DNA from: a virus
Reading direction: 5' to 3' (one strand)
UHGV virus genome: UHGV-0279031
DNA: 17,049 nucleotides
Shown here: one piece after another, positions 1-17,049 of the stretch
Position numbering within the stretch: the first letter of the stretch is position 1
Layout: each line of letters starts with the position of its first letter
Made by a program: the position numbers and the translations under genes
Notes under the pieces: generated by a model
What the model was told of the DNA's origin: nothing
The model's input: only the letters and a program-made list of their open reading frames with translations
The model's database searches: none

Positions 1-123
1 GTTGAAGATCATCGGGGTAAAACGGTTTATGACGTGGCTTCCGGCGACGCGTTATTTATTTCTGAACTCGGTCCGTTACCGGAAAATGTTACCTGGTTAT
101 CGCCGGAAGGGGAGTTTCATTAG
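1..123 (+). pseudogene. tfa: Tail fibre assembly protein (Tfa) internal fragment, running off the window start and ending at TAG 121-123
   Basis: Frame 1 translates [40 protein letters not shown], which closely matches the middle of lambda Tfa as I recall it. Orientation is opposite to the tail genes. The ORF track reports a different frame (2..205) that shows no such similarity. Confidence 0.55.
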
Positions 124-172
124 TTCCGGCCAGCAGATTATAAATTTTTATGGTCCGTGGTTGTTCACTCAT
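89..172 (-). pseudogene. tfa: Tfa N-terminal fragment (first 19 codons), then unrelated sequence and a stop
   Basis: ATG at 172-170 sits 12 nt downstream of the fibre-tip ORF stop. Translation [19 protein letters not shown] matches the lambda/Rac Tfa N-terminus, then diverges (TPLPAITR*) at about 116, where the opposite-strand tfa fragment ends. Confidence 0.5.
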
Positions 173-183
173 TCTGAATGCCA

Positions 184-1110
184 TTATGCAAGCCTCACAA
201 TATAGTTAAATGCGATGTTTTTGACGGTGTTTTCCGCGTTACCAGCTGCGTTAACGGTGATGGTGTGTCCATGTGAACCAATCGCAACGGAGTGCGTATG
301 CGCACCAATACCTACAGTATGTGCGTGTGCACCTGCGCTTGCAGCAGTACCCGATACAGAGTGCGTATGAGCGCCTGCAGAAGAAGTGTTAACACTGTAT
401 TTAGAATAATCAGGTGATCCACTTCCCGGAGCACCTTTGGTGCCACCTGAAACAAATGTTATCGAATGGGTATGTGCACCGGCTGAAGCAGCCGTACCGC
501 TAACACTATGGGTATCGGACGTTGGCTGGTCATATTCATCCGCGACCGCCGGACCGTGATAACCGCACTCATCACCGCGATAGGTCCAGGTGCAGGTATT
601 AGCAAGCATGATGCGCCCCGGAAAAACAGCGCCGTCCGTTTCCGTCGGCGTGGACAGTACAAAGGAGGCACTGACCGCGCTCAGTTCGCTGCACTGCTCA
701 ATACGCCAGCGGCTGATCACCTCCTGCTCCGGATCGGCGTCACTGTTTCCGTTGACGAAGTTCACCGCATCCAGAAAACGGGCGTAAACCTTACGCCTGA
801 CCACCGTTCCGCCGACCAGACTCTGCAGGTCTTCCGCCATCCCGGTGACCATGCCGTGCAGATTAGAGACTTTCAGCGTTGGCCTTGCACTGGCACCTTT
901 GCCGTTCATCTCAAATCCACTCCCCTGAATGGGATAGGCCTGATACTGCCGACTCTGCCAGGTGACAGACTCTCCTTTCTCGTTCTGCTCATTGCAGAAA
1001 AAGTAGCGATCCCCGCCTACCTCGGTCAGGTCGATTTCCCAGAGCACCACGCTGGCCGACTGCTCCGCACGAATGCATTCATTCAGCGTTTCCTGTTGTA
1101 TGTCCTGCAT
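184..1110 (-). CDS. Chimeric tail protein: gpL-like minor tail protein (about 200 aa) fused in frame to a His-rich tail-fibre tip repeat domain
   Basis: N-terminus [33 protein letters not shown]...[12 protein letters not shown] is near-identical to lambda gpL as recalled. After ...[12 protein letters not shown] the sequence becomes GAHTHS / GAHAHT / GSHGHT repeats ending [11 protein letters not shown], typical of side tail fibre C-termini. The start overlaps the gpM-like stop (ATGA). Confidence 0.75.
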
Positions 1111-1448
1111 CAGATCACCACTTCGTCAAACTGACACGAAAAATCGGTATAGGTGATATGTTCTGTCGCTGACCACGTTCGACACACCACTCTGATTTTT
1201 CTGTTAATACCCGGCGGGCGCCAAAAAAAAGATTTATAGCCTTCATGCCGGGCTAAAAATTTTTCAAATGAATCACGTTCATTCGCCTCAACTTTGAAAT
1301 CACAGGTGAAAACGCGCAGAGAATGATTAAGTCCATTTGGACTTCGTTGCTCATAACCATCACCAAATCTTACAGTTTTTATCGATGGTTTATTTTCTGT
1401 TTTCATTCCATCCTCTGGTAACCAGTGAAATTCTTCCGTATTAGCCAC
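1110..1448 (-). CDS. M: Minor tail protein, lambda gpM-like
   Basis: 112 aa; the motif [16 protein letters not shown]...[16 protein letters not shown] resembles lambda gpM; sits between tape measure and gpL-like gene as in lambda (H-M-L). Confidence 0.75.
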
Positions 1449-4400
1449 TTAACATTCCCCCATCACGTCGCATATTTAACAGATTGCCCTGCACCCGCTG
1501 ATCAACCATCCCCATAAGTGCTTTTATTGCCTGAGGGCCAATCTCTCCATTCTGGCCGTCATTTTGAATAGTGATTTGGTATACAGGGGCATAGGTAATA
1601 TCTCCGCCTCCATTACCACTTTTACTATTAATAGCTCTGACACCAAGAGAACCATCGGAAGTTCGTGTTAATGGCATAATGGCTTCCGGTCCAGCCTCAC
1701 CAAAAACACCAGCCCCTTTTGCAAAAGCAAAAAATTGCGGGGAATCATAAATACCGTTCGAATACGTGCTCAATGACGGAGACTCATAAACACCGCCCTT
1801 TGCATTCGGAATAAATTTACTAATAGCACTCCCGATAGTTCCTAAAATCCCCCCAGAAGAACTGTTACTAATGCTGTCGATAATCCCAGTAATTGAAGCC
1901 TTTAATGCTATTCGACTAAGATCCGAAATCACGGAAGTAGCGAAAGAACGAAAATTTGCCTTGCCTGTCGTGACAAAATCACCCAGCGCATCGGTCATCC
2001 CATCAAACATCTGAGTCGTGGTTGATTTTATCTGCTCACTGATATCCTTAGTGTCATCCAGCCAGTTATTGAATCCCTGGGAGGCACCACTAACCCAGTC
2101 TCCTGCCTGAATATCGAGCTGCTCGTTTTTCTGTCTGACAATTTCTTTTTCCCGTTCCAGAGCATCATTCAGAGCCTGCATTTTCTCTTGAAAAACATGA
2201 TCTGACATTCCACGGGATTTATCTGCATAGTCACGTTCAAGTTGCAGACGCTGATTGTTATATCCATGTTCAATCCGCAGTAATTCCTGCTGGCGTTGCT
2301 GATTTTTATCGCCAACCCCATAACCAGCAATCTGAATATCATACCCCTGCTGACGATTATCAATCGAAGCCTGCAATGAATCACGCCATGCTGTTATTTC
2401 GGCGGATTCCTTGATTAGCCTGTTATTTTTTTCAATCGCAACATTTTTCTCCATCAACGTGGTTATTTCTTCCCGGTGTAAGAGAAGCGATTTCTGATCC
2501 TGGGTTAATTTCGATGATGGTCGTGACTCTAGGTCGGCAATCCGCTGACGCCACTTAACCAGTTCCTGTTCAGAGGAACTTAATTTAACGGTCAACTCAG
2601 CTTGTGAACTTAGTAACGCATTCTGTTGATTCAGATGATCAATCATTCGTTGGGCTGCATCATCAGAATAACCTTTCGCCTTTGGTTGCTTTGGATCTTT
2701 ATAACGCTCATTTATTTGAGCGATAAGATTATTATATTCTTCCTTTGAATACTGATTCTTTAGCTTTTCCAGTTTTGCAAGTTCACTAGCTCTCTGCTGC
2801 TCCCGGGTCTGATATTGTTTTGAAAAGGCATCTGCTCTCTGTCTGAGTTCAATTCCTTCCTGTTGTCGCTTGTTGTAATCGTTTATTGATGAATTTAGTA
2901 CGTCCTGAGCAATTTTTTCTGCTTGAAGTACGCCCAATTGCTGCTTTAATCGTGCCAGCCTTTTATTTTGAGCTCCGCCATCTCCAATGCCACCTAACCC
3001 GAAAACTCCGGGTCGGGTATTTTTTTCTATTTCATCAATTTGACGGAGAACATCTGAGATTTTTTGATCAAGGGAGGCCTCACGGCCAATATCCAGCATG
3101 GAATCCCATGCCCATTTTGCGGAGTCTGCGACAGCTTTCCATGCAGTCTCAAGATAACCAAGATTTTCTTTAATCTGGTTGGTGCGCTGGATCATTGAGG
3201 ATGAGTATTCTTCTGTCGCAATGCGGGCGGCCTCCTGCTGGTTCCCTTCATCCTGTAGCGCCTTAATCTGGTTATAAGTCGCAAGTGTCAGAAAATGGTA
3301 CTGATCATTAAGTTTTGATATGGCACTGACAGGATCCTTTGCAATTTCATTGAAGTCATTAACCAGTTGTTCGGTTGATATTCCTGTTACTTCGCTCGTT
3401 TTTACTATCGCTGTCGTCACTTGCTCCAGCGAACTGCTCGCTACCTTTCCCGAACGCACAAGCTGATTTAATACTGCCGCCGCAGCACCAGTTGTCGAAT
3501 CAGCCGCATTCCCGGCACGTTGAGCTATATCGCCCAATTGCCCGCTGGTTGTCCCCAACTGATTTCCGGTAAGAATAAGAGATTTATTAAATTCGTCCTG
3601 CTCCTGAGAGCCTTTATAGTAAGCCAGTCCTAAGACCCCAACGGCTGCTGCGGCCAGGGTAAAAGGATTAATTAATCCCAGCACATAAGAACCTACACCT
3701 TTGATCGCCGGGCCAATCCCACCGAACATATCTTTTAGCTGGCCGCCCTGCTGCATTAACACCATAAATGGCGACTGACCAGTGGACAACCCAACAACAA
3801 TATCCGTCATTTGTGCAGGCAACATGCGCATAGCAAAAGCCGTTTGTTTTGCCGACATTCCGGTTTTGCTTAATTGTGATTGAGTAACCTCAAGCTCACT
3901 CCGCATAGCACGAAGTTTTCCAGAAAGCTCCTCATACATTTCAGGAGAAAGCATCCCCTTAGCTTTTGCTTCATTGAGCTGTTTCTGTTGTTCTACCAGA
4001 CGATTAAAAGCAGTTCCGACAGGATCAAGTTGAGCAATCAGACGTTGCAAAGCAACAACCTGTTCATCATGCGCTTTTGCTGCTTCTCGCTCTGCCTGAG
4101 CCTCTCCGGTAAGCTCTCGCCGTGTTTCCTGTATTTTTCGGCTATAATTCTCAAACTGAGAACCATTTATTTTCCCGGATGCAAACGCAGCATTAAGTTC
4201 ATCATGCTGTTGTTCAAGATTTCTTAGCGCCGCAGCCAGAGGGTCGATCTTGTCCAGCATTCTTTGAAAGGCCTGAGCCTGCGCTTCCTGCTGGGCGGCA
4301 GCAAGTTTTCCGGCCTTCTCGGCTTCTCTCTGCGCTTGCGCAACCCCGCTCAATTCCTCTGTGGTTTCATTAAGTTTACGGACAAGAAATTCATATTCTT

Positions 4401-4674
4401 CTTTATCAATAAGCCCTTTATCGAAAAATTTCTTTAATTCAGAATAGCGTCGACCGACAGTATCAATTGCGGCACCAACTGGATCAATAGCTGCTTTTAA
4501 TTTTGCGAGCGCGTTCTTCTCATCTTCTGTTGCCTTAGTCACTTTCCCTGCGCTATTTGCAGCAGTTTCCCCAGCCTGCGTCATTTTGACTAATGAGGAG
4601 GTCAGATTGTCAGCATTATTTTTCGCTCCAGTGCTATCAATAATTATTGCGAGACGCGAGGTTTGCTCTGCCAT
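1441..4674 (-). CDS. Tail tape measure protein
   Basis: 1077 aa; long coiled-coil-rich N-terminal part, central hydrophobic Gly-rich segment ([42 protein letters not shown]), position immediately upstream of gpM/gpL. AGGAG Shine-Dalgarno 10 nt upstream of the ATG. Confidence 0.85.
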
Positions 4675-4689
4675 TTATTAAAACTCCTG

Positions 4690-4719
4690 ACAACAAAAAA
4701 CCCACCGCGAAGTGGGTTT
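4690..4719 (-). terminator. Intrinsic-terminator-like hairpin between the GT chaperone and the tape measure gene
   Basis: Minus-strand RNA: AAACCCAC-UUCGCG-GUGGGUUU (8-bp stem, 6-nt loop) followed by UUUGUUGU. It ends about 18 nt before the tape measure start codon. Confidence 0.4.
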
Positions 4720-4839
4720 CAGGCGACATAATAGTAGATATAGCGATTACGAGGCCACGCAATGCTTTTCTCCAGGAGCATCATCGATTTAATTAAAGAC
4801 ACCATCACATCTCTGTAACAGAGTGTACGTAATTAACAA

Positions 4840-5609
4840 CTACACACACTGCTCCTGAAAATACTGGTCATCCAGTGCAAAGATCACTGCTTCAAATTCA
4901 TCGCGCTCAATCAATACCGGATGAGTGGCTAAATATTCATTTATCTCTGTCAGAGATAAAGGCAAAGGCACCCCAGCCATTCCAGCATAACGTCGGGCAC
5001 GGGATATTACCGAATAGGCGTACAACAACTCCTTAAGCACCGGGTCTATTTCTGGTTCCGGTATCGGTGGCAACCTGAGTTTTTCTCGCTTCCATCTTGC
5101 CTTTTCCCCCCTTTCTCCCCCGAACTCCGATAACCACCGCTGGGCAGCTATGGCTTTTTTATCGTATCCTGCTTCTGCTGCTCTTTACCCTGGGCGATGC
5201 TGGCTGCTTCTGCAAGGATCTGCCAGTACAACTCTGGATTCTGCTTAAGCAGCGCGATCCCTCGTTCTGCCGTATATTCCAGTGCAACCTCAACACCATT
5301 AACCAGTTCACCAACCCCTTTCCAGTCTTTCAGCAGATAACGAGCGGCATTATCAATGAGTAAATCATCAACAGAATCCACCTCGGAAACCTTTGAAATA
5401 TCAAACTCCTTCGTTCCGACGTGCAAACTGGCATCCATTTTCTCAATGTGGCGACGGATTAATGCATTACGGGAGCGATACTGATCGTTATCGCTGCTTG
5501 CCACCAACAGTTTTAACCCGTCTACAGGTTTTAAGTCCTTCATTGGCGTAAACCAGCGTTCTCCACCAATGATAATTTTCTGATTAAGAATAAACATCCA
5601 TAACCTCAT
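4840..5609 (-). CDS. Tail assembly chaperone GT-like fusion product made by programmed -1 frameshift
   Basis: The -1 frame from the slip site is open with no stops and joins the 77-aa ORF 4840..5073 (…GEKGGKGKMEAREKLRLPPIPEPEID…). This is the same arrangement as lambda G/GT. Confidence 0.6.
5148..5609 (-). CDS. Tail assembly chaperone, gpG-like
   Basis: 153-aa ORF immediately upstream of the tape measure module; ends in the slippery heptamer A_AAA_AAG followed directly by TAG. Start could instead be the ATG at 5597 (GAGG 6 nt upstream). Confidence 0.65.
   Translation of the reverse strand: MRLWMFILNQKIIIGGERWFTPMKDLKPVDGLKLLVASSDNDQYRSRNALIRRHIEKMDASLHVGTKEFDISKVSEVDSVDDLLIDNAARYLLKDWKGVGELVNGVEVALEYTAERGIALLKQNPELYWQILAEAASIAQGKEQQKQDTIKKP
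5154..5160 (-). other. Programmed -1 ribosomal frameshift slippery heptamer A_AAA_AAG
   Basis: Minus-strand sequence GAT ACG ATA AAA AAG CCA TAG: a canonical X_XXY_YYZ heptamer positioned two codons before the gpG-like stop. Confidence 0.6.
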
Positions 5610-5657
5610 TCAATGCGTCCCCCTGTAGGGCAGTACCACAGGAGGAATAACGGAAAA

Positions 5658-6231
5658 TCAACTAATCGCCTCAGCACTGGCTTTTGCGATCACGGCAGCC
5701 GGGGAATTTTTTTTTCTGGTTATCGTAGGTGCTTCATCTGCTGCGGTAACCTGACGAGCCAGAGCAGCATCAGAAAGATCATCTTTAACACCAAACGGCG
5801 TTGTCCCTGCGGTTCCCACGGCGCGGGAAGCACCGAAATACAACGCACCAAGATCAGCCTCAACCTCGTTTGCAAGGGCGCGAAAAGCCTGCTTGAACTG
5901 ATCAGCCAGAATGGTGTTGTAAGTCCCTGAAGGGCCAAGAGCCAGTTGTTCTTCACCATTCCATTTAACCGGTGCCATTTTGGATTTAGTAATTTTTACA
6001 TCAACAGTGCCAATATTTTGATCACCGGTATTCGGAGCTGACGGCCCCGGTACGATATCTTCGGTTTTCGCCTCAGGCGCAACTGGCGCGGTTACCGTCT
6101 GATCTTTTGCTGCGGCGTCAGCTTTTGCGTTTTTTGCTACCGCAGGGATAAAACCTACCTGCTCACGGGATACAACATCCAGGGCGGTATAAATAGTCGG
6201 GATCAACCCGGTCAGGGTATTTCCAGCCATA
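5658..6231 (-). CDS. Hypothetical phage structural protein (191 aa) in the slot between scaffold and tail chaperone
   Basis: ORF with AAGGA Shine-Dalgarno 10 nt upstream of the ATG at 6231 (MAGNTLTGLIPTIYTALDVVSRE...). The ORF-track start at 6323 is less likely. No family recognised; too short for an HK97-fold capsid protein, compatible in size with a tail tube protein. Confidence 0.3.
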
Positions 6232-6328
6232 ATTAAATATTCCTTAAAAATTTGCGTAATTGTGAATAGATGGAGTAATGAGCTATCCAGCCCTGACACC
6301 AGCTCCCATCCGGAAGCTGACAAATGTG

Positions 6329-7093
6329 TTAATCAACGATTGTGATACCGTCTTTCAATGCGTTTTGCTTACCTGCAACATCCAGTGCATCAAAAGCAGA
6401 GCGTTTCATCGTTTTCTGACCAATATCATGCTGTGTCGGACGGGAGCCGCCGCCATTGTTGCCACTGGCTTTCAGGATGTAGTCTTTCTGAGGGTAATTT
6501 TCGACAAGGAACTCCAGCGCCTCATCAAACTGCGCCAGTTCGCCAGGCTTCGCGCGGGAATAAATTTTGTTGCCGGAAGCGTCATAAGCAACGATCCTCC
6601 CTTCTTCCACTTTGAATGCCTGCCCGAAGCGGGCTTGTAATAAATCTGCCGGGATCGCAATTTTATCGGCAATATATTTTGAACCCGCAAAACTACCGCC
6701 AATCATAGAATCGTAAAGCTGCTTCTCCAGCATCTGAGAGCGTTGCTTTTCTTCATCTAATTGCTGCTGAAAATTTTTCGTAATTTCTGCCTTAACCTGG
6801 TCAACCTGTCCCGCATCGAGCAGCTTTTTCTGGTCGATTTTTGACAGCATTTCCAGTGCCTCGATCGCCTTCTTCGGGTCTTCGATAGCGGCAAACTTAG
6901 CCAGTTTTTCCTCTGCAGCTTCTTTAGCCAGGCGATGATTTTTTGCCTCGCCATTAAGCTCTGTAATTTTTTTTGTCGCCAGCGGTGCATCGAAGCCAAT
7001 TTCTTTACCATCGTCGTGCACATAAACTGGCAGGCCAGCAGTATCAATTTCTGCGTATTGTTTTCCGTTAATCTCGACCGTTTTCAGTTTCAT
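6329..7093 (-). CDS. Probable head scaffolding protein
   Basis: Start MKLKTVEINGKQYAEID; long charged helical, probably coiled-coil, middle section (AKEAAEEKLAKFAAIEDPKKAIEALEMLSKIDQKK...QQQLDEEKQRSQMLEKQL); follows the portal and MuF-like genes. The upstream extension in the ORF track (7094..7165) overlaps a terminator-like hairpin and was trimmed. Confidence 0.45.
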   Translation of the reverse strand: MKLKTVEINGKQYAEIDTAGLPVYVHDDGKEIGFDAPLATKKITELNGEAKNHRLAKEAAEEKLAKFAAIEDPKKAIEALEMLSKIDQKKLLDAGQVDQVKAEITKNFQQQLDEEKQRSQMLEKQLYDSMIGGSFAGSKYIADKIAIPADLLQARFGQAFKVEEGRIVAYDASGNKIYSRAKPGELAQFDEALEFLVENYPQKDYILKASGNNGGGSRPTQHDIGQKTMKRSAFDALDVAGKQNALKDGITIVD

Positions 7094-7150
7094 ATTAGTA
7101 CCTGGTTTAAGTCTTCCGACAGTTACGCTGCTCACCATCCGGATCGCAGC

Positions 7151-7177
7151 AATAAAAAAGGCCACCCGAAGGTAGCC
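7151..7177 (-). terminator. Terminator-like hairpin in the MuF-like/scaffold intergenic region
   Basis: Minus-strand RNA GGCUACC-UUCG-GGUGGCC (7-bp stem with one G-U pair, tetraloop) followed by UUUUUUAUU. Confidence 0.35.
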
Positions 7178-7197
7178 TGTTGTAATAAATGATTTAT

Positions 7198-8313
7198 TTA
7201 AATCCCTGCTTTTCTGAATACCTGTGCATCACGCTCACGGAGCTGCTTCAGCGTCAGCCATTCGCCTTTATCGGTGTAAAATTCATCTGGCGACATACCA
7301 CCATCCCGAATCAGCTTTGCTCGGCTTTCCCCCACAATCTGTTTTTGTCTGGTGTAAGGCTGACGCAAAAACCATTCCCTGTAGGTTGTATCTCCGGCCA
7401 CCACGCCATCCATGCTGGCCCGCTCAGCCGGGGAAATATCGCGAACATCAATACCCAGTTCCTTCGCTGATTTCAGAATGAACGTTTCCGTTGAGCGGCA
7501 GCAGAAATGAATTTTTCCCGGCCCCTGCAAATAAGGCACGCTGTGACCTACAGGTTTATTATTCAGCGTATATTTGAGGCGATCCCTGATTCGACATTGT
7601 GGCGTAGTACGATTATCAAGCGTTGATAACCATTGCTTACCCTTAATCAAATCATTATTCGCGCTGGCAAAACTCTCACGGGCAGTAGCAGCAAGATGTC
7701 CAACCGCTGTTTTTGCAATGCTGGCCGCATTAGCCCGGCTCATCTGCAATGCACCATCCTGAAATCCCTTACTGACATGTCCCCGAATTTTTCTTGCGAT
7801 CTGCTCATTGGTATCCCCCAGCAAAAAACCCTGACGCACTGTATTTGTTATGCGTCTGAGCCGATCCGCCTCAAGATCTGAGGTCCACTCACTGAGCAGT
7901 CGTCCCTGGAATGGTCGCGCCATTGCAGCGGCATAAAGTGCATCAGGAGAGATACCAACCAGAGGGTGAACATCAGCAACAAAATCAGGTAGCATAGAAT
8001 CAAACAGACTTAACTGATAACCAGCCTCATAAATTGCCAGCTCGTTCAGCTCTCCGGAGAGACTGGTAAACATGCTGTTAATAGCAGTGCGGTTAACCTC
8101 TCTGACGCTCGCCAGAAGTGACTCCAGGCGCTTAACGGTAAAACTACCTGGATCGAGGCTGTCCAGTGCTATCAGCAGGCGAGCAGTAAGTTCCGCATCG
8201 CTGTCATTCAGTATTTTCACCATTCTGGCAGCCACGCCAGTGCTATAGCGGGATATCCAGACTGCATGAGCAATTGATTCATCACGCAGCCGTTCATTCA
8301 CGGTTTGCATCAT
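7198..8313 (-). CDS. Head morphogenesis protein, phage Mu F-like / SPP1 gp7-like minor head protein
   Basis: 371 aa directly downstream of the portal gene; contains a ...GKIHFCCRST... segment resembling the conserved His/CRC motif of MuF-domain proteins. Confidence 0.5.
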   Translation of the reverse strand: MMQTVNERLRDESIAHAVWISRYSTGVAARMVKILNDSDAELTARLLIALDSLDPGSFTVKRLESLLASVREVNRTAINSMFTSLSGELNELAIYEAGYQLSLFDSMLPDFVADVHPLVGISPDALYAAAMARPFQGRLLSEWTSDLEADRLRRITNTVRQGFLLGDTNEQIARKIRGHVSKGFQDGALQMSRANAASIAKTAVGHLAATARESFASANNDLIKGKQWLSTLDNRTTPQCRIRDRLKYTLNNKPVGHSVPYLQGPGKIHFCCRSTETFILKSAKELGIDVRDISPAERASMDGVVAGDTTYREWFLRQPYTRQKQIVGESRAKLIRDGGMSPDEFYTDKGEWLTLKQLRERDAQVFRKAGI

Positions 8314-9700
8314 TGATTTCCATCAGCATTACACTCTGATTTTTTAATTCATCGATCACTTCCTCTGGACGGGAATCCTGATCGATAAATTTCAACGCCT
8401 GCAACACCCGAACCGCATCAATCTGACGTATATCACCGCCCTGACGCAATGACTGAACAGCCAGCGCGGAGGATGAGTCAAACACCTGGGCAGATACATC
8501 CAGTTCAGTGCGCACATCCACATTGCCACCGCAACTCTCTCCGATCCATTCCGCCATTATCTGGAGAATATTATCGAGGGCATCTTCGAGGGAGTTCGCC
8601 ATTGTATAAAGCGGCGAGTTTTCCTGCATTCGCTCTTCATTAGTCTGATCAACAGATTTGGTGGATGTATTTTCAGCACGCAGAAGTTTAGCGCCGGCAT
8701 GACGCATCTGATTTTCCAGCTTCTCAAGTGATGTTTCGCCAGATTCTATCGCTGCGCCACTATGTTCAACATATTCGAGGCCATTTTTTGTTCTGTCCTC
8801 AAAAATCGTAGCGGTGGATGCACCAACCGTCAGTTCTTCATTCCTGTCCAGCCCGTAGGCCACCAGCAATGGAACGCGGGCAACATGAAGAATATTGTCC
8901 TGCTCGCTCTGGCTTTGCCAGTGCTTGATATTCAGCAAGCCAAGATTAAGCAATGGCGGTGTACCACGCATAAATCCTGTTTTCTTCGTGTACAGTGTTA
9001 CCAGAGGAATATCATCACGGCTGGTATTCCATGACTCATGAAGCGTCCAGACAGATTCGCCATTAGTGCCTTCGCTACGTCGATAAATTTCAACTCGACG
9101 GGGCATAATATGGCGGATCTGCTCCACCTTCTTCTGCCCGAAATCATCACCATCAATAATGATGACCTCTTTTATACGCAAATCAGTGAGAACAACTTTC
9201 CCTTTTTCAACTTTCGATTTCCATCCAATAACCTGGCGTGGATTCAGCATCGTAACGTACGGACGACCACCGGTCGCGTTTTCATCGGCTTTTGTCCGAA
9301 TCTCTTTCATATCCGTTCGTGGATAGTCCACCAGCGCATGTGCCACACCATACTGAAATGCGAGGCTGAAAAATTGCTGTGCCCACACATCCAGTCGGCT
9401 CCCCTCCATGTCGATATTTTCTGCATATTCCCTGATTTTTGCCGGCGTTTCCTCACTCAATACTGTCGGCTCTGCAAATATGCGCCCAATATTTTGCTTG
9501 ATGCTTTCTTCATACACAGGAAGTAGCGTAGCCACAGACAGGCGTTTTTTATAAGCGTCTTCATCTTCGTTAGGCCATTTTGGGAGATAATTTTCCCCCT
9601 GCCTGCGCATTTCAAGCGTACCGCCCATCAGTGCGTCGTTAATATCCCACGCCTCCAGCATATCGTTATAGTCGAGGTTGGGTGTTGATATATCAGCCAT
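8294..9700 (-). CDS. Portal protein
   Basis: 468 aa, acidic; lies between the terminase large subunit and the MuF-like gene, the canonical portal position. No motif-level confirmation possible by eye. Confidence 0.6.
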   Translation of the reverse strand: MADISTPNLDYNDMLEAWDINDALMGGTLEMRRQGENYLPKWPNEDEDAYKKRLSVATLLPVYEESIKQNIGRIFAEPTVLSEETPAKIREYAENIDMEGSRLDVWAQQFFSLAFQYGVAHALVDYPRTDMKEIRTKADENATGGRPYVTMLNPRQVIGWKSKVEKGKVVLTDLRIKEVIIIDGDDFGQKKVEQIRHIMPRRVEIYRRSEGTNGESVWTLHESWNTSRDDIPLVTLYTKKTGFMRGTPPLLNLGLLNIKHWQSQSEQDNILHVARVPLLVAYGLDRNEELTVGASTATIFEDRTKNGLEYVEHSGAAIESGETSLEKLENQMRHAGAKLLRAENTSTKSVDQTNEERMQENSPLYTMANSLEDALDNILQIMAEWIGESCGGNVDVRTELDVSAQVFDSSSALAVQSLRQGGDIRQIDAVRVLQALKFIDQDSRPEEVIDELKNQSVMLMEINDANRE

Positions 9701-9702
9701 AA

Positions 9703-11013
9703 TTAAATCCGAAGTGATGTGACTCTTCCGGTCGGTTTGACAATAGGGAATTGCTTAACGATGAAATAACCTCCGGCATCATTCGGGTGATCATTGCCAG
9801 ATTTTTTATCAGGCTCCCCCTTCTCATCCCAGACCTGTTGCTCCAGAGATTCGGCATATAACGGGCAACGCTTCACATTAACTTTATAGCGACGCTCACC
9901 ATTGGCATTGCAGAACATTGCATTCATTGAGTTAACGCGATCTTTTACTGGCGGGTTCGAGCTGTTCACCACAACGTTAAAACCAGCCTACTTAAGCTGG
10001 GCTATATCCGTCGTACTTGCGTTACTTGATTTTCTGGAATCCCCGGAAGCATCTGGATAAATATAAATTTCCCTCACTTTCCGGTAATCATTCCCATCAT
10101 ACAGCCAGAAGCGTTCTTTAATGATGCGGATCATATCCGGCGTATCGTAGGCATTGATGATTTCAGTTACCGCACATGGAAGCCCCAAACGCAGCACATG
10201 GACGATTCCCGCCATCTTTCCAACGTTAAAATCCATCCCAATATAAATCGGCTCCCCTGGCTGCTCCACTTCTTCGCAATTATTCAGTTTCCGGTCAAAC
10301 TGATGGTAAACAGTACCACTTGTCAGGTTAGTAAACTGTCCTCGAAGATAGGCTTTAATCAGCTCTGGAGGGTATGATTCAAGAAGCGAAGGAATGTAAT
10401 CTGCTGGCAGGTTCTTTTCATTATCGAAAGTAGATGCCTGCACCAGACCATACAGTGAGGCCAGCTCTGTTTTTTCACGCACGGCTTTAACAAACTGCTC
10501 GTAGACAAATTTGAATCCTTCCGGCGTGGTTGTAACGTCAATACCGTTGCGAAGTCCATCAATCTTATAACGCATACGTGCAATTATCTTGCGCCACGCC
10601 GTTCTGGCTTTTTCCTTCGGCAAAATGTCCAGTTCATCCACCAACGCATTACCAATTTTGAAACCGACGATCGTTTGTGGCTTCTCCATCGATCTGCAGA
10701 TAGTGGTTCCCCGATACTGGCGTCCGTAATAAAAGTGAACCTCTTTATTTCCCTCATTAATTTTTACGTTCAATCCCCAGTCAGCAGCAACTTCTTCCAC
10801 TGTAGGGTAAAAAATATCGCGAATTTGGGGATACGTTGGCGCAAAATATCCCTGATTTATACCTGGATGCTCCCAAATCCCCTTGCATATGCCGCCACAC
10901 CCAACCCATGTTTTGCCCGAGCCAAAACCAGCAATATAGGCTTTAAATTTATGGGGCATTGAAAGAAATCGCGCCTGAGGCACATTAAGCGTCGGAGAGA
11001 TCATCTTCATCAC
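9703..11013 (-). pseudogene. Terminase large subunit interrupted by a single in-frame TAG (plus-strand 9988-9990)
   Basis: N-terminal ORF (341 aa) has Walker A GFGSGKT and a nuclease-domain start (IYIGMDFNVG). The 89-aa ORF 9703..9972 is in the same frame and ends with NDHPNDAGGY, which looks like a terminase nuclease C-terminal motif. Only TAG plus five sense codons separate them (...DIAQLK*AGFNVVVNSS...). Confidence 0.7.
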
Positions 11014-12079
11014 TCCTTACTCTGGCATCAACCACATTAATATTGATCGCCACAGGCTGGGGATATTCATTATCTTCCACCGTTTCGATCTCTTTGCGCA
11101 GCTTCTGGTTTTCCATTCTGCGCCGTTCAATTTCCAGTTCCTGTAGCCGCTTATCTGCACATAAAGCCCCGCCAGCAGAAAACAAACGCAACAATTCACG
11201 CCGGGCGGCAGCCTTATCCTCCAGCAGGATCTCAACGCCGAATTTTCCGAATTTTGCCCCTGCATATAATTGCCGCGCATCCCCATCAAGCAGAGTGGTA
11301 TCAGCCATATAAAGCTGTCCCGTTTCCTCACCGCAGCACTTCGGGCAGTCCGGATTGGGTATGGCGTTATCAACAAAGCCGAGGCCTCCATATTCCGGTT
11401 CGGGTTTGCCATCTCTGGAAGCCTGCGCCGCTGCCTTGTCGAATTCTGCTATATCGCGCCACTGGTAGAGATGATTCTCGCCCCAGCAATAACGGCAGTT
11501 AACACGGCGAAATTGTGCAAGCTGATTGGGGTCGGCCAGGACAATAGCCATCAACTGACTCACTAGTAAATCCAGGTCTGCGGTATAGCGTTTCTGGTAC
11601 TGATTGCGGAAGTAGCTGATAGCGCGAAAAACCCTGGCATTTCTAAGCATACGACTGGCGTTGCTGTTAGCTGTCGCACCTTGCCCCTCATAACCGGCTA
11701 GTCGGTACGCCTCTGTCGGCTTTTTACCCTGAGCAACAAGCATCGCAAACTTAGCCTGCTGGTCAGAAATGCCGAATTCATCGGGACAGAACGAAAATTC
11801 CTCCGCGTCGCCCTCATTCAGGCCCGCATCGAATACTGGCTTTTTTTCCTGAGATTTTTCGTTCCGCTTTTGTGCAGTCTGCGCAGATTTTTTCTGCGCA
11901 CTTTTTTGCGCAGTTTTGCACATTTCTGTCTGCGCATTTTTCGGAGTTTTTTTGATGTAACGACGGGCTGTTGCGTAATTCAGTCCCCTTGCTTCACACC
12001 ATGCCACCGGAGATATACCGGAGCGGGTGTATTCAGCAATATACTCCTGCTGCAACGCCCCCCAGTCCGGTCTGCTCAT
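10985..12079 (-). CDS. Putative terminase small subunit / DNA-packaging DNA-binding protein
   Basis: 364 aa immediately upstream of and overlapping the terminase large subunit; N-terminal HTH-like segment, Cys cluster (CRYCW...CPKCC), basic AQK-rich stretch. Larger than a typical small subunit, so the call is positional. Confidence 0.4.
   Translation of the reverse strand: MSRPDWGALQQEYIAEYTRSGISPVAWCEARGLNYATARRYIKKTPKNAQTEMCKTAQKSAQKKSAQTAQKRNEKSQEKKPVFDAGLNEGDAEEFSFCPDEFGISDQQAKFAMLVAQGKKPTEAYRLAGYEGQGATANSNASRMLRNARVFRAISYFRNQYQKRYTADLDLLVSQLMAIVLADPNQLAQFRRVNCRYCWGENHLYQWRDIAEFDKAAAQASRDGKPEPEYGGLGFVDNAIPNPDCPKCCGEETGQLYMADTTLLDGDARQLYAGAKFGKFGVEILLEDKAAARRELLRLFSAGGALCADKRLQELEIERRRMENQKLRKEIETVEDNEYPQPVAININVVDARVRSDEDDLSDA
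11881..11946. repeat. Array of TGCGCA-like palindromic hexamers, each followed by a T-tract, inside the 5' part of the terS candidate
   Basis: TGTGCA 11881, TGCGCA 11890, TGCGCA 11905, TGCGCA 11917, TGCACA 11927, TGCGCA 11941; spacings of 9-15 bp; T4-7 tracts between them. Confidence 0.6.
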
Positions 12080-12082
12080 CAG

Positions 12083-12334
12083 TTAGTCCTGATTTTTATC
12101 CACCCTGAGTAGTTCGCGCAGAGCAAAGGCATCCCCTTTTCTGGCAAGCTTAAACAATGCCGCTCGTAACTCGGCTTCACCTTTCGCTCTGCCCTTACGG
12201 ATGGCCGCATAAAAATCTGTCATTGCTTCCCGATTTTCTTTCAGTCGGTTCAGATCAACATCCAGAACGTCAGCGATTTGTTGTGCAGTCATCCGGCACG
12301 CTGCCAGAGACTCGACTTTCGAATACGGAATCAT
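12083..12334 (-). CDS. Small helix-turn-helix-like protein (83 aa)
   Basis: GGGGGTGA Shine-Dalgarno 3 nt upstream of ATG 12334; contains MTAQQIADVLDVDLNRL, an HTH-like segment; tightly packed immediately upstream of the terS candidate. Confidence 0.4.
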   Translation of the reverse strand: MIPYSKVESLAACRMTAQQIADVLDVDLNRLKENREAMTDFYAAIRKGRAKGEAELRAALFKLARKGDAFALRELLRVDKNQD

Positions 12335-13220
12335 TTGTCACCCCCATTGATATGCAGGGTGTCTTCTTCCTGTATTTTTCGTGAAGGATTTTTACTGCAG
12401 CGTTGTTCCAGGTGACCTGATGGTGAATGCGTTTATGACTGGCACCCATAAGTGAGATTTTTACGCACGACGGCGCATACATGACGGAGTAAAAACTTTT
12501 AACGTAGGTTCCGGAATCCAGATACAGCTCGGTCATTCCGCCGCTGTTTTTCTGCGTCTGTTTCTGCCCTAACTGGACAGCACCGATCGTCATAAACAAT
12601 TCACCACAGCGACCGAGATTCGTGTACGTATTCACATCCTCGTTAATGCGCCCCATGAATGAGAACGGTCGATCAACCGAACAGATAAAGCTGTTCATTG
12701 CCTTGCGTTTCACCCACGAAGCATGGCCGCCATTGTCACCAAGAAAATCCCCGCCCTGCGACATAGCGATGGAAAGAGCAGGTATTGATTCGTAGTACGC
12801 AAGCATTTCAGAAAGGATCTCATCCAGTTTCCTTATCGGGAAATAGGCCTGGTCATAGTTGCGATCCACCCGAAACTGGAACTCGTGATAATCATCATCG
12901 AGCTGAATGAAGTATTTACACCCGACCAGTTTTGCCTGGTCGAAACAGGCATTACGGGCGTAAAAAATTGAGCGGCGGTCACTAAAATTATCGGCTTCGT
13001 CAAAACGACTAGCAATATCGGCTTTGGAAAATACCAGCACCTGTTCACCAAATTCAGCCATGTACTGATGCCGTGTCTTATCTTCATCATCAACAACGAT
13101 AAAAATTTTCCCGGTATAGCCAGCACGACGCAACGTCCGGTAAGTCAGAACTTTGTCCGGTCGCCCGTGAGTCAGAATAAAGGCGCAAAAATCATCACGC
13201 ATATTCCTCCTCCCCGCCAT
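12270..13220 (-). CDS. Uncharacterised enzyme-like protein with two acidic clusters (VVDDED, QLDDDY)
   Basis: 316-aa ORF; start overlaps the ParB-like gene stop (alternative ATG at 13202 preceded by GGAGGAGG). Strand-then-acidic pattern AFILTHGR...IFIVVDDED...YFIQLDDDY resembles DxD-type nucleotide-dependent transferases, but this is motif-level inference only. Confidence 0.3.
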   Translation of the reverse strand: MAGRRNMRDDFCAFILTHGRPDKVLTYRTLRRAGYTGKIFIVVDDEDKTRHQYMAEFGEQVLVFSKADIASRFDEADNFSDRRSIFYARNACFDQAKLVGCKYFIQLDDDYHEFQFRVDRNYDQAYFPIRKLDEILSEMLAYYESIPALSIAMSQGGDFLGDNGGHASWVKRKAMNSFICSVDRPFSFMGRINEDVNTYTNLGRCGELFMTIGAVQLGQKQTQKNSGGMTELYLDSGTYVKSFYSVMYAPSCVKISLMGASHKRIHHQVTWNNAAVKILHEKYRKKTPCISMGVTNDSVFESRVSGSVPDDCTTNR

Positions 13221-13983
13221 GCATGATCTCCACCATGCGCTGCGTCATTCGGACAAATCCATTTTCAATAGCCTGCTGATAATCAATGATCACCAGCGCC
13301 GACTCCTCGAAAAGGCACTGAATTTCAGCGGGGGCATGAGCGTAATAGTCCGCAATTCTGCTGAAATTAAACACCGTGTGACGTTCTGCTGCACACAGGA
13401 GGAATTTCTCAATATCAGGATCAAGGGACGCCGAACGTATCCGGCTGATCAGCTCCTGAGTTTTCGTATCGTCGTACAGTTCACTGATATCCGGTTTACC
13501 GCCTGACGGCTCATAAACAGGCGTATCAATTTTCGTCGTATACGGCTCCTCCTCATTTCCTGTACCGGGCAAAACATCCGTCAACAGTTCATCAATTTCT
13601 GCCGGGATGAAGCCTGTCAGGGAGACATCAAAATCAGCATTGATTAGGTCCGACAGCTCCATCCGCAACAGATCTTCATCCCAGCCAGCATTCATCGGCA
13701 GGCGATTATCTGCCAGGCGGTACGCCTTTTTCTGCTCATCCGTCAGGCCAGACAGAACAATGACCGGAACAGAATCCATTTTGAGCATTTCAGCCGCCAT
13801 AACACGACCGTGACCCGCAATAATTTCGCCCTTTTCGTCAATCAGCACCGGATTAGTCCAGCCGAATTGCTTAATACTTTCTACCAGTTGTGCCACCTGC
13901 TCAGTACTGTGCGTCCTGGCGTTGTGCGCATACGGTGACAATTCTTGTAATGGGCGATAGACTATCTTTAATTTCTCGCTCAT
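13195..13983 (-). CDS. ParB/sulfiredoxin-like N-terminal domain protein
   Basis: 262 aa; N-terminal region with ...PVLIDEKGEIIAGHGRVMAAEML..., a DGxHR-like ParB-fold motif; this is the position held by ynaK in Rac-like prophages, directly after trkG. Confidence 0.55.
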   Translation of the reverse strand: MSEKLKIVYRPLQELSPYAHNARTHSTEQVAQLVESIKQFGWTNPVLIDEKGEIIAGHGRVMAAEMLKMDSVPVIVLSGLTDEQKKAYRLADNRLPMNAGWDEDLLRMELSDLINADFDVSLTGFIPAEIDELLTDVLPGTGNEEEPYTTKIDTPVYEPSGGKPDISELYDDTKTQELISRIRSASLDPDIEKFLLCAAERHTVFNFSRIADYYAHAPAEIQCLFEESALVIIDYQQAIENGFVRMTQRMVEIMHGGEEEYA

Positions 13984-13998
13984 ACAGCCTTGCTTTAT

Positions 13999-14034
13999 GA
14001 ATAAAACGCACCCCAGCAGCCAGTGCTACTGGGG
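13999..14034 (-). terminator. Possible terminator downstream of trkG
   Basis: Minus-strand RNA CCCCAG-(12-nt loop)-CUGGGG followed by UGCG-UUUUAUU; the loop is longer than typical, so the call is weak. Confidence 0.3.
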
Positions 14035-14120
14035 GCGGAGGTGTTGCTGGTAAAGTTAGGTATTGGATCAATGAGCGAGTCAACATAATATTAAACTCAC
14101 AATTATAAATCAGCCATATA

Positions 14121-15578
14121 TTAGGAGCGCCAAAAAAAACCTGAAAACAATATAATAACAGGATAAATTTCAAGGCGACCAAGAATCATAGCTATGCACA
14201 TTAAATATTTTGCAATGTCATTAAGCACTCCGAATGACGATGCAGTAGCCCCAAAACCTAATCCCATATTATTAATACATGCAGCCACTGTTGCAAATGA
14301 TGTAAGAAAATCATATCCCATACCATTTAACACCAGTATAAAAAACACCGTGAAGAGAGTATAAAGAAAAAAGAAACTCCATACAGACCTCATTACACGA
14401 TCTGTAACTATCTTCCCTCCTACATTTACACTCAACAACGCTCTGGGATGAGAAAGCTGATTTATCTCGTGTTTGCTTTGTTTGAAAAGTATAAGAAATC
14501 GAAGTGACTTAATTCCACCACAGGTTGAACCTATACATCCCCCAAAGAAACTTGACAACAGCAAAAACACTATCGTGTGCGTGGGCCAGTTTGCATAATC
14601 CTGCGTAGCTAAACCATTATCAGTGAGCATGGAGCTGGCAAGAAAAAACGAATGAATAAAACTTCCATGCAAGTCATACATACCTATATGCCAGACCTGG
14701 AAAGAGGTAACAATGATCACCCCTAAGGCTATTAACAGAAAGAAACGAAGTTCAATATCTCTGATTAAAGGTTTTATCGTTTTTCTGCTAATAACAATAT
14801 ACCAAAGAGTGAAGTTGAAAGCCGATAGCAGGGAAAAAGAACCAGCCACCAGCTCAACCAAATAGTTATTAAAATATCCGATACTCTCGCTATGAGTTGA
14901 GAAACCACCAAGCGAAACTGTGGAAATCCCGTGACAAATAGCATCAAACAAAGGCATTCCTGCAAGTCTATAACAGACAATACAAGCAATACCTAATAAA
15001 GAATAAGTTATCCACAGTGTCCGTGACGTATCGGCCAGGCGGGGAGTGAGTTTGTCATCCTTAAATGGCCCCGGCATTTCTGACTGATAAAGCTTTGCAC
15101 CACCAATACCCAATAATGGCAATACTGCAACCGCCAGAACAATAACTCCTAAACCACCTATAAAATTTAACTGTGACCGATAGTACAAATATGCCCGAGG
15201 TAATGAACTAACATCATCAATTACAGTTGCTCCTGTTGTTGTTATTCCAGAAACCCCTTCAAACAGAGCATCAATGAACGTTAAATTAAGTTCTGAGTCA
15301 ATCCATAAAGGGAATGCACTAATAACAGAAAACAAAATCCAAAACATTACAATTATAATAAACCCATCACGGGTACGTAATTGAATGCCAGATTTCTTAG
15401 TTGTATACCACGCTCCGCCACCAATGCAAAAAAATATAACGAAAGTTATAAAGAAAACGAACAGGCTTTTTTCTTTATAAAACAATGCTACAACCATTGG
15501 TGGCAACATTGAAAGACTATAGAGCCAAACCAGGAACCCACACATATGAGTAACAACTCTTACATGAGATGTATTCAT
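14121..15578 (-). CDS. trkG: Trk-system potassium uptake membrane protein TrkG (TrkH/TrkG family)
   Basis: 485 aa from ATG 15578 (MNTSHVRVVTHMCGFLVWLYSL...), matching my recollection of E. coli Rac-encoded TrkG; many hydrophobic segments; markedly AT-rich relative to the flanking phage genes. The ORF track starts 18 nt upstream at a TTG. Confidence 0.85.
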   Translation of the reverse strand: MNTSHVRVVTHMCGFLVWLYSLSMLPPMVVALFYKEKSLFVFFITFVIFFCIGGGAWYTTKKSGIQLRTRDGFIIIVMFWILFSVISAFPLWIDSELNLTFIDALFEGVSGITTTGATVIDDVSSLPRAYLYYRSQLNFIGGLGVIVLAVAVLPLLGIGGAKLYQSEMPGPFKDDKLTPRLADTSRTLWITYSLLGIACIVCYRLAGMPLFDAICHGISTVSLGGFSTHSESIGYFNNYLVELVAGSFSLLSAFNFTLWYIVISRKTIKPLIRDIELRFFLLIALGVIIVTSFQVWHIGMYDLHGSFIHSFFLASSMLTDNGLATQDYANWPTHTIVFLLLSSFFGGCIGSTCGGIKSLRFLILFKQSKHEINQLSHPRALLSVNVGGKIVTDRVMRSVWSFFFLYTLFTVFFILVLNGMGYDFLTSFATVAACINNMGLGFGATASSFGVLNDIAKYLMCIAMILGRLEIYPVIILFSGFFWRS

Positions 15579-15715
15579 ATCTAAATATTCTTTCAATTAT
15601 AACCACCTTGCTGCAATATTATGATTATACTGTATAAAATTTAACTCCTCTTAGATCTTACTTCACTGTTCCTTATGAAACAATCATCAAAATGAATCAT
15701 ATTGTAGTTAAGATT

Positions 15716-16180
15716 TTACTTTAAACACTGCTCGGTTATGTATTGCTGAGCACCTTCAAGTTGGGCCTGCATCATTACCAGTCGTTCCCGGAGGGTGAAA
15801 TAATCCCGTTCAGCGGTGTCTGCCAGTCGGGGGGAGGCTGCATTATCCACGCCGGAGGCGGTGGTGGCTTCACGCACTGACTGACAGACTGCTTTGATGT
15901 GCAACCGACGACGACCAGCGGCAACATCATCACGCAGAGCATCATTTTCAGCTTTAGCATCAGCTAACTCCTTCGTGTATTTTGCATCGAGCGCAGCAAC
16001 ATCACGCTGACGCATCTGCATGTCAGTAATTGCCGCGTTCGCCAGCTTCAGTTCTCTGGCATTTTTGTCGCGCTGGGCTTTGTAGGTAATGGCGTTATCA
16101 CGGTAATGATTAACAGCCCATGACAGGCAGACGATGATGCAGATAACCAGAGCGGAGATAATCGCGGTTACTCTGTTCAT
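15716..16180 (-). CDS. Rz: Rz i-spanin
   Basis: From ATG 16180 (ATGA overlap with the endolysin stop) the translation [60 protein letters not shown]... is near-identical to lambda Rz. Confidence 0.9.
15775..15960 (-). CDS. Rz1: Rz1 o-spanin lipoprotein, embedded in the +1 frame of Rz
   Basis: [52 protein letters not shown]: signal peptide, lipobox VVGC and proline-rich body, as in lambda Rz1. Confidence 0.9.
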
Positions 16181-16674
16181 TGCTGACCCCACAAACAGAT
16201 TTCACGCTCAATCTCACGACGAGTCATGAGACCTTTCCATTGCTTACCGCCAGCATATGTCCAGCGACGTAGCTGATCACATGCGCCTTTGATATCGCCC
16301 TGGTTTATTTTGCGAAGAAGCGTCGATGTTCTGAAATTGCCAGCACCCACGTTGTAAACGAATGAGTAAAGAGCGCCGCGCGTTGTTTCCGGTATATCGA
16401 CTTTGATGTACGGGTTAATTTGTCTGGCGACAGTGGCAAGGTCTTTATTCAAGAGTGTTTTGCATTCTGCTTTGGTATACGTTTTACCGAGCATGATGTC
16501 TTTTCCTGTATGCCCGTGACATACAGTCCATACACCAACAATATCTTTGTATGGTATGTAGCTGACACCTTCCAGACCATCGTTACCACTTGGGCCAGTG
16601 ATTAACACTGATGCTATAGCAATTGCTCCGCCACCAATAGCAGCAGCAACGGCTTTTCGTAATGATGGAGGCAT
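16177..16674 (-). CDS. R: SAR endolysin, P21 R-type (T4-lysozyme-like glycoside hydrolase)
   Basis: [57 protein letters not shown]...: Gly/Ala-rich signal-anchor-release N-terminus plus E/D/T catalytic residues; near-identical to phage 21 endolysin as recalled. Confidence 0.9.
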
Positions 16675-16745
16675 TATTCACCTCTCGCAGCCTTGCGCTT
16701 ATCTTCTTTAATCTTGAAATAAAGGTTTGTCAGGTACGTCAGCAG
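16674..16745 (-). pseudogene. Holin remnant: only the C-terminal ~23 codons of a P21 S-type pinholin
   Basis: C-terminus ...[23 protein letters not shown] matches the S21 pinholin C-terminus; stop overlaps the endolysin ATG (TAATG). The N-terminal 40 codons of ORF 16674..16865 are the antisense reading of a duplicated endolysin fragment, not holin. Confidence 0.6.
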
Positions 16746-16748
16746 GCC

Positions 16749-16842
16749 GTGGGTGCTGGCAATTTTAGAACATCGACGCTTCTTCGCAAAATAAACCAGG
16801 GCGATATCAAAGGCGCATGTGATCAGCTGCGTCGCTGGACAT
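16749..16842. repeat. 94-bp inverted duplicate of an internal endolysin segment (partner 16257..16350), 2 mismatches
   Basis: The reverse complement of 16749..16842 equals 16257..16350 except at two positions (compared base by base). Confidence 0.85.
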
Positions 16843-16948
16843 ACCTTCCAGACCATCGTTACCACTTGGGCCAGTGATTAACACTGATGCTATAGCAATT
16901 GCTCCGCCACCAATAGCAGCAGCAACGGCTTTTCGTAATGATGGAGGC
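16843..16948. repeat. 106-bp perfect direct duplicate of the endolysin 5' end / SAR-domain coding region (partner 16567..16672)
   Basis: Identical string accttccagaccatcgtt...cgtaatgatggaggc at both sites. The second copy has no ATG; a TAA lies 5 codons upstream in frame. Confidence 0.85.
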
Positions 16949-17049
16949 TGACTCGGAGTCAGTTACGTTTCTGCTTTTTTGCGATACGTTGTATTCCCTC
17001 AATTTACACCCGCTTTGTCTGCGAGGTGGGGTTATGAAATTCATGGATA

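What the first reader, a model, noticed from the sequence alone, without database searches (positions are those of the whole stretch)
184..1110. gpL-like minor tail protein fused in frame to a His-rich tail-fibre tip domain, with no K/I/J tail-tip genes
The ORF is lambda-gpL-like up to ...[12 protein letters not shown], then switches to GxHxH repeats (GAHTHS, GAHAHT, GSHGHT) typical of receptor-binding fibre tips, where paired histidines coordinate metal ions in T4 gp37-type needles. The Cys cluster that I recall at the lambda gpL C-terminus is absent. The downstream gene is tfa rather than K/I/J. This is either a deletion scar joining L to the 3' end of stf, or an unusual tail-tip/fibre hybrid.
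Basis: partly seen in the sequence, partly recalled or inferred. Interest (0 to 1): 0.55.

Follow-up and report, generated by a model that had tools for sequence, protein, structure and literature searches.

The report
Deletion scar fusing tail genes L and stf
The odd "tail-tip plus fibre-tip" gene is real, but it is the in-frame scar of an 8.3-kb deletion inside a dead Rac-type prophage of one E. coli clone, so it is ordinary prophage decay and not a new kind of tail protein.

Summary
ORF 184..1110, on the minus strand, encodes 308 aa. Residues 1-199 are lambda gpL. Residues 200-308 are the last 109 residues of a Rac/lambda-type side tail fibre (Stf), whose end is homologous to the T4 gp37 iron-binding needle.

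Intact relatives at the same chromosomal site carry M-L-K-I-J-lom-stf-tfa-sitDCBA-uspF. Against them, the window lacks 8,273 bp. This removes L codons 200-232, the genes K, I, J and lom, and stf codons 1-898. The join lies at a 3-bp microhomology (ATA, window 513-515).

The fusion loses two of the four Fe-S ligands of gpL (C205, C212). It also loses the fibre shaft, most of the collar and 2 of 7 HxH sites.

The same prophage has two further lesions: an in-frame capsid::tail-tube deletion of 3,327 bp and an amber codon in the large terminase.

The identical protein lies on at least 24 contigs from independent assemblies, some in the 0.2-1 Mb size class, and these run on into chromosomal genes. 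It is therefore not a mis-join. The six carriers whose contigs reach the chromosomal flank are almost clonal. No complete E. coli genome (5,426) and no phage record (50,697) has the junction.

Verdict: a deletion scar. Interest is low.

The parts
184..1110 (-). L::Stf fusion ORF, 308 aa (stop codon at 186-184)
   Evidence: ORF list. Pfam Phage_tail_L plus Phage_fiber repeat. The exact protein lies on at least 24 other contigs.
514..1110 (-). L-derived part: gpL codons 1-199. The HDI domain is complete, and the Fe-S domain is cut after C173 and C182.
   Evidence: Window 513-1500 is 100% identical to the M-L region of complete genomes H2-H5. It aligns to lambda gpL 8iyk_L residues 1-201. Domain limits and Fe-S ligands are from PMC10721106.
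513..515 (.). Deletion junction: a 3-bp microhomology (ATA on the coding strand) shared by both parents
   Evidence: Three-way alignment of the window with the L parent (L011) and the stf parent (L012). The megablast limits are 513 and 515.
184..513 (-). Stf-derived part: the last 109 codons of a 1007-aa side tail fibre (residues 899-1007) plus the stop codon. It has 5 intact HxH sites, the distal tip and the last collar strand.
   Evidence: Window 116-515 is 99.5% identical to stf/tfa of H31 and others and 97.8% to L013 stf. Homology to T4 gp37 2xgf has E 1.9e-25.
116..184 (-). First 23 codons of tfa (tail fibre assembly chaperone). Its ATG overlaps the stf stop codon (TAATG).
   Evidence: Alignment to L002, where tfa occupies 10927..11511 and encodes 194 aa.
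1..119 (+). Inverted copy of an internal tfa segment (matches L002 11128-11246), joined through a 4-bp overlap (TTCA). It is probably a fold-back artefact at the contig end and not part of the fusion event.
   Evidence: Sister contigs lack this inversion.
1110..1448 (-). gpM-like distal tail protein gene, intact, immediately upstream of the fusion
   Evidence: Pfam Phage_min_tail, E 1.2e-31.
1441..4674 (-). Tape measure protein gene, intact (1077 aa)
   Evidence: Pfam TMP_2, TMP_4 and Tape_meas_lam_C.
5658..6230 (-). Second in-frame deletion scar in the same prophage: capsid residues 1-161 fused to the last 29 residues of the tail tube protein. 3,327 bp are lost, with a 2-bp overlap at 5748-5749.
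   Evidence: Alignment to L013 and translation.
9988..9990 (-). Amber codon (CAG to TAG, Q339) that splits the large terminase gene
   Evidence: Alignment to the intact 433-aa TerL of L011. The split is also called in all eight sister contigs that reach this region.

Best explanation
The ORF is the in-frame scar of a single 8,273-bp deletion inside a defective Rac-type lambdoid prophage. The prophage sits between trkG and sitDCBA/uspF/ompN.

An illegitimate, microhomology-mediated recombination event joined two identical ATA triplets. One lies in codons 199-200 of gene L, the other in codons 898-899 of the side tail fibre gene stf. The event removed the last 33 codons of L, all of K, I, J and lom, and the first 898 codons of stf. 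Because the two reading frames happened to match (a one-in-three chance), gene callers see one 308-aa protein. The original stf-tfa overlap downstream is preserved.

The product most likely has no role in any tail. It lacks half of the Fe-S ligands of gpL. It lacks the shaft of the fibre, most of its collar and two of its seven iron sites. The prophage cannot build particles in any case, because it has no K/I/J, no complete capsid or tail tube gene, and an amber codon in its terminase.

Shown here: the parentage of both halves, the junction, the deleted interval, the other lesions, and inheritance in one near-clonal lineage. Inferred: the recombination mechanism and the lack of function.
For: Junction and parents
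- The L half (window 513-1500) is 100% identical to M-L of complete genomes. The fibre half (116-515) is 99.5% identical to stf-tfa of others. The two ranges overlap by 3 bp. The base-level alignment shows the shared ATA.
- Intact relatives at the same locus (L013, strain E275a; L011, strain 181.1) have the order M, L (232 aa), K, I, J, lom, stf (1007 aa in L013). In L013 an intact tfaR (194 aa) then precedes sitDCBA and uspF; in L011 the fibre end differs and tfa is only a fragment. The window aligns collinearly to L013 with the interval 11731-20000 missing.

What the protein lacks
- It lacks C205, C208 and C212. C205 and C212 are Fe-S ligands of lambda gpL (PMC10721106).
- Only 5 of the 7 HxH motifs survive, and the break falls inside the second motif.

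Other lesions in the same element
- Capsid::tube in-frame deletion.
- TerL Q339 amber.

Reality and spread of the junction
- The exact protein was read on 24 contigs (the index lists it in 41 blocks of the collection) from NCBI isolates and ENA assemblies built with different assemblers, some in the 0.2-1 Mb class. On the six whose contigs extend far enough, it is followed by tfa, sitDCBA, uspF, ompN and nifJ.
- The carriers are almost clonal: 0-2 differences in 9.4 kb of chromosomal flank.

This is a common kind of event
- Full-length L homologues are mostly 232 aa. The database holds many one-off L fusions to other phage genes, for example P0052, which is L(1-197)::Tfa.
Against: - The fusion is in frame, keeps the distal fibre tip with five HxH sites, and keeps its cognate chaperone gene directly downstream. 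Expression of a folded fragment therefore cannot be excluded.
- The second deletion in the same prophage is also in frame. The joint chance of two in-frame deletions is about 1 in 9, which is mildly unusual.
- One metagenome contig (L014) carries the same junction with 5 amino-acid differences and a Qin-type flank. This could mean the allele is older or more mobile than a single clone suggests. However, that variant was seen on only one 5.3-kb contig, which may be chimeric.
- No expression data could be consulted.
Confidence: 0.92

Rival explanations
1. Assembly artefact: a contig mis-joined between L and the 3' end of stf, two repeats that are present in several prophages of one genome.
For: Both ends of the window carry inverted or duplicated pieces that look like assembly artefacts. 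L and stf/tfa are multi-copy in E. coli, with a median of 4-5 matching places per genome.
Against: The identical junction occurs on at least 24 contigs from independent projects and assemblers, some in the 0.2-1 Mb size class, and these continue into single-copy chromosomal genes. The overlap at the join is only 3 bp, far too short for a k-mer graph mis-join. One further metagenome contig also holds the junction.
Confidence: 0.01
2. A functional hybrid tail-tip protein: a gpL variant that displays a receptor-binding needle directly on the tail hub and so replaces K/I/J and the side fibres.
For: The fusion is in frame. gpL and the fibre tip are both trimers in their native settings (PMC10721106; PMC6957217). 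The fibre chaperone gene tfa is retained directly downstream.
Against: - Every diverged full-length L homologue lacks the extension.
- No phage record has the junction, and no complete E. coli genome has it.
- The break cuts through the Fe-S domain and through an HxH motif.
- The element also lacks intact capsid, tail tube and terminase genes.
- The carriers are one clone.
Confidence: 0.03
3. Product of site-specific recombination by a Pin/Gin-type invertase acting on the fibre cassette (deletion or inversion at a gix-like site).
For: Rac- and Qin-type prophages carry pinR or pinQ next to tfa. The window starts with an inverted tfa piece.
Against: The window has no gix-like core (AAACCNNGGTTT, one mismatch allowed) anywhere. 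The junction shares only ATA. In the six carriers whose contigs reach past tfa, sitDCBA occupies the place of pin. The inverted tfa piece is absent from the sister contigs.
Confidence: 0.01
4. An exapted remnant kept by the host. It could be a truncated L that poisons tail-tip assembly of incoming lambdoid phages, or a stored fibre-tip plus chaperone cassette that infecting phages can pick up by recombination.
For: The ORF is intact in all carriers. The HDI domain that contacts gpM and gpJ is complete. The tip and tfa are intact.
Against: The carriers differ by only a few bases, so an intact ORF says nothing about selection. The neighbouring genes are decaying. No defence-related context was seen in the window. 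No data on expression are available.
Confidence: 0.03

Closest known systems
Bacteriophage lambda gpL (tail tip hub protein; Pfam PF05100; PDB 8IYK chain L)
   Same: Residues 1-199 are collinear with gpL, with E 2.3e-125 against 8iyk_L. They include the whole HDI beta-sandwich (1-166). The gene follows a gpM homologue and a tape measure gene, as in lambda.
   Different: The protein ends at residue 199 of 232. It loses C205 and C212, two of the four Fe-S ligands, and the rest of the iron-binding domain. It is not followed by K, I and J.
Rac/lambda-type side tail fibre StfR with chaperone TfaR; tip homologous to the T4 gp37 needle (PDB 2XGF)
   Same: The last 109 residues are 98-99.5% identical at the DNA level to stf genes of Rac/Qin-type prophages. 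The last 77 residues align to the gp37 needle (E 1.9e-25). HxH motifs of the kind that bind iron in gp37 are present. The overlap with tfa is preserved.
   Different: Only 109 of 1007 residues remain. The attachment domain, the shaft, the N-terminal part of the collar, the first HxH site and half of the second are missing.
Cryptic prophage decay in E. coli (K-12 Rac with its tmpR, lomR and stfR remnants; other truncated L fusions in public assemblies)
   Same: The chromosomal site and cargo (trkG, ynaK) match Rac. There are several internal deletions and a nonsense mutation. Independent L fusions such as L::Tfa (P0052) show that the same process recurs.
   Different: This particular junction, and the capsid::tube junction, are absent from all 5,426 complete E. 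coli genomes searched. They mark one lineage.

Membership tests
Lambda gpL / Phage_tail_L | N-terminal HDI beta-sandwich domain (lambda residues 1-166) | tested here: met
   Pfam PF05100, E 1.8e-83, aa 29-201. Alignment to 8iyk_L residues 1-201. Domain limits are from PMC10721106.
Lambda gpL / Phage_tail_L | C-terminal iron-binding domain with four Cys ligands (C173, C182, C205, C212) | tested here: not met
   The fusion has C173 and C182 only. C205, C208 and C212 lie in the deleted part. Ligand identities are from PMC10721106.
Lambda gpL / Phage_tail_L | Gene order M-L-K-I-J in a tail module | tested here: not met
   M is present upstream. K, I and J are absent, with no alignment to L013 11731-20000.
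Stf / T4 gp37-type fibre tip | C-terminal needle homologous to gp37 D11, with HxH iron sites | tested here: inconclusive
   Homology is clear (2xgf, E 1.9e-25). However, only 5 of the 7 HxH motifs of the parental Stf remain, and the break lies inside the second. Metal binding cannot be tested with these tools.
Stf / T4 gp37-type fibre tip | Collar domain and fibre shaft with an N-terminal attachment domain | tested here: not met
   The parental Stf has 1007 residues, and residues 1-898 are deleted. The collar-like segment seen in the parent is absent from the fusion.
Stf / T4 gp37-type fibre tip | Cognate chaperone gene tfa immediately downstream | tested here: met
   Six of the nine sister contigs shown carry an intact 194-aa tfa that overlaps the stop codon; the other three end inside tfa. 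In the window itself only 23 codons are present before the inverted end piece.
Deletion scar in a defective prophage | Both flanks collinear with an intact relative at the same locus, with the interval missing and short microhomology at the join | tested here: met
   Compared with L013, 8,273 bp are missing and a 3-bp ATA is shared.
Deletion scar in a defective prophage | Junction reproducible in independent assemblies and continuous with chromosomal genes | tested here: met
   At least 24 contigs, with flanks sitDCBA-uspF-ompN-nifJ on the six that extend far enough. One JGI metagenome contig also has it.
Deletion scar in a defective prophage | Other inactivating lesions in the same element | tested here: met
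   Capsid::tube deletion. TerL amber codon.
Pin/Gin invertible fibre cassette | gix/pix-type crossover site at the junction and an adjacent invertase gene | tested here: not met
   No AAACCNNGGTTT core in the window. The consensus used was recalled from memory. In the six carriers whose contigs reach past tfa, sitDCBA lies where pin would be.

The most novel reading that the evidence does not exclude
The chimera is made from the late operon together with Tfa. It folds as a trimer: a gpL HDI domain carrying a short iron-binding needle tip. It then enters the tail tips of co-resident or infecting lambdoid phages. There it would either block assembly, acting as a prophage-encoded decoy that protects the host, or give those phages a new receptor-binding tip.
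Probability: 0.03. Interest if true: 0.55.

Novelty: already known. Interest (0 to 1): 0.08.

Why it matters
It matters little for biology. It is a clean, well-mapped example of how cryptic prophages erode through short-homology deletions, and of how such scars become plausible-looking chimeric proteins.

Its practical value is for annotation. NCBI names this protein "phage minor tail protein L". That name hides the facts that it is a truncated L joined to a fibre tip and that the prophage is defective.

The two lineage-specific junctions, L::stf and capsid::tube, could serve as markers for this E. coli clone.

Tried and rejected
- Mis-join. Rejected, because the junction recurs on long independent contigs.
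- Normal long form of gpL. Rejected, because full-length homologues are mostly 232 aa and the other lengths are unrelated one-off fusions or duplications.
- Pin-mediated event. Rejected, because there is no gix-like core and the overlap is only 3 bp.
- Same junction in complete E. coli genomes. None of 5,426.
- Same junction in phage records. None of 50,697.
- Same junction in one genome per species. None.
- Same junction in JGI metagenomes. One 5.3-kb contig, L014, a variant with a Qin-type flank. It was seen only once, so I did not build on it.
- Test for selection on the fusion. Not possible, because the carriers differ by only 0-8 bases in 11.5 kb.
- Structure prediction. Not run. The tool folds single chains only, and the fibre tip is an interwoven trimer, so a monomer model would not discriminate between the readings.
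- Literature search for sitABCD in Rac-type prophages. It gave nothing directly usable.

Full report
**What is there**

The ORF at 184..1110 lies on the minus strand and encodes 308 aa. Pfam places Phage_tail_L on residues 29-201 (E 1.8e-83) and a borderline tail-fibre repeat on residues 243-256.

Against solved structures, residues 1-201 align position for position with lambda gpL (8iyk_L, E 2.3e-125). Residues 232-308 align with the last 77 residues of the T4 gp37 receptor-binding tip (2xgf_A, E 1.9e-25).

The genes upstream on the same strand are a gpM homologue (1110..1448) and a 1077-aa tape measure protein (1441..4674).

**The junction**

Megablast against 5,426 complete E. coli genomes splits the region into two parents. 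Window 513-1500 is 100% identical to the M-L region of several genomes. Window 116-515 is 99.5% identical to the stf-tfa end of others. No genome has both in one piece.

A three-way base alignment gives the following:

- L parent: ...ACGTCCGATATCACG...
- stf parent: ...GGGGCGCATACCCATAGT...
- window: ...ACGTCCGATACCCATAGT...

The only shared bases at the crossover are ATA (window 513-515).

In protein terms, L residues 1-199 (...PTSD) are followed by Stf residues 899-1007 (THSVSG...RLA). D199 of L takes the place of the first histidine of an H-T-H motif.

**The undeleted state**

Two complete genomes carry close relatives of this prophage at the same chromosomal site. Strain E275a (L013) has the order capsid ... 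tail tube, ydaY, tape measure, M, L (232 aa), K (C40 peptidase), I, J, lom, stf (1007 aa), tfaR (194 aa), sitDCBA, uspF, ompN, nifJ. Strain 181.1 (L011) has the same order from trkG through lom and again from sitDCBA to nifJ, but its fibre end differs and its tfa is only a fragment.

The window aligns collinearly to L013 with two gaps.

- The first gap is 8,273 bp and corresponds to the junction above. It removes L codons 200-232, the genes K, I, J and lom, and stf codons 1-898.
- The second gap is 3,327 bp, with a 2-bp overlap at window 5748-5749. It fuses capsid residues 1-161 in frame to the last 29 residues of the tail tube protein, giving ORF 5658..6230.

In addition, the large terminase carries CAG to TAG at codon 339, at window 9988-9990.

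The element therefore lacks an intact capsid gene, head-tail connector genes, a tail tube gene, K, I, J, a complete fibre and a complete terminase. It is a defective Rac-type prophage. The presence of trkG, a ynaK-like gene, Rz and a lysozyme gene on the right side of the window fits this.

**Is the junction real?**

The exact 308-aa protein is indexed in 41 blocks of the public assembly collection. It was read on 24 contigs from NCBI isolates and from ENA assemblies made with different assemblers, some in the 0.2-1 Mb size class; the cluster look-up gives 699,427 bp as its longest contig.

In the nine loci shown, the fusion follows M. In the six whose contigs extend far enough, it is followed by an intact 194-aa tfa, then sitDCBA, uspF, ompN and nifJ. 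The window is 99.96-100% identical to these loci over 116-11110. A 3-bp overlap cannot cause a graph mis-join. The junction is real and inherited.

The carriers are close to clonal. They show 0-2 differences in 9.4 kb of chromosomal flank and 0-8 in 11.5 kb of prophage.

Results of the junction searches:

- Complete E. coli genomes: absent from all 5,426.
- Phage records: absent from all 50,697; matches stop at window 513-515.
- One genome per species: absent.
- JGI metagenomes: one 5.3-kb contig, L014.

L014 encodes a variant with five clustered amino-acid changes and a Qin-type flank (tfaQ, pinQ, ydfK, ydfJ). That variant exists on that contig only. I treat it as possibly chimeric, or as the result of gene conversion between prophages.

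**What the product lacks**

In lambda, gpL has an HDI domain (residues 1-166) and an iron-binding domain (residues 154-232). The [4Fe-4S] cluster of that domain is held by C173, C182, C205 and C212 (PMC10721106). The fusion keeps C173 and C182 and loses C205, C208 and C212.

The parental Stf has seven HxH motifs. This is the same number as the seven iron sites of the gp37 needle (PMC6957217; PMC11705849). The fusion keeps five intact motifs, half of the second, and none of the first.

It also lacks the shaft and the N-terminal part of the collar. It keeps the distal tip and the last collar strand.

**How it arose and what it does**

The best account is one illegitimate recombination event at a 3-bp microhomology within an already decaying, or subsequently decaying, prophage. 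It happened once and was passed on vertically.

The in-frame outcome has a one-in-three chance. With the second in-frame scar the joint chance is about one in nine, which is not remarkable.

The database shows that the process recurs. Full-length L homologues are mostly 232 aa, alongside many single-instance L fusions to portal, capsid, Lom, K or Tfa sequences. One example is P0052, which is L(1-197)::Tfa on a 1.09-Mb contig.

I infer that the protein has no function in tail assembly. This is an inference from anatomy, not a measurement.

**Rivals**

- Mis-assembly is excluded by recurrence on independent long contigs.
- A natural long gpL family is excluded by the homologue survey.
- A Pin/Gin event is contradicted by the junction sequence, by the absence of a gix-like core and by the absence of pin next to tfa in the six carriers whose contigs reach that far.
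- A retained, exapted fragment (an assembly poison, or a reservoir of fibre tip plus chaperone) cannot be excluded. It has no positive support, and the carriers are too similar to test for selection.

**Verdict**

This is an ordinary product of prophage decay. It is already present in public databases under the name "phage minor tail protein L". Interest is low.

Noticed in passing
window 5658..6230 (-), junction at 5748-5749: A second in-frame deletion scar in the same prophage. P22-type major capsid residues 1-161 are fused to the last 29 residues of the tail tube protein. 3,327 bp are lost relative to L013, with a 2-bp overlap. This junction is also absent from all 5,426 complete E. coli genomes.
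   Followed up: yes
window 9703..11013 (-), stop codon at 9988-9990: The large terminase gene is split by a CAG to TAG change at codon 339. The same split is called in all eight sister contigs that reach this region.
   Followed up: yes
window 1..119 (+): The window begins with an inverted copy of an internal piece of tfa (matches L002 11128-11246). It is joined to tfa codon 23 through a 4-bp overlap (TTCA). Sister contigs have an intact tfa, so this looks like a fold-back artefact at a contig end.
   Followed up: partly
window 16748..16948: The other end of the window is also scrambled. 16748-16843 is an inverted copy of lysozyme gene bases 16256-16351 (98%). 16843-16948 is a direct copy of 16567-16672 (100%). 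Complete genomes match this region only in two pieces.
   Followed up: partly
window 12270..13220 (-) and 13195..13983 (-): A 316-aa protein matches Pfam TAGT, the TET-associated glycosyltransferase family (E 4.1e-34). It sits next to a ParB_N-domain protein (ynaK-like), between trkG and the small terminase gene. No TET/JBP gene was seen in the window. This may be a DNA-modification module of Rac-type phages.
   Followed up: no
L014 (JGI metagenome contig OGNF01007211.1), 3843..4769: This contig has the same L::stf junction, but the protein differs at 5 clustered residues. The flank is Qin-type (tfaQ, pinQ, ydfK, ydfJ) instead of sitDCBA. The variant protein occurs on this one contig only. It may be a chimeric assembly or the result of gene conversion between prophages.
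   Followed up: partly
L002-L007, L011 and L013, downstream of tfa: In this lineage and in its intact relatives, the sitABCD iron/manganese transporter operon lies directly after tfa. K-12-type Rac has pinR, ydfK and ynaM at that position.
   Followed up: no
protein P0052 (352 aa, from a 1.09-Mb contig): An independent fusion of L residues 1-197 to a Tfa chaperone. It is one of many single-instance L chimeras in the protein collection.
   Followed up: partly

What the first reader, a model, noticed from the sequence alone, without database searches (positions are those of the whole stretch)
5658..7093. No ORF large enough for a major capsid protein between scaffold and tail chaperone
After portal, MuF-like and scaffold genes one expects a capsid protein of about 300-400 aa plus head-tail connector and tail tube genes. 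Only one 191-aa ORF (5658..6231) fills the slot before gpG. The head/tail-tube module is therefore deleted, or this protein is an unusual compact structural protein. Its N-terminus (MAGNTLTGLIPTIYTALDVV) and a C-terminal AGTTP segment loosely recall capsid protein termini, which could fit an internally deleted capsid gene.
Basis: inference. Interest (0 to 1): 0.5.

Follow-up and report, generated by a model that had tools for sequence, protein, structure and literature searches.

The report
Capsid-to-tail-tube deletion in Rac-like prophage
The short gene sitting where a capsid gene should be is the leftover of a 3.3-kb deletion in a decaying Rac-type E. coli prophage: it joins the first 161 codons of the capsid gene to the last 29 codons of the tail-tube gene, which is ordinary prophage decay.

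Summary
Between the scaffold gene (6329..7093, -) and the YdaY/gpG-like tail chaperone (5148..5609, -) there is one ORF, 5658..6230 (-). It is 190 aa, not 191.

The window is a Rac-like lambdoid prophage of E. coli, about 99% identical to intact relatives. Against those relatives it lacks 3,326 bp. The junction is at window 5748/5749, at a 2-bp TT microhomology.

The deletion fuses codons 1-161 of a 379-aa P22-coat-family major head gene, in frame, to the last 29 codons of the 320-aa tail-tube gene. It removes the rest of the capsid gene, five head-tail joining genes and nearly all of the tube gene.

The same element has three further lesions:
- an 8,559-bp deletion fusing gpL to the StfR C-terminus
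- an amber codon in the large terminase
- a truncated holin

Both junctions and the amber codon recur in 11 independently assembled contigs, so they are not assembly errors. None of them is found in any of 5,426 complete RefSeq E. coli genomes. K-12 Rac lost the same module through different breakpoints.

Verdict: a dead fusion remnant in a defective prophage. It is not a compact capsid protein. Low interest.

The parts
5658..6230 (-). 190-aa chimeric ORF: an in-frame fusion of the truncated coat gene to the 3' end of the tail-tube gene. This is the finding itself.
   Evidence: Residues 1-161 are identical to the 379-aa coat protein of E. coli NCTC9080. Residues 162-190 are identical to the last 29 aa of its 320-aa tail-tube protein. 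PHROG phrog_283 'major head protein' matches at E=1.4e-51 but covers only profile positions 2-164 of 385.
5748..6230 (-). Coat-derived part: codons 1-161 of a P22_CoatProtein-family major head gene.
   Evidence: Collinear with L003 up to position 14004 and with L001 up to 10553. The intact protein scores 45.8 bits on Pfam PF11651 (cut-off 24) and matches phrog_283 over its full length at E=2e-135.
5748..5749 (-). Deletion junction: a 2-bp TT microhomology shared by both parental flanks.
   Evidence: Three-way alignment of the window with the left and right flanks of L003. The junction is reconstructed exactly from L003 ..14004 joined to 17331... The same 50-mer is present in 11 independent contigs.
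5658..5747 (-). Tail-tube-derived part: the last 29 codons plus the stop of a Phage_tube_2 tail-tube gene.
   Evidence: Collinear with L003 17331..17420. The intact 320-aa protein hits Pfam PF18906 at E=9e-32.
6329..7093 (-). Head scaffolding gene (DUF6651), intact.
   Evidence: Pfam PF20356 at 204 bits and phrog_206 head scaffolding protein at E=2e-22. 100% aa identity to the NCTC9080 copy.
5148..5609 (-). YdaY, the lambda gpG-like tail assembly chaperone, intact. The A_AAA_AAG slippery site lies at 5154..5160.
   Evidence: phrog_313 tail assembly chaperone at E=4e-46. Precomputed Pfam PF27119 Phage_YdaY in sister contigs. A -1 slip at the heptamer reads through into the next ORF.
4840..5073 (-). 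gpT-like -1 frame extension of the chaperone.
   Evidence: Weak Pfam Phage_TAC_18 hit (21 bits, below cut-off) and phrog_1189. The frame relation was verified by translation.
1441..4674 (-). Tape measure protein, intact (1077 aa).
   Evidence: Pfam TMP_2, TMP_4 and Tape_meas_lam_C. 99.6% aa identity to the NCTC9080 copy with no stops.
184..1110 (-). Second in-frame fusion: gpL residues 1-199 joined to the last 109 aa of side tail fibre StfR. The junction is at 513-515 (ATA microhomology). The 8,559-bp deletion removes gpK, gpI, gpJ, lom and most of stfR.
   Evidence: Pfam Phage_tail_L covers only residues 29-201. The same junction occurs in 11 contigs.
9703..11004 (-). Large terminase gene inactivated by an amber codon: Q339 to TAG at 9988..9990. 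This cuts off most of the nuclease domain.
   Evidence: Codon-by-codon comparison with the intact 433-aa protein. Pfam Terminase_6N falls on the 341-aa piece and Terminase_6C on the 89-aa piece. The amber codon is absent from all 750 complete genomes that carry this gene.
7198..9700 (-). Portal (DUF4055, 8294..9700) and MuF-like head morphogenesis gene (7198..8313), both intact.
   Evidence: Pfam hits. 99.8% and 98.9% aa identity to the NCTC9080 copies with no stops.

Best explanation
The window is a Rac-type lambdoid prophage of E. coli that is decaying in place.

Shown: a single 3,326-bp deletion, joined at a 2-bp TT microhomology, removed seven things:
- the last 218 codons of the P22-coat-family major head gene
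- a 58-aa gene
- four head-tail joining genes, including the tail terminator
- the first 291 codons of the tail-tube gene

The two genes lie in different reading frames in the intact phage. A deletion length of 2 mod 3 therefore joins them in frame and leaves a 190-aa coat'-'tube ORF.

Inferred: this ORF is a non-functional remnant, effectively a pseudogene. It keeps the promoter-proximal context and ribosome-binding site of the coat gene, so it may still be translated whenever the late operon is read. It lacks more than half of the capsid protein, so it cannot build a shell. The breakpoint structure points to RecA-independent illegitimate recombination, either microhomology-mediated end joining or replication slippage.

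Shown: the element also carries a gpL'-'StfR deletion, a terL amber codon and a truncated holin, while the trkG cargo gene is intact. From these lesions I infer that the element cannot make heads, tails or packaged DNA. It probably persists only as a chromosomal passenger.
For: 1. Identity of the element. The window is 99.4% identical over 11 kb and 99.1% over 5.2 kb to the Rac-like prophage of E. coli NCTC9080. It shows the same two-block pattern against phage records ON470614 and ON032529, with the break at window 5748/5749.
2. What lies in the gap. The annotation of the intact relatives lists coat, five small genes, tail terminator and tail tube. Pfam confirms P22_CoatProtein, Phage_tail_terminator_5 and Phage_tube_2.
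3. The junction. The flanks share only TT, and the junction is reconstructed exactly from the intact sequence.
4. The fusion. Residues 1-161 equal the coat protein and residues 162-190 equal the tube C-terminus. The PHROG major-head profile is matched only over positions 2-164 of 385.
5. Polarity. Full-length homologues of about 380 aa occupy the same slot in the phage HK639, alongside the same gene order. Hits in Klebsiella, Acinetobacter, Caulobacter, Rhizobium and cyanobacterial phages fall in genes annotated as coat or major capsid genes. The long form is therefore ancestral.
6. Not an artefact. Junction 1, junction 2 and the amber codon are all present in 11 contigs from different NCBI, ENA and IMG/VR assemblies, which differ from the window by 0-7 substitutions over 16.1 kb. 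The exact 190-aa protein is on at least 86 contigs.
7. Other lesions. The terL amber codon, the gpL-StfR fusion and the holin reduced to its last 24 codons.
Against: Nothing contradicts the deletion.

Limits of the evidence:
- Pfam and NCBIfam give no hit for the 190-aa ORF on its own. Its capsid identity rests on PHROG and on 100% identity to the intact protein.
- The single-sequence AlphaFold model is uninformative (pLDDT 45), so the fold of the fragment is untested.
- Non-function is inferred, not shown.
- Both deletions give in-frame fusions. The chance of that is about 1 in 9, which leaves a little room for selection on read-through.
- The order of the lesions cannot be resolved, because every carrier examined has all of them, and no complete genome has any of the three searched for (the two junctions and the amber codon).
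Confidence: 0.95

Rival explanations
1. The fusion ORF, and the parallel gpL-StfR fusion, are retained because they are useful. One possibility is a translated coat N-terminal fragment that poisons capsid assembly of superinfecting Rac/HK639-like phages. Another is that in-frame joins were favoured because they avoid polarity on downstream late genes.
For: Both deletions are in frame. The ORF keeps the coat gene's start context. The exact protein recurs on at least 86 contigs.
Against: Two in-frame joins are expected by chance about 1 time in 9. The carriers are nearly clonal (0-7 SNPs per 16 kb), so recurrence reflects descent rather than selection. One carrier (L004) has an 8-A run instead of a 9-A run, which shifts the frame of the tube-derived tail, and an IS256-family element inside the gpL-StfR fusion. 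The downstream tail genes are useless without the tube, gpJ, gpK and gpI.
Confidence: 0.03
2. The 190-aa ORF is a complete, unusually compact structural protein, and this phage builds its head differently.
For: It occupies the capsid slot and has a good start context.
Against: It matches only the first 43% of the major-head profile. Its last 29 aa are the tail-tube C-terminus. The 19 relatives whose annotation was read have a major head gene of about 380 aa plus connector and tube genes, and all 27 phage tblastn hits fall in coat or major-head genes. The same element has an amber codon in terL and lacks tail-tip genes.
Confidence: 0.005
3. The junction is an assembly or chimera artefact of this contig, and the real genome is intact.
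For: Both extreme ends of the window (1..119 and 16749..17049) do carry odd inverted or duplicated fragments that sister contigs lack or that could not be found elsewhere.
Against: The identical junction 50-mer is present in 11 contigs from independent isolates and metagenomes, assembled by different groups and tools. In those contigs it lies up to about 100 kb from the nearest contig end.
Confidence: 0.01
4. The polarity is reversed: the short form is ancestral, and the 3.3 kb in other strains is an insertion.
For: None beyond formal possibility.
Against: The breakpoints fall inside two genes. The full-length form of the coat gene is conserved from E. coli to Caulobacter, Rhizobium and cyanophages, and both full-length genes, with the same gene order, are present in the phage HK639. 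The 3.3 kb carries exactly the missing halves of both genes.
Confidence: 0.002

Closest known systems
Intact Rac-like prophages: E. coli NCTC9080 chromosome NZ_LR134295 (2483621-2512141), 'Escherichia phage vB_EcoS-666R9' ON470614 and 'Salmonella phage SPF_0923' ON032529
   Same: They are 99% identical in nucleotide sequence to the window. The gene order is the same: lysis cassette, trkG, ParB-like, TAGT, terS, terL, portal, MuF, scaffold, coat, then YdaY, TMP, gpM and gpL. The ON4706xx records are prophages predicted in silico with PHASTER in clinical isolates (bioRxiv 10.1101/2022.06.29.498070).
   Different: They keep three things the window has lost: the 3.3-kb coat-to-tube interval, the 8.6-kb gpL-to-stfR interval, and a sense codon (CAG) at terL 339.
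Cryptic prophage Rac of E. coli K-12 MG1655 (NC_000913.3, 1411899-1434958)
   Same: It is the same prophage family, with the same trkG cargo and the same ydaY chaperone gene. It is also missing its head and tail-tube genes. It is recognised as cryptic, with many structural genes disabled (PMC11879457).
   Different: The lesions are independent and larger. K-12 lacks L003 6020..17578 (ynaK to ydaY, which takes out terS, terL, portal, MuF, scaffold, coat, connectors and tube) and 19339..27765 (TMP to lom), and has an IS5 in lomR. The window keeps terS through scaffold and a full tape measure gene.
Phage HK639 (NC_016158) morphogenesis module, with a P22_CoatProtein (PF11651) / phrog_283 major head protein
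   Same: Its 378-aa major head protein is 78% identical to the ORF over residues 4-169. Gene order is the same: portal, head morphogenesis, 250-aa protein, major head, small protein, Ad1, Hc1, Ne1, tail terminator, major tail.
   Different: HK639 has the complete set of genes. The window ORF stops matching after residue 161.
Lambda gpG/gpGT tail assembly chaperone pair with a programmed -1 frameshift (own knowledge: Levin et al. 1993; Xu et al. 2004)
   Same: The YdaY ORF ends with an A_AAA_AAG heptamer. The -1 frame continues into the next ORF, immediately upstream of the tape measure gene.
   Different: The sequence family differs from lambda G (Phage_YdaY / phrog_313). Frameshifting was not tested. 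With no tube protein left, the chaperone has nothing to assemble.

Membership tests
P22-coat-family / HK97-fold major capsid protein (Pfam PF11651, phrog_283) | Profile match over the whole length of the family model | tested here: not met
   The window ORF matches phrog_283 positions 2-164 of 385 only and has no Pfam hit. The intact relative matches positions 2-383 of 385 and scores 45.8 bits on PF11651 against a cut-off of 24.
P22-coat-family / HK97-fold major capsid protein (Pfam PF11651, phrog_283) | Descent from a bona fide family member (sequence identity of the retained part) | tested here: met
   Residues 1-161 are 100% identical to the 379-aa protein WP_032216333 of NCTC9080 and 78% identical to the HK639 major head protein.
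P22-coat-family / HK97-fold major capsid protein (Pfam PF11651, phrog_283) | Complete HK97 fold (both P and A domains) able to form capsomers | tested here: inconclusive
   The single-sequence AlphaFold2 model has pLDDT 45.3 and pTM 0.21. No PDB sequence relative was found for the intact protein. With 218 of 379 residues missing, a complete fold is not possible (inference).
Phage_tube_2 tail tube protein (PF18906) | Profile match over the tube domain | tested here: not met
   Only the last 29 of 320 residues are retained. The Pfam match in the intact protein spans residues 4-293, all of which are deleted here apart from residues 292-293.
Rac-type lambdoid prophage of E. coli | Near-identical sequence and synteny, including the trkG cargo gene between the lysis cassette and the ParB-like gene, and ydaY upstream of the tape measure gene | tested here: met
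   99% nucleotide identity in collinear blocks with NCTC9080 and with the K-12 Rac genes trkG, ynaK, ydaY and the tape-measure fragment ynaA.
Defective (cryptic, 'grounded') prophage | Loss or inactivation of genes essential for virion production | tested here: met
   Coat truncated. Connectors, tail terminator, tube, gpK, gpI and gpJ deleted. terL carries an amber codon. Holin truncated. Inability to form particles is inferred, not tested.
Lambda-like G/GT tail chaperone pair | Slippery heptamer near the end of the first ORF, with an open -1 frame running to just before the tape measure gene | tested here: met
   A_AAA_AAG at 5154..5160. The -1 product reads through to 4840 without a stop. 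Frameshifting efficiency is not testable here.

The most novel reading that the evidence does not exclude
The in-frame coat'-'tube fusion is expressed from the residual late operon. Its coat N-terminal fragment would act as a dominant-negative decoy that interferes with head assembly of superinfecting Rac/HK639-like phages. On this reading, the in-frame nature of both deletions reflects selection rather than chance.
Probability: 0.03. Interest if true: 0.4.

Novelty: already known. Interest (0 to 1): 0.08.

Why it matters
It matters little beyond annotation. The 190-aa protein is deposited many times as 'hypothetical protein [Escherichia coli]'. It should instead be labelled as a coat/tail-tube fusion pseudogene.

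It also gives a clean, base-resolved example of how the same morphogenetic module of Rac has been destroyed independently in different E. coli lineages. This lineage lost 3.3 kb plus 8.6 kb and gained an amber codon. K-12 lost 11.6 kb plus 8.4 kb. The trkG cargo gene is kept in both. That fits the established picture of prophage domestication (PMC6379469; Bobay et al. 2014, cited in PMC11879457). For a genome scan, it shows that a 'missing capsid gene' flag in a prophage is best settled by aligning it to an intact relative.

Tried and rejected
1. Pfam and NCBIfam on the 190-aa ORF gave no hits. NCBIfam also gave nothing for the intact coat protein.
2. A PDB sequence search with the intact coat protein gave only a chance hit at E=0.38.
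3. AlphaFold2 on the 190-aa ORF without an alignment gave pLDDT 45, which is unusable, so no fold search was run.
4. An exact junction scan of one genome per species (genome contigs) gave no match. IMG/VR gave one match.
5. I looked for intermediate alleles in 5,426 complete E. coli genomes to order the lesions. None has junction 1, junction 2 or the amber codon.
6. I tried to explain the scrambled window ends.
   - The junction pattern is not in IMG/VR.
   - The two small ORFs there are not on record.
   - The lysozyme look-up returned only unrelated strains with an intact holin.
   - There is no inverted repeat at the tfa breakpoint.
   This remains unresolved.
7. A promoter and terminator scan of 5000..7300 found nothing above the shuffled expectation.
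8. A literature search found no paper describing this deletion allele.

Full report
**Observation.** All long ORFs in the window lie on the - strand. Read in the direction of transcription, they are:

| Window coordinates | Gene |
|---|---|
| 16177..16674 | lysozyme |
| 15716..16192 | Rz |
| 14121..15596 | trkG (low G+C) |
| 13195..13983 | ParB-like gene |
| 12270..13220 | TAGT-family gene |
| 10985..12079 | small terminase |
| 9703..11004 | large terminase, in two pieces |
| 8294..9700 | DUF4055 portal |
| 7198..8313 | MuF-like gene |
| 6329..7093 | DUF6651 scaffold |
| 5658..6230 | the ORF in question |
| 5148..5609 | YdaY tail assembly chaperone |
| 4840..5073 | 77-aa ORF |
| 1441..4674 | 1077-aa tape measure |
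| 1110..1448 | gpM |
| 184..1110 | 308-aa gpL-like ORF |

It is 190 aa, not 191.

**What it is.** Megablast of 4700..7300 against phage records gave ten hits at 99.7-100% identity. All stop at the same base, and each has a second matching place further along the record. I fetched two of them (ON470614 and ON032529) and the prophage of E. coli NCTC9080, then aligned the whole window to them.
- Window 16748..5748 is collinear with NCTC9080 locus L003 3001..14004 at 99.4%.
- Window 5749..513 is collinear with L003 17329..22565 at 99.1%.
- The two blocks overlap by two bases (TT), and the flanks share nothing else.
- Joining L003 ..14004 to 17331.. reproduces the window junction exactly. The deletion is therefore 3,326 bp. 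It is 3,327 bp relative to ON470614, because NCTC9080 has a 1-bp frameshift in one of the lost genes.

**What was lost.** In the intact relatives the missing interval holds:
- the last 657 nt of the 1,140-nt coat gene
- a 58-aa gene
- four genes of 126-131 aa, one of them a tail terminator (Pfam PF13554)
- all but the last 90 nt of the 963-nt tail-tube gene (PF18906)

The intact coat protein passes the Pfam gathering score for P22_CoatProtein (45.8 bits against 24). It matches PHROG 283 'major head protein' end to end.

**The fusion.** Translation shows that residues 1-161 of the window ORF are identical to the coat protein. Residues 162-190 are identical to the last 29 residues of the tube protein. 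The coat and tube genes are in different frames in the intact phage, so a deletion of 2 mod 3 joins them in frame. On its own, the ORF matches PHROG 283 only over positions 2-164 of 385.

**Deletion, not insertion.** tblastn of the ORF against 50,697 phage records found 27 records, and every hit falls in a gene annotated as a coat or major head gene. Every alignment ends near query residue 168-173. The hits include phage HK639, which has a 378-aa major head gene followed by a small gene, Ad1, Hc1, Ne1, tail terminator and major tail. The long form is therefore ancestral.

**Real, not an assembly artefact.**
- The 34-mer across the junction occurs in one IMG/VR provirus.
- The exact 190-aa protein is on at least 86 contigs of E. 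coli isolates and gut metagenomes, named 'hypothetical protein'.
- Eleven fetched contigs all contain the junction 50-mer. They differ from the window by 0-7 substitutions over 16.1 kb.
- None of 5,426 complete RefSeq E. coli genomes has the junction. About 700 of them carry the intact interval: 750 have this terL, and 673 cover at least 80% of the window.

The allele therefore marks one young lineage that is so far represented only by draft assemblies.

**The rest of the element is also broken.**
- A second deletion of 8,559 bp, at an ATA microhomology (window 513-515), fuses gpL residues 1-199 in frame to the last 109 residues of StfR. It removes gpK, gpI, gpJ, lom and most of stfR.
- The large terminase has CAG changed to TAG at codon 339 (window 9988..9990). 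This separates the ATPase domain from most of the nuclease domain.
- Only the last 24 codons of the holin essD remain.
- Both junctions and the amber codon are shared by all 11 sister contigs. None of the three occurs in any complete genome, so the order of events is unresolved.
- Portal, MuF, scaffold, chaperone, tape measure, gpM and trkG are intact.

**Mechanism.**
- Shown: the breakpoints, the microhomologies, the in-frame fusions and the gene content lost.
- Inferred: each deletion arose by RecA-independent illegitimate recombination at 2-3 bp of microhomology.
- Inferred: the 190-aa product, if made, cannot form capsomers, because it lacks 58% of the protein.
- Inferred: the prophage cannot produce heads, tails or packaged DNA, and persists as a chromosomal passenger that carries trkG.
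- The single-sequence AlphaFold model was too poor to add anything (pLDDT 45).

**Comparison with what is known.** K-12 Rac is the same prophage family, but it lost the same module through different and larger deletions: L003 6020..17578 and 19339..27765, plus an IS5 in lomR. Cryptic Rac with disabled structural genes is textbook material (PMC11879457; PMC6379469). The finding is a further allele of a well-known kind of decay. I found no paper describing this particular allele, but the kind of thing is fully known.

**Verdict.** The 'internally deleted capsid gene' and 'compact structural protein' readings are wrong in detail. Interest is low. The only non-trivial residue is that both deletions are in frame, which has about a 1-in-9 probability by chance. 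That leaves a small probability that a fusion product has been co-opted.

Noticed in passing
window 5154..5160 and 4840..5150 (- strand): The YdaY chaperone ORF ends ...ATA AAA AAG CCA TAG, which contains a canonical A_AAA_AAG slippery heptamer. A -1 slip there reads without a stop into the 77-aa ORF 4840..5073 and gives a lambda G/GT-type fusion just upstream of the tape measure gene.
   Followed up: partly
window 9988..9990 (- strand): There is an amber codon (CAG to TAG, Q339*) in the large terminase. It splits the gene into 341-aa and 89-aa ORFs. All 11 sister contigs share it. It is absent from all 750 complete E. coli genomes that carry this gene.
   Followed up: yes
window 184..1110, junction 513..515 (- strand): A second in-frame fusion ORF of 308 aa: gpL residues 1-199 joined to the last 109 aa of side tail fibre StfR. 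It was made by an 8,559-bp deletion at an ATA microhomology, which removed gpK, gpI, gpJ, lom and most of stfR.
   Followed up: yes
window 16749..17049: The lysis-cassette end is scrambled. On the - strand the order is: the reverse complement of the essD start and its upstream region (17049..16949), a duplicated rrrD 5' fragment (16948..16843), an inverted rrrD 3' fragment (16843..16748), and then only the last 24 codons of essD ahead of an intact rrrD. This arrangement is not contiguous in any complete E. coli genome and was not found in IMG/VR. It could be a private rearrangement or a contig-end chimera.
   Followed up: partly
window 1..119: The last 119 bases are the reverse complement of tfa sequence that lies 133 bp further downstream, in direct orientation, in the eight sister contigs that extend that far. 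There is no inverted repeat at the breakpoint. It is either a small private inversion or a contig-end artefact.
   Followed up: partly
window 12270..13983 (- strand): A ParB_N-domain protein (262 aa) is followed by a TET-associated glycosyltransferase family protein (TAGT, PF20691, 119 bits), directly upstream of the small terminase. This looks like a DNA-modification pair, but no TET/JBP gene is present in the window. K-12 ynaK is the truncated remnant of the ParB-like gene.
   Followed up: no
window 14121..15596 (- strand): The trkG potassium transporter cargo gene has a distinctly low G+C content (0.37-0.39 against about 0.48 for the rest). It is intact, at 99.6% aa identity to the NCTC9080 copy, while the surrounding virion genes decay.
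   Followed up: partly
L004 11091..12405 (IMG/VR UViG_2563366883_000017), equivalent to window 586..593: This sister provirus carries an extra IS256-family element inside the gpL-StfR fusion: a 402-aa Mutator-type transposase, about 1.3 kb, with an 8-bp target duplication. It also has an 8-A run instead of a 9-A run at window 5707..5715, which shifts the frame of the tube-derived tail of the fusion ORF.
   Followed up: partly
L005..L011, about 16840..20290: In the seven sister contigs that extend that far, the prophage tail-fibre assembly gene is followed directly by a four-gene metal ABC transporter on the opposite strand (ZnuA, ABC_tran and two ABC-3 genes). In NCTC9080 and K-12 the same position holds pinR, ydfK (ynaE in K-12), ynaM and uspF. 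The right-hand end of the element or its neighbourhood therefore also differs in this lineage.
   Followed up: no

What the first reader, a model, noticed from the sequence alone, without database searches (positions are those of the whole stretch)
9703..11013. Terminase large subunit split by a single in-frame amber codon
The ATPase half (Walker A GFGSGKT) and the nuclease C-terminal half are in one frame, separated only by TAG at 9988-9990 (...DIAQLK-TAG-AGFNVVVNSS...). One point mutation from a sense codon would give this. It is either a nonsense lesion inactivating packaging in a decaying prophage, or a gene dependent on amber suppression.
Basis: seen in the sequence. Interest (0 to 1): 0.5.

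Follow-up and report, generated by a model that had tools for sequence, protein, structure and literature searches.

The report
Nonsense-killed terminase in a decaying prophage
A single C-to-T change has put a stop codon inside the DNA-packaging (large terminase) gene of a Rac-like prophage in one E. coli lineage, and because that prophage has also lost its capsid and tail genes this is an ordinary dead gene.

Summary
On the minus strand (11013→9703) a large terminase (TerL) reading frame is interrupted by one in-frame TAG at 9990–9988.

The gene differs at exactly one base from the intact 433-aa TerL of Rac-like prophages and induced phages. That base turns CAG (Gln339) into TAG.

None of 750 complete E. 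coli genomes carrying this gene has the TAG. The exact 338-aa truncated product is nevertheless on record on 107 contigs from E. coli isolates and gut metagenomes, so it is a real, inherited allele and not a base-call error.

Every carrier locus fetched also has the same two deletions:
- 3.3 kb, from the capsid C-terminus to the tail tube.
- 8.6 kb, from gpL to stfR.

The element therefore cannot build virions whatever the state of TerL. No tRNA gene lies in the window or in three carrier loci scanned.

The stop does not separate the ATPase half from the nuclease half. It bisects the RNase H-like nuclease domain (residues 255–417).

Verdict: a clonally inherited nonsense pseudogene in a multiply deleted Rac-like prophage. 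Ordinary, low interest.

The parts
9703..11013 (-). terL pseudogene (large terminase). The annotated start in intact homologues is the ATG at 11004, and the intact product is 433 aa.
   Evidence: Translation. One-base difference from WP_000625348.1-encoding genes in L001 and L002. Pfam Terminase_6N and Terminase_6C on the intact homologue.
9988..9990 (-). In-frame amber codon TAG replacing CAG (Gln339). The mutated base is + strand position 9990 (G>A on +, C>T on the coding strand).
   Evidence: A 61-mer around it is matched exactly by 0 of 750 complete E. coli genomes. It is present in all 19 carrier loci checked by string match.
9988..11004 (-). Truncated TerL ORF of 338 aa: the full ATPase domain (residues 24–238) plus the first half of the RNase H-like nuclease domain.
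   Evidence: Pfam Terminase_6N at 1.9e-33, with no Terminase_6C hit on this piece. The exact sequence is on 107 contigs.
9703..9987 (-). Orphaned C-terminal 94 codons of terL: the second half of the nuclease domain, including the invariant D405, H406, N408 and D409.
   Evidence: The 89-aa ORF 9703..9972 matches Terminase_6C profile positions 87–154 of 155. Invariant columns in alignment A1.
10985..12079 (-). terS (small terminase, 364 aa). It is uninterrupted and overlaps the terL start by 20 nt.
   Evidence: ORF list. Annotation and Pfam Terminase_2 in homologous loci.
5658..6230 (-). Deletion scar 1: an in-frame fusion of the N-terminal ~160 aa of the major capsid protein to the last ~29 aa of the tail tube protein. 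The junction is at 5748/5749 with 2-bp microhomology. 3.3 kb is missing (capsid C-terminus, head-tail connector genes, tail terminator, tail tube).
   Evidence: blastn against L003, L001 and L002. Junction sequences. PHROG major head protein profile positions 2–164 of 385 only. The junction is absent from 5426 complete genomes. It is linked to the TAG in all contigs shown.
184..1110 (-). Deletion scar 2: an in-frame fusion of gpL (residues 1–199) to the C-terminal ~109 aa of the StfR side tail fibre. The junction is near 513–515 with 3-bp microhomology. 8.6 kb is missing (gpK, gpI, gpJ, lom, most of stfR).
   Evidence: blastn against L003. Junction sequences. PHROG hits to minor tail protein at 1–199 and tail fibre at 200–308. 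The junction is absent from complete genomes.
8294..9700 (-). Portal (DUF4055, 468 aa) immediately downstream of terL, uninterrupted.

Best explanation
This is a terL pseudogene. A spontaneous C→T transition changed Gln339 (CAG) to amber (TAG) in the large terminase gene of a Rac-like lambdoid prophage sitting at the E. coli Rac locus.

Translation now stops after 338 of 433 residues. The product keeps the ATPase domain but has only the first half of the RNase H-like nuclease domain. It lacks the invariant DHxND segment, so by inference it cannot cut concatemers or complete packaging.

In this lineage the prophage has also lost the capsid C-terminus, the head-tail connector genes, the tail terminator, the tail tube, gpK, gpI, gpJ and most of stfR through two microhomology-mediated deletions. 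The element is a non-infectious remnant, and the amber codon is one of several neutral decay lesions passed on vertically with the chromosome.

Shown: the ancestral codon, the reality and inheritance of the allele, its linkage to the deletions, and the position of the stop inside the nuclease domain. Inferred: loss of nuclease and packaging activity, and neutrality.
For: 1. The window gene differs by one base from the intact genes in E. coli 7/2 and Salmonella phage SPF_0923, CAG→TAG at codon 339.
2. 10 phage records and 753 complete E. coli genomes carry the gene at ≥80% coverage, annotated as a single terminase large subunit CDS in the rows shown. No genome matches the TAG-centred 61-mer exactly.
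3. 23 homologues at 78–100% identity are all single proteins of 433–436 aa, with Q, E or D at this site.
4. The exact 338-aa truncated protein is on 107 contigs, from NCBI E. coli isolates and ENA gut metagenomes. The window is 99.92–100% identical and collinear to 10 such loci.
5. All 19 carrier loci checked have the TAG, and both deletion junctions are present wherever the locus reaches them. Contigs retrieved through the capsid-fusion protein all carry the 338-aa TerL.
6. Pfam places Terminase_6N at 24–238 and Terminase_6C at 255–417 in the intact protein. The downstream piece matches 6C profile positions 87–154, so the stop bisects the nuclease. The Foldseek matches with E ≤ 0.001 (18) are all TerL structures: phage D6E full-length, and the P22 and SPP1 nuclease domains.
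7. Within the carrier lineage the structural module (window 116–12230) shows 8 nonsynonymous changes, 1 synonymous change and 2 frameshifts, plus a further split of the MuF gene and IS insertions in gpL in some carriers. This fits relaxed constraint.
8. There is no tRNA gene in the window or in three carrier loci.
Against: - The order of the three lesions cannot be resolved, because no intermediate genotype was seen. It is not shown that terL was already dispensable when it mutated.
- terS, portal, MuF-like, scaffold-like and tape-measure ORFs remain open, and terL has no second lesion. The decay is therefore recent or slow.
- No SNP falls in terL among carriers. About one would be expected by chance, so this says nothing either way.
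- Host tRNA genes could not be inspected.
- Loss of activity of the truncated protein is inferred, not measured.
- The residue-level mapping of the third catalytic acidic residue was not established. The AF2 model was poor (pLDDT 49.8) and there were no PDB sequence hits.
Confidence: 0.93

Rival explanations
1. The gene is functional but depends on amber suppression. A host or prophage suppressor tRNA inserts an amino acid at UAG339 and yields full-length TerL.
For: The site tolerates Q, E or D in homologues, so a Gln-inserting suppressor would restore the wild type. The downstream 94 codons are still in frame and unmutated. From my own knowledge, natural coliform isolates carrying amber suppressors have been reported (Marshall & Levy, Nature 1980); I did not verify this here.
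Against: There is no tRNA in the window or in three carrier loci of 21 kb. The allele is confined to one clonal lineage and is absent from 750 complete genomes with this gene. The same element lacks more than half of the capsid gene, the tail tube and the tail tip genes, so restored TerL would have nothing to package into. The UAG-G context is an ordinary stop with no recoding signal; Rfam finds nothing in the window.
Confidence: 0.02
2. The truncated TerL (ATPase plus half a nuclease), perhaps together with the still-open terS, portal and MuF genes, is retained because it benefits the host. One possibility is interference with DNA packaging by related superinfecting phages.
For: The ORFs for terS, the TerL N-fragment, portal, the MuF-like protein and the scaffold-like protein are uninterrupted in the window and in most carriers. 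No substitution was seen in terL among carriers.
Against: The SNPs in this module are overwhelmingly nonsynonymous (8 to 1) with extra frameshifts, a split MuF gene in L026 and IS insertions, which is the pattern of neutral decay. Zero SNPs in 1.3 kb is not significant at the observed density of about 0.9 per kb. No defence-family evidence was sought or found for TerL.
Confidence: 0.03
3. The TAG is a sequencing or assembly error in this contig.
For: It is a single-base difference from a very common allele. The window's extreme ends look like assembly patchwork.
Against: The identical truncated protein was called on 107 contigs from independent NCBI isolate assemblies and ENA metagenomes. 19 fetched loci, from about 15 distinct records, all have TAG.
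Confidence: 0.005
4. The two ORFs are naturally separate genes, a two-piece terminase.
For: None beyond the presence of two ORFs in the window.
Against: Every homologue examined is one ORF of 433–436 aa. The break falls inside a single Pfam domain.
Confidence: 0.005

Closest known systems
Intact TerL of Rac-like prophages and induced phages (WP_000625348.1; Escherichia phages vB_EcoS-666R9, -613R10 and others; Salmonella phage SPF_0923)
   Same: 1310 of 1311 nucleotides are identical. The neighbours are the same: terS upstream, DUF4055 portal downstream, and trkG, ParB_N and a glycosyltransferase further upstream.
   Different: Those genes have CAG at codon 339 and encode the full 433-aa protein. 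Their elements keep the capsid, connector, tail tube and tail tip genes that are deleted here.
Rac cryptic prophage of E. coli K-12 (own knowledge, plus the annotation seen in related loci)
   Same: The chromosomal locus and marker genes match: trkG, ydaY, stfR/tfaR, with uspF–ompN–nifJ(ydbK) on the flank. It is likewise a defective, vertically inherited remnant.
   Different: From memory, K-12 Rac has lost the whole head and packaging module. This lineage still has most of it and shows an earlier stage of decay (one nonsense codon plus two deletions). Carriers have sitABCD next to tfaR instead of pinR.
Laboratory amber mutants of terminase genes, such as lambda Aam, P22 gene 2 am and T4 gene 17 am (own knowledge)
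   Same: The molecular lesion is the same, a sense codon turned to UAG in the large terminase, which gives a packaging-null phenotype in non-suppressing hosts.
   Different: Those are selected conditional-lethal mutations in otherwise complete phages propagated on suppressor strains. This one is a natural allele in wild E. coli, in an element that is defective for other reasons as well.
Other disrupted copies of the same terL in E. coli
   Same: Independent inactivations of this gene exist: an IS903B insertion in strain NT1F31, and cluster members that diverge from the intact sequence after residue 298, 331 or 334.
   Different: Those have different lesions at different positions. They show that decay of this gene recurs, not that they share ancestry with the amber allele.

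Membership tests
Large terminase subunit (TerL; Pfam Terminase_6N + Terminase_6C type) | N-terminal ASCE ATPase domain with a Walker A P-loop | tested here: met
   GFGSGKT at residues 26–32. Terminase_6N scores 116 bits against a cutoff of 22 on the 338-aa fragment.
Large terminase subunit (TerL; Pfam Terminase_6N + Terminase_6C type) | Contiguous C-terminal RNase H-like nuclease domain in the same polypeptide | tested here: not met
   The intact homologue has Terminase_6C at 255–417 (40.6 bits, cutoff 22.6). In the window the domain is cut at residue 339, and the 338-aa product gives no 6C hit. The window copy therefore descends from a TerL gene but does not encode a complete TerL.
Large terminase subunit (TerL; Pfam Terminase_6N + Terminase_6C type) | Fold resembles solved TerL structures | tested here: inconclusive
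   The AF2 model of the intact homologue is poor (mean pLDDT 49.8). The 18 Foldseek matches with E ≤ 0.001 are nevertheless all TerL: D6E (best E 6e-10), P22 nuclease 4dkw and SPP1 nuclease 2wc9, at low TM-scores. There were no PDB hits by sequence or profile.
Large terminase subunit (TerL; Pfam Terminase_6N + Terminase_6C type) | Position between the small terminase and portal genes in a head-morphogenesis operon | tested here: met
   terS (Terminase_2) overlaps the start, and the DUF4055 portal follows 2 nt after the stop.
Nonsense pseudogene in a defective prophage | Close orthologues carry a sense codon and an uninterrupted ORF | tested here: met
   CAG in L001 and L002. 0 of 750 complete genomes match the TAG-centred 61-mer exactly. 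The site is Q, E or D in 23 homologues.
Nonsense pseudogene in a defective prophage | Independent inactivating lesions in other essential genes of the same element | tested here: met
   The 3.3-kb and 8.6-kb deletions truncate the capsid gene and gpL and remove the tail tube, terminator, gpK, gpI and gpJ.
Nonsense pseudogene in a defective prophage | Signature of relaxed selection after inactivation | tested here: inconclusive
   8 nonsynonymous, 1 synonymous and 2 frameshift variants in the structural module among carriers. The direction fits neutral decay, but the numbers are small and none falls in terL.
Nonsense pseudogene in a defective prophage | The allele is real and heritable, not an error | tested here: met
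   107 contigs carry the exact truncated protein. 19 loci all have TAG.
Suppression-dependent or recoded gene | A cognate suppressor tRNA encoded in the element | tested here: not met
   ARAGORN finds no tRNA in the window, L005, L008 or L010.
Suppression-dependent or recoded gene | A suppressor tRNA (CUA anticodon) in the host chromosome | not testable with these tools
   Whole carrier genomes cannot be fetched. Only ±10 kb around exact-match proteins is available.
Suppression-dependent or recoded gene | The in-frame stop is conserved across diverged homologues | tested here: not met
   The stop is found only in one near-clonal lineage, 0–14 SNPs per 16.6 kb. All diverged homologues have a sense codon.
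Rac-like lambdoid prophage at the Rac locus | Marker genes trkG, ydaY and stfR/tfaR, with a uspF–ompN–ydbK chromosomal flank | tested here: met
   Annotations of L001 and L003. Carrier loci show tfaR–sitABCD–uspF–ompN–nifJ.

The most novel reading that the evidence does not exclude
The amber allele and the surviving head and packaging genes are not junk. On this reading the truncated TerL, an ATPase without a working nuclease, is kept by this E. coli lineage as a dominant-negative decoy that poisons DNA packaging by superinfecting Rac-like phages. Alternatively, low-level readthrough supplies terminase to a helper-dependent element.
Probability: 0.03. Interest if true: 0.35.

Novelty: already known. 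Interest (0 to 1): 0.06.

Why it matters
It matters little beyond annotation. The two ORFs should be annotated as one terL pseudogene, and the element as a defective Rac-like prophage.

The triplet of lesions (amber at codon 339 plus two specific deletion junctions) is a clean clonal marker for one E. coli lineage seen in isolates and gut metagenomes. It also gives a snapshot of an intermediate stage of Rac decay. It neither reveals a new mechanism nor makes an open question testable.

Tried and rejected
- Exact 40-mer scan of one genome per species (genome contigs) for the TAG allele: 0 hits. The source is not a species-representative genome.
- PDB sequence search with the intact protein, and with a 23-sequence profile: 0 hits at E≤0.01 and E≤1. 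I could not map catalytic residues by alignment.
- AlphaFold2 with the shallow alignment gave a poor model (pLDDT 49.8). The fold search still returned TerL structures, but the TM-scores are low, so I use it only as corroboration.
- I looked for intermediate genotypes (TAG with an intact capsid, or the deletion with CAG) from both sides. None was found, so the order of events stays open.
- I tried to name the host lineage from the chromosomal flank. The nearest complete genomes are only 99.6% identical, so the lineage is not represented among complete genomes.
- Rfam scan of the window: nothing.
- The literature searches I ran found no description of this allele.
- Dcm-site deamination as the cause of the mutation: the mutated C lies in GCAGG, not in CCWGG, so I rejected it (sequence).

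Full report
**Observation.** The feature is on the minus strand. Translating window 11013→9703 gives 437 codons in one frame with a single internal stop...TTDIAQLK*AGFNVVVNSS... The TAG occupies 9990–9988. The Walker A motif GFGSGKT is present. The ORF listing shows the two pieces as 9988..11013 and 9703..9972. Homologues start at the ATG at 11004. The intact protein is therefore 433 aa, and the stop replaces residue 339.

**What the ancestral codon was.** Megablast of the 1311 nt finds 10 phage records at 99.8–99.9% identity. These are Escherichia phages of the vB_EcoS-…R series and Salmonella phage SPF_0923. It also finds 787 of 5426 complete E. coli genomes, 753 of them at ≥80% coverage. 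In the rows shown the gene is annotated as a single terminase large subunit CDS. Base-by-base comparison with E. coli 7/2 (L001) and phage SPF_0923 (L002) shows exactly one difference, CAG→TAG at this codon. That is + strand position 9990, a C→T transition on the coding strand. A 61-mer centred on the TAG is found in 750 complete genomes, and none of them matches it exactly. In 23 homologues of 78–100% identity from Klebsiella, Serratia, Providencia, Kosakonia, Dickeya and others, the protein is always one chain of 433–436 aa. The aligned residue is Q, E or D. The idea of naturally separate genes is therefore refuted.

**Is the TAG real?** It is. The exact 338-aa truncated product is on record on 107 contigs, listed in 210 index blocks. 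Several NCBI E. coli isolate assemblies and ENA gut metagenomes carry it. The window from 116 to 16748 is collinear with ten such loci at 99.92–100% identity, and L008 is identical. All 19 carrier loci I tested by string match have the TAG. A base-call error is excluded.

**Where the stop falls in the protein.** Pfam places Terminase_6N (ATPase) at residues 24–238 of the intact protein and Terminase_6C (RNase H-like nuclease) at 255–417. Both score above their gathering thresholds. The 338-aa product keeps only 6N. The downstream ORF matches 6C profile positions 87–154 of 155. The stop therefore bisects the nuclease domain rather than separating an ATPase half from a nuclease half. The orphaned part contains the invariant D405-H406-x-N408-D409 segment. 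From general knowledge of TerL nucleases, the last metal-binding acidic residue sits near the C-terminal end of the fold. I could not verify the mapping. There were no PDB sequence hits and the AF2 model was poor (pLDDT 49.8). The 18 Foldseek matches with E ≤ 0.001 were still all TerL structures: full-length D6E TerL and the P22 and SPP1 nuclease domains.

**Context: a multiply deleted Rac-like prophage.** Related loci carry trkG, ydaY, stfR/tfaR/pinR and the uspF flank, which marks the Rac locus. Compared with an intact relative (L003), the window lacks two segments.
- A 3.3-kb segment (L003 17240–20564) is missing. The junction is at window 5748/5749 with 2-bp microhomology. The deletion removes the C-terminal ~57% of the major capsid gene, the head-tail connector genes, the tail terminator and nearly all of the tail tube gene. 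It leaves a 190-aa in-frame fusion, which matches only positions 2–164 of 385 in the PHROG major head profile.
- An 8.6-kb segment (L003 3401–12003) is missing. The junction is near window 513–515 with 3-bp microhomology. The deletion removes the end of gpL, then gpK, gpI, gpJ and lom, and most of stfR. It leaves a 308-aa gpL–StfR fusion.

Neither junction occurs in any complete E. coli genome. Contigs retrieved through the capsid-fusion protein or the gpL-fusion protein all carry the 338-aa TerL. The contigs shown that were retrieved through the truncated TerL all carry the capsid deletion, and the gpL–stfR junction wherever the locus reaches it. The three lesions are thus in complete linkage within one near-clonal lineage, and their order cannot be determined. 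In carriers the element lies next to sitABCD–uspF–ompN–nifJ.

**Signs of continuing decay.** Among carriers, variants in the structural module (window 116–12230) are 8 nonsynonymous, 1 synonymous and 2 frameshifts (in ydaY and the capsid fusion). One carrier has a split MuF gene, and several have an IS (Transposase_mut family) inserted in gpL. Other E. coli genomes carry independent disruptions of this same terL, such as an IS903B insertion. This is the usual pattern of prophage erosion. No variant falls in terL itself, but only about one would be expected by chance.

**The amber-suppression alternative.** ARAGORN finds no tRNA in the window or in three 21-kb carrier loci. Rfam finds nothing in the window. 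Host tRNA genes could not be examined. The argument is largely moot, because even full-length TerL would have no capsid to fill and no tail to attach.

**Conclusion.** This is a clonally inherited nonsense pseudogene of terL in a defective Rac-like prophage. It is ordinary biology, useful mainly for correct annotation and as a lineage marker. Its "decaying prophage" reading is supported and its suppression reading is not. Its domain description needs the correction given above.

Noticed in passing
window 5658-6230 (junction 5748/5749) and 184-1110 (junction ~513-515): Two deletions (3.3 kb and 8.6 kb) relative to intact Rac-like prophages. Each has 2–3 bp of microhomology and each happens to create an in-frame fusion ORF: capsid N-terminus to tail-tube C-terminus, and gpL to the StfR C-terminus. 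Both being in frame has about a 1-in-9 chance.
   Followed up: yes
window 12270-13983, minus strand: An uninterrupted gene pair between trkG and terS: a ParB_N/Srx-domain protein (262 aa) and a TAGT / GREB1-related glycosyltransferase (316 aa; PHROG 842 'beta-glucosyl-HMC-alpha-glucosyltransferase'). This looks like a possible DNA-modification or anti-restriction module of Rac-like phages. In L003 the ParB gene is a pseudogene.
   Followed up: partly
window 14121-15596, minus strand: trkG (a Trk potassium transporter, a moron gene of Rac) is uninterrupted and sits between the lysis cassette and the packaging genes. Only one nonsynonymous variant was seen among 10 carriers.
   Followed up: partly
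window 1-115 and 16748-17049: The two ends of the window do not continue collinearly with the carrier contigs. Bases 16748–16843 are an inverted copy of 16256–16351, and 16843–16948 are a direct copy of 16567–16672 (pieces of the lysozyme gene). Bases 1–113 match the tfaR region of L003 in inverted orientation (the pin-invertible region). These are most likely contig-end, assembly-graph artefacts at repeats shared between prophages. Most assemblies carry this gene on 10–20 kb contigs.
   Followed up: partly
L023-L026 11724-15173; also L004, L010, L013, L021 near 20350-20450: In carrier genomes the iron/manganese transporter operon sitABCD lies directly after the tail-fibre assembly gene, where K-12-type Rac has pinR. 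It is followed by uspF–ompN–nifJ. Several carriers have an IS (Transposase_mut family) inserted in the gpL fusion gene.
   Followed up: partly
L007 4257-4830 (equivalent to window 16333-16513): A cluster of 7 SNPs in the lysozyme gene of one carrier. It suggests a short recombination tract from another lambdoid prophage rather than point mutation.
   Followed up: no
window 11065 (terS codon 339): The window and L008 have TAT (Tyr) where 16 of 19 carrier loci have CAT (His). This marks a sub-clade within the carrier lineage.
   Followed up: no

What the first reader, a model, noticed from the sequence alone, without database searches (positions are those of the whole stretch)
11881..11946. Phased TGCGCA/T-tract repeat array inside the 5' region of the terS candidate: possible pac site
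Six TGYRCA palindromic hexamers at 9-15 bp spacing, each followed by a T4-7 tract, occupy about 65 bp. In pac-type phages the packaging recognition site often lies within terS and consists of phased repeats. The array also forces an AQK-rich low-complexity stretch into the protein, suggesting the DNA signal is the constrained element.
Basis: partly seen in the sequence, partly recalled or inferred. Interest (0 to 1): 0.5.

Follow-up and report, generated by a model that had tools for sequence, protein, structure and literature searches.

The report
Likely packaging signal inside small-terminase gene
Six copies of the DNA word TGCGCA (four exact, two one base off) sit inside the small-terminase gene of a defective Rac-like E. 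coli prophage; they are conserved as DNA across about 80 bacterial species and change together with the protein's own N-terminal DNA-binding helix, so they are most likely the signal that marks phage DNA for packaging, built like the classic phage P1 pac site.

Summary
The array is real. Six TGYRCA hexamers (four exact TGCGCA) lie at 11871-11936, against at most three in any 70 bp of 500 simulated windows. They lie in the DNA that codes a low-confidence Lys/Ala/Gln linker of a genuine small terminase (TerS, 10985-12079, minus strand). The constraint is on the DNA, not the peptide. Among 69 species-level relatives, TGCGCA recurs 3-10 times at the same place, in all three reading frames and coding more than 35 different tripeptides. 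Synonymous resampling of the peptide almost never gives the observed count.

The hexamer tracks one residue of the TerS N-terminal helix-turn-helix. Arg39 goes with TGCGCA (69/69 loci) and Lys39 with TGCGAA (16/16). A second switch, RY to TR, gives GATCAT in Shiga-toxin phages. Domain and array move together between unrelated TerS bodies. The domain is homologous to phage P1 PacA, whose proven pac site is a TGATCA hexamer array at the same place in pacA.

Best reading: a P1-type pac recognition site with a new hexamer, in one cluster and without Dam sites. Binding and cleavage are inferred, not shown. The spacing is not helically phased. This copy sits in a dead prophage (terL nonsense codon, 3.3-kb head-gene deletion).

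The parts
10985..12079 (-). terS, small terminase subunit, 364 aa
   Evidence: ORF. Pfam Terminase_2 E 3.3e-8. PHROG 51 E 2.6e-75. It differs at only 4 nt from the terS of GenBank phage ON470595.
11948..12079 (-). Codes the N-terminal three-helix (HTH-like) domain, aa 1-44, with predicted recognition helix T37-A-R39-R-Y-I-K43
   Evidence: AF2 gives helices at 6-20, 24-30 and 35-38 with pLDDT 72-80. hhalign to the PacA N-termini gives probability 98.2%. The N-terminal 80 aa hit PHROG 1711, the PacA family, at E 1.7e-5. Residue 39 is the only column that separates the hexamer classes.
11798..11947 (-). Codes the low-complexity Lys/Ala/Gln linker, aa 45-94, which carries the array
   Evidence: AF2 pLDDT is below 50 for aa 45-94. 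Translation.
11871..11936 (.). The hexamer array as a whole: six TGYRCA sites, proposed pac recognition site
11931..11936 (.). Site 1, TGCGCA (gene nt 144-149, codons aaT GCG CAg)
   Evidence: Invariant in 55 distinct Rac-type terS.
11917..11922 (.). Site 2, degenerate: TGTGCA on the coding strand (gene nt 158-163, frame aTG TGC Aaa = M-C-K). It is TGCGCA in most relatives.
   Evidence: pi 0.37 at the third base.
11907..11912 (.). Site 3, TGCGCA (gene nt 168-173)
11895..11900 (.). Site 4, TGCGCA (gene nt 180-185). It is TGCGCG in some relatives.
11880..11885 (.). Site 5, TGCGCA (gene nt 195-200)
11871..11876 (.). Site 6, degenerate: TGCACA on the coding strand (gene nt 204-209). It is TGCGCA in most relatives.
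   Evidence: pi 0.49 at the fourth base.
11117..11716 (-). Codes the Terminase_2 body of TerS (aa 122-321), including the CRYC...CPKC zinc-ribbon-like insert
   Evidence: Pfam. Four invariant Cys in alignment A1. The best fold matches are small terminases, but none is significant.
9700..11013 (-). terL, large terminase (Terminase_6N/6C), the presumed nuclease/motor partner. Here it is broken by a CAG>TAG nonsense codon at 9988-9990.
   Evidence: Pfam. In-frame stop, and comparison with ON470595 (K-Q-A against K-*-A).

Best explanation
The array is a cis-acting DNA element embedded in the coding sequence of the small terminase. It is most likely the recognition part of the phage's pac (packaging initiation) site.

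TerS has an extra N-terminal three-helix DNA-binding domain (aa 1-44). A flexible linker joins it to a conventional Terminase_2 oligomerising body. The DNA that codes the linker carries six copies of the palindromic hexamer TGCGCA; in this window four are exact and two are one base off.

The proposed mechanism has four steps:
- Several N-terminal domains of one TerS oligomer each read one hexamer, with residue 39 of the recognition helix contacting base pair 5.
- This gives high-avidity, phage-specific capture of concatemeric DNA.
- The large terminase TerL then cuts nearby.
- Headful packaging proceeds, probably in the terS-to-terL direction.

Shown here: the enrichment, the DNA-level conservation, the covariation with the helix, the co-transfer of domain and array, and the homology of the domain to P1 PacA. 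Inferred: binding, cleavage, direction and headful mode.

In this particular window the prophage is defective, so this copy is probably an inactive relic. Its array is base-for-base identical to that of GenBank phage record ON470595, whose terL has a Gln (Q) codon where this window has TAG.
For: 1. Enrichment. Six TGYRCA lie in 66 bp, against a maximum of three in 500 simulations.

2. Constraint on the DNA rather than the peptide.
- Synonymous resampling gives P about 1.5e-4 to 3.5e-4 for the window. For relatives L048, L005 and L091 the observed 6-7 copies were never reached in 20,000 trials.
- TGCGCA occurs in all three frames (307/90/27) and codes more than 35 tripeptides. Of the 69 loci with TGCGCA sites, 65 use at least two frames.
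- Klebsiella phages at 39% protein identity carry six TGCGCA as ACT GCG CAA, TTG CGC ACT and AAG TGC GCA.

3. Position-specific conservation.
- In the 69 loci with an A-R-R helix, out of 80 species-level loci, the bin at gene nt 120-179 holds 269 hexamers. Flanking 60-nt bins hold 0-4.
- 66 of these 69 loci have at least 3 copies. The three exceptions are truncated genes.
- In 55 distinct Rac-type genes, nucleotide diversity is 0.036 at hexamer positions and 0.087 at spacer positions.

4. Covariation with the protein.
- Residue 39 is Arg in 69/69 TGCGCA loci and Lys in 16/16 TGCGAA loci. It is the only domain column that separates the two classes.
- There is an independent switch inside the Shiga-toxin-phage TerS family, where the bodies are 75% identical. 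Helix TARRYIK goes with TGCGCA x5-6, and helix TARTRIK goes with GATCAT x4-5.

5. Modularity. The same domain plus array is fused to unrelated TerS bodies: PHROG 51 against PHROG 370, and phages phiARM81mr, RothC, Pmp11 and PSTCR3.

6. Reverse search. Of 80 viral contigs with three closely spaced TGCGCA, 59 have the domain within 700 nt.

7. Homology to a proven system.
- The N-domain against the P1/D6 PacA N-termini gives hhalign probability 98.2%, E 3.9e-14. The PHROG 1711 (PacA) hit is E 1.7e-5.
- P1 pacA carries TGATCA/G hexamers at gene nt 194-233 and 324-380 around the annotated pac cleavage sites at nt 276-285.
- Synonymous mutation of those hexamers lowers P1 packaging about 9-fold (PMC10028697).

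8. Loss of constraint. In Rac-SA53 the N-domain was lost by a deletion-fusion, and three of the hexamers are mutated.
Against: - There are no experimental data on binding, cleavage or virion ends for this family. Seven literature searches found nothing on it.
- The window has a single cluster. P1 has two clusters flanking the cut. No IHF site was looked for.
- Spacing (7-16 bp, irregular) does not fit a simple one-face-of-the-helix model.
- The R39/K39 covariation may reflect only one or two evolutionary events, so 69 against 16 is not 85 independent observations.
- The AF2 model is poor overall (mean pLDDT 49, shallow alignment), and the fold search gave no significant match.
- The whole first 240 nt have low synonymous diversity. 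That could partly reflect recent recombinational spread of the module rather than site-by-site selection.
- This copy lies in a defective prophage.
Confidence: 0.7

Rival explanations
1. The hexamers are bound by the TerS N-terminal domain, but the purpose is not packaging initiation. For example, TerS could bind its own gene to regulate its expression, or to act as a roadblock or anchor.
For: The covariation and co-transfer show only that domain and site belong together, not what the complex does. The site lies inside the regulator's own gene.
Against: The domain occurs only at the N-terminus of small terminases in every family found (PHROGs 51, 370 and 1711). Its closest characterised relative, P1 PacA, uses such an array as pac (PMC10028697). 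No promoter-like site lies nearby.
Confidence: 0.12
2. The array is the binding site of some other protein, such as the ParB-like protein encoded 1.1 kb upstream or a host factor. The link to the TerS N-domain is indirect.
For: A ParB_N-like gene (13195-13983) and a glycosyltransferase gene lie just upstream of terS in this prophage. ParB proteins bind repeated palindromic sites.
Against: Klebsiella, Yersinia, Aeromonas, Pasteurella and Stx phages with the same array type have quite different upstream genes and no ParB. The hexamer sequence tracks a residue of TerS itself.
Confidence: 0.06
3. The array acts through nucleic-acid structure. Adjacent palindromic hexamers form hairpins in the mRNA, or form hairpin-plus-T-run terminators for antisense (+ strand) transcription.
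For: The RNA fold of the array gives z = -4.45. Two terminator-like hairpins lie on the + strand at 11869-11887 and 11880-11900, followed by T6.
Against: Any set of palindromes would fold this way. The TGCGAA class is mostly direct, non-palindromic repeats (69 direct against 26 inverted copies). The Stx GATCAT class has only a 4-bp palindromic core. Spacings, and so stems and loops, are not conserved. There is no Rfam match.
Confidence: 0.05
4. The array is a by-product of a low-complexity AQK peptide repeat or of recent tandem duplication (slippage), with no function as DNA.
For: Five of the six sites code x-Ala-Gln. Copy number varies from 4 to 6 through in-frame unit deletions in close relatives (L045, L046, L074).
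Against: Synonymous resampling rejects the peptide explanation. The sites use three frames and more than 35 tripeptides. The array is conserved at 39% protein identity and across about 80 species, while the spacers drift. The hexamer covaries with a distant residue.
Confidence: 0.03

Closest known systems
Bacteriophage P1 pac site and PacA (pacase small subunit)
   Same: - Both have several copies of a palindromic hexamer inside the 5' third of the small-terminase gene, just downstream of the part that codes an N-terminal HTH-like domain.
- In both, the hexamers sit in more than one reading frame.
- The N-terminal domains are homologous (hhalign probability 98.2%, shared ...N-T-A-R-R-Y-[IL]... 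helix).
   Different: - The hexamer is TGCGCA, not TGATCA/G, so it has no GATC and no Dam-methylation switch.
- There is one cluster of six in 66 bp, instead of 4 + 3(4) flanking the cut about 100 bp apart.
- No IHF site is known.
- The rest of TerS is a Terminase_2 body with a zinc-ribbon insert, not the PacA body.
- The partner TerL is Terminase_6 type, not PacB.
SPP1 / SF6 pac (pacL-pacC-pacR) recognised by the Terminase_2 small terminase G1P
   Same: The TerS body belongs to the same Pfam family (Terminase_2). From my own knowledge, not tested here, part of the SPP1 pac site (pacR) lies in the 5' end of the terS gene and consists of repeated short boxes. The SF6 TerS DNA-binding domain is among the best (non-significant) fold matches.
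   Different: SPP1 G1P has no extra PacA-like N-terminal domain. Its recognition is thought to depend on bent DNA and low-specificity HTH contacts. Here an additional domain with a readable hexamer specificity is present.
P22 / Sf6 pac sites inside terS
   Same: The packaging signal is embedded in the coding sequence of the small terminase. It can be changed at wobble positions without changing the protein (PMC11260489).
   Different: P22 pac is a single site, 22 bp by my recollection, not an array of repeated hexamers. P22 gp3 is an unrelated TerS family.
Small terminase of 933W-type Shiga-toxin phages (PHROG 370)
   Same: It has the same N-terminal domain, followed by an array at the same place. 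One allele carries TGCGCA x5-6, like this window.
   Different: The body of the protein is different. The common allele has helix TARTRIK and four or five GATCAT units at an exact 12-nt period, which contain Dam sites as in P1.

Membership tests
P1-type pac site (hexamer array in pacA read by PacA) | Several copies of one hexanucleotide within the 5' part of the small-terminase coding sequence | tested here: met
   Six TGYRCA (four exact TGCGCA) lie at gene nt 144-209.
P1-type pac site (hexamer array in pacA read by PacA) | The small terminase carries a PacA-like N-terminal DNA-binding domain | tested here: met
   hhalign probability 98.2%, E 3.9e-14. BLASTP gives 30% identity over 43 aa, E 0.001. 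The PHROG 1711 hit is E 1.7e-5, and P1 PacA itself is PHROG 1711.
P1-type pac site (hexamer array in pacA read by PacA) | Two hexamer clusters flanking the cleavage region, with an IHF site between them | tested here: not met
   The window gene has one cluster only; the next TGYRCA is at gene nt 561. A second cluster at nt 348-403 exists only in a Klebsiella/Enterobacter subclass. No IHF site was searched for.
P1-type pac site (hexamer array in pacA read by PacA) | Hexamers contain GATC, and cleavage is controlled by Dam methylation | tested here: not met
   TGCGCA has no GATC. The Stx-phage allele (GATCAT) does.
P1-type pac site (hexamer array in pacA read by PacA) | Terminase binds the hexamers and cuts nearby to start headful packaging | not testable with these tools
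   This needs EMSA or footprinting, virion end mapping or transduction assays.
Terminase_2 small terminase (Pfam PF03592) | Match to the family profile above the curated cut-off | tested here: met
   34.7 bits against a cut-off of 26.1, aa 122-321. PHROG 51 'terminase small subunit' E 2.6e-75.
Intrinsically bent, helically phased pac (SPP1-like) | Repeats or A-tracts phased at about 10.5 bp | tested here: not met
   Window spacing is 9, 15, 12, 10 and 14. Family spacing peaks at 7, 9, 12, 14 and 16. No curvature model was run.

The most novel reading that the evidence does not exclude
The PacA-like N-terminal domain and the hexamer array coded immediately after it form a portable packaging-specificity cassette with a simple, readable recognition code. 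Arg39 goes with TGCGCA, Lys39 with TGCGAA, and helix RY to TR with GATCAT.

The cassette has been swapped between unrelated small-terminase bodies across Enterobacterales, Vibrio, Aeromonas and Pasteurella. It includes the medically important Shiga-toxin phages, whose GATCAT arrays would then be Dam-regulated pac sites like that of P1. If so, pac sites of many prophages could be read from sequence, and packaging specificity could be re-programmed by a one- or two-residue change plus a matching array.
Probability: 0.5. Interest if true: 0.75.

Novelty: new variant of a known kind. Interest (0 to 1): 0.62.

Why it matters
How small terminases recognise their own DNA is one of the less well understood steps of phage assembly, and few pac sites have been defined. 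If this reading holds, it has four consequences.
- It gives a sequence-level prediction of the pac site for a prophage module present in 883 of 5,426 complete E. coli genomes and in at least 80 other species.
- It extends the P1 paradigm to lambdoid phages, including Shiga-toxin phages.
- It offers a one-residue / one-base-pair specificity pair (R39/K39 with C/A at hexamer position 5) that can be tested directly.
- pac sites fix where lateral and generalized transduction start, so the prediction bears on which host genes these prophages can mobilise. It also bears on the design of phagemids and transducing particles.

Tried and rejected
- Literature. Searches for TGCGCA + pac site, Rac/small terminase/pac, the Yersinia and Rac-SA53 phages, PacA/hexanucleotide and 933W/pac found no description of this array. 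They yielded only the P1 facts (PMC10028697), the statement that the ES18 pac site is unknown (PMC11260489), and the use of 933W as a headful-type reference (PMC6029569).
- RNA and promoter scans. Rfam gave no match and no promoter-like site was found.
- Helical phasing. Rejected on the spacing data.
- Second hexamer cluster, as in P1. Absent from the window gene.
- Structure. The AF2 model from a shallow alignment was poor (mean pLDDT 49). Foldseek against the PDB gave nothing significant. A sequence search of the PDB with the N-domain profile found nothing, and the same was true for TerL.
- D6 PacA. No clear repeated hexamer could be seen, so the P1 comparison rests on P1 itself.
- Pfam on the N-domain alone. 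Only noise, apart from a weak HTH_23 hit in PSTCR3.
- Other repeats. Those downstream of the different N-domains of Actinobacillus phage pPE4 (GTTTCCAC/GTGGAAA) and of L083 (ATCGCGAA x3) are single-locus, two- or three-copy patterns. I treat them as anecdotes only.
- Reverse search exceptions. The 21 of 80 hexamer clusters without the domain are a mix of simple tandem repeats and intergenic repeats in unrelated high-GC phages. None looked like a satellite carrying a copied pac site.

Full report
**Context**

The window is a Rac-like lambdoid prophage of E. coli with its genes on the minus strand. In order they are:
- lysis genes;
- the trkG moron;
- a ParB_N-like gene;
- a TAGT-family glycosyltransferase;
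- an 83-codon ORF;
- terS (10985-12079, 364 aa; Pfam Terminase_2 E 3.3e-8, PHROG 51 E 2.6e-75);
- terL (Terminase_6N/6C);
- portal (DUF4055);
- a MuF-like gene;
- the tape measure gene.

The same terS region is 99.6-99.7% identical in ten GenBank phage records. The first 282 nt of the gene occur in 883 of 5,426 complete E. coli genomes.

**The observation**

Six TGYRCA hexamers start at 11871, 11880, 11895, 11907, 11917 and 11931. Four are exact TGCGCA. No 70-bp stretch in 500 Markov-2 simulations of the window held more than three.

Only four of the six hexamers are followed by a T run of 4 or more. The spacing (9, 15, 12, 10, 14) is irregular.

On the coding strand the sites are:
- five of the form xxT GCR CAR, coding (N/T/S)-A-Q;
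- one in another frame, aTG TGC Aaa, coding M-C-K.

**The constraint is on the DNA**

- Redrawing synonymous codons for the same peptide from the window's own codon usage gives 1.57 TGYRCA on average against 6 observed (P about 1.5e-4). It gives 0.44 TGCGCA against 4 observed (P about 3.5e-4). For relatives with 6-7 exact copies the observed number was never reached in 20,000 draws.
- Klebsiella phage homologues at 39% protein identity carry six TGCGCA at the same place in three reading frames: ACT GCG CAA, TTG CGC ACT and AAG TGC GCA.
- Among 80 IMG/VR relatives the canonical E. coli array is six exact TGCGCA. The two odd hexamers of the window are single transitions from that consensus. Copy number varies from 4 to 6 through in-frame unit deletions.
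- In 55 distinct Rac-type genes, nucleotide diversity is 0.036 at hexamer positions and 0.087 in the spacers.

**A wider sample**

I scanned one genome per bacterial species for the N-terminal 44 residues. This gave 80 loci from Enterobacterales, Vibrio and Aeromonas.

Results for the 69 loci whose helix reads A-R-R:
- TGCGCA occurs on average 4.97 times in gene nt 120-300.
- 66 of the 69 loci have at least three copies, and the three exceptions are truncated genes.
- The 60-nt bin starting at +120 holds 269 hexamers, against 0-4 in flanking bins over +-1.5 kb.
- The hexamers lie in all three frames (307/90/27) and code more than 35 different tripeptides.
- The flanks are A-rich on the coding strand. 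Spacings peak at 7, 9, 12, 14 and 16 bp, so there is no helical phasing.

**Covariation with the protein**

The 11 loci with helix A-K-R have no TGCGCA at all. They have TGCGAA/TTCGCA instead, five copies on average.

With further phage examples added, residue 39 is Arg in 69/69 TGCGCA loci and Lys in 16/16 TGCGAA loci. It is the only column of the domain that separates the two classes. Because relatives share ancestry, this may be one event.

A second, independent switch exists inside the Shiga-toxin-phage TerS family:
- Proteins 75% identical to the TARTRIK allele, sharing the first 17 residues, have helix TARRYIK followed by TGCGCA x5-6.
- The others have helix TARTRIK followed by GATCAT x4-5 at an exact 12-nt period.

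**Modularity**

The domain and its array are fused to unrelated TerS bodies:
- PHROG 51 here;
- PHROG 370 in phiARM81mr, RothC, Pmp11 and the Stx phages;
- a shorter Terminase_2 body in PSTCR3.

In Pasteurella phage Pmp11 about eight TGCGAA lie in two frames, as TGC GAA (C-E) and as ACT GCG AAx.

Running the search the other way, 59 of 80 viral contigs with three closely spaced TGCGCA have the domain within 700 nt. The remaining 21 are unrelated repeats.

In Rac-SA53 the N-domain was lost by a deletion-fusion and three hexamers have decayed. That is what neutral drift at 89% identity predicts.

**Link to a proven system**

- The N-domain profile aligns to the N-termini of P1 and D6 PacA with probability 98.2%.
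- It hits the PacA PHROG 1711 at E 1.7e-5.
- It shares the motif N-T-A-R-R-Y-[IL] with PacA.
- In the annotated P1 genome, pacA carries TGATCA/G at gene nt 194, 201, 213 and 228 and at nt 324, 336, 347 and 375. These lie around the annotated pac cleavage sites at nt 276-285 and an IHF site.
- P1 pac is described as 161 bp within pacA, with seven hexamers that contain Dam sites. Recoding them synonymously lowered P1 packaging about 9-fold (PMC10028697).

**Structure**

An AlphaFold2 model from a shallow alignment is poor overall (mean pLDDT 49) but informative in parts:
- aa 1-44 form three helices at pLDDT 72-80;
- aa 45-94 have pLDDT below 50;
- aa 95-165 reach pLDDT 74-90.

The array therefore sits in DNA that codes a probably disordered linker, where the protein tolerates almost any sequence. 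The best fold matches are small terminases, but none is significant.

**Mechanism proposed**

- Several N-domains of a TerS oligomer each bind one hexamer.
- This captures phage DNA with high avidity.
- TerL then cuts nearby, and headful packaging follows.

Keeping the site inside the gene segment next to the domain that reads it means the pair is inherited together when modules recombine. This fits the low synonymous diversity of gene nt 1-240. Binding, cutting, direction and headful mode are inferences.

**Rivals**

- Peptide repeat or slippage alone is rejected.
- Hairpins or antisense terminators are a trivial consequence of palindromes, and the non-palindromic classes do not share them.
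- Another binding protein such as the upstream ParB-like gene product is unlikely, because other hosts of the array lack that gene.
- A non-packaging role for TerS binding cannot be excluded without experiments.

**State of this copy**

The window's terL has a CAG>TAG nonsense codon at 9988-9990. About 3.3 kb of head and tail genes are deleted relative to ON470595. This prophage cannot package, and its array is probably a recent relic. The array is nevertheless identical to that of ON470595.

**Verdict**

It is best filed as a new variant of the P1-type pac architecture: a new hexamer, one cluster, no Dam sites, and a different terminase body. I found no description of it in the literature library searched.

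Noticed in passing
window 9988-9990 (minus strand): terL carries an in-frame TAG where ON470595 has a Gln (Q) codon, presumably CAG: ...IAQLK*AGF against ...IAQLKQAGF. This splits the large terminase into ORFs of 341 and 89 aa.
   Followed up: yes
window about 5748 (junction); L001 3439-6763: About 3.3 kb present in phage ON470595 is missing from the window. The missing stretch runs from the BIG2-domain protein, through the head-tail genes, into the coat protein gene. Together with the terL stop, this makes the prophage defective.
   Followed up: partly
window 12270-13220 and 13195-13983 (minus strand): A TET-associated-glycosyltransferase-family gene (Pfam TAGT E 4e-34; the PHROG is annotated as a beta-glucosyl-HMC glucosyltransferase) overlaps a ParB_N-like gene directly upstream of terS. 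No TET/JBP or hydroxymethylase gene is in the window. What it glycosylates is unclear.
   Followed up: no
window 12083-12334 (minus strand): The 83-aa ORF between the glycosyltransferase gene and terS matches only the middle (positions 145-218 of 319) of PHROG 309 'terminase small subunit' (E 8e-23). It may be a fragment or a small accessory packaging protein.
   Followed up: no
L173 1501-2307 (Stx2 phage 24B) and L296-L351: 933W-type Shiga-toxin phage small terminases have the same N-terminal domain, followed by four or five GATCAT units at an exact 12-nt period (IDHE IDHK TDHE IDHD). Each unit holds a Dam site, as in P1 pac. A sister allele (L333-L350) has helix TARRYIK and TGCGCA x5-6 instead.
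   Followed up: partly
L005, L104, L121 gene nt 348-403: A Klebsiella/Enterobacter subclass has a second group of two or three TGCGCA about 150-200 nt after the first array, inside the Terminase_2 HTH coding region (VAQAIAQ...VRT). This bipartite layout recalls P1. It is absent from the window gene.
   Followed up: partly
L002 1351-2379 (phage Rac-SA53): The terS is annotated 'gpOterS; fusion of two genes by deletion'. The PacA-like N-domain is gone, and the hexamers downstream read TTCGCA, TGCGCT and TGCCCA, consistent with loss of constraint.
   Followed up: partly
L003 1231-2322 (Actinobacillus phage vB_Apl-pPE4): The terS body is 93% identical in DNA to the E. coli gene, which is odd for a Pasteurellaceae phage. 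It has a different N-terminal HTH, followed by GTTTCCAC x2 and GTGGAAA x2 at the place where the TGCGCA array would be.
   Followed up: no
window 11869-11900 (+ strand): Neighbouring hexamers pair into 8-bp hairpins followed by T6, giving two terminator-like hits for antisense transcription. The RNA fold of the array has z = -4.45. This is probably a side effect of the palindromes.
   Followed up: partly
window 11330-11497 (minus strand; TerS aa 195-250): The Terminase_2 body contains an insert with four invariant cysteines (CRYCWG ... CPKCCG), which looks like a zinc ribbon. It is conserved down to 39% identity.
   Followed up: no
window 11917-11922 and 11871-11876: Both degenerate hexamers differ from TGCGCA by a transition at the central CpG (TGTGCA, TGCACA). 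Variants seen in relatives are TGCGTA (also a transition at a CpG cytosine) and TGCGCG (a transition outside the CpG). The CpG changes are the pattern expected from deamination if GCGC were cytosine-methylated. This is pure speculation.
   Followed up: no

What the first reader, a model, noticed from the sequence alone, without database searches (positions are those of the whole stretch)
12270..13983. Translationally coupled ParB-like + acidic-motif enzyme-like gene pair in the moron slot between trkG and the packaging genes
Two overlapping minus-strand ORFs sit where lambdoid phages carry accessory cargo. The first has a ParB/sulfiredoxin-type motif (IAGHGR); ParB-fold domains recur in DNA-modification and restriction systems (DndB, DpdB, DUF262 of GmrSD). 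The second has a DxD-like architecture (AFILTHGR / IFIVVDDED / YFIQLDDDY) suggestive of a nucleotide-dependent transferase. Together they could be a DNA-modification, anti-restriction or defence module. Only the ORFs, overlap and motifs are seen; the function is inference.
Basis: partly seen in the sequence, partly recalled or inferred. Interest (0 to 1): 0.6.

Follow-up and report, generated by a model that had tools for sequence, protein, structure and literature searches.

The report
Phage ParB-adaptor plus orphan DNA-type glycosyltransferase
These two overlapping prophage genes are one copy of a strictly linked pair found in viruses of many bacterial phyla and of archaea: a sugar-transferring enzyme of the family phages use to decorate their DNA, plus an acidic ParB-like partner, but with no visible source of the modified base such enzymes normally need, so its target is an open and testable question.

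Summary
Window 13195-13983 (-) encodes a 262-aa ParB/Srx-fold protein. Window 12270-13202 (-) encodes a GT-A glycosyltransferase of Pfam family TAGT (TET-associated glycosyltransferase). The genes overlap by 8 nt (ATGCGTGA) behind a GGAGG site.

The pair is not lambdoid "moron" cargo; low-GC trkG is the moron. It is a conserved module that usually sits directly upstream of terS-terL-portal. It occurs in Proteobacteria, Bacteroidota, Firmicutes, Actinobacteria and others, and in the archaeal virus HHTV-2.

The universal partner of the enzyme is not the ParB domain. It is the unannotated, strongly acidic C-terminal domain (residues ~141-262, no Pfam family), which also exists as a stand-alone ~130-aa protein. 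Co-occurrence held in every locus with readable flanks, searched from either gene. The ParB N-domain is the type fused to phage DNA methyltransferases.

No TET/5mYOX or hydroxymethylase was found beside the module in 6 Pfam-annotated loci or the E. coli prophage annotation; among 104 other upstream neighbours at most one could have matched.

Best reading (about 0.5): a late-expressed two-subunit, DNA-directed glycosyltransferase in which the ParB-like protein targets or activates the enzyme. The acceptor is unknown. I rate it a new variant of a known kind, interest about 0.6.

The parts
13195..13983 (-). Gene for the 262-aa partner protein (full-length 'YnaK'): ParB/Srx N-domain, linker motif and acidic C-terminal domain.
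   Evidence: ORF. phrog_620 matches full length at 1.7e-90. AF2 model has pLDDT 75. PGAP annotates only the first 86 codons, as a pseudogene.
13579..13983 (-). ParB/Srx (ParB-CTPase fold) N-domain, residues 1-135. Box II is G57-H-G-R60 and box III is D92-N93.
   Evidence: Pfam PF02195. Foldseek matches Noc 7nfu at 2.5e-6, ParB-CDP 6sdk, KorB and Srx. It is 36-58% identical to N-domains in 288 phage records, many annotated as DNA methyltransferases. PADLOC MTase_II gives 1.5e-38. Among the 36 aligned partners that have an N-domain, G57 is kept in 35, R60 in 30 and N93 in 34.
13492..13542 (-). Conserved linear motif Y148-T-x-K-I-x-x-P155-x-Y157-E-P...P164, in a segment predicted to be disordered.
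   Evidence: Y148, P155 and Y157 are invariant in 41 partners from many phyla. AF2 pLDDT is below 50 for residues 138-156.
13198..13563 (-). Acidic C-terminal domain (CTD, residues 141-262), the universal partner domain of this glycosyltransferase clade. It has no Pfam family.
   Evidence: Invariant residues are L195, R201, A211, Y214, E226, I232, D234, A238 and G242. pI is about 4.4 with net charge -14. More than 3,300 hits, and nearly all of the 120 hits listed are stand-alone ~130-aa proteins with no Pfam domain. No significant PDB sequence match. In PHROGs it matches only the C-terminal part of phrog_620.
13195..13215 (-). Gene junction: Shine-Dalgarno-like GGGGAGGAGG (13206-13215), GT start ATG (13200-13202), partner stop TGA (13195-13197). 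The overlap is 8 nt, ATGCGTGA.
   Evidence: Sequence. The start is placed by the homologue alignment. Overlaps of 8 nt (17 loci) or 11 nt (22 loci) occur among 50 loci.
12270..13202 (-). Gene for the TAGT-family GT-A glycosyltransferase (310 aa from the conserved start; RefSeq WP_001614535, 'GREB1-related protein').
   Evidence: Pfam PF20691 at E=4.1e-34 and 118.8 bits against a cut-off of 27.5. phrog_842 at 8e-104. GT-A fold by Foldseek against PDB. Top matches among viral models are TAGT-domain proteins.
12891..12899 (-). DXD motif D108-D109-D110 (316-aa numbering), the metal/nucleotide-sugar binding signature of GT-A enzymes.
   Evidence: Invariant in 16 homologues at 59-82% identity to the window protein.
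12351..12536 (-). Conserved basic C-terminal extension of the GT (residues 229-290), beyond the Pfam TAGT model. I infer it is the docking or acceptor-binding region.
   Evidence: Invariant G237, T238, Y239, K241, S242, F243, Y244, M247, P250, R264, H266, H267 and W271. Net charge is +8 and pI 10 for residues 237-290. The Pfam match ends at residue 228. phrog_31222 covers residues 205-286.
12273..12350 (-). C-terminal tail of about 26 residues specific to the Escherichia/Shigella copies (also in L003 and L004); it overlaps the next ORF and is absent from the more distant homologues aligned.
   Evidence: Other family members end at about residue 288-290.
12083..12334 (-). Small downstream ORF (83 aa; RefSeq aa from 12292). 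It resembles the HTH part of terminase small subunits. It belongs to the packaging genes, not to the conserved pair.
   Evidence: phrog_309 at 8e-23. It is present only in Enterobacterales loci (cluster 37).

Best explanation
The two genes encode the two subunits of a phage, DNA-directed glycosyltransferase. They are made together late in infection from the packaging operon.

The 310-aa protein is the catalytic subunit. It is a GT-A, DXD-type enzyme of the TAGT family that transfers a sugar from a nucleotide-activated donor.

The 262-aa protein is its obligate partner. Its acidic C-terminal domain, together with the conserved YTxKIxxPxYEP linker, binds the enzyme, probably through the enzyme's conserved basic C-terminal extension. 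Its ParB/Srx N-domain is the same module that phages fuse to DNA methyltransferases. I propose it brings or activates the enzyme on double-stranded phage DNA, by analogy with the ParB-like activator that the phage thymine dioxygenase 5mYOX176 needs on dsDNA.

The expected biological effect is modification of progeny DNA just before packaging, giving protection from nucleases in the next host.

Shown: the folds, family membership, catalytic motifs, strict gene linkage with conserved start/stop overlap, genomic position, and the lack of a regular neighbouring TET or hydroxymethylase gene.

Inferred: the physical complex, DNA as the acceptor, the activating role of the ParB domain, and the anti-restriction outcome. 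The acceptor atom is unknown.
For: Catalytic subunit:
- Pfam TAGT above its curated cut-off.
- GT-A fold.
- Invariant DXD and further acidic and His residues.
- Characterised TAGT members act on DNA. The T2/T6 enzyme adds the second glucose to glucosyl-hmC (PMC13390438, PMC13216743), and phage GT-A enzymes glycosylate 5hmC (bioRxiv 10.1101/2023.12.21.572611).

Linkage:
- 62 of 66 genome loci found through the GT carry the partner immediately upstream. The other 4 are contig edges or gene fragments.
- 79 of 80 IMG/VR loci found through the CTD carry the GT within 1 kb downstream. The remaining one is at a contig edge.
- In complete phage genomes, all 28 CTD-positive records are GT-positive. The 6 GT-positive records without a CTD hit by BLAST are degraded copies (Ld17, LL-Ku) or the Porphyromonas phage (two records); in the one tested, an HMM finds the CTD at 3.5e-16.
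- An 8- or 11-nt overlap is conserved in 39 of 50 loci.
- L052 carries two tandem CTD+GT pairs.

DNA context:
- The N-domain is the methyltransferase-type ParB_N (PMC12704722).
- At least 37 of 47 loci sit directly upstream of terS/terL.
- Forms with only the CTD lie between DNA polymerase A and the sliding clamp, or next to primase-helicase.

Precedent: a ParB-like protein lacking a DNA-binding domain is required by 5mYOX176 on dsDNA, and the pairs are cognate-specific (PMC13229309).

Charge complementarity: the CTD carries -11 to -19, and the GT C-terminal extension carries +8.

Donor supply: in 5 loci the partner and GT are separated by ~0.9 kb; in L144, the one examined, this holds a His-phosphatase + cytidylyltransferase-like gene. 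NTP-transferase, epimerase and GDP-mannose dehydratase genes occur nearby in others.
Against: - No TET/JBP (5mYOX) gene and no thymidylate-synthase-type hydroxymethylase is listed within 10 kb in 6 Pfam-annotated loci or in the annotated E. coli prophage.
- Among 104 de-duplicated upstream neighbours, neither family reached the two-member level that guarantees listing, so at most one protein could have matched. The only acceptors known for this family (5hmC, 5hmU, glucosyl-hmC) therefore appear to be missing.
- The whole partner protein is acidic (pI about 4.5) and no HTH DNA-binding domain was detected.
- The box II arginine is lost in 6 of 36 N-domains, and some modules lack the ParB domain altogether.
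- One TAGT relative, human GREB1, is reported to glycosylate a protein (PMC7968844).
- Phage phiJL001 has a T6-TAGT-like gene and no base-synthesis genes, yet its DNA is cut normally by restriction enzymes (PMC4276943).
- Pyle et al. judged the ~65% of phage GT contigs lacking 5mYOX/ThyS 'less likely' to be DNA hypermodification.
- No complex could be modelled here.
Confidence: 0.5

Rival explanations
1. Protein glycosylation. The enzyme glycosylates a protein rather than DNA. The most economical acceptor is its own partner, at the invariant Tyr148/Tyr157 (or Thr/Ser149) of the conserved disordered linker, as glycogenin glucosylates a tyrosine or SunS/ThuS glycosylate an adjacently encoded peptide. 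The ParB domain would then be cargo or a regulated target.
For: - Invariant tyrosines lie in a segment predicted to be disordered.
- The enzyme and a small conserved protein are always adjacent.
- Structural neighbours include peptide S-glycosyltransferases and glycogenin.
- GREB1, a TAGT relative, is reported to be a protein O-GlcNAc transferase (PMC7968844).
- No DNA acceptor is visible.
Against: - The helical core of the CTD is as conserved as the enzyme (mean pairwise identity 45% against 50%). It has invariant Arg, Glu and Asp, which is more than a passive acceptor needs.
- The genomic contexts are consistently DNA-centred: methyltransferase-type ParB_N, replisome genes and terminase.
- The Foldseek matches are generic for the GT-A fold.
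- No role is known for a glycosylated acidic ParB-like protein.
Confidence: 0.2
2. Conventional TAGT. The enzyme glycosylates 5hmC or 5hmU (or an already glycosylated base), as known family members do. The precursor would come from an unrecognised phage gene, from elsewhere in the genome, or from a co-infecting or helper element. In Rac-like E. coli prophages the pair would then be idle or a relic.
For: - Family membership.
- All biochemically proven phage TAGT and GT-A DNA enzymes use hydroxymethylpyrimidines (PMC13390438, PMC13216743, 10.1101/2023.12.21.572611).
- ParB genes are enriched in 5mYOX pathways (10.1101/2023.12.21.572611, PMC13229309).
- C5 and N6/N4 methyltransferases occur upstream in a few loci.
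Against: - No 5mYOX or ThyS gene is listed beside the module in the Pfam-annotated loci or the E. coli prophage annotation, and at most one of 104 other neighbours could have matched.
- The pair is under strong purifying selection and is conserved at 45-57% identity across phyla in small temperate phages that use host dNTP pools. An idle gene would not be expected to show this.
- Intact copies number in the thousands in E. coli data: clusters of 2,693 and 1,812 members.
Confidence: 0.12
3. Packaging or partition accessory. The ParB-like protein acts as a nuclease or DNA-organising factor for terminase (as HNH proteins assist cos cleavage) or for prophage maintenance. The glycosyltransferase would be an unrelated neighbour, for example modifying virion or cell-surface components.
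For: - The pair sits immediately upstream of terS/terL in most loci.
- Database labels read 'ParB-like partition nuclease'.
- L074 carries further GT2 genes among its head genes.
Against: - Strict co-occurrence holds with the CTD, not with the ParB domain.
- Forms with only the CTD sit in replication modules, far from terminase.
- No ParA, no parS-type HTH domain and no recognised dimerisation domain were found.
- The conserved translational overlap argues for one functional unit.
Confidence: 0.07
4. Prophage-encoded defence or superinfection-exclusion module, expressed in the lysogen, that modifies or senses incoming phage DNA.
For: - ParB/Srx folds recur in defence systems such as GmrSD DUF262 and DndB (PMC12373910, PMC12704722).
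- One of 41 partners gives a weak GmrSD_N hit.
- The pair lies next to the trkG moron.
Against: - No PADLOC model matches the enzyme, and the ParB domain matches only a methyltransferase model.
- No promoter-like signal above the chance level and no terminator separate the pair from terS.
- Base composition matches the phage backbone.
- The module also occurs in lytic phages: Vibrio pv27 (no lysogeny genes reported, PMC12063606) and Nocardia NTR1 (lytic by my recollection).
Confidence: 0.04

Closest known systems
TAGT (TET-associated glycosyltransferase, Pfam PF20691), e.g. T2/T6 beta-glucosyl-HMC alpha-glucosyltransferase and the 5mYOX-linked GT-A enzymes of Pyle et al. 2024
   Same: Same Pfam family (E=4e-34), GT-A fold, DXD motif and phage origin. 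The nearest structural neighbours among viral models are TAGT-domain proteins.
   Different: - No TET/5mYOX, no dCMP/dUMP hydroxymethylase and no primary glucosyltransferase was found nearby.
- It carries a conserved basic extension of about 60 residues beyond the Pfam model.
- It is always preceded by the acidic CTD partner gene.
- T2 and T6 themselves are not retrieved by tblastn at E<=1e-10, so this is a separate clade.
ParB-dependent phage thymine dioxygenases (5mYOX176 + ParB176; O'Toole et al., PNAS 2026, PMC13229309)
   Same: A post-replicative DNA-modifying enzyme encoded next to a ParB-like protein. That protein keeps the nucleotide-binding domain plus a C-terminal domain, lacks a recognisable DNA-binding domain and acts as a cognate-specific activator. 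The dependent enzymes carry a class-specific C-terminal extension.
   Different: The enzyme here is a glycosyltransferase, not an Fe/2OG dioxygenase. The essential partner element is a distinct acidic domain that also exists without any ParB domain. Activation, complex formation and the DNA substrate are untested here.
ParB_N-DNA methyltransferase fusions of (pro)phages (Kaljevic et al., PNAS 2025, PMC12704722; phrog_498; PADLOC MTase_II)
   Same: The N-domain is homologous at 36-58% identity (E down to 6e-51). These fusions often occupy the same slot at the start of the packaging region, and the logic is the same: modify DNA late, before packaging.
   Different: The effector is not fused. The ParB domain is joined to an adaptor domain and the catalytic protein is a separate, translationally coupled glycosyltransferase. 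That survey does not mention glycosyltransferases (0 occurrences).
DpdA/DpdB and DndB-type systems (ParB-like NTPase working with a DNA-modifying enzyme)
   Same: The general principle of a ParB/Srx-fold protein cooperating with a DNA base- or backbone-modifying enzyme.
   Different: There is no sequence-family match to DndB or DpdB, no dnd or dpd genes, and the chemistry is different. The resemblance is at fold level only, and this comparison rests on my own knowledge of those systems.
E. coli K-12 ynaK (Rac prophage)
   Same: K-12 ynaK corresponds to the first ~86 codons of this gene (window 13726-13983). PGAP transfers that name here.
   Different: K-12 keeps only the 5' remnant; the statement that the glycosyltransferase and packaging genes are deleted there rests on my knowledge of the K-12 map. 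The window has the intact 262-aa gene and the glycosyltransferase.

Membership tests
TAGT / PF20691 glycosyltransferase | Profile match above Pfam's curated gathering score | tested here: met
   118.8 bits against a cut-off of 27.5, residues 14-228. Precomputed PF20691 on all listed homologues.
TAGT / PF20691 glycosyltransferase | GT-A fold with a DXD metal/nucleotide-sugar motif | tested here: met
   AF2 model and Foldseek matches to SpsA, SunS/ThuS, TarS, COLGALT1 and glycogenin, probability >=0.98. D108-D110 invariant.
TAGT / PF20691 glycosyltransferase | Genomic association with TET/JBP (5mYOX) or another source of 5-hydroxymethylpyrimidine | tested here: not met
   None listed within 10 kb in 6 Pfam-annotated loci or in the annotated E. 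coli prophage and HHTV-2. Among 104 upstream neighbours neither family reached the two-member level that guarantees listing, so at most one could have matched.
TAGT / PF20691 glycosyltransferase | Sugar transfer to a hydroxymethylated (or already glycosylated) DNA base | not testable with these tools
   Needs an enzyme assay or LC-MS of nucleosides.
ParB/Srx superfamily (PF02195) | Profile match and ParB-CTPase fold | tested here: met
   29.3 bits against a cut-off of 26.3. Foldseek matches Noc, PadC, ParB-CDP, KorB, Srx and SerK, probability 1.0.
ParB/Srx superfamily (PF02195) | Nucleotide-binding box II (GxxR) and box III (xN) residues | tested here: met
   G57-H-G-R60 and D92-N93 are present. 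Among 36 N-domains, G57 is kept in 35, R60 in 30 and N93 in 34. NTP binding itself was not tested.
Canonical partition ParB (ParABS) | Central HTH parS-binding domain, C-terminal dimerisation domain, ParA partner | tested here: not met
   Only the N-domain matches. TIGR00180 scores 38 bits against a cut-off of 58 and covers residues 11-94 only. No HTH or dimerisation Pfam hit. No ParA-like gene in the annotated E. coli loci. The protein is acidic, pI about 4.5.
ParB-activated DNA-modifying enzyme pair (5mYOX/ParB type) | Conserved adjacency of an enzyme and a ParB-like protein without a DNA-binding domain | tested here: met
ParB-activated DNA-modifying enzyme pair (5mYOX/ParB type) | Enzyme activity on dsDNA depends on the cognate ParB-like protein | not testable with these tools
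   Needs co-expression and in vitro reconstitution.
ParB_N-DNA methyltransferase fusion | Methyltransferase catalytic domain fused C-terminally to ParB_N | tested here: not met
   phrog_498 and PADLOC MTase_II match residues ~3-144 only. The C-terminal half is the acidic CTD with no methyltransferase motifs.
Known anti-phage defence systems (PADLOC-DB) | Match of the component proteins to a defence-system model | tested here: not met
   The GT has no hit. The partner hits only MTase_II, through its ParB_N domain.
Lambdoid 'moron' | Autonomous insert with deviant composition and its own promoter and terminator | tested here: not met
   GC is 0.47-0.50, like the backbone, whereas trkG is 0.34-0.39. 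Promoter-like sites are at chance level (4 found, 4.0 expected), and there is no terminator before terS. The genes overlap their neighbours. The same position is conserved in unrelated phages.

The most novel reading that the evidence does not exclude
The module is a new kind of post-replicative DNA glycosylation system that needs no hydroxymethylpyrimidine precursor. In this reading the GT-A enzyme, held on DNA or activated by the ParB-adaptor protein, attaches a sugar (or another nucleotide-activated group) directly to a canonical base or to the backbone, perhaps at sparse, specific sites. This would happen in temperate phages of many bacterial phyla and in archaeal viruses, including prophages related to this one, whose sequence is found (fully or partly) in about 30% of complete E. 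coli genomes.
Probability: 0.15. Interest if true: 0.9.

Novelty: new variant of a known kind. Interest (0 to 1): 0.6.

Why it matters
Phage glycosyltransferases of this family are known only as the last step of hydroxymethyl-cytosine or -uracil pathways. A published survey found that about 65% of phage GT contigs have no such pathway and left their role open.

This work defines a large, coherent part of that unexplained set. It is an obligate two-gene unit whose second component is an unannotated acidic domain, often fused to the ParB module that phages also attach to DNA methyltransferases. It occurs across bacterial phyla and in an archaeal virus.

The pair is native to E. coli Rac-like prophages. 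Sequence matching the region occurs in 1,610 of 5,426 complete genomes, and at nearly full length in 867. The question 'what does an orphan DNA-type glycosyltransferase modify?' can therefore be tested directly in the standard laboratory host.

If the target is DNA, it would matter for restriction and type IV/glycosylase defence evasion, for sequencing artefacts in prophage DNA, and as a possible new DNA-labelling enzyme. If the target is the partner protein, it would be a new viral protein-glycosylation system. It would also be a second case, after the thymine dioxygenases, of a ParB-fold protein acting as a cofactor of a modification enzyme.

Tried and rejected
I used a shallower allowed alignment (A4) instead, so the CTD end and the GT C-terminus remain low-confidence.
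- A model of the complex was not possible.
- PDB sequence searches gave nothing significant for the GT or the CTD. The CTD shows only sub-threshold similarity to designed armadillo repeats, which I treat as chance.
- A mirror-tree test of GT against CTD gave only r=0.35 with Mantel p=0.02 on crudely trimmed sequences. That is too weak to argue for co-evolution beyond co-inheritance.
- dN/dS could not be computed for most pairs because dS is saturated.
- The representative-library search kept the ParB columns of A4 in its profile. Its counts (31,669, 14,231 and 988 at the three E-value thresholds) therefore mix ParB_N-only proteins with true two-domain partners, and I do not use them as the family size of the CTD.
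- Iyer et al. 2013 (NAR 41:7635), which named TAGT and proposed that ParB directs modification enzymes, is not held in the library. I cite it only through PMC13229309, and I could not check whether it already figured this ParB-TAGT neighbourhood.
- ynaK literature and searches for ParB + TAGT or for 'GREB1-related' found no functional study of the pair.
- I considered the CTD as a small metallo-enzyme that creates the acceptor. I rejected this because only one conserved His (H202), plus E226 and D234, is too few ligands and there is no fold support.
- I considered the small downstream ORF as a third component. I rejected this because it is confined to Enterobacterales and resembles TerS.


Full report
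**1. What is in the window**

The window is the late region of a Rac-type E. coli prophage. Reading the minus strand, it holds lysis genes (15716-16674) and then trkG (14121-15596). Next come the two ORFs of the finding, a small ORF, terS (10985-12079), terL, portal and head genes.

The stretch 12083-14120 is 100% identical to E. coli 30COLEC. Sequence matching it occurs in 1,610 of 5,426 complete E. coli genomes, at 80% coverage or more in 867. It also occurs in ten phage records at 98.5-98.6% identity.

Both ORFs exist as described and the four motifs are at the stated places.

The real start of the second gene is Met7, the ATG at 13202. All 15 aligned homologues begin at or within a few residues of there, and RefSeq annotates that start. 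The genes therefore overlap by 8 nt (ATGCGTGA, 13195-13202), just downstream of GGGGAGGAGG.

**2. What the two proteins are**

*The enzyme.*
- The 310/316-aa protein matches Pfam PF20691 (TAGT, TET-associated glycosyltransferase) at E=4e-34. That is 118.8 bits against a cut-off of 27.5, over residues 14-228.
- It matches phrog_842 at 8e-104. Newer PGAP runs call it 'GREB1-related protein'.
- An AlphaFold model is confident for residues 1-156 and poor after 237. It matches GT-A enzymes in the PDB, including SpsA, SunS/ThuS, TarS, COLGALT1, glycogenin and GnT-I. Among viral models its best matches are TAGT-domain proteins.
- D108-D109-D110 (the DXD motif), D74/E75, E194/D195 and H266/H267 are invariant.
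- About 60 conserved residues (229-290) lie beyond the Pfam model and are basic, with net charge +8 over residues 237-290.
- No TAGT structure has been solved, judging by sequence search.

*The partner.*
- The 262-aa protein has a ParB/Srx N-domain. Pfam ParB_N scores above its cut-off. Foldseek matches Noc, PadC, ParB-CDP, KorB, sulfiredoxin and SerK.
- Its nearest relatives are not partition ParBs. They are the N-domains of phage DNA methyltransferases: phrog_498 at 6e-51, PADLOC MTase_II at 1.5e-38, and 288 phage records at 36-58% identity, many annotated as methylases.
- It has no HTH domain, no known dimerisation domain and no ParA partner, so it fails the tests for a partition ParB.
- After the N-domain comes a linker predicted to be disordered, carrying the invariant motif Y148-T-x-K-I-x-x-P-x-Y157-E-P.
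- Then comes a helical, strongly acidic C-terminal domain (CTD) with invariant L195, R201, A211, Y214, E226, I232, D234, A238 and G242.
- The CTD has no Pfam family, no PDB relative and no PHROG of its own.

**3. The pair is a conserved module, and the CTD is the constant partner**

*Search from the enzyme.* A scan of one genome per species found 66 loci. They come from Proteobacteria, Bacteroidota, several Firmicutes classes, Planctomycetota, Acidobacteriota, Saccharibacteria and others, at 45-99% identity. In 62 of them the ORF immediately upstream, on the same strand, is a homologue of the 262-aa protein. The other four are contig edges or gene fragments. Clustering all neighbouring ORFs showed that only these two families are shared across the loci.

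*Search from the CTD.*
- A profile search returned more than 3,300 proteins. Nearly all of the 120 hits listed are stand-alone ~130-aa proteins.
- In three such contigs the small gene overlaps a TAGT gene by 11 nt.
- In IMG/VR, 73 of 80 CTD loci have the enzyme gene directly downstream, six have it within 1 kb, and one is at a contig edge.

*Complete phage genomes.* All 28 CTD-positive records are among the 34 enzyme-positive records. The six exceptions are degraded copies (Ld17, LL-Ku) or the Porphyromonas phage (two records); in the one tested, an HMM finds the CTD at 3.5e-16.

*Breadth.* The module is present in Lactobacillus phages phi jlb1 and c5, Nocardia phage NTR1 and 190-kb Vibrio phages. 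It is also present in the archaeal virus HHTV-2, as genes 21 and 22.

*Coupling.* The stop/start overlap is 8 nt in 17 loci and 11 nt in 22 loci, out of 50. This points to coupled translation and fixed stoichiometry. One locus (L052) carries two tandem CTD+enzyme pairs.

*Selection.* Against Serratia, Superficieibacter and Pantoea copies, dN is 0.14-0.30 while dS is saturated. Intact copies are abundant, in clusters of 2,693 and 1,812 members. Many E. coli copies are also deletion fusions, as expected in decaying Rac prophages.

**4. Position**

In at least 37 of 47 loci with enough flank, the order is partner, enzyme, terS, terL, portal.

Forms that have only the CTD, without ParB_N, lie in replication modules. 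They sit between DNA polymerase A and the beta clamp, next to primase-helicase or DUF1376, or between primase and helicase in Vibrio phage pv27.

In the window the pair has the composition of the phage backbone, whereas trkG is AT-rich and is followed by a terminator-like hairpin. So trkG is the moron. The pair belongs to the late operon.

**5. What is missing**

No TET/JBP-type dioxygenase and no thymidylate-synthase-type hydroxymethylase is listed within 10 kb in six Pfam-annotated loci. None appears in the annotated E. coli prophage or in the annotated HHTV-2 region around the pair.

Among 104 de-duplicated upstream neighbours, neither family reached the two-member level that guarantees listing, so at most one protein could have matched. 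The commonest families there are DnaB (3), PAPS reductase (3) and C5 and N6/N4 methyltransferases (2 each).

Donor-synthesis genes do occur. A His-phosphatase + cytidylyltransferase-like gene lies between partner and enzyme in L144; four other IMG/VR loci have a gap of the same size there. NTP-transferase, epimerase and GDP-mannose dehydratase genes appear elsewhere.

**6. Comparison with the literature**

- Characterised TAGT enzymes act on DNA. The T2/T6 enzyme adds the second glucose to glucosyl-hmC (PMC13390438, PMC13216743). Phage GT-A enzymes glycosylate 5hmC made by methyltransferase plus 5mYOX (bioRxiv 10.1101/2023.12.21.572611).
[quoted passage not shown] It listed ParB-like proteins, terminase, polymerase and clamp only as neighbours.
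- O'Toole et al. (PMC13229309) showed that a phage thymine dioxygenase needs a cognate ParB-like protein on dsDNA. That protein lacks a DNA-binding domain. Mutating its NTP-site residues did not abolish activation. The dependent enzymes carry a special C-terminal extension.
- Kaljevic et al. (PMC12704722) found ParB-fold fusions to methyltransferases enriched in prophages, but do not mention glycosyltransferases.
- GREB1, a eukaryotic TAGT relative, is reported to O-GlcNAcylate a protein.
- phiJL001 carries a T6-TAGT-like gene and no base-synthesis genes, and its DNA is digested normally.
- I found no functional study of this pair.

**7. Interpretation**

The most likely reading (about 0.5) is a two-subunit DNA-directed glycosyltransferase. 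The GT-A protein is catalytic. The CTD and its linker bind it, probably through the basic extension. The methyltransferase-type ParB domain, where present, brings or activates it on phage dsDNA late in infection.

The folds, motifs, linkage, position and the lack of a regular precursor gene are shown. The complex, the DNA acceptor, the activation and the anti-restriction outcome are inferred.

The main weakness is chemical: no known acceptor is available in these phages. That leaves three options.
- A protein acceptor, most simply the partner's own invariant tyrosines (about 0.2).
- A conventional hmC/hmU acceptor supplied from elsewhere (about 0.12).
- Direct glycosylation of canonical DNA, which would be a new reaction class (about 0.15, contained within the main reading).

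A packaging or partition accessory role, and a defence role, are unlikely (0.07 and 0.04).

**8. Verdict**

The 'moron/defence' framing is not supported.

The enzyme meets the sequence and structure criteria of TAGT but fails its eponymous genomic criterion, the TET association. It is best described as a new variant: a CTD-partnered, often ParB-tethered, orphan TAGT clade. Because it is native to E. coli, the open question of its acceptor can be tested directly.

Noticed in passing
window 9703-11013 (-), stop at 9988-9990: The terminase large subunit has an in-frame premature stop (…DIAQLK*AGFNVV…). It splits the 433-aa gene into 341- and 89-aa ORFs, so this prophage copy is probably packaging-defective. 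The same gene is annotated as intact in strain EC2 (L001).
   Followed up: partly
window 13726-13983 against 13195-13983: RefSeq/PGAP annotates 'ynaK' here as an incomplete pseudogene covering only the first ~86 codons, apparently by transfer from the truncated K-12 gene. The 262-aa ORF is in fact intact and matches phrog_620 over its full length.
   Followed up: yes
window 14011-15596: trkG is strongly AT-rich (GC 0.34-0.39 against 0.47-0.50 in the flanks). It is followed by a terminator-like hairpin with a 10-bp stem (14011-14034). It looks like the actual horizontally inserted moron of this region.
   Followed up: partly
window 12273-12350; proteins P0004-P0043: The Escherichia/Shigella enzyme copies carry a C-terminal tail of about 26 residues that overlaps the next ORF and is absent from the more distant homologues aligned. 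Many E. coli variants are deletion fusions of the enzyme to tail-fibre, TerS or minor-head genes, which records repeated decay of this prophage region.
   Followed up: partly
L144 4326-5321 (also L134, L147, L151, L154): In five IMG/VR loci the partner and glycosyltransferase genes are ~0.9 kb apart. In L144, the one examined, the gap holds a 331-aa gene encoding a histidine-phosphatase + cytidylyltransferase-like protein. It is probably an enzyme that makes the nucleotide-activated donor, which hints that the donor is not always an ordinary UDP-sugar.
   Followed up: partly
L052 6472-8918; L032, L048, L051: L052 carries two tandem CTD+glycosyltransferase pairs, each enzyme with its own small partner. 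L032, L048 and L051 carry two glycosyltransferase paralogues with one partner. This suggests stepwise (di)glycosylation or different specificities.
   Followed up: no
L074 17837-20316; L071 7053-8455: One HK97-like contig has four consecutive GT2-family genes right after the capsid gene, which may indicate virion glycosylation. Another has a radical-SAM gene and a GT9 gene just downstream of the module.
   Followed up: no
L052 2822-3832: PAPS-reductase-domain proteins (DndC/IbrA-like) recur upstream of the module, in 3 of 104 de-duplicated neighbours. This family is often paired with ParB-like proteins elsewhere (from my own knowledge).
   Followed up: no
window 10985-12079 (-): The 364-aa terminase small subunit contains a long low-complexity Lys/Gln/Ala-rich stretch (…KTAQKSAQKKSAQTAQKRNEKSQEKK…) between its N-terminal HTH and the Terminase_2 domain.
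   Followed up: no

What the first reader, a model, noticed from the sequence alone, without database searches (positions are those of the whole stretch)
16257..16962. Scrambled lysis cassette: holin 5' portion replaced by direct and inverted copies of endolysin fragments
Upstream of the intact SAR endolysin, only the last ~23 holin codons remain. They are preceded by a 94-bp inverted copy of an internal endolysin segment and, abutting it, a 106-bp perfect direct copy of the endolysin 5' end without a start codon. This pattern suggests a template-switch or recombination event that destroyed the holin; it also creates repeats able to mediate further inversion or deletion. The perfect identity of the direct repeat means an assembly artefact cannot be excluded.
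Basis: seen in the sequence. Interest (0 to 1): 0.55.

Follow-up and report, generated by a model that had tools for sequence, protein, structure and literature searches.

The report
Scrambled holin region: contig-end artefact
The jumbled pieces in front of the phage lysis enzyme gene are really in the sequence, but they sit in the last 300 bases of what looks like a short-read contig that ends inside a repeated prophage region, the other end has the same kind of jumble, and an otherwise identical prophage assembled elsewhere has a normal intact gene there, so this is most likely an assembly or sequencing artefact.

Summary
The repeats are real: a 106-nt perfect direct copy (16567-16672 = 16843-16948) and a 96-nt, 98% inverted copy (16256-16351 vs 16748-16843) of endolysin segments lie upstream of an intact SAR endolysin, and only the last 24 holin codons remain. 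(1) The final 101 nt are the upstream region and start codon of a holin on the opposite strand, and the window stops 15 nt into it. (2) All three pieces match a paralogous DLP12-type cassette at 100%; the inverted piece differs from the adjacent endolysin at 2 positions. (3) The left end of the window carries the same defect: tfa codons 1-23, then an inverted internal tfa piece. (4) Window 116-16748 is 100% identical to a 116-kb scaffold with an intact 71-aa holin, and about 20 sibling assemblies also have intact holin and tfa. Breakpoint A lies inside a 244-nt exact repeat shared by the two cassette types. The left breakpoint lies where five other assemblies end their contigs. No junction occurs in 5,426 complete E. 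coli genomes, IMG/VR, JGI metagenomes or GTDB representatives. Most likely this is a contig-end artefact (about 0.85). A real complex rearrangement remains possible (about 0.08). Interest is low.

The parts
1..119 (+). Left-end fold-back piece. It is tail-fibre-assembly gene (tfa) nt 202-320 in sense on the + strand, inverted relative to the tfa 5' end next to it. It is joined through a 4-nt overlap (TTCA, 116-119).
   Evidence: 100% identical to L004 11128-11246 and L003 2368-2250. In siblings this segment lies 133-251 nt further inside the same intact 194-aa tfa gene.
116..184 (-). tfa nt 1-69 (first 23 codons). This is the start of the part of the window that is collinear with sibling prophages.
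   Evidence: window 116-700 = L004 10995-10411 at 100%. Five other assemblies end their contigs at L004-equivalent 10964-11174.
116..16748 (-). Collinear body of a defective Rac-like prophage. It runs tfa 5' end, gpL::stf fusion, tape measure, truncated capsid, portal/head genes, split terminase, ParB-like gene, trkG, Rz/Rz1, endolysin and holin 3' end.
   Evidence: 100.000% identity over 16,633 nt to L017 (ENA ERZ28591292 scaffold_17, 116 kb); 2-14 mismatches to the six other siblings compared base by base.
15716..16180 (-). Rz spanin (154 aa), with Rz1 embedded at 15775-15960.
   Evidence: PF03245 E=3.5e-53; PF06085 E=2e-19.
16177..16674 (-). Intact P21-type SAR endolysin (165 aa, RrrD-like).
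   Evidence: PF00959 E=1.8e-45. The N-terminal Gly/Ala-rich segment and E35/D44/T50 are read directly from the translation.
16514..16757 (.). 244-nt run that is exactly identical between the Rac-type and DLP12-type lysis cassettes (endolysin 5' end plus holin 3' end). Breakpoint A (16748) lies inside it, 9 nt from its distal edge. The window itself follows this run only up to 16748.
   Evidence: alignment of L017 3900-5400 with L001 2880-4380.
16674..16748 (-). Holin remnant: nt 142-216 of a 216-nt S21/EssD-type holin gene (24 codons plus stop).
16748..16843 (+). Piece 1: endolysin nt 324-419 in inverted orientation. It is the DLP12-type allele.
   Evidence: 100% to L001 3625-3721. Two mismatches (16766 T/C, 16829 G/A) to the window's own endolysin and to L017.
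16843..16948 (-). Piece 2: endolysin nt 3-108 in direct orientation. It lies wholly within the 244-nt segment shared by both cassette types.
   Evidence: 100% to window 16567-16672 and to L001 3409-3304.
16948..17049 (+). Piece 3: 86 nt upstream of a DLP12-type essD holin plus its first 15 nt (ATG at 17035, MKFMD), on the + strand. The window ends here.
   Evidence: 100% to L001 3001-3102. No counterpart upstream of the Rac-type holin in L017.

Best explanation
The window is most likely a whole short-read contig of a defective Rac-like E. coli prophage. Its true sequence runs from the start of tfa to the 3' part of the holin (116-16748). Both of these places are multi-copy prophage repeats where assemblies break. 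The last 301 nt on the right and 115-119 nt on the left were added at dead-end contig tips from chimeric or mishandled reads. They are about 100-nt pieces of the same repeat families, and on the right they come from a paralogous DLP12-type essD-rrrD cassette elsewhere in the genome. Each is joined by a strand switch across 251-397 nt, which is within one library-fragment length. In the real genome the cassette is expected to be an ordinary intact holin / SAR endolysin / Rz / Rz1 operon.

Shown: the anatomy, the paralogue origin of the pieces, the symmetry of the two ends, the repeat context, the intact state in identical and sibling assemblies, and the absence of the junctions elsewhere.

Inferred: that the window equals a contig, and the exact way the pieces were added (polymerase fold-back chimeras in the library, read pairs treated as one read, or an assembler's end extension).
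For: 1. Both ends of the window carry the same defect. On the right there are three strand-switch junctions within the last 302 nt. On the left there is one strand-switch junction 116-119 nt from the end, in an unrelated gene, tfa. There are no other repeats of at least 40 nt anywhere inside the window.
2. Window 116-16748 is 100.000% identical (16,633 nt) to L017. There the holin is an intact 71-aa PF04971 protein directly upstream of the endolysin. All 10 loci show intact holin, endolysin and Rz. Searches show an intact 194-aa tfa wherever the contig continues.
3. The pieces are not copies of the neighbouring gene. Pieces 1-3 are each 100% identical to one DLP12-type cassette (L001). Piece 1 has 2 mismatches to the window's own endolysin. 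Piece 3 is DLP12-type upstream sequence not found at the Rac-type locus.
4. Breakpoint A lies inside a 244-nt exact repeat between the two cassette types. The left breakpoint (L004-equivalent 10995) is bracketed by the contig ends of five independent assemblies (10964, 11050 three times, 11174), whose ends are normal and collinear. In 93 of 210 index blocks the longest contig carrying this prophage's terminase is only 10-20 kb, the size class of the window.
5. All four junctions switch strand, with only 1, 2, 1 and 4 nt of overlap. The jumps are 397, 311, 303 and 251 nt.
6. Junction sequences are absent from 5,426 complete E. coli genomes, 50,697 phage records, IMG/VR, JGI metagenome contigs and GTDB representative genomes. 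The chimeric ORFs are not on record among 153 billion gene positions.
Against: No reads were available, so coverage and pair orientation across the junctions could not be checked. The source record and assembler were not identified, so 'window = whole contig' is an inference.

A plain de Bruijn or overlap assembler should not create joins with 1-4 nt of overlap by itself. Chimeric input molecules or reads, or a faulty extension step, must therefore be assumed. Three consecutive chimeric joins within 300 nt is unusual even for an artefact.

Absence from other assemblies is also what a private, recent mutation would show.
Confidence: 0.85

Rival explanations
1. This is a real, private complex rearrangement in this strain. 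Serial replication template switching (FoSTeS/MMBIR-like or snap-back) or break repair patched about 100-nt segments, templated from the paralogous DLP12-type cassette, into the Rac-like prophage. That destroyed the holin 5' two-thirds and left a SAR endolysin without its pinholin.
For: All junctions switch strand over a few hundred nt with 1-4 nt of microhomology, a geometry also produced by template switching. The pieces are error-free copies of genuine E. coli sequence. The prophage is already decayed, with two deletions and a split terminase shared by a lineage, so loss of the holin would be tolerated.
Against: An independent second event of the same odd type would be needed in tfa, and both events would have to lie within 120-302 nt of the window ends. 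The templates are from a different locus, yet the jumps are measured within that locus, which is hard to reconcile with local fork switching. An assembly identical at every one of 16,633 collinear bases has the intact arrangement. No second occurrence exists in any collection searched. The breakpoints coincide with repeat boundaries where assemblies break.
Confidence: 0.08
2. The sample contained chimeric DNA molecules at appreciable frequency, for example from strand-displacement whole-genome amplification or PCR-mediated fold-back. The assembly then reports a molecule that really existed in the tube but not in the cell.
For: Inverted joins over short distances with minimal microhomology are the typical product of strand-displacing polymerases (own knowledge of MDA chimeras, not tested here). 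All 4 junctions are inverted.
Against: This overlaps the best explanation and differs only in where the chimera arose. Nothing in the sequence shows that amplification was used. Three joins in 300 nt is more than a typical single chimera.
Confidence: 0.05
3. This is a homologous-recombination product between the Rac-like and DLP12-like lysis cassettes, that is a chromosomal inversion or hybrid prophage.
For: The two cassettes share about 95% identity and a 244-nt exact run. Piece 3 belongs to the DLP12-type locus.
Against: Homologous exchange would give a collinear hybrid cassette with an intact holin. It would not give three non-homologous strand-switch joins with 1-2 nt of overlap. It also does not explain the tfa end.
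Confidence: 0.02

Closest known systems
P21 / DLP12-type lysis cassette (pinholin S21/EssD, SAR endolysin R21/RrrD, Rz/Rz1), as in Rac-like prophages that carry trkG
   Same: The endolysin (PF00959, N-terminal Gly/Ala-rich signal-anchor-release segment, E35/D44/T50), Rz with embedded Rz1, and the holin C-terminal tail are all present in the canonical order. They are 95-100% identical to annotated essD-rrrD-rzpD loci.
   Different: In the window only the last 24 holin codons are present. Siblings, including one that is 100% identical, have the full 71-aa holin.
Contig-end misassemblies at repeat boundaries in short-read assemblies
   Same: The anomaly is confined to both termini. It lies in multi-copy prophage repeats, is made of sequence from paralogous copies, and is absent from independent assemblies of the same locus.
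   Different: The joins have almost no overlap and alternate strand, and there are three in a row. This is not the usual k-mer-mediated repeat collapse, so chimeric reads or a faulty extension step have to be assumed.
Replication template-switch rearrangements in bacteria (tandem inversion duplications, FoSTeS/MMBIR-type junctions)
   Same: Strand-switching joins over hundreds of nt with microhomology of a few nt.
   Different: The templates come from a paralogous locus. Two separate sites at the window ends are affected. There is no population or read support. The quasi-palindromic snap-back sites expected for tandem inversion duplications are not evident, with only 1-2 nt of overlap at the three right-hand joins.

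Membership tests
P21-type pinholin / SAR-endolysin lysis cassette | Class II holin of the PF04971 family (about 68-71 aa, two transmembrane domains, dual-start motif) immediately upstream of and overlapping the endolysin start | tested here: not met
   The window keeps only holin nt 142-216, which match PF04971 positions 43-63 of 64. The feature is met in L017 and in all loci.
P21-type pinholin / SAR-endolysin lysis cassette | SAR endolysin: PF00959 lysozyme with a weakly hydrophobic N-terminal signal-anchor-release segment and a Glu-8aa-Asp-5aa-Thr triad | tested here: met
   PF00959 E=1.8e-45. The segment [20 protein letters not shown] and E35/D44/T50 are read from the translation. The SAR function itself is inferred from the family.
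P21-type pinholin / SAR-endolysin lysis cassette | Rz/Rz1 two-component spanin with Rz1 embedded in the +1 frame of Rz | tested here: met
   PF03245 E=3.5e-53 at 15716-16180 and PF06085 E=2e-19 at 15775-15960, nested on the same strand.
Contig-end assembly artefact | The anomaly is confined to the sequence termini | tested here: met
   Junctions lie at 116-119 and at 16748, 16843 and 16948 of 17049. The interior is 100% collinear with L017. That the window is a complete contig is an inference.
Contig-end assembly artefact | The breakpoints fall in sequence repeated elsewhere in the genome | tested here: met
   There is a 244-nt exact repeat between the Rac-type and DLP12-type cassettes. The tfa 5' region is multi-copy, with a median of 3 places per genome, and five other assemblies end there.
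Contig-end assembly artefact | Independent assemblies of the same sequence lack the anomaly | tested here: met
   L017 is identical and intact. The junctions are absent from all collections scanned.
Contig-end assembly artefact | Low or aberrant read support across the junctions | not testable with these tools
   No reads or coverage data are available, and the source record was not identified.
In vivo template-switch rearrangement (FoSTeS/MMBIR, tandem inversion duplication) | Microhomology or short quasi-palindromes at every junction | tested here: inconclusive
   The overlaps are 1, 2, 1 and 4 nt. This is compatible with blunt joining or with minimal microhomology.
In vivo template-switch rearrangement (FoSTeS/MMBIR, tandem inversion duplication) | The inserted segments are templated from the immediately neighbouring DNA | tested here: not met
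   Piece 1 has 2 mismatches to the adjacent endolysin but none to the DLP12-type copy. Piece 3 is absent from the Rac-type locus.

The most novel reading that the evidence does not exclude
The scramble is a genuine, private, multi-step template-switch event. A stalled fork in a cryptic Rac-like prophage copied three alternating-strand segments of about 100 nt from a paralogous lysis cassette hundreds of kb away, with a second similar event in tfa. That would be a bacterial example of chromoanasynthesis-like patchwork between dispersed prophage paralogues, leaving a SAR endolysin without its pinholin.
Probability: 0.06. Interest if true: 0.5.

Novelty: not a real feature. Interest (0 to 1): 0.07.

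Why it matters
If it were real, it would be a rare, well-resolved case of multi-junction template switching between dispersed prophage paralogues in E. coli. It would also be a natural holin knockout upstream of a SAR endolysin.

As it stands, the value is practical. Terminal stretches of a few hundred bases of short-read contigs that end in prophage repeats can carry fold-back patchworks that mimic gene-disrupting rearrangements. Such ends should be masked or checked against reads before they are interpreted. The underlying locus is an ordinary, already well-known lysis cassette in a defective Rac-like prophage.

Tried and rejected
- **Source record via chimeric ORFs.** I looked up six variants: 63, 71, 61, 40, 60 and 62 aa. 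None is on record.
- **Exact junction searches.** Junctions A, B and C were searched in IMG/VR. Junctions A and B were searched in JGI metagenome contigs. Junctions A and C were searched in GTDB representative genomes. All returned zero matches.
- **Megablast of junction-containing queries.** I searched complete E. coli genomes and phage records. No place covers the junctions.
- **A misreading, corrected.** I first read window 1-119 as DLP12 bor-ybcV intergenic DNA because two loci were merged in one file. Searches show it is an internal tfa segment.
- **Simple homologous recombination or inversion between the Rac and DLP12 cassettes.** Rejected, because the joins are non-homologous and a hybrid cassette would keep an intact holin.
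- **The natural Pin/Gin-type invertible tail-fibre segment as the cause of the inverted tfa piece.** Rejected, because the join is inside tfa at codon 23 and siblings have a plain intact tfa.
- **Hairpin-telomere or palindromic ends.** Rejected, because each turn-back skips 251-397 nt instead of continuing directly into its own complement.
- **Literature.** The search for descriptions of this type of contig-end artefact gave nothing usable. The Logan methods (k=31, reads split by fasterq-dump) neither identify nor exclude that pipeline as the source.
- **The idea that read pairs were concatenated into single reads.** This fits the strand switches and the 250-400 nt jumps, but it could not be tested without reads.

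Full report
**1. What is in the sequence**

All lysis genes lie on the minus strand:
- Rz, 15716-16180 (PF03245), with Rz1 embedded at 15775-15960 (PF06085).
- A 165-aa endolysin, 16177-16674 (PF00959, E=1.8e-45). It has the Gly/Ala-rich N-terminal segment and the E35/D44/T50 spacing of P21-type SAR endolysins. The family assignment is by Pfam. The SAR property is inferred from established knowledge of R21.
- trkG downstream, 14121-15578 (PF02386), which marks the element as a Rac-like prophage.

Upstream of the endolysin only holin nt 142-216 remain (16674-16748, 24 codons plus stop). They match positions 43-63 of the 64-position PF04971 model.

These are the only repeats of at least 40 nt in the window:

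| Repeat | Coordinates | Length and identity | Endolysin nt |
|---|---|---|---|
| Direct | 16567-16672 = 16843-16948 | 106 nt, 100% | 3-108 |
| Inverted | 16256-16351 vs 16748-16843 | 96 nt, 98% | 324-419 |

**2.

- *The last piece.* The final 102 nt (16948-17049) are 100% identical to the 86 nt upstream of a DLP12-type essD holin plus its first 15 nt (ATGAAATTCATGGAT, MKFMD). They lie on the plus strand, inverted relative to the endolysin, and the window stops there.
- *Origin of the pieces.* All three pieces are 100% identical to a single DLP12-type cassette (L001, strain RM10042: 3625-3721 forward, 3409-3304 reverse, 3001-3102 forward). The inverted piece differs from the window's own endolysin at 16766 and 16829. 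The last piece has no counterpart upstream of the Rac-type holin. The pieces are therefore not copies of the neighbouring gene. They come from a paralogous cassette.
- *The other end.* The left end of the window has the same kind of defect. tfa nt 1-69 (window 184 down to 116) are followed, through a 4-nt overlap, by tfa nt 320-202 in antisense (window 119 down to 1). This skips 251 nt and turns back.

All four terminal junctions switch strand. Their overlaps are 1, 2, 1 and 4 nt, and their jumps are 397, 311, 303 and 251 nt.

**3. Comparison with related sequences**

The collinear core (116-16748) is a deleted derivative of an intact Rac-like prophage such as L002. It lacks L002 5400-14004 and 19239-22565. 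These deletions are real and shared by a lineage:
- The gpL::stf fusion protein they create (308 aa) is indexed in 41 blocks of the assembly collection.
- The truncated 338-aa terminase is indexed in 210 blocks.

In every sibling locus shown, a 71-aa PF04971 holin sits directly upstream of the 165-aa lysozyme. In one search, tfa is an intact 194-aa gene wherever the contig continues.

L017, a 116-kb scaffold, is identical to the window at all 16,633 collinear positions and has the intact holin at 4116-4331. Six other siblings compared base by base differ by 2-14 substitutions.

**4. Why the ends look like contig ends in repeats**

- The Rac-type and DLP12-type cassettes share a 244-nt exact run. 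This corresponds to window 16514-16757, although the window follows it only up to 16748. Breakpoint A lies inside it, 9 nt from where the two types diverge.
- Piece 2 lies wholly inside the same shared run.
- On the left, five independent assemblies (L010, L011, L012, L020, L021) end their contigs at L004-equivalent 10964-11174. These bracket the window's breakpoint at 10995. Their ends are normal and collinear.
- In 93 of 210 index blocks the longest contig carrying this terminase is 10-20 kb, the size class of the window.

If the window were an arbitrary slice of a longer genome, two independent rare rearrangements within 120 and 302 nt of its two ends would be an extraordinary coincidence.

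**5. Uniqueness**

No place in 5,426 complete E. coli genomes covers the junction-containing queries, and none in 50,697 phage records does. Exact junction strings are absent from IMG/VR, JGI metagenome contigs and GTDB representative genomes. Six versions of the chimeric ORFs are not on record.

**6. Interpretation**

The best explanation (about 0.85) is a contig-end artefact. The true contig runs between two prophage repeats. Its tips were extended by chimeric or mishandled reads made of nearby pieces of the repeat families.

How the pieces were joined is inferred, not shown. The near-blunt, always strand-switching joins across 250-400 nt fit either of two sources:
- fold-back chimeras from a polymerase during library preparation, or
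- read pairs handled as single reads.

A plain graph assembler would not make them on its own, and three joins in a row is unusual. This is the main weakness of the explanation.

The rivals are:
- a real private template-switch rearrangement (about 0.08);
- chimeric molecules that existed in the tube (about 0.05, a variant of the artefact);
- homologous recombination between the cassettes (about 0.02, contradicted by the junction anatomy).

**7. Comparison with known systems and verdict**

Apart from the missing part of the holin, the cassette in the window is an ordinary P21/DLP12-type pinholin, SAR endolysin and Rz/Rz1 operon in a defective, trkG-carrying Rac-like prophage. Both are long known. 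In the real genome it is expected to be intact, as it is in L017.

The scramble fails the test of templating from adjacent DNA that a local template switch would predict. It meets the three testable criteria for a terminal assembly artefact. Read support could not be tested.

Novelty: not a real feature. Interest: 0.07. The decisive test is to map the source reads across 116-119, 16748, 16843 and 16948, or to run a long-read or PCR check.

Noticed in passing
window 1-184: The left end of the window has a fold-back like the one in the finding. tfa codons 1-23 on the minus strand are joined through a 4-nt overlap to an inverted internal tfa segment (nt 202-320). Siblings have an intact 194-aa tfa.
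   Followed up: yes
window 184-1110 (junction at 513-515): An 8.6-kb deletion relative to an intact Rac-like prophage (L002 5400-14004) removes most of stfR, lom, gpJ and the tail-assembly genes. It creates an in-frame gpL::stf fusion ORF of 308 aa. The exact protein is present in 41 index blocks, so the deletion is a real lineage marker.
   Followed up: partly
window 5658-6323 (junction at 5748-5749): A second deletion of 3.3 kb (L002 19239-22565) removes the tail tube, the terminator, the head-tail connector genes and the C-terminal part of the major capsid gene. It leaves a truncated ORF of about 190 aa, so the prophage cannot make particles.
   Followed up: partly
window 9703-11004: The terminase large subunit is split into 338-aa and 89-aa ORFs, against one 433-aa gene in L002. 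The 338-aa product occurs in 210 index blocks, so this is another shared decay mutation.
   Followed up: partly
window 16514-16748 and position 16652: The Rac-type and DLP12-type lysis cassettes are about 95% identical but share a 244-nt exact run across the endolysin start and holin end. At 16652 the window, L016, L017 and L021 carry the DLP12-type base, while other siblings do not. This hints at gene conversion between the paralogous cassettes.
   Followed up: partly
window 14121-15578: trkG, a potassium transporter, is carried as cargo between the lysis cassette and the ParB-like and terminase genes, as in K-12 Rac. This is a known feature and was used only to identify the prophage type.
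   Followed up: no
window 17035-17049; L017 4116-4127: The dual-start motif of the holin differs between paralogues. It is MKFM in the DLP12-type fragment at the window end and MKSM in the Rac-type holin of siblings. L001's annotation starts at the second Met.
   Followed up: no
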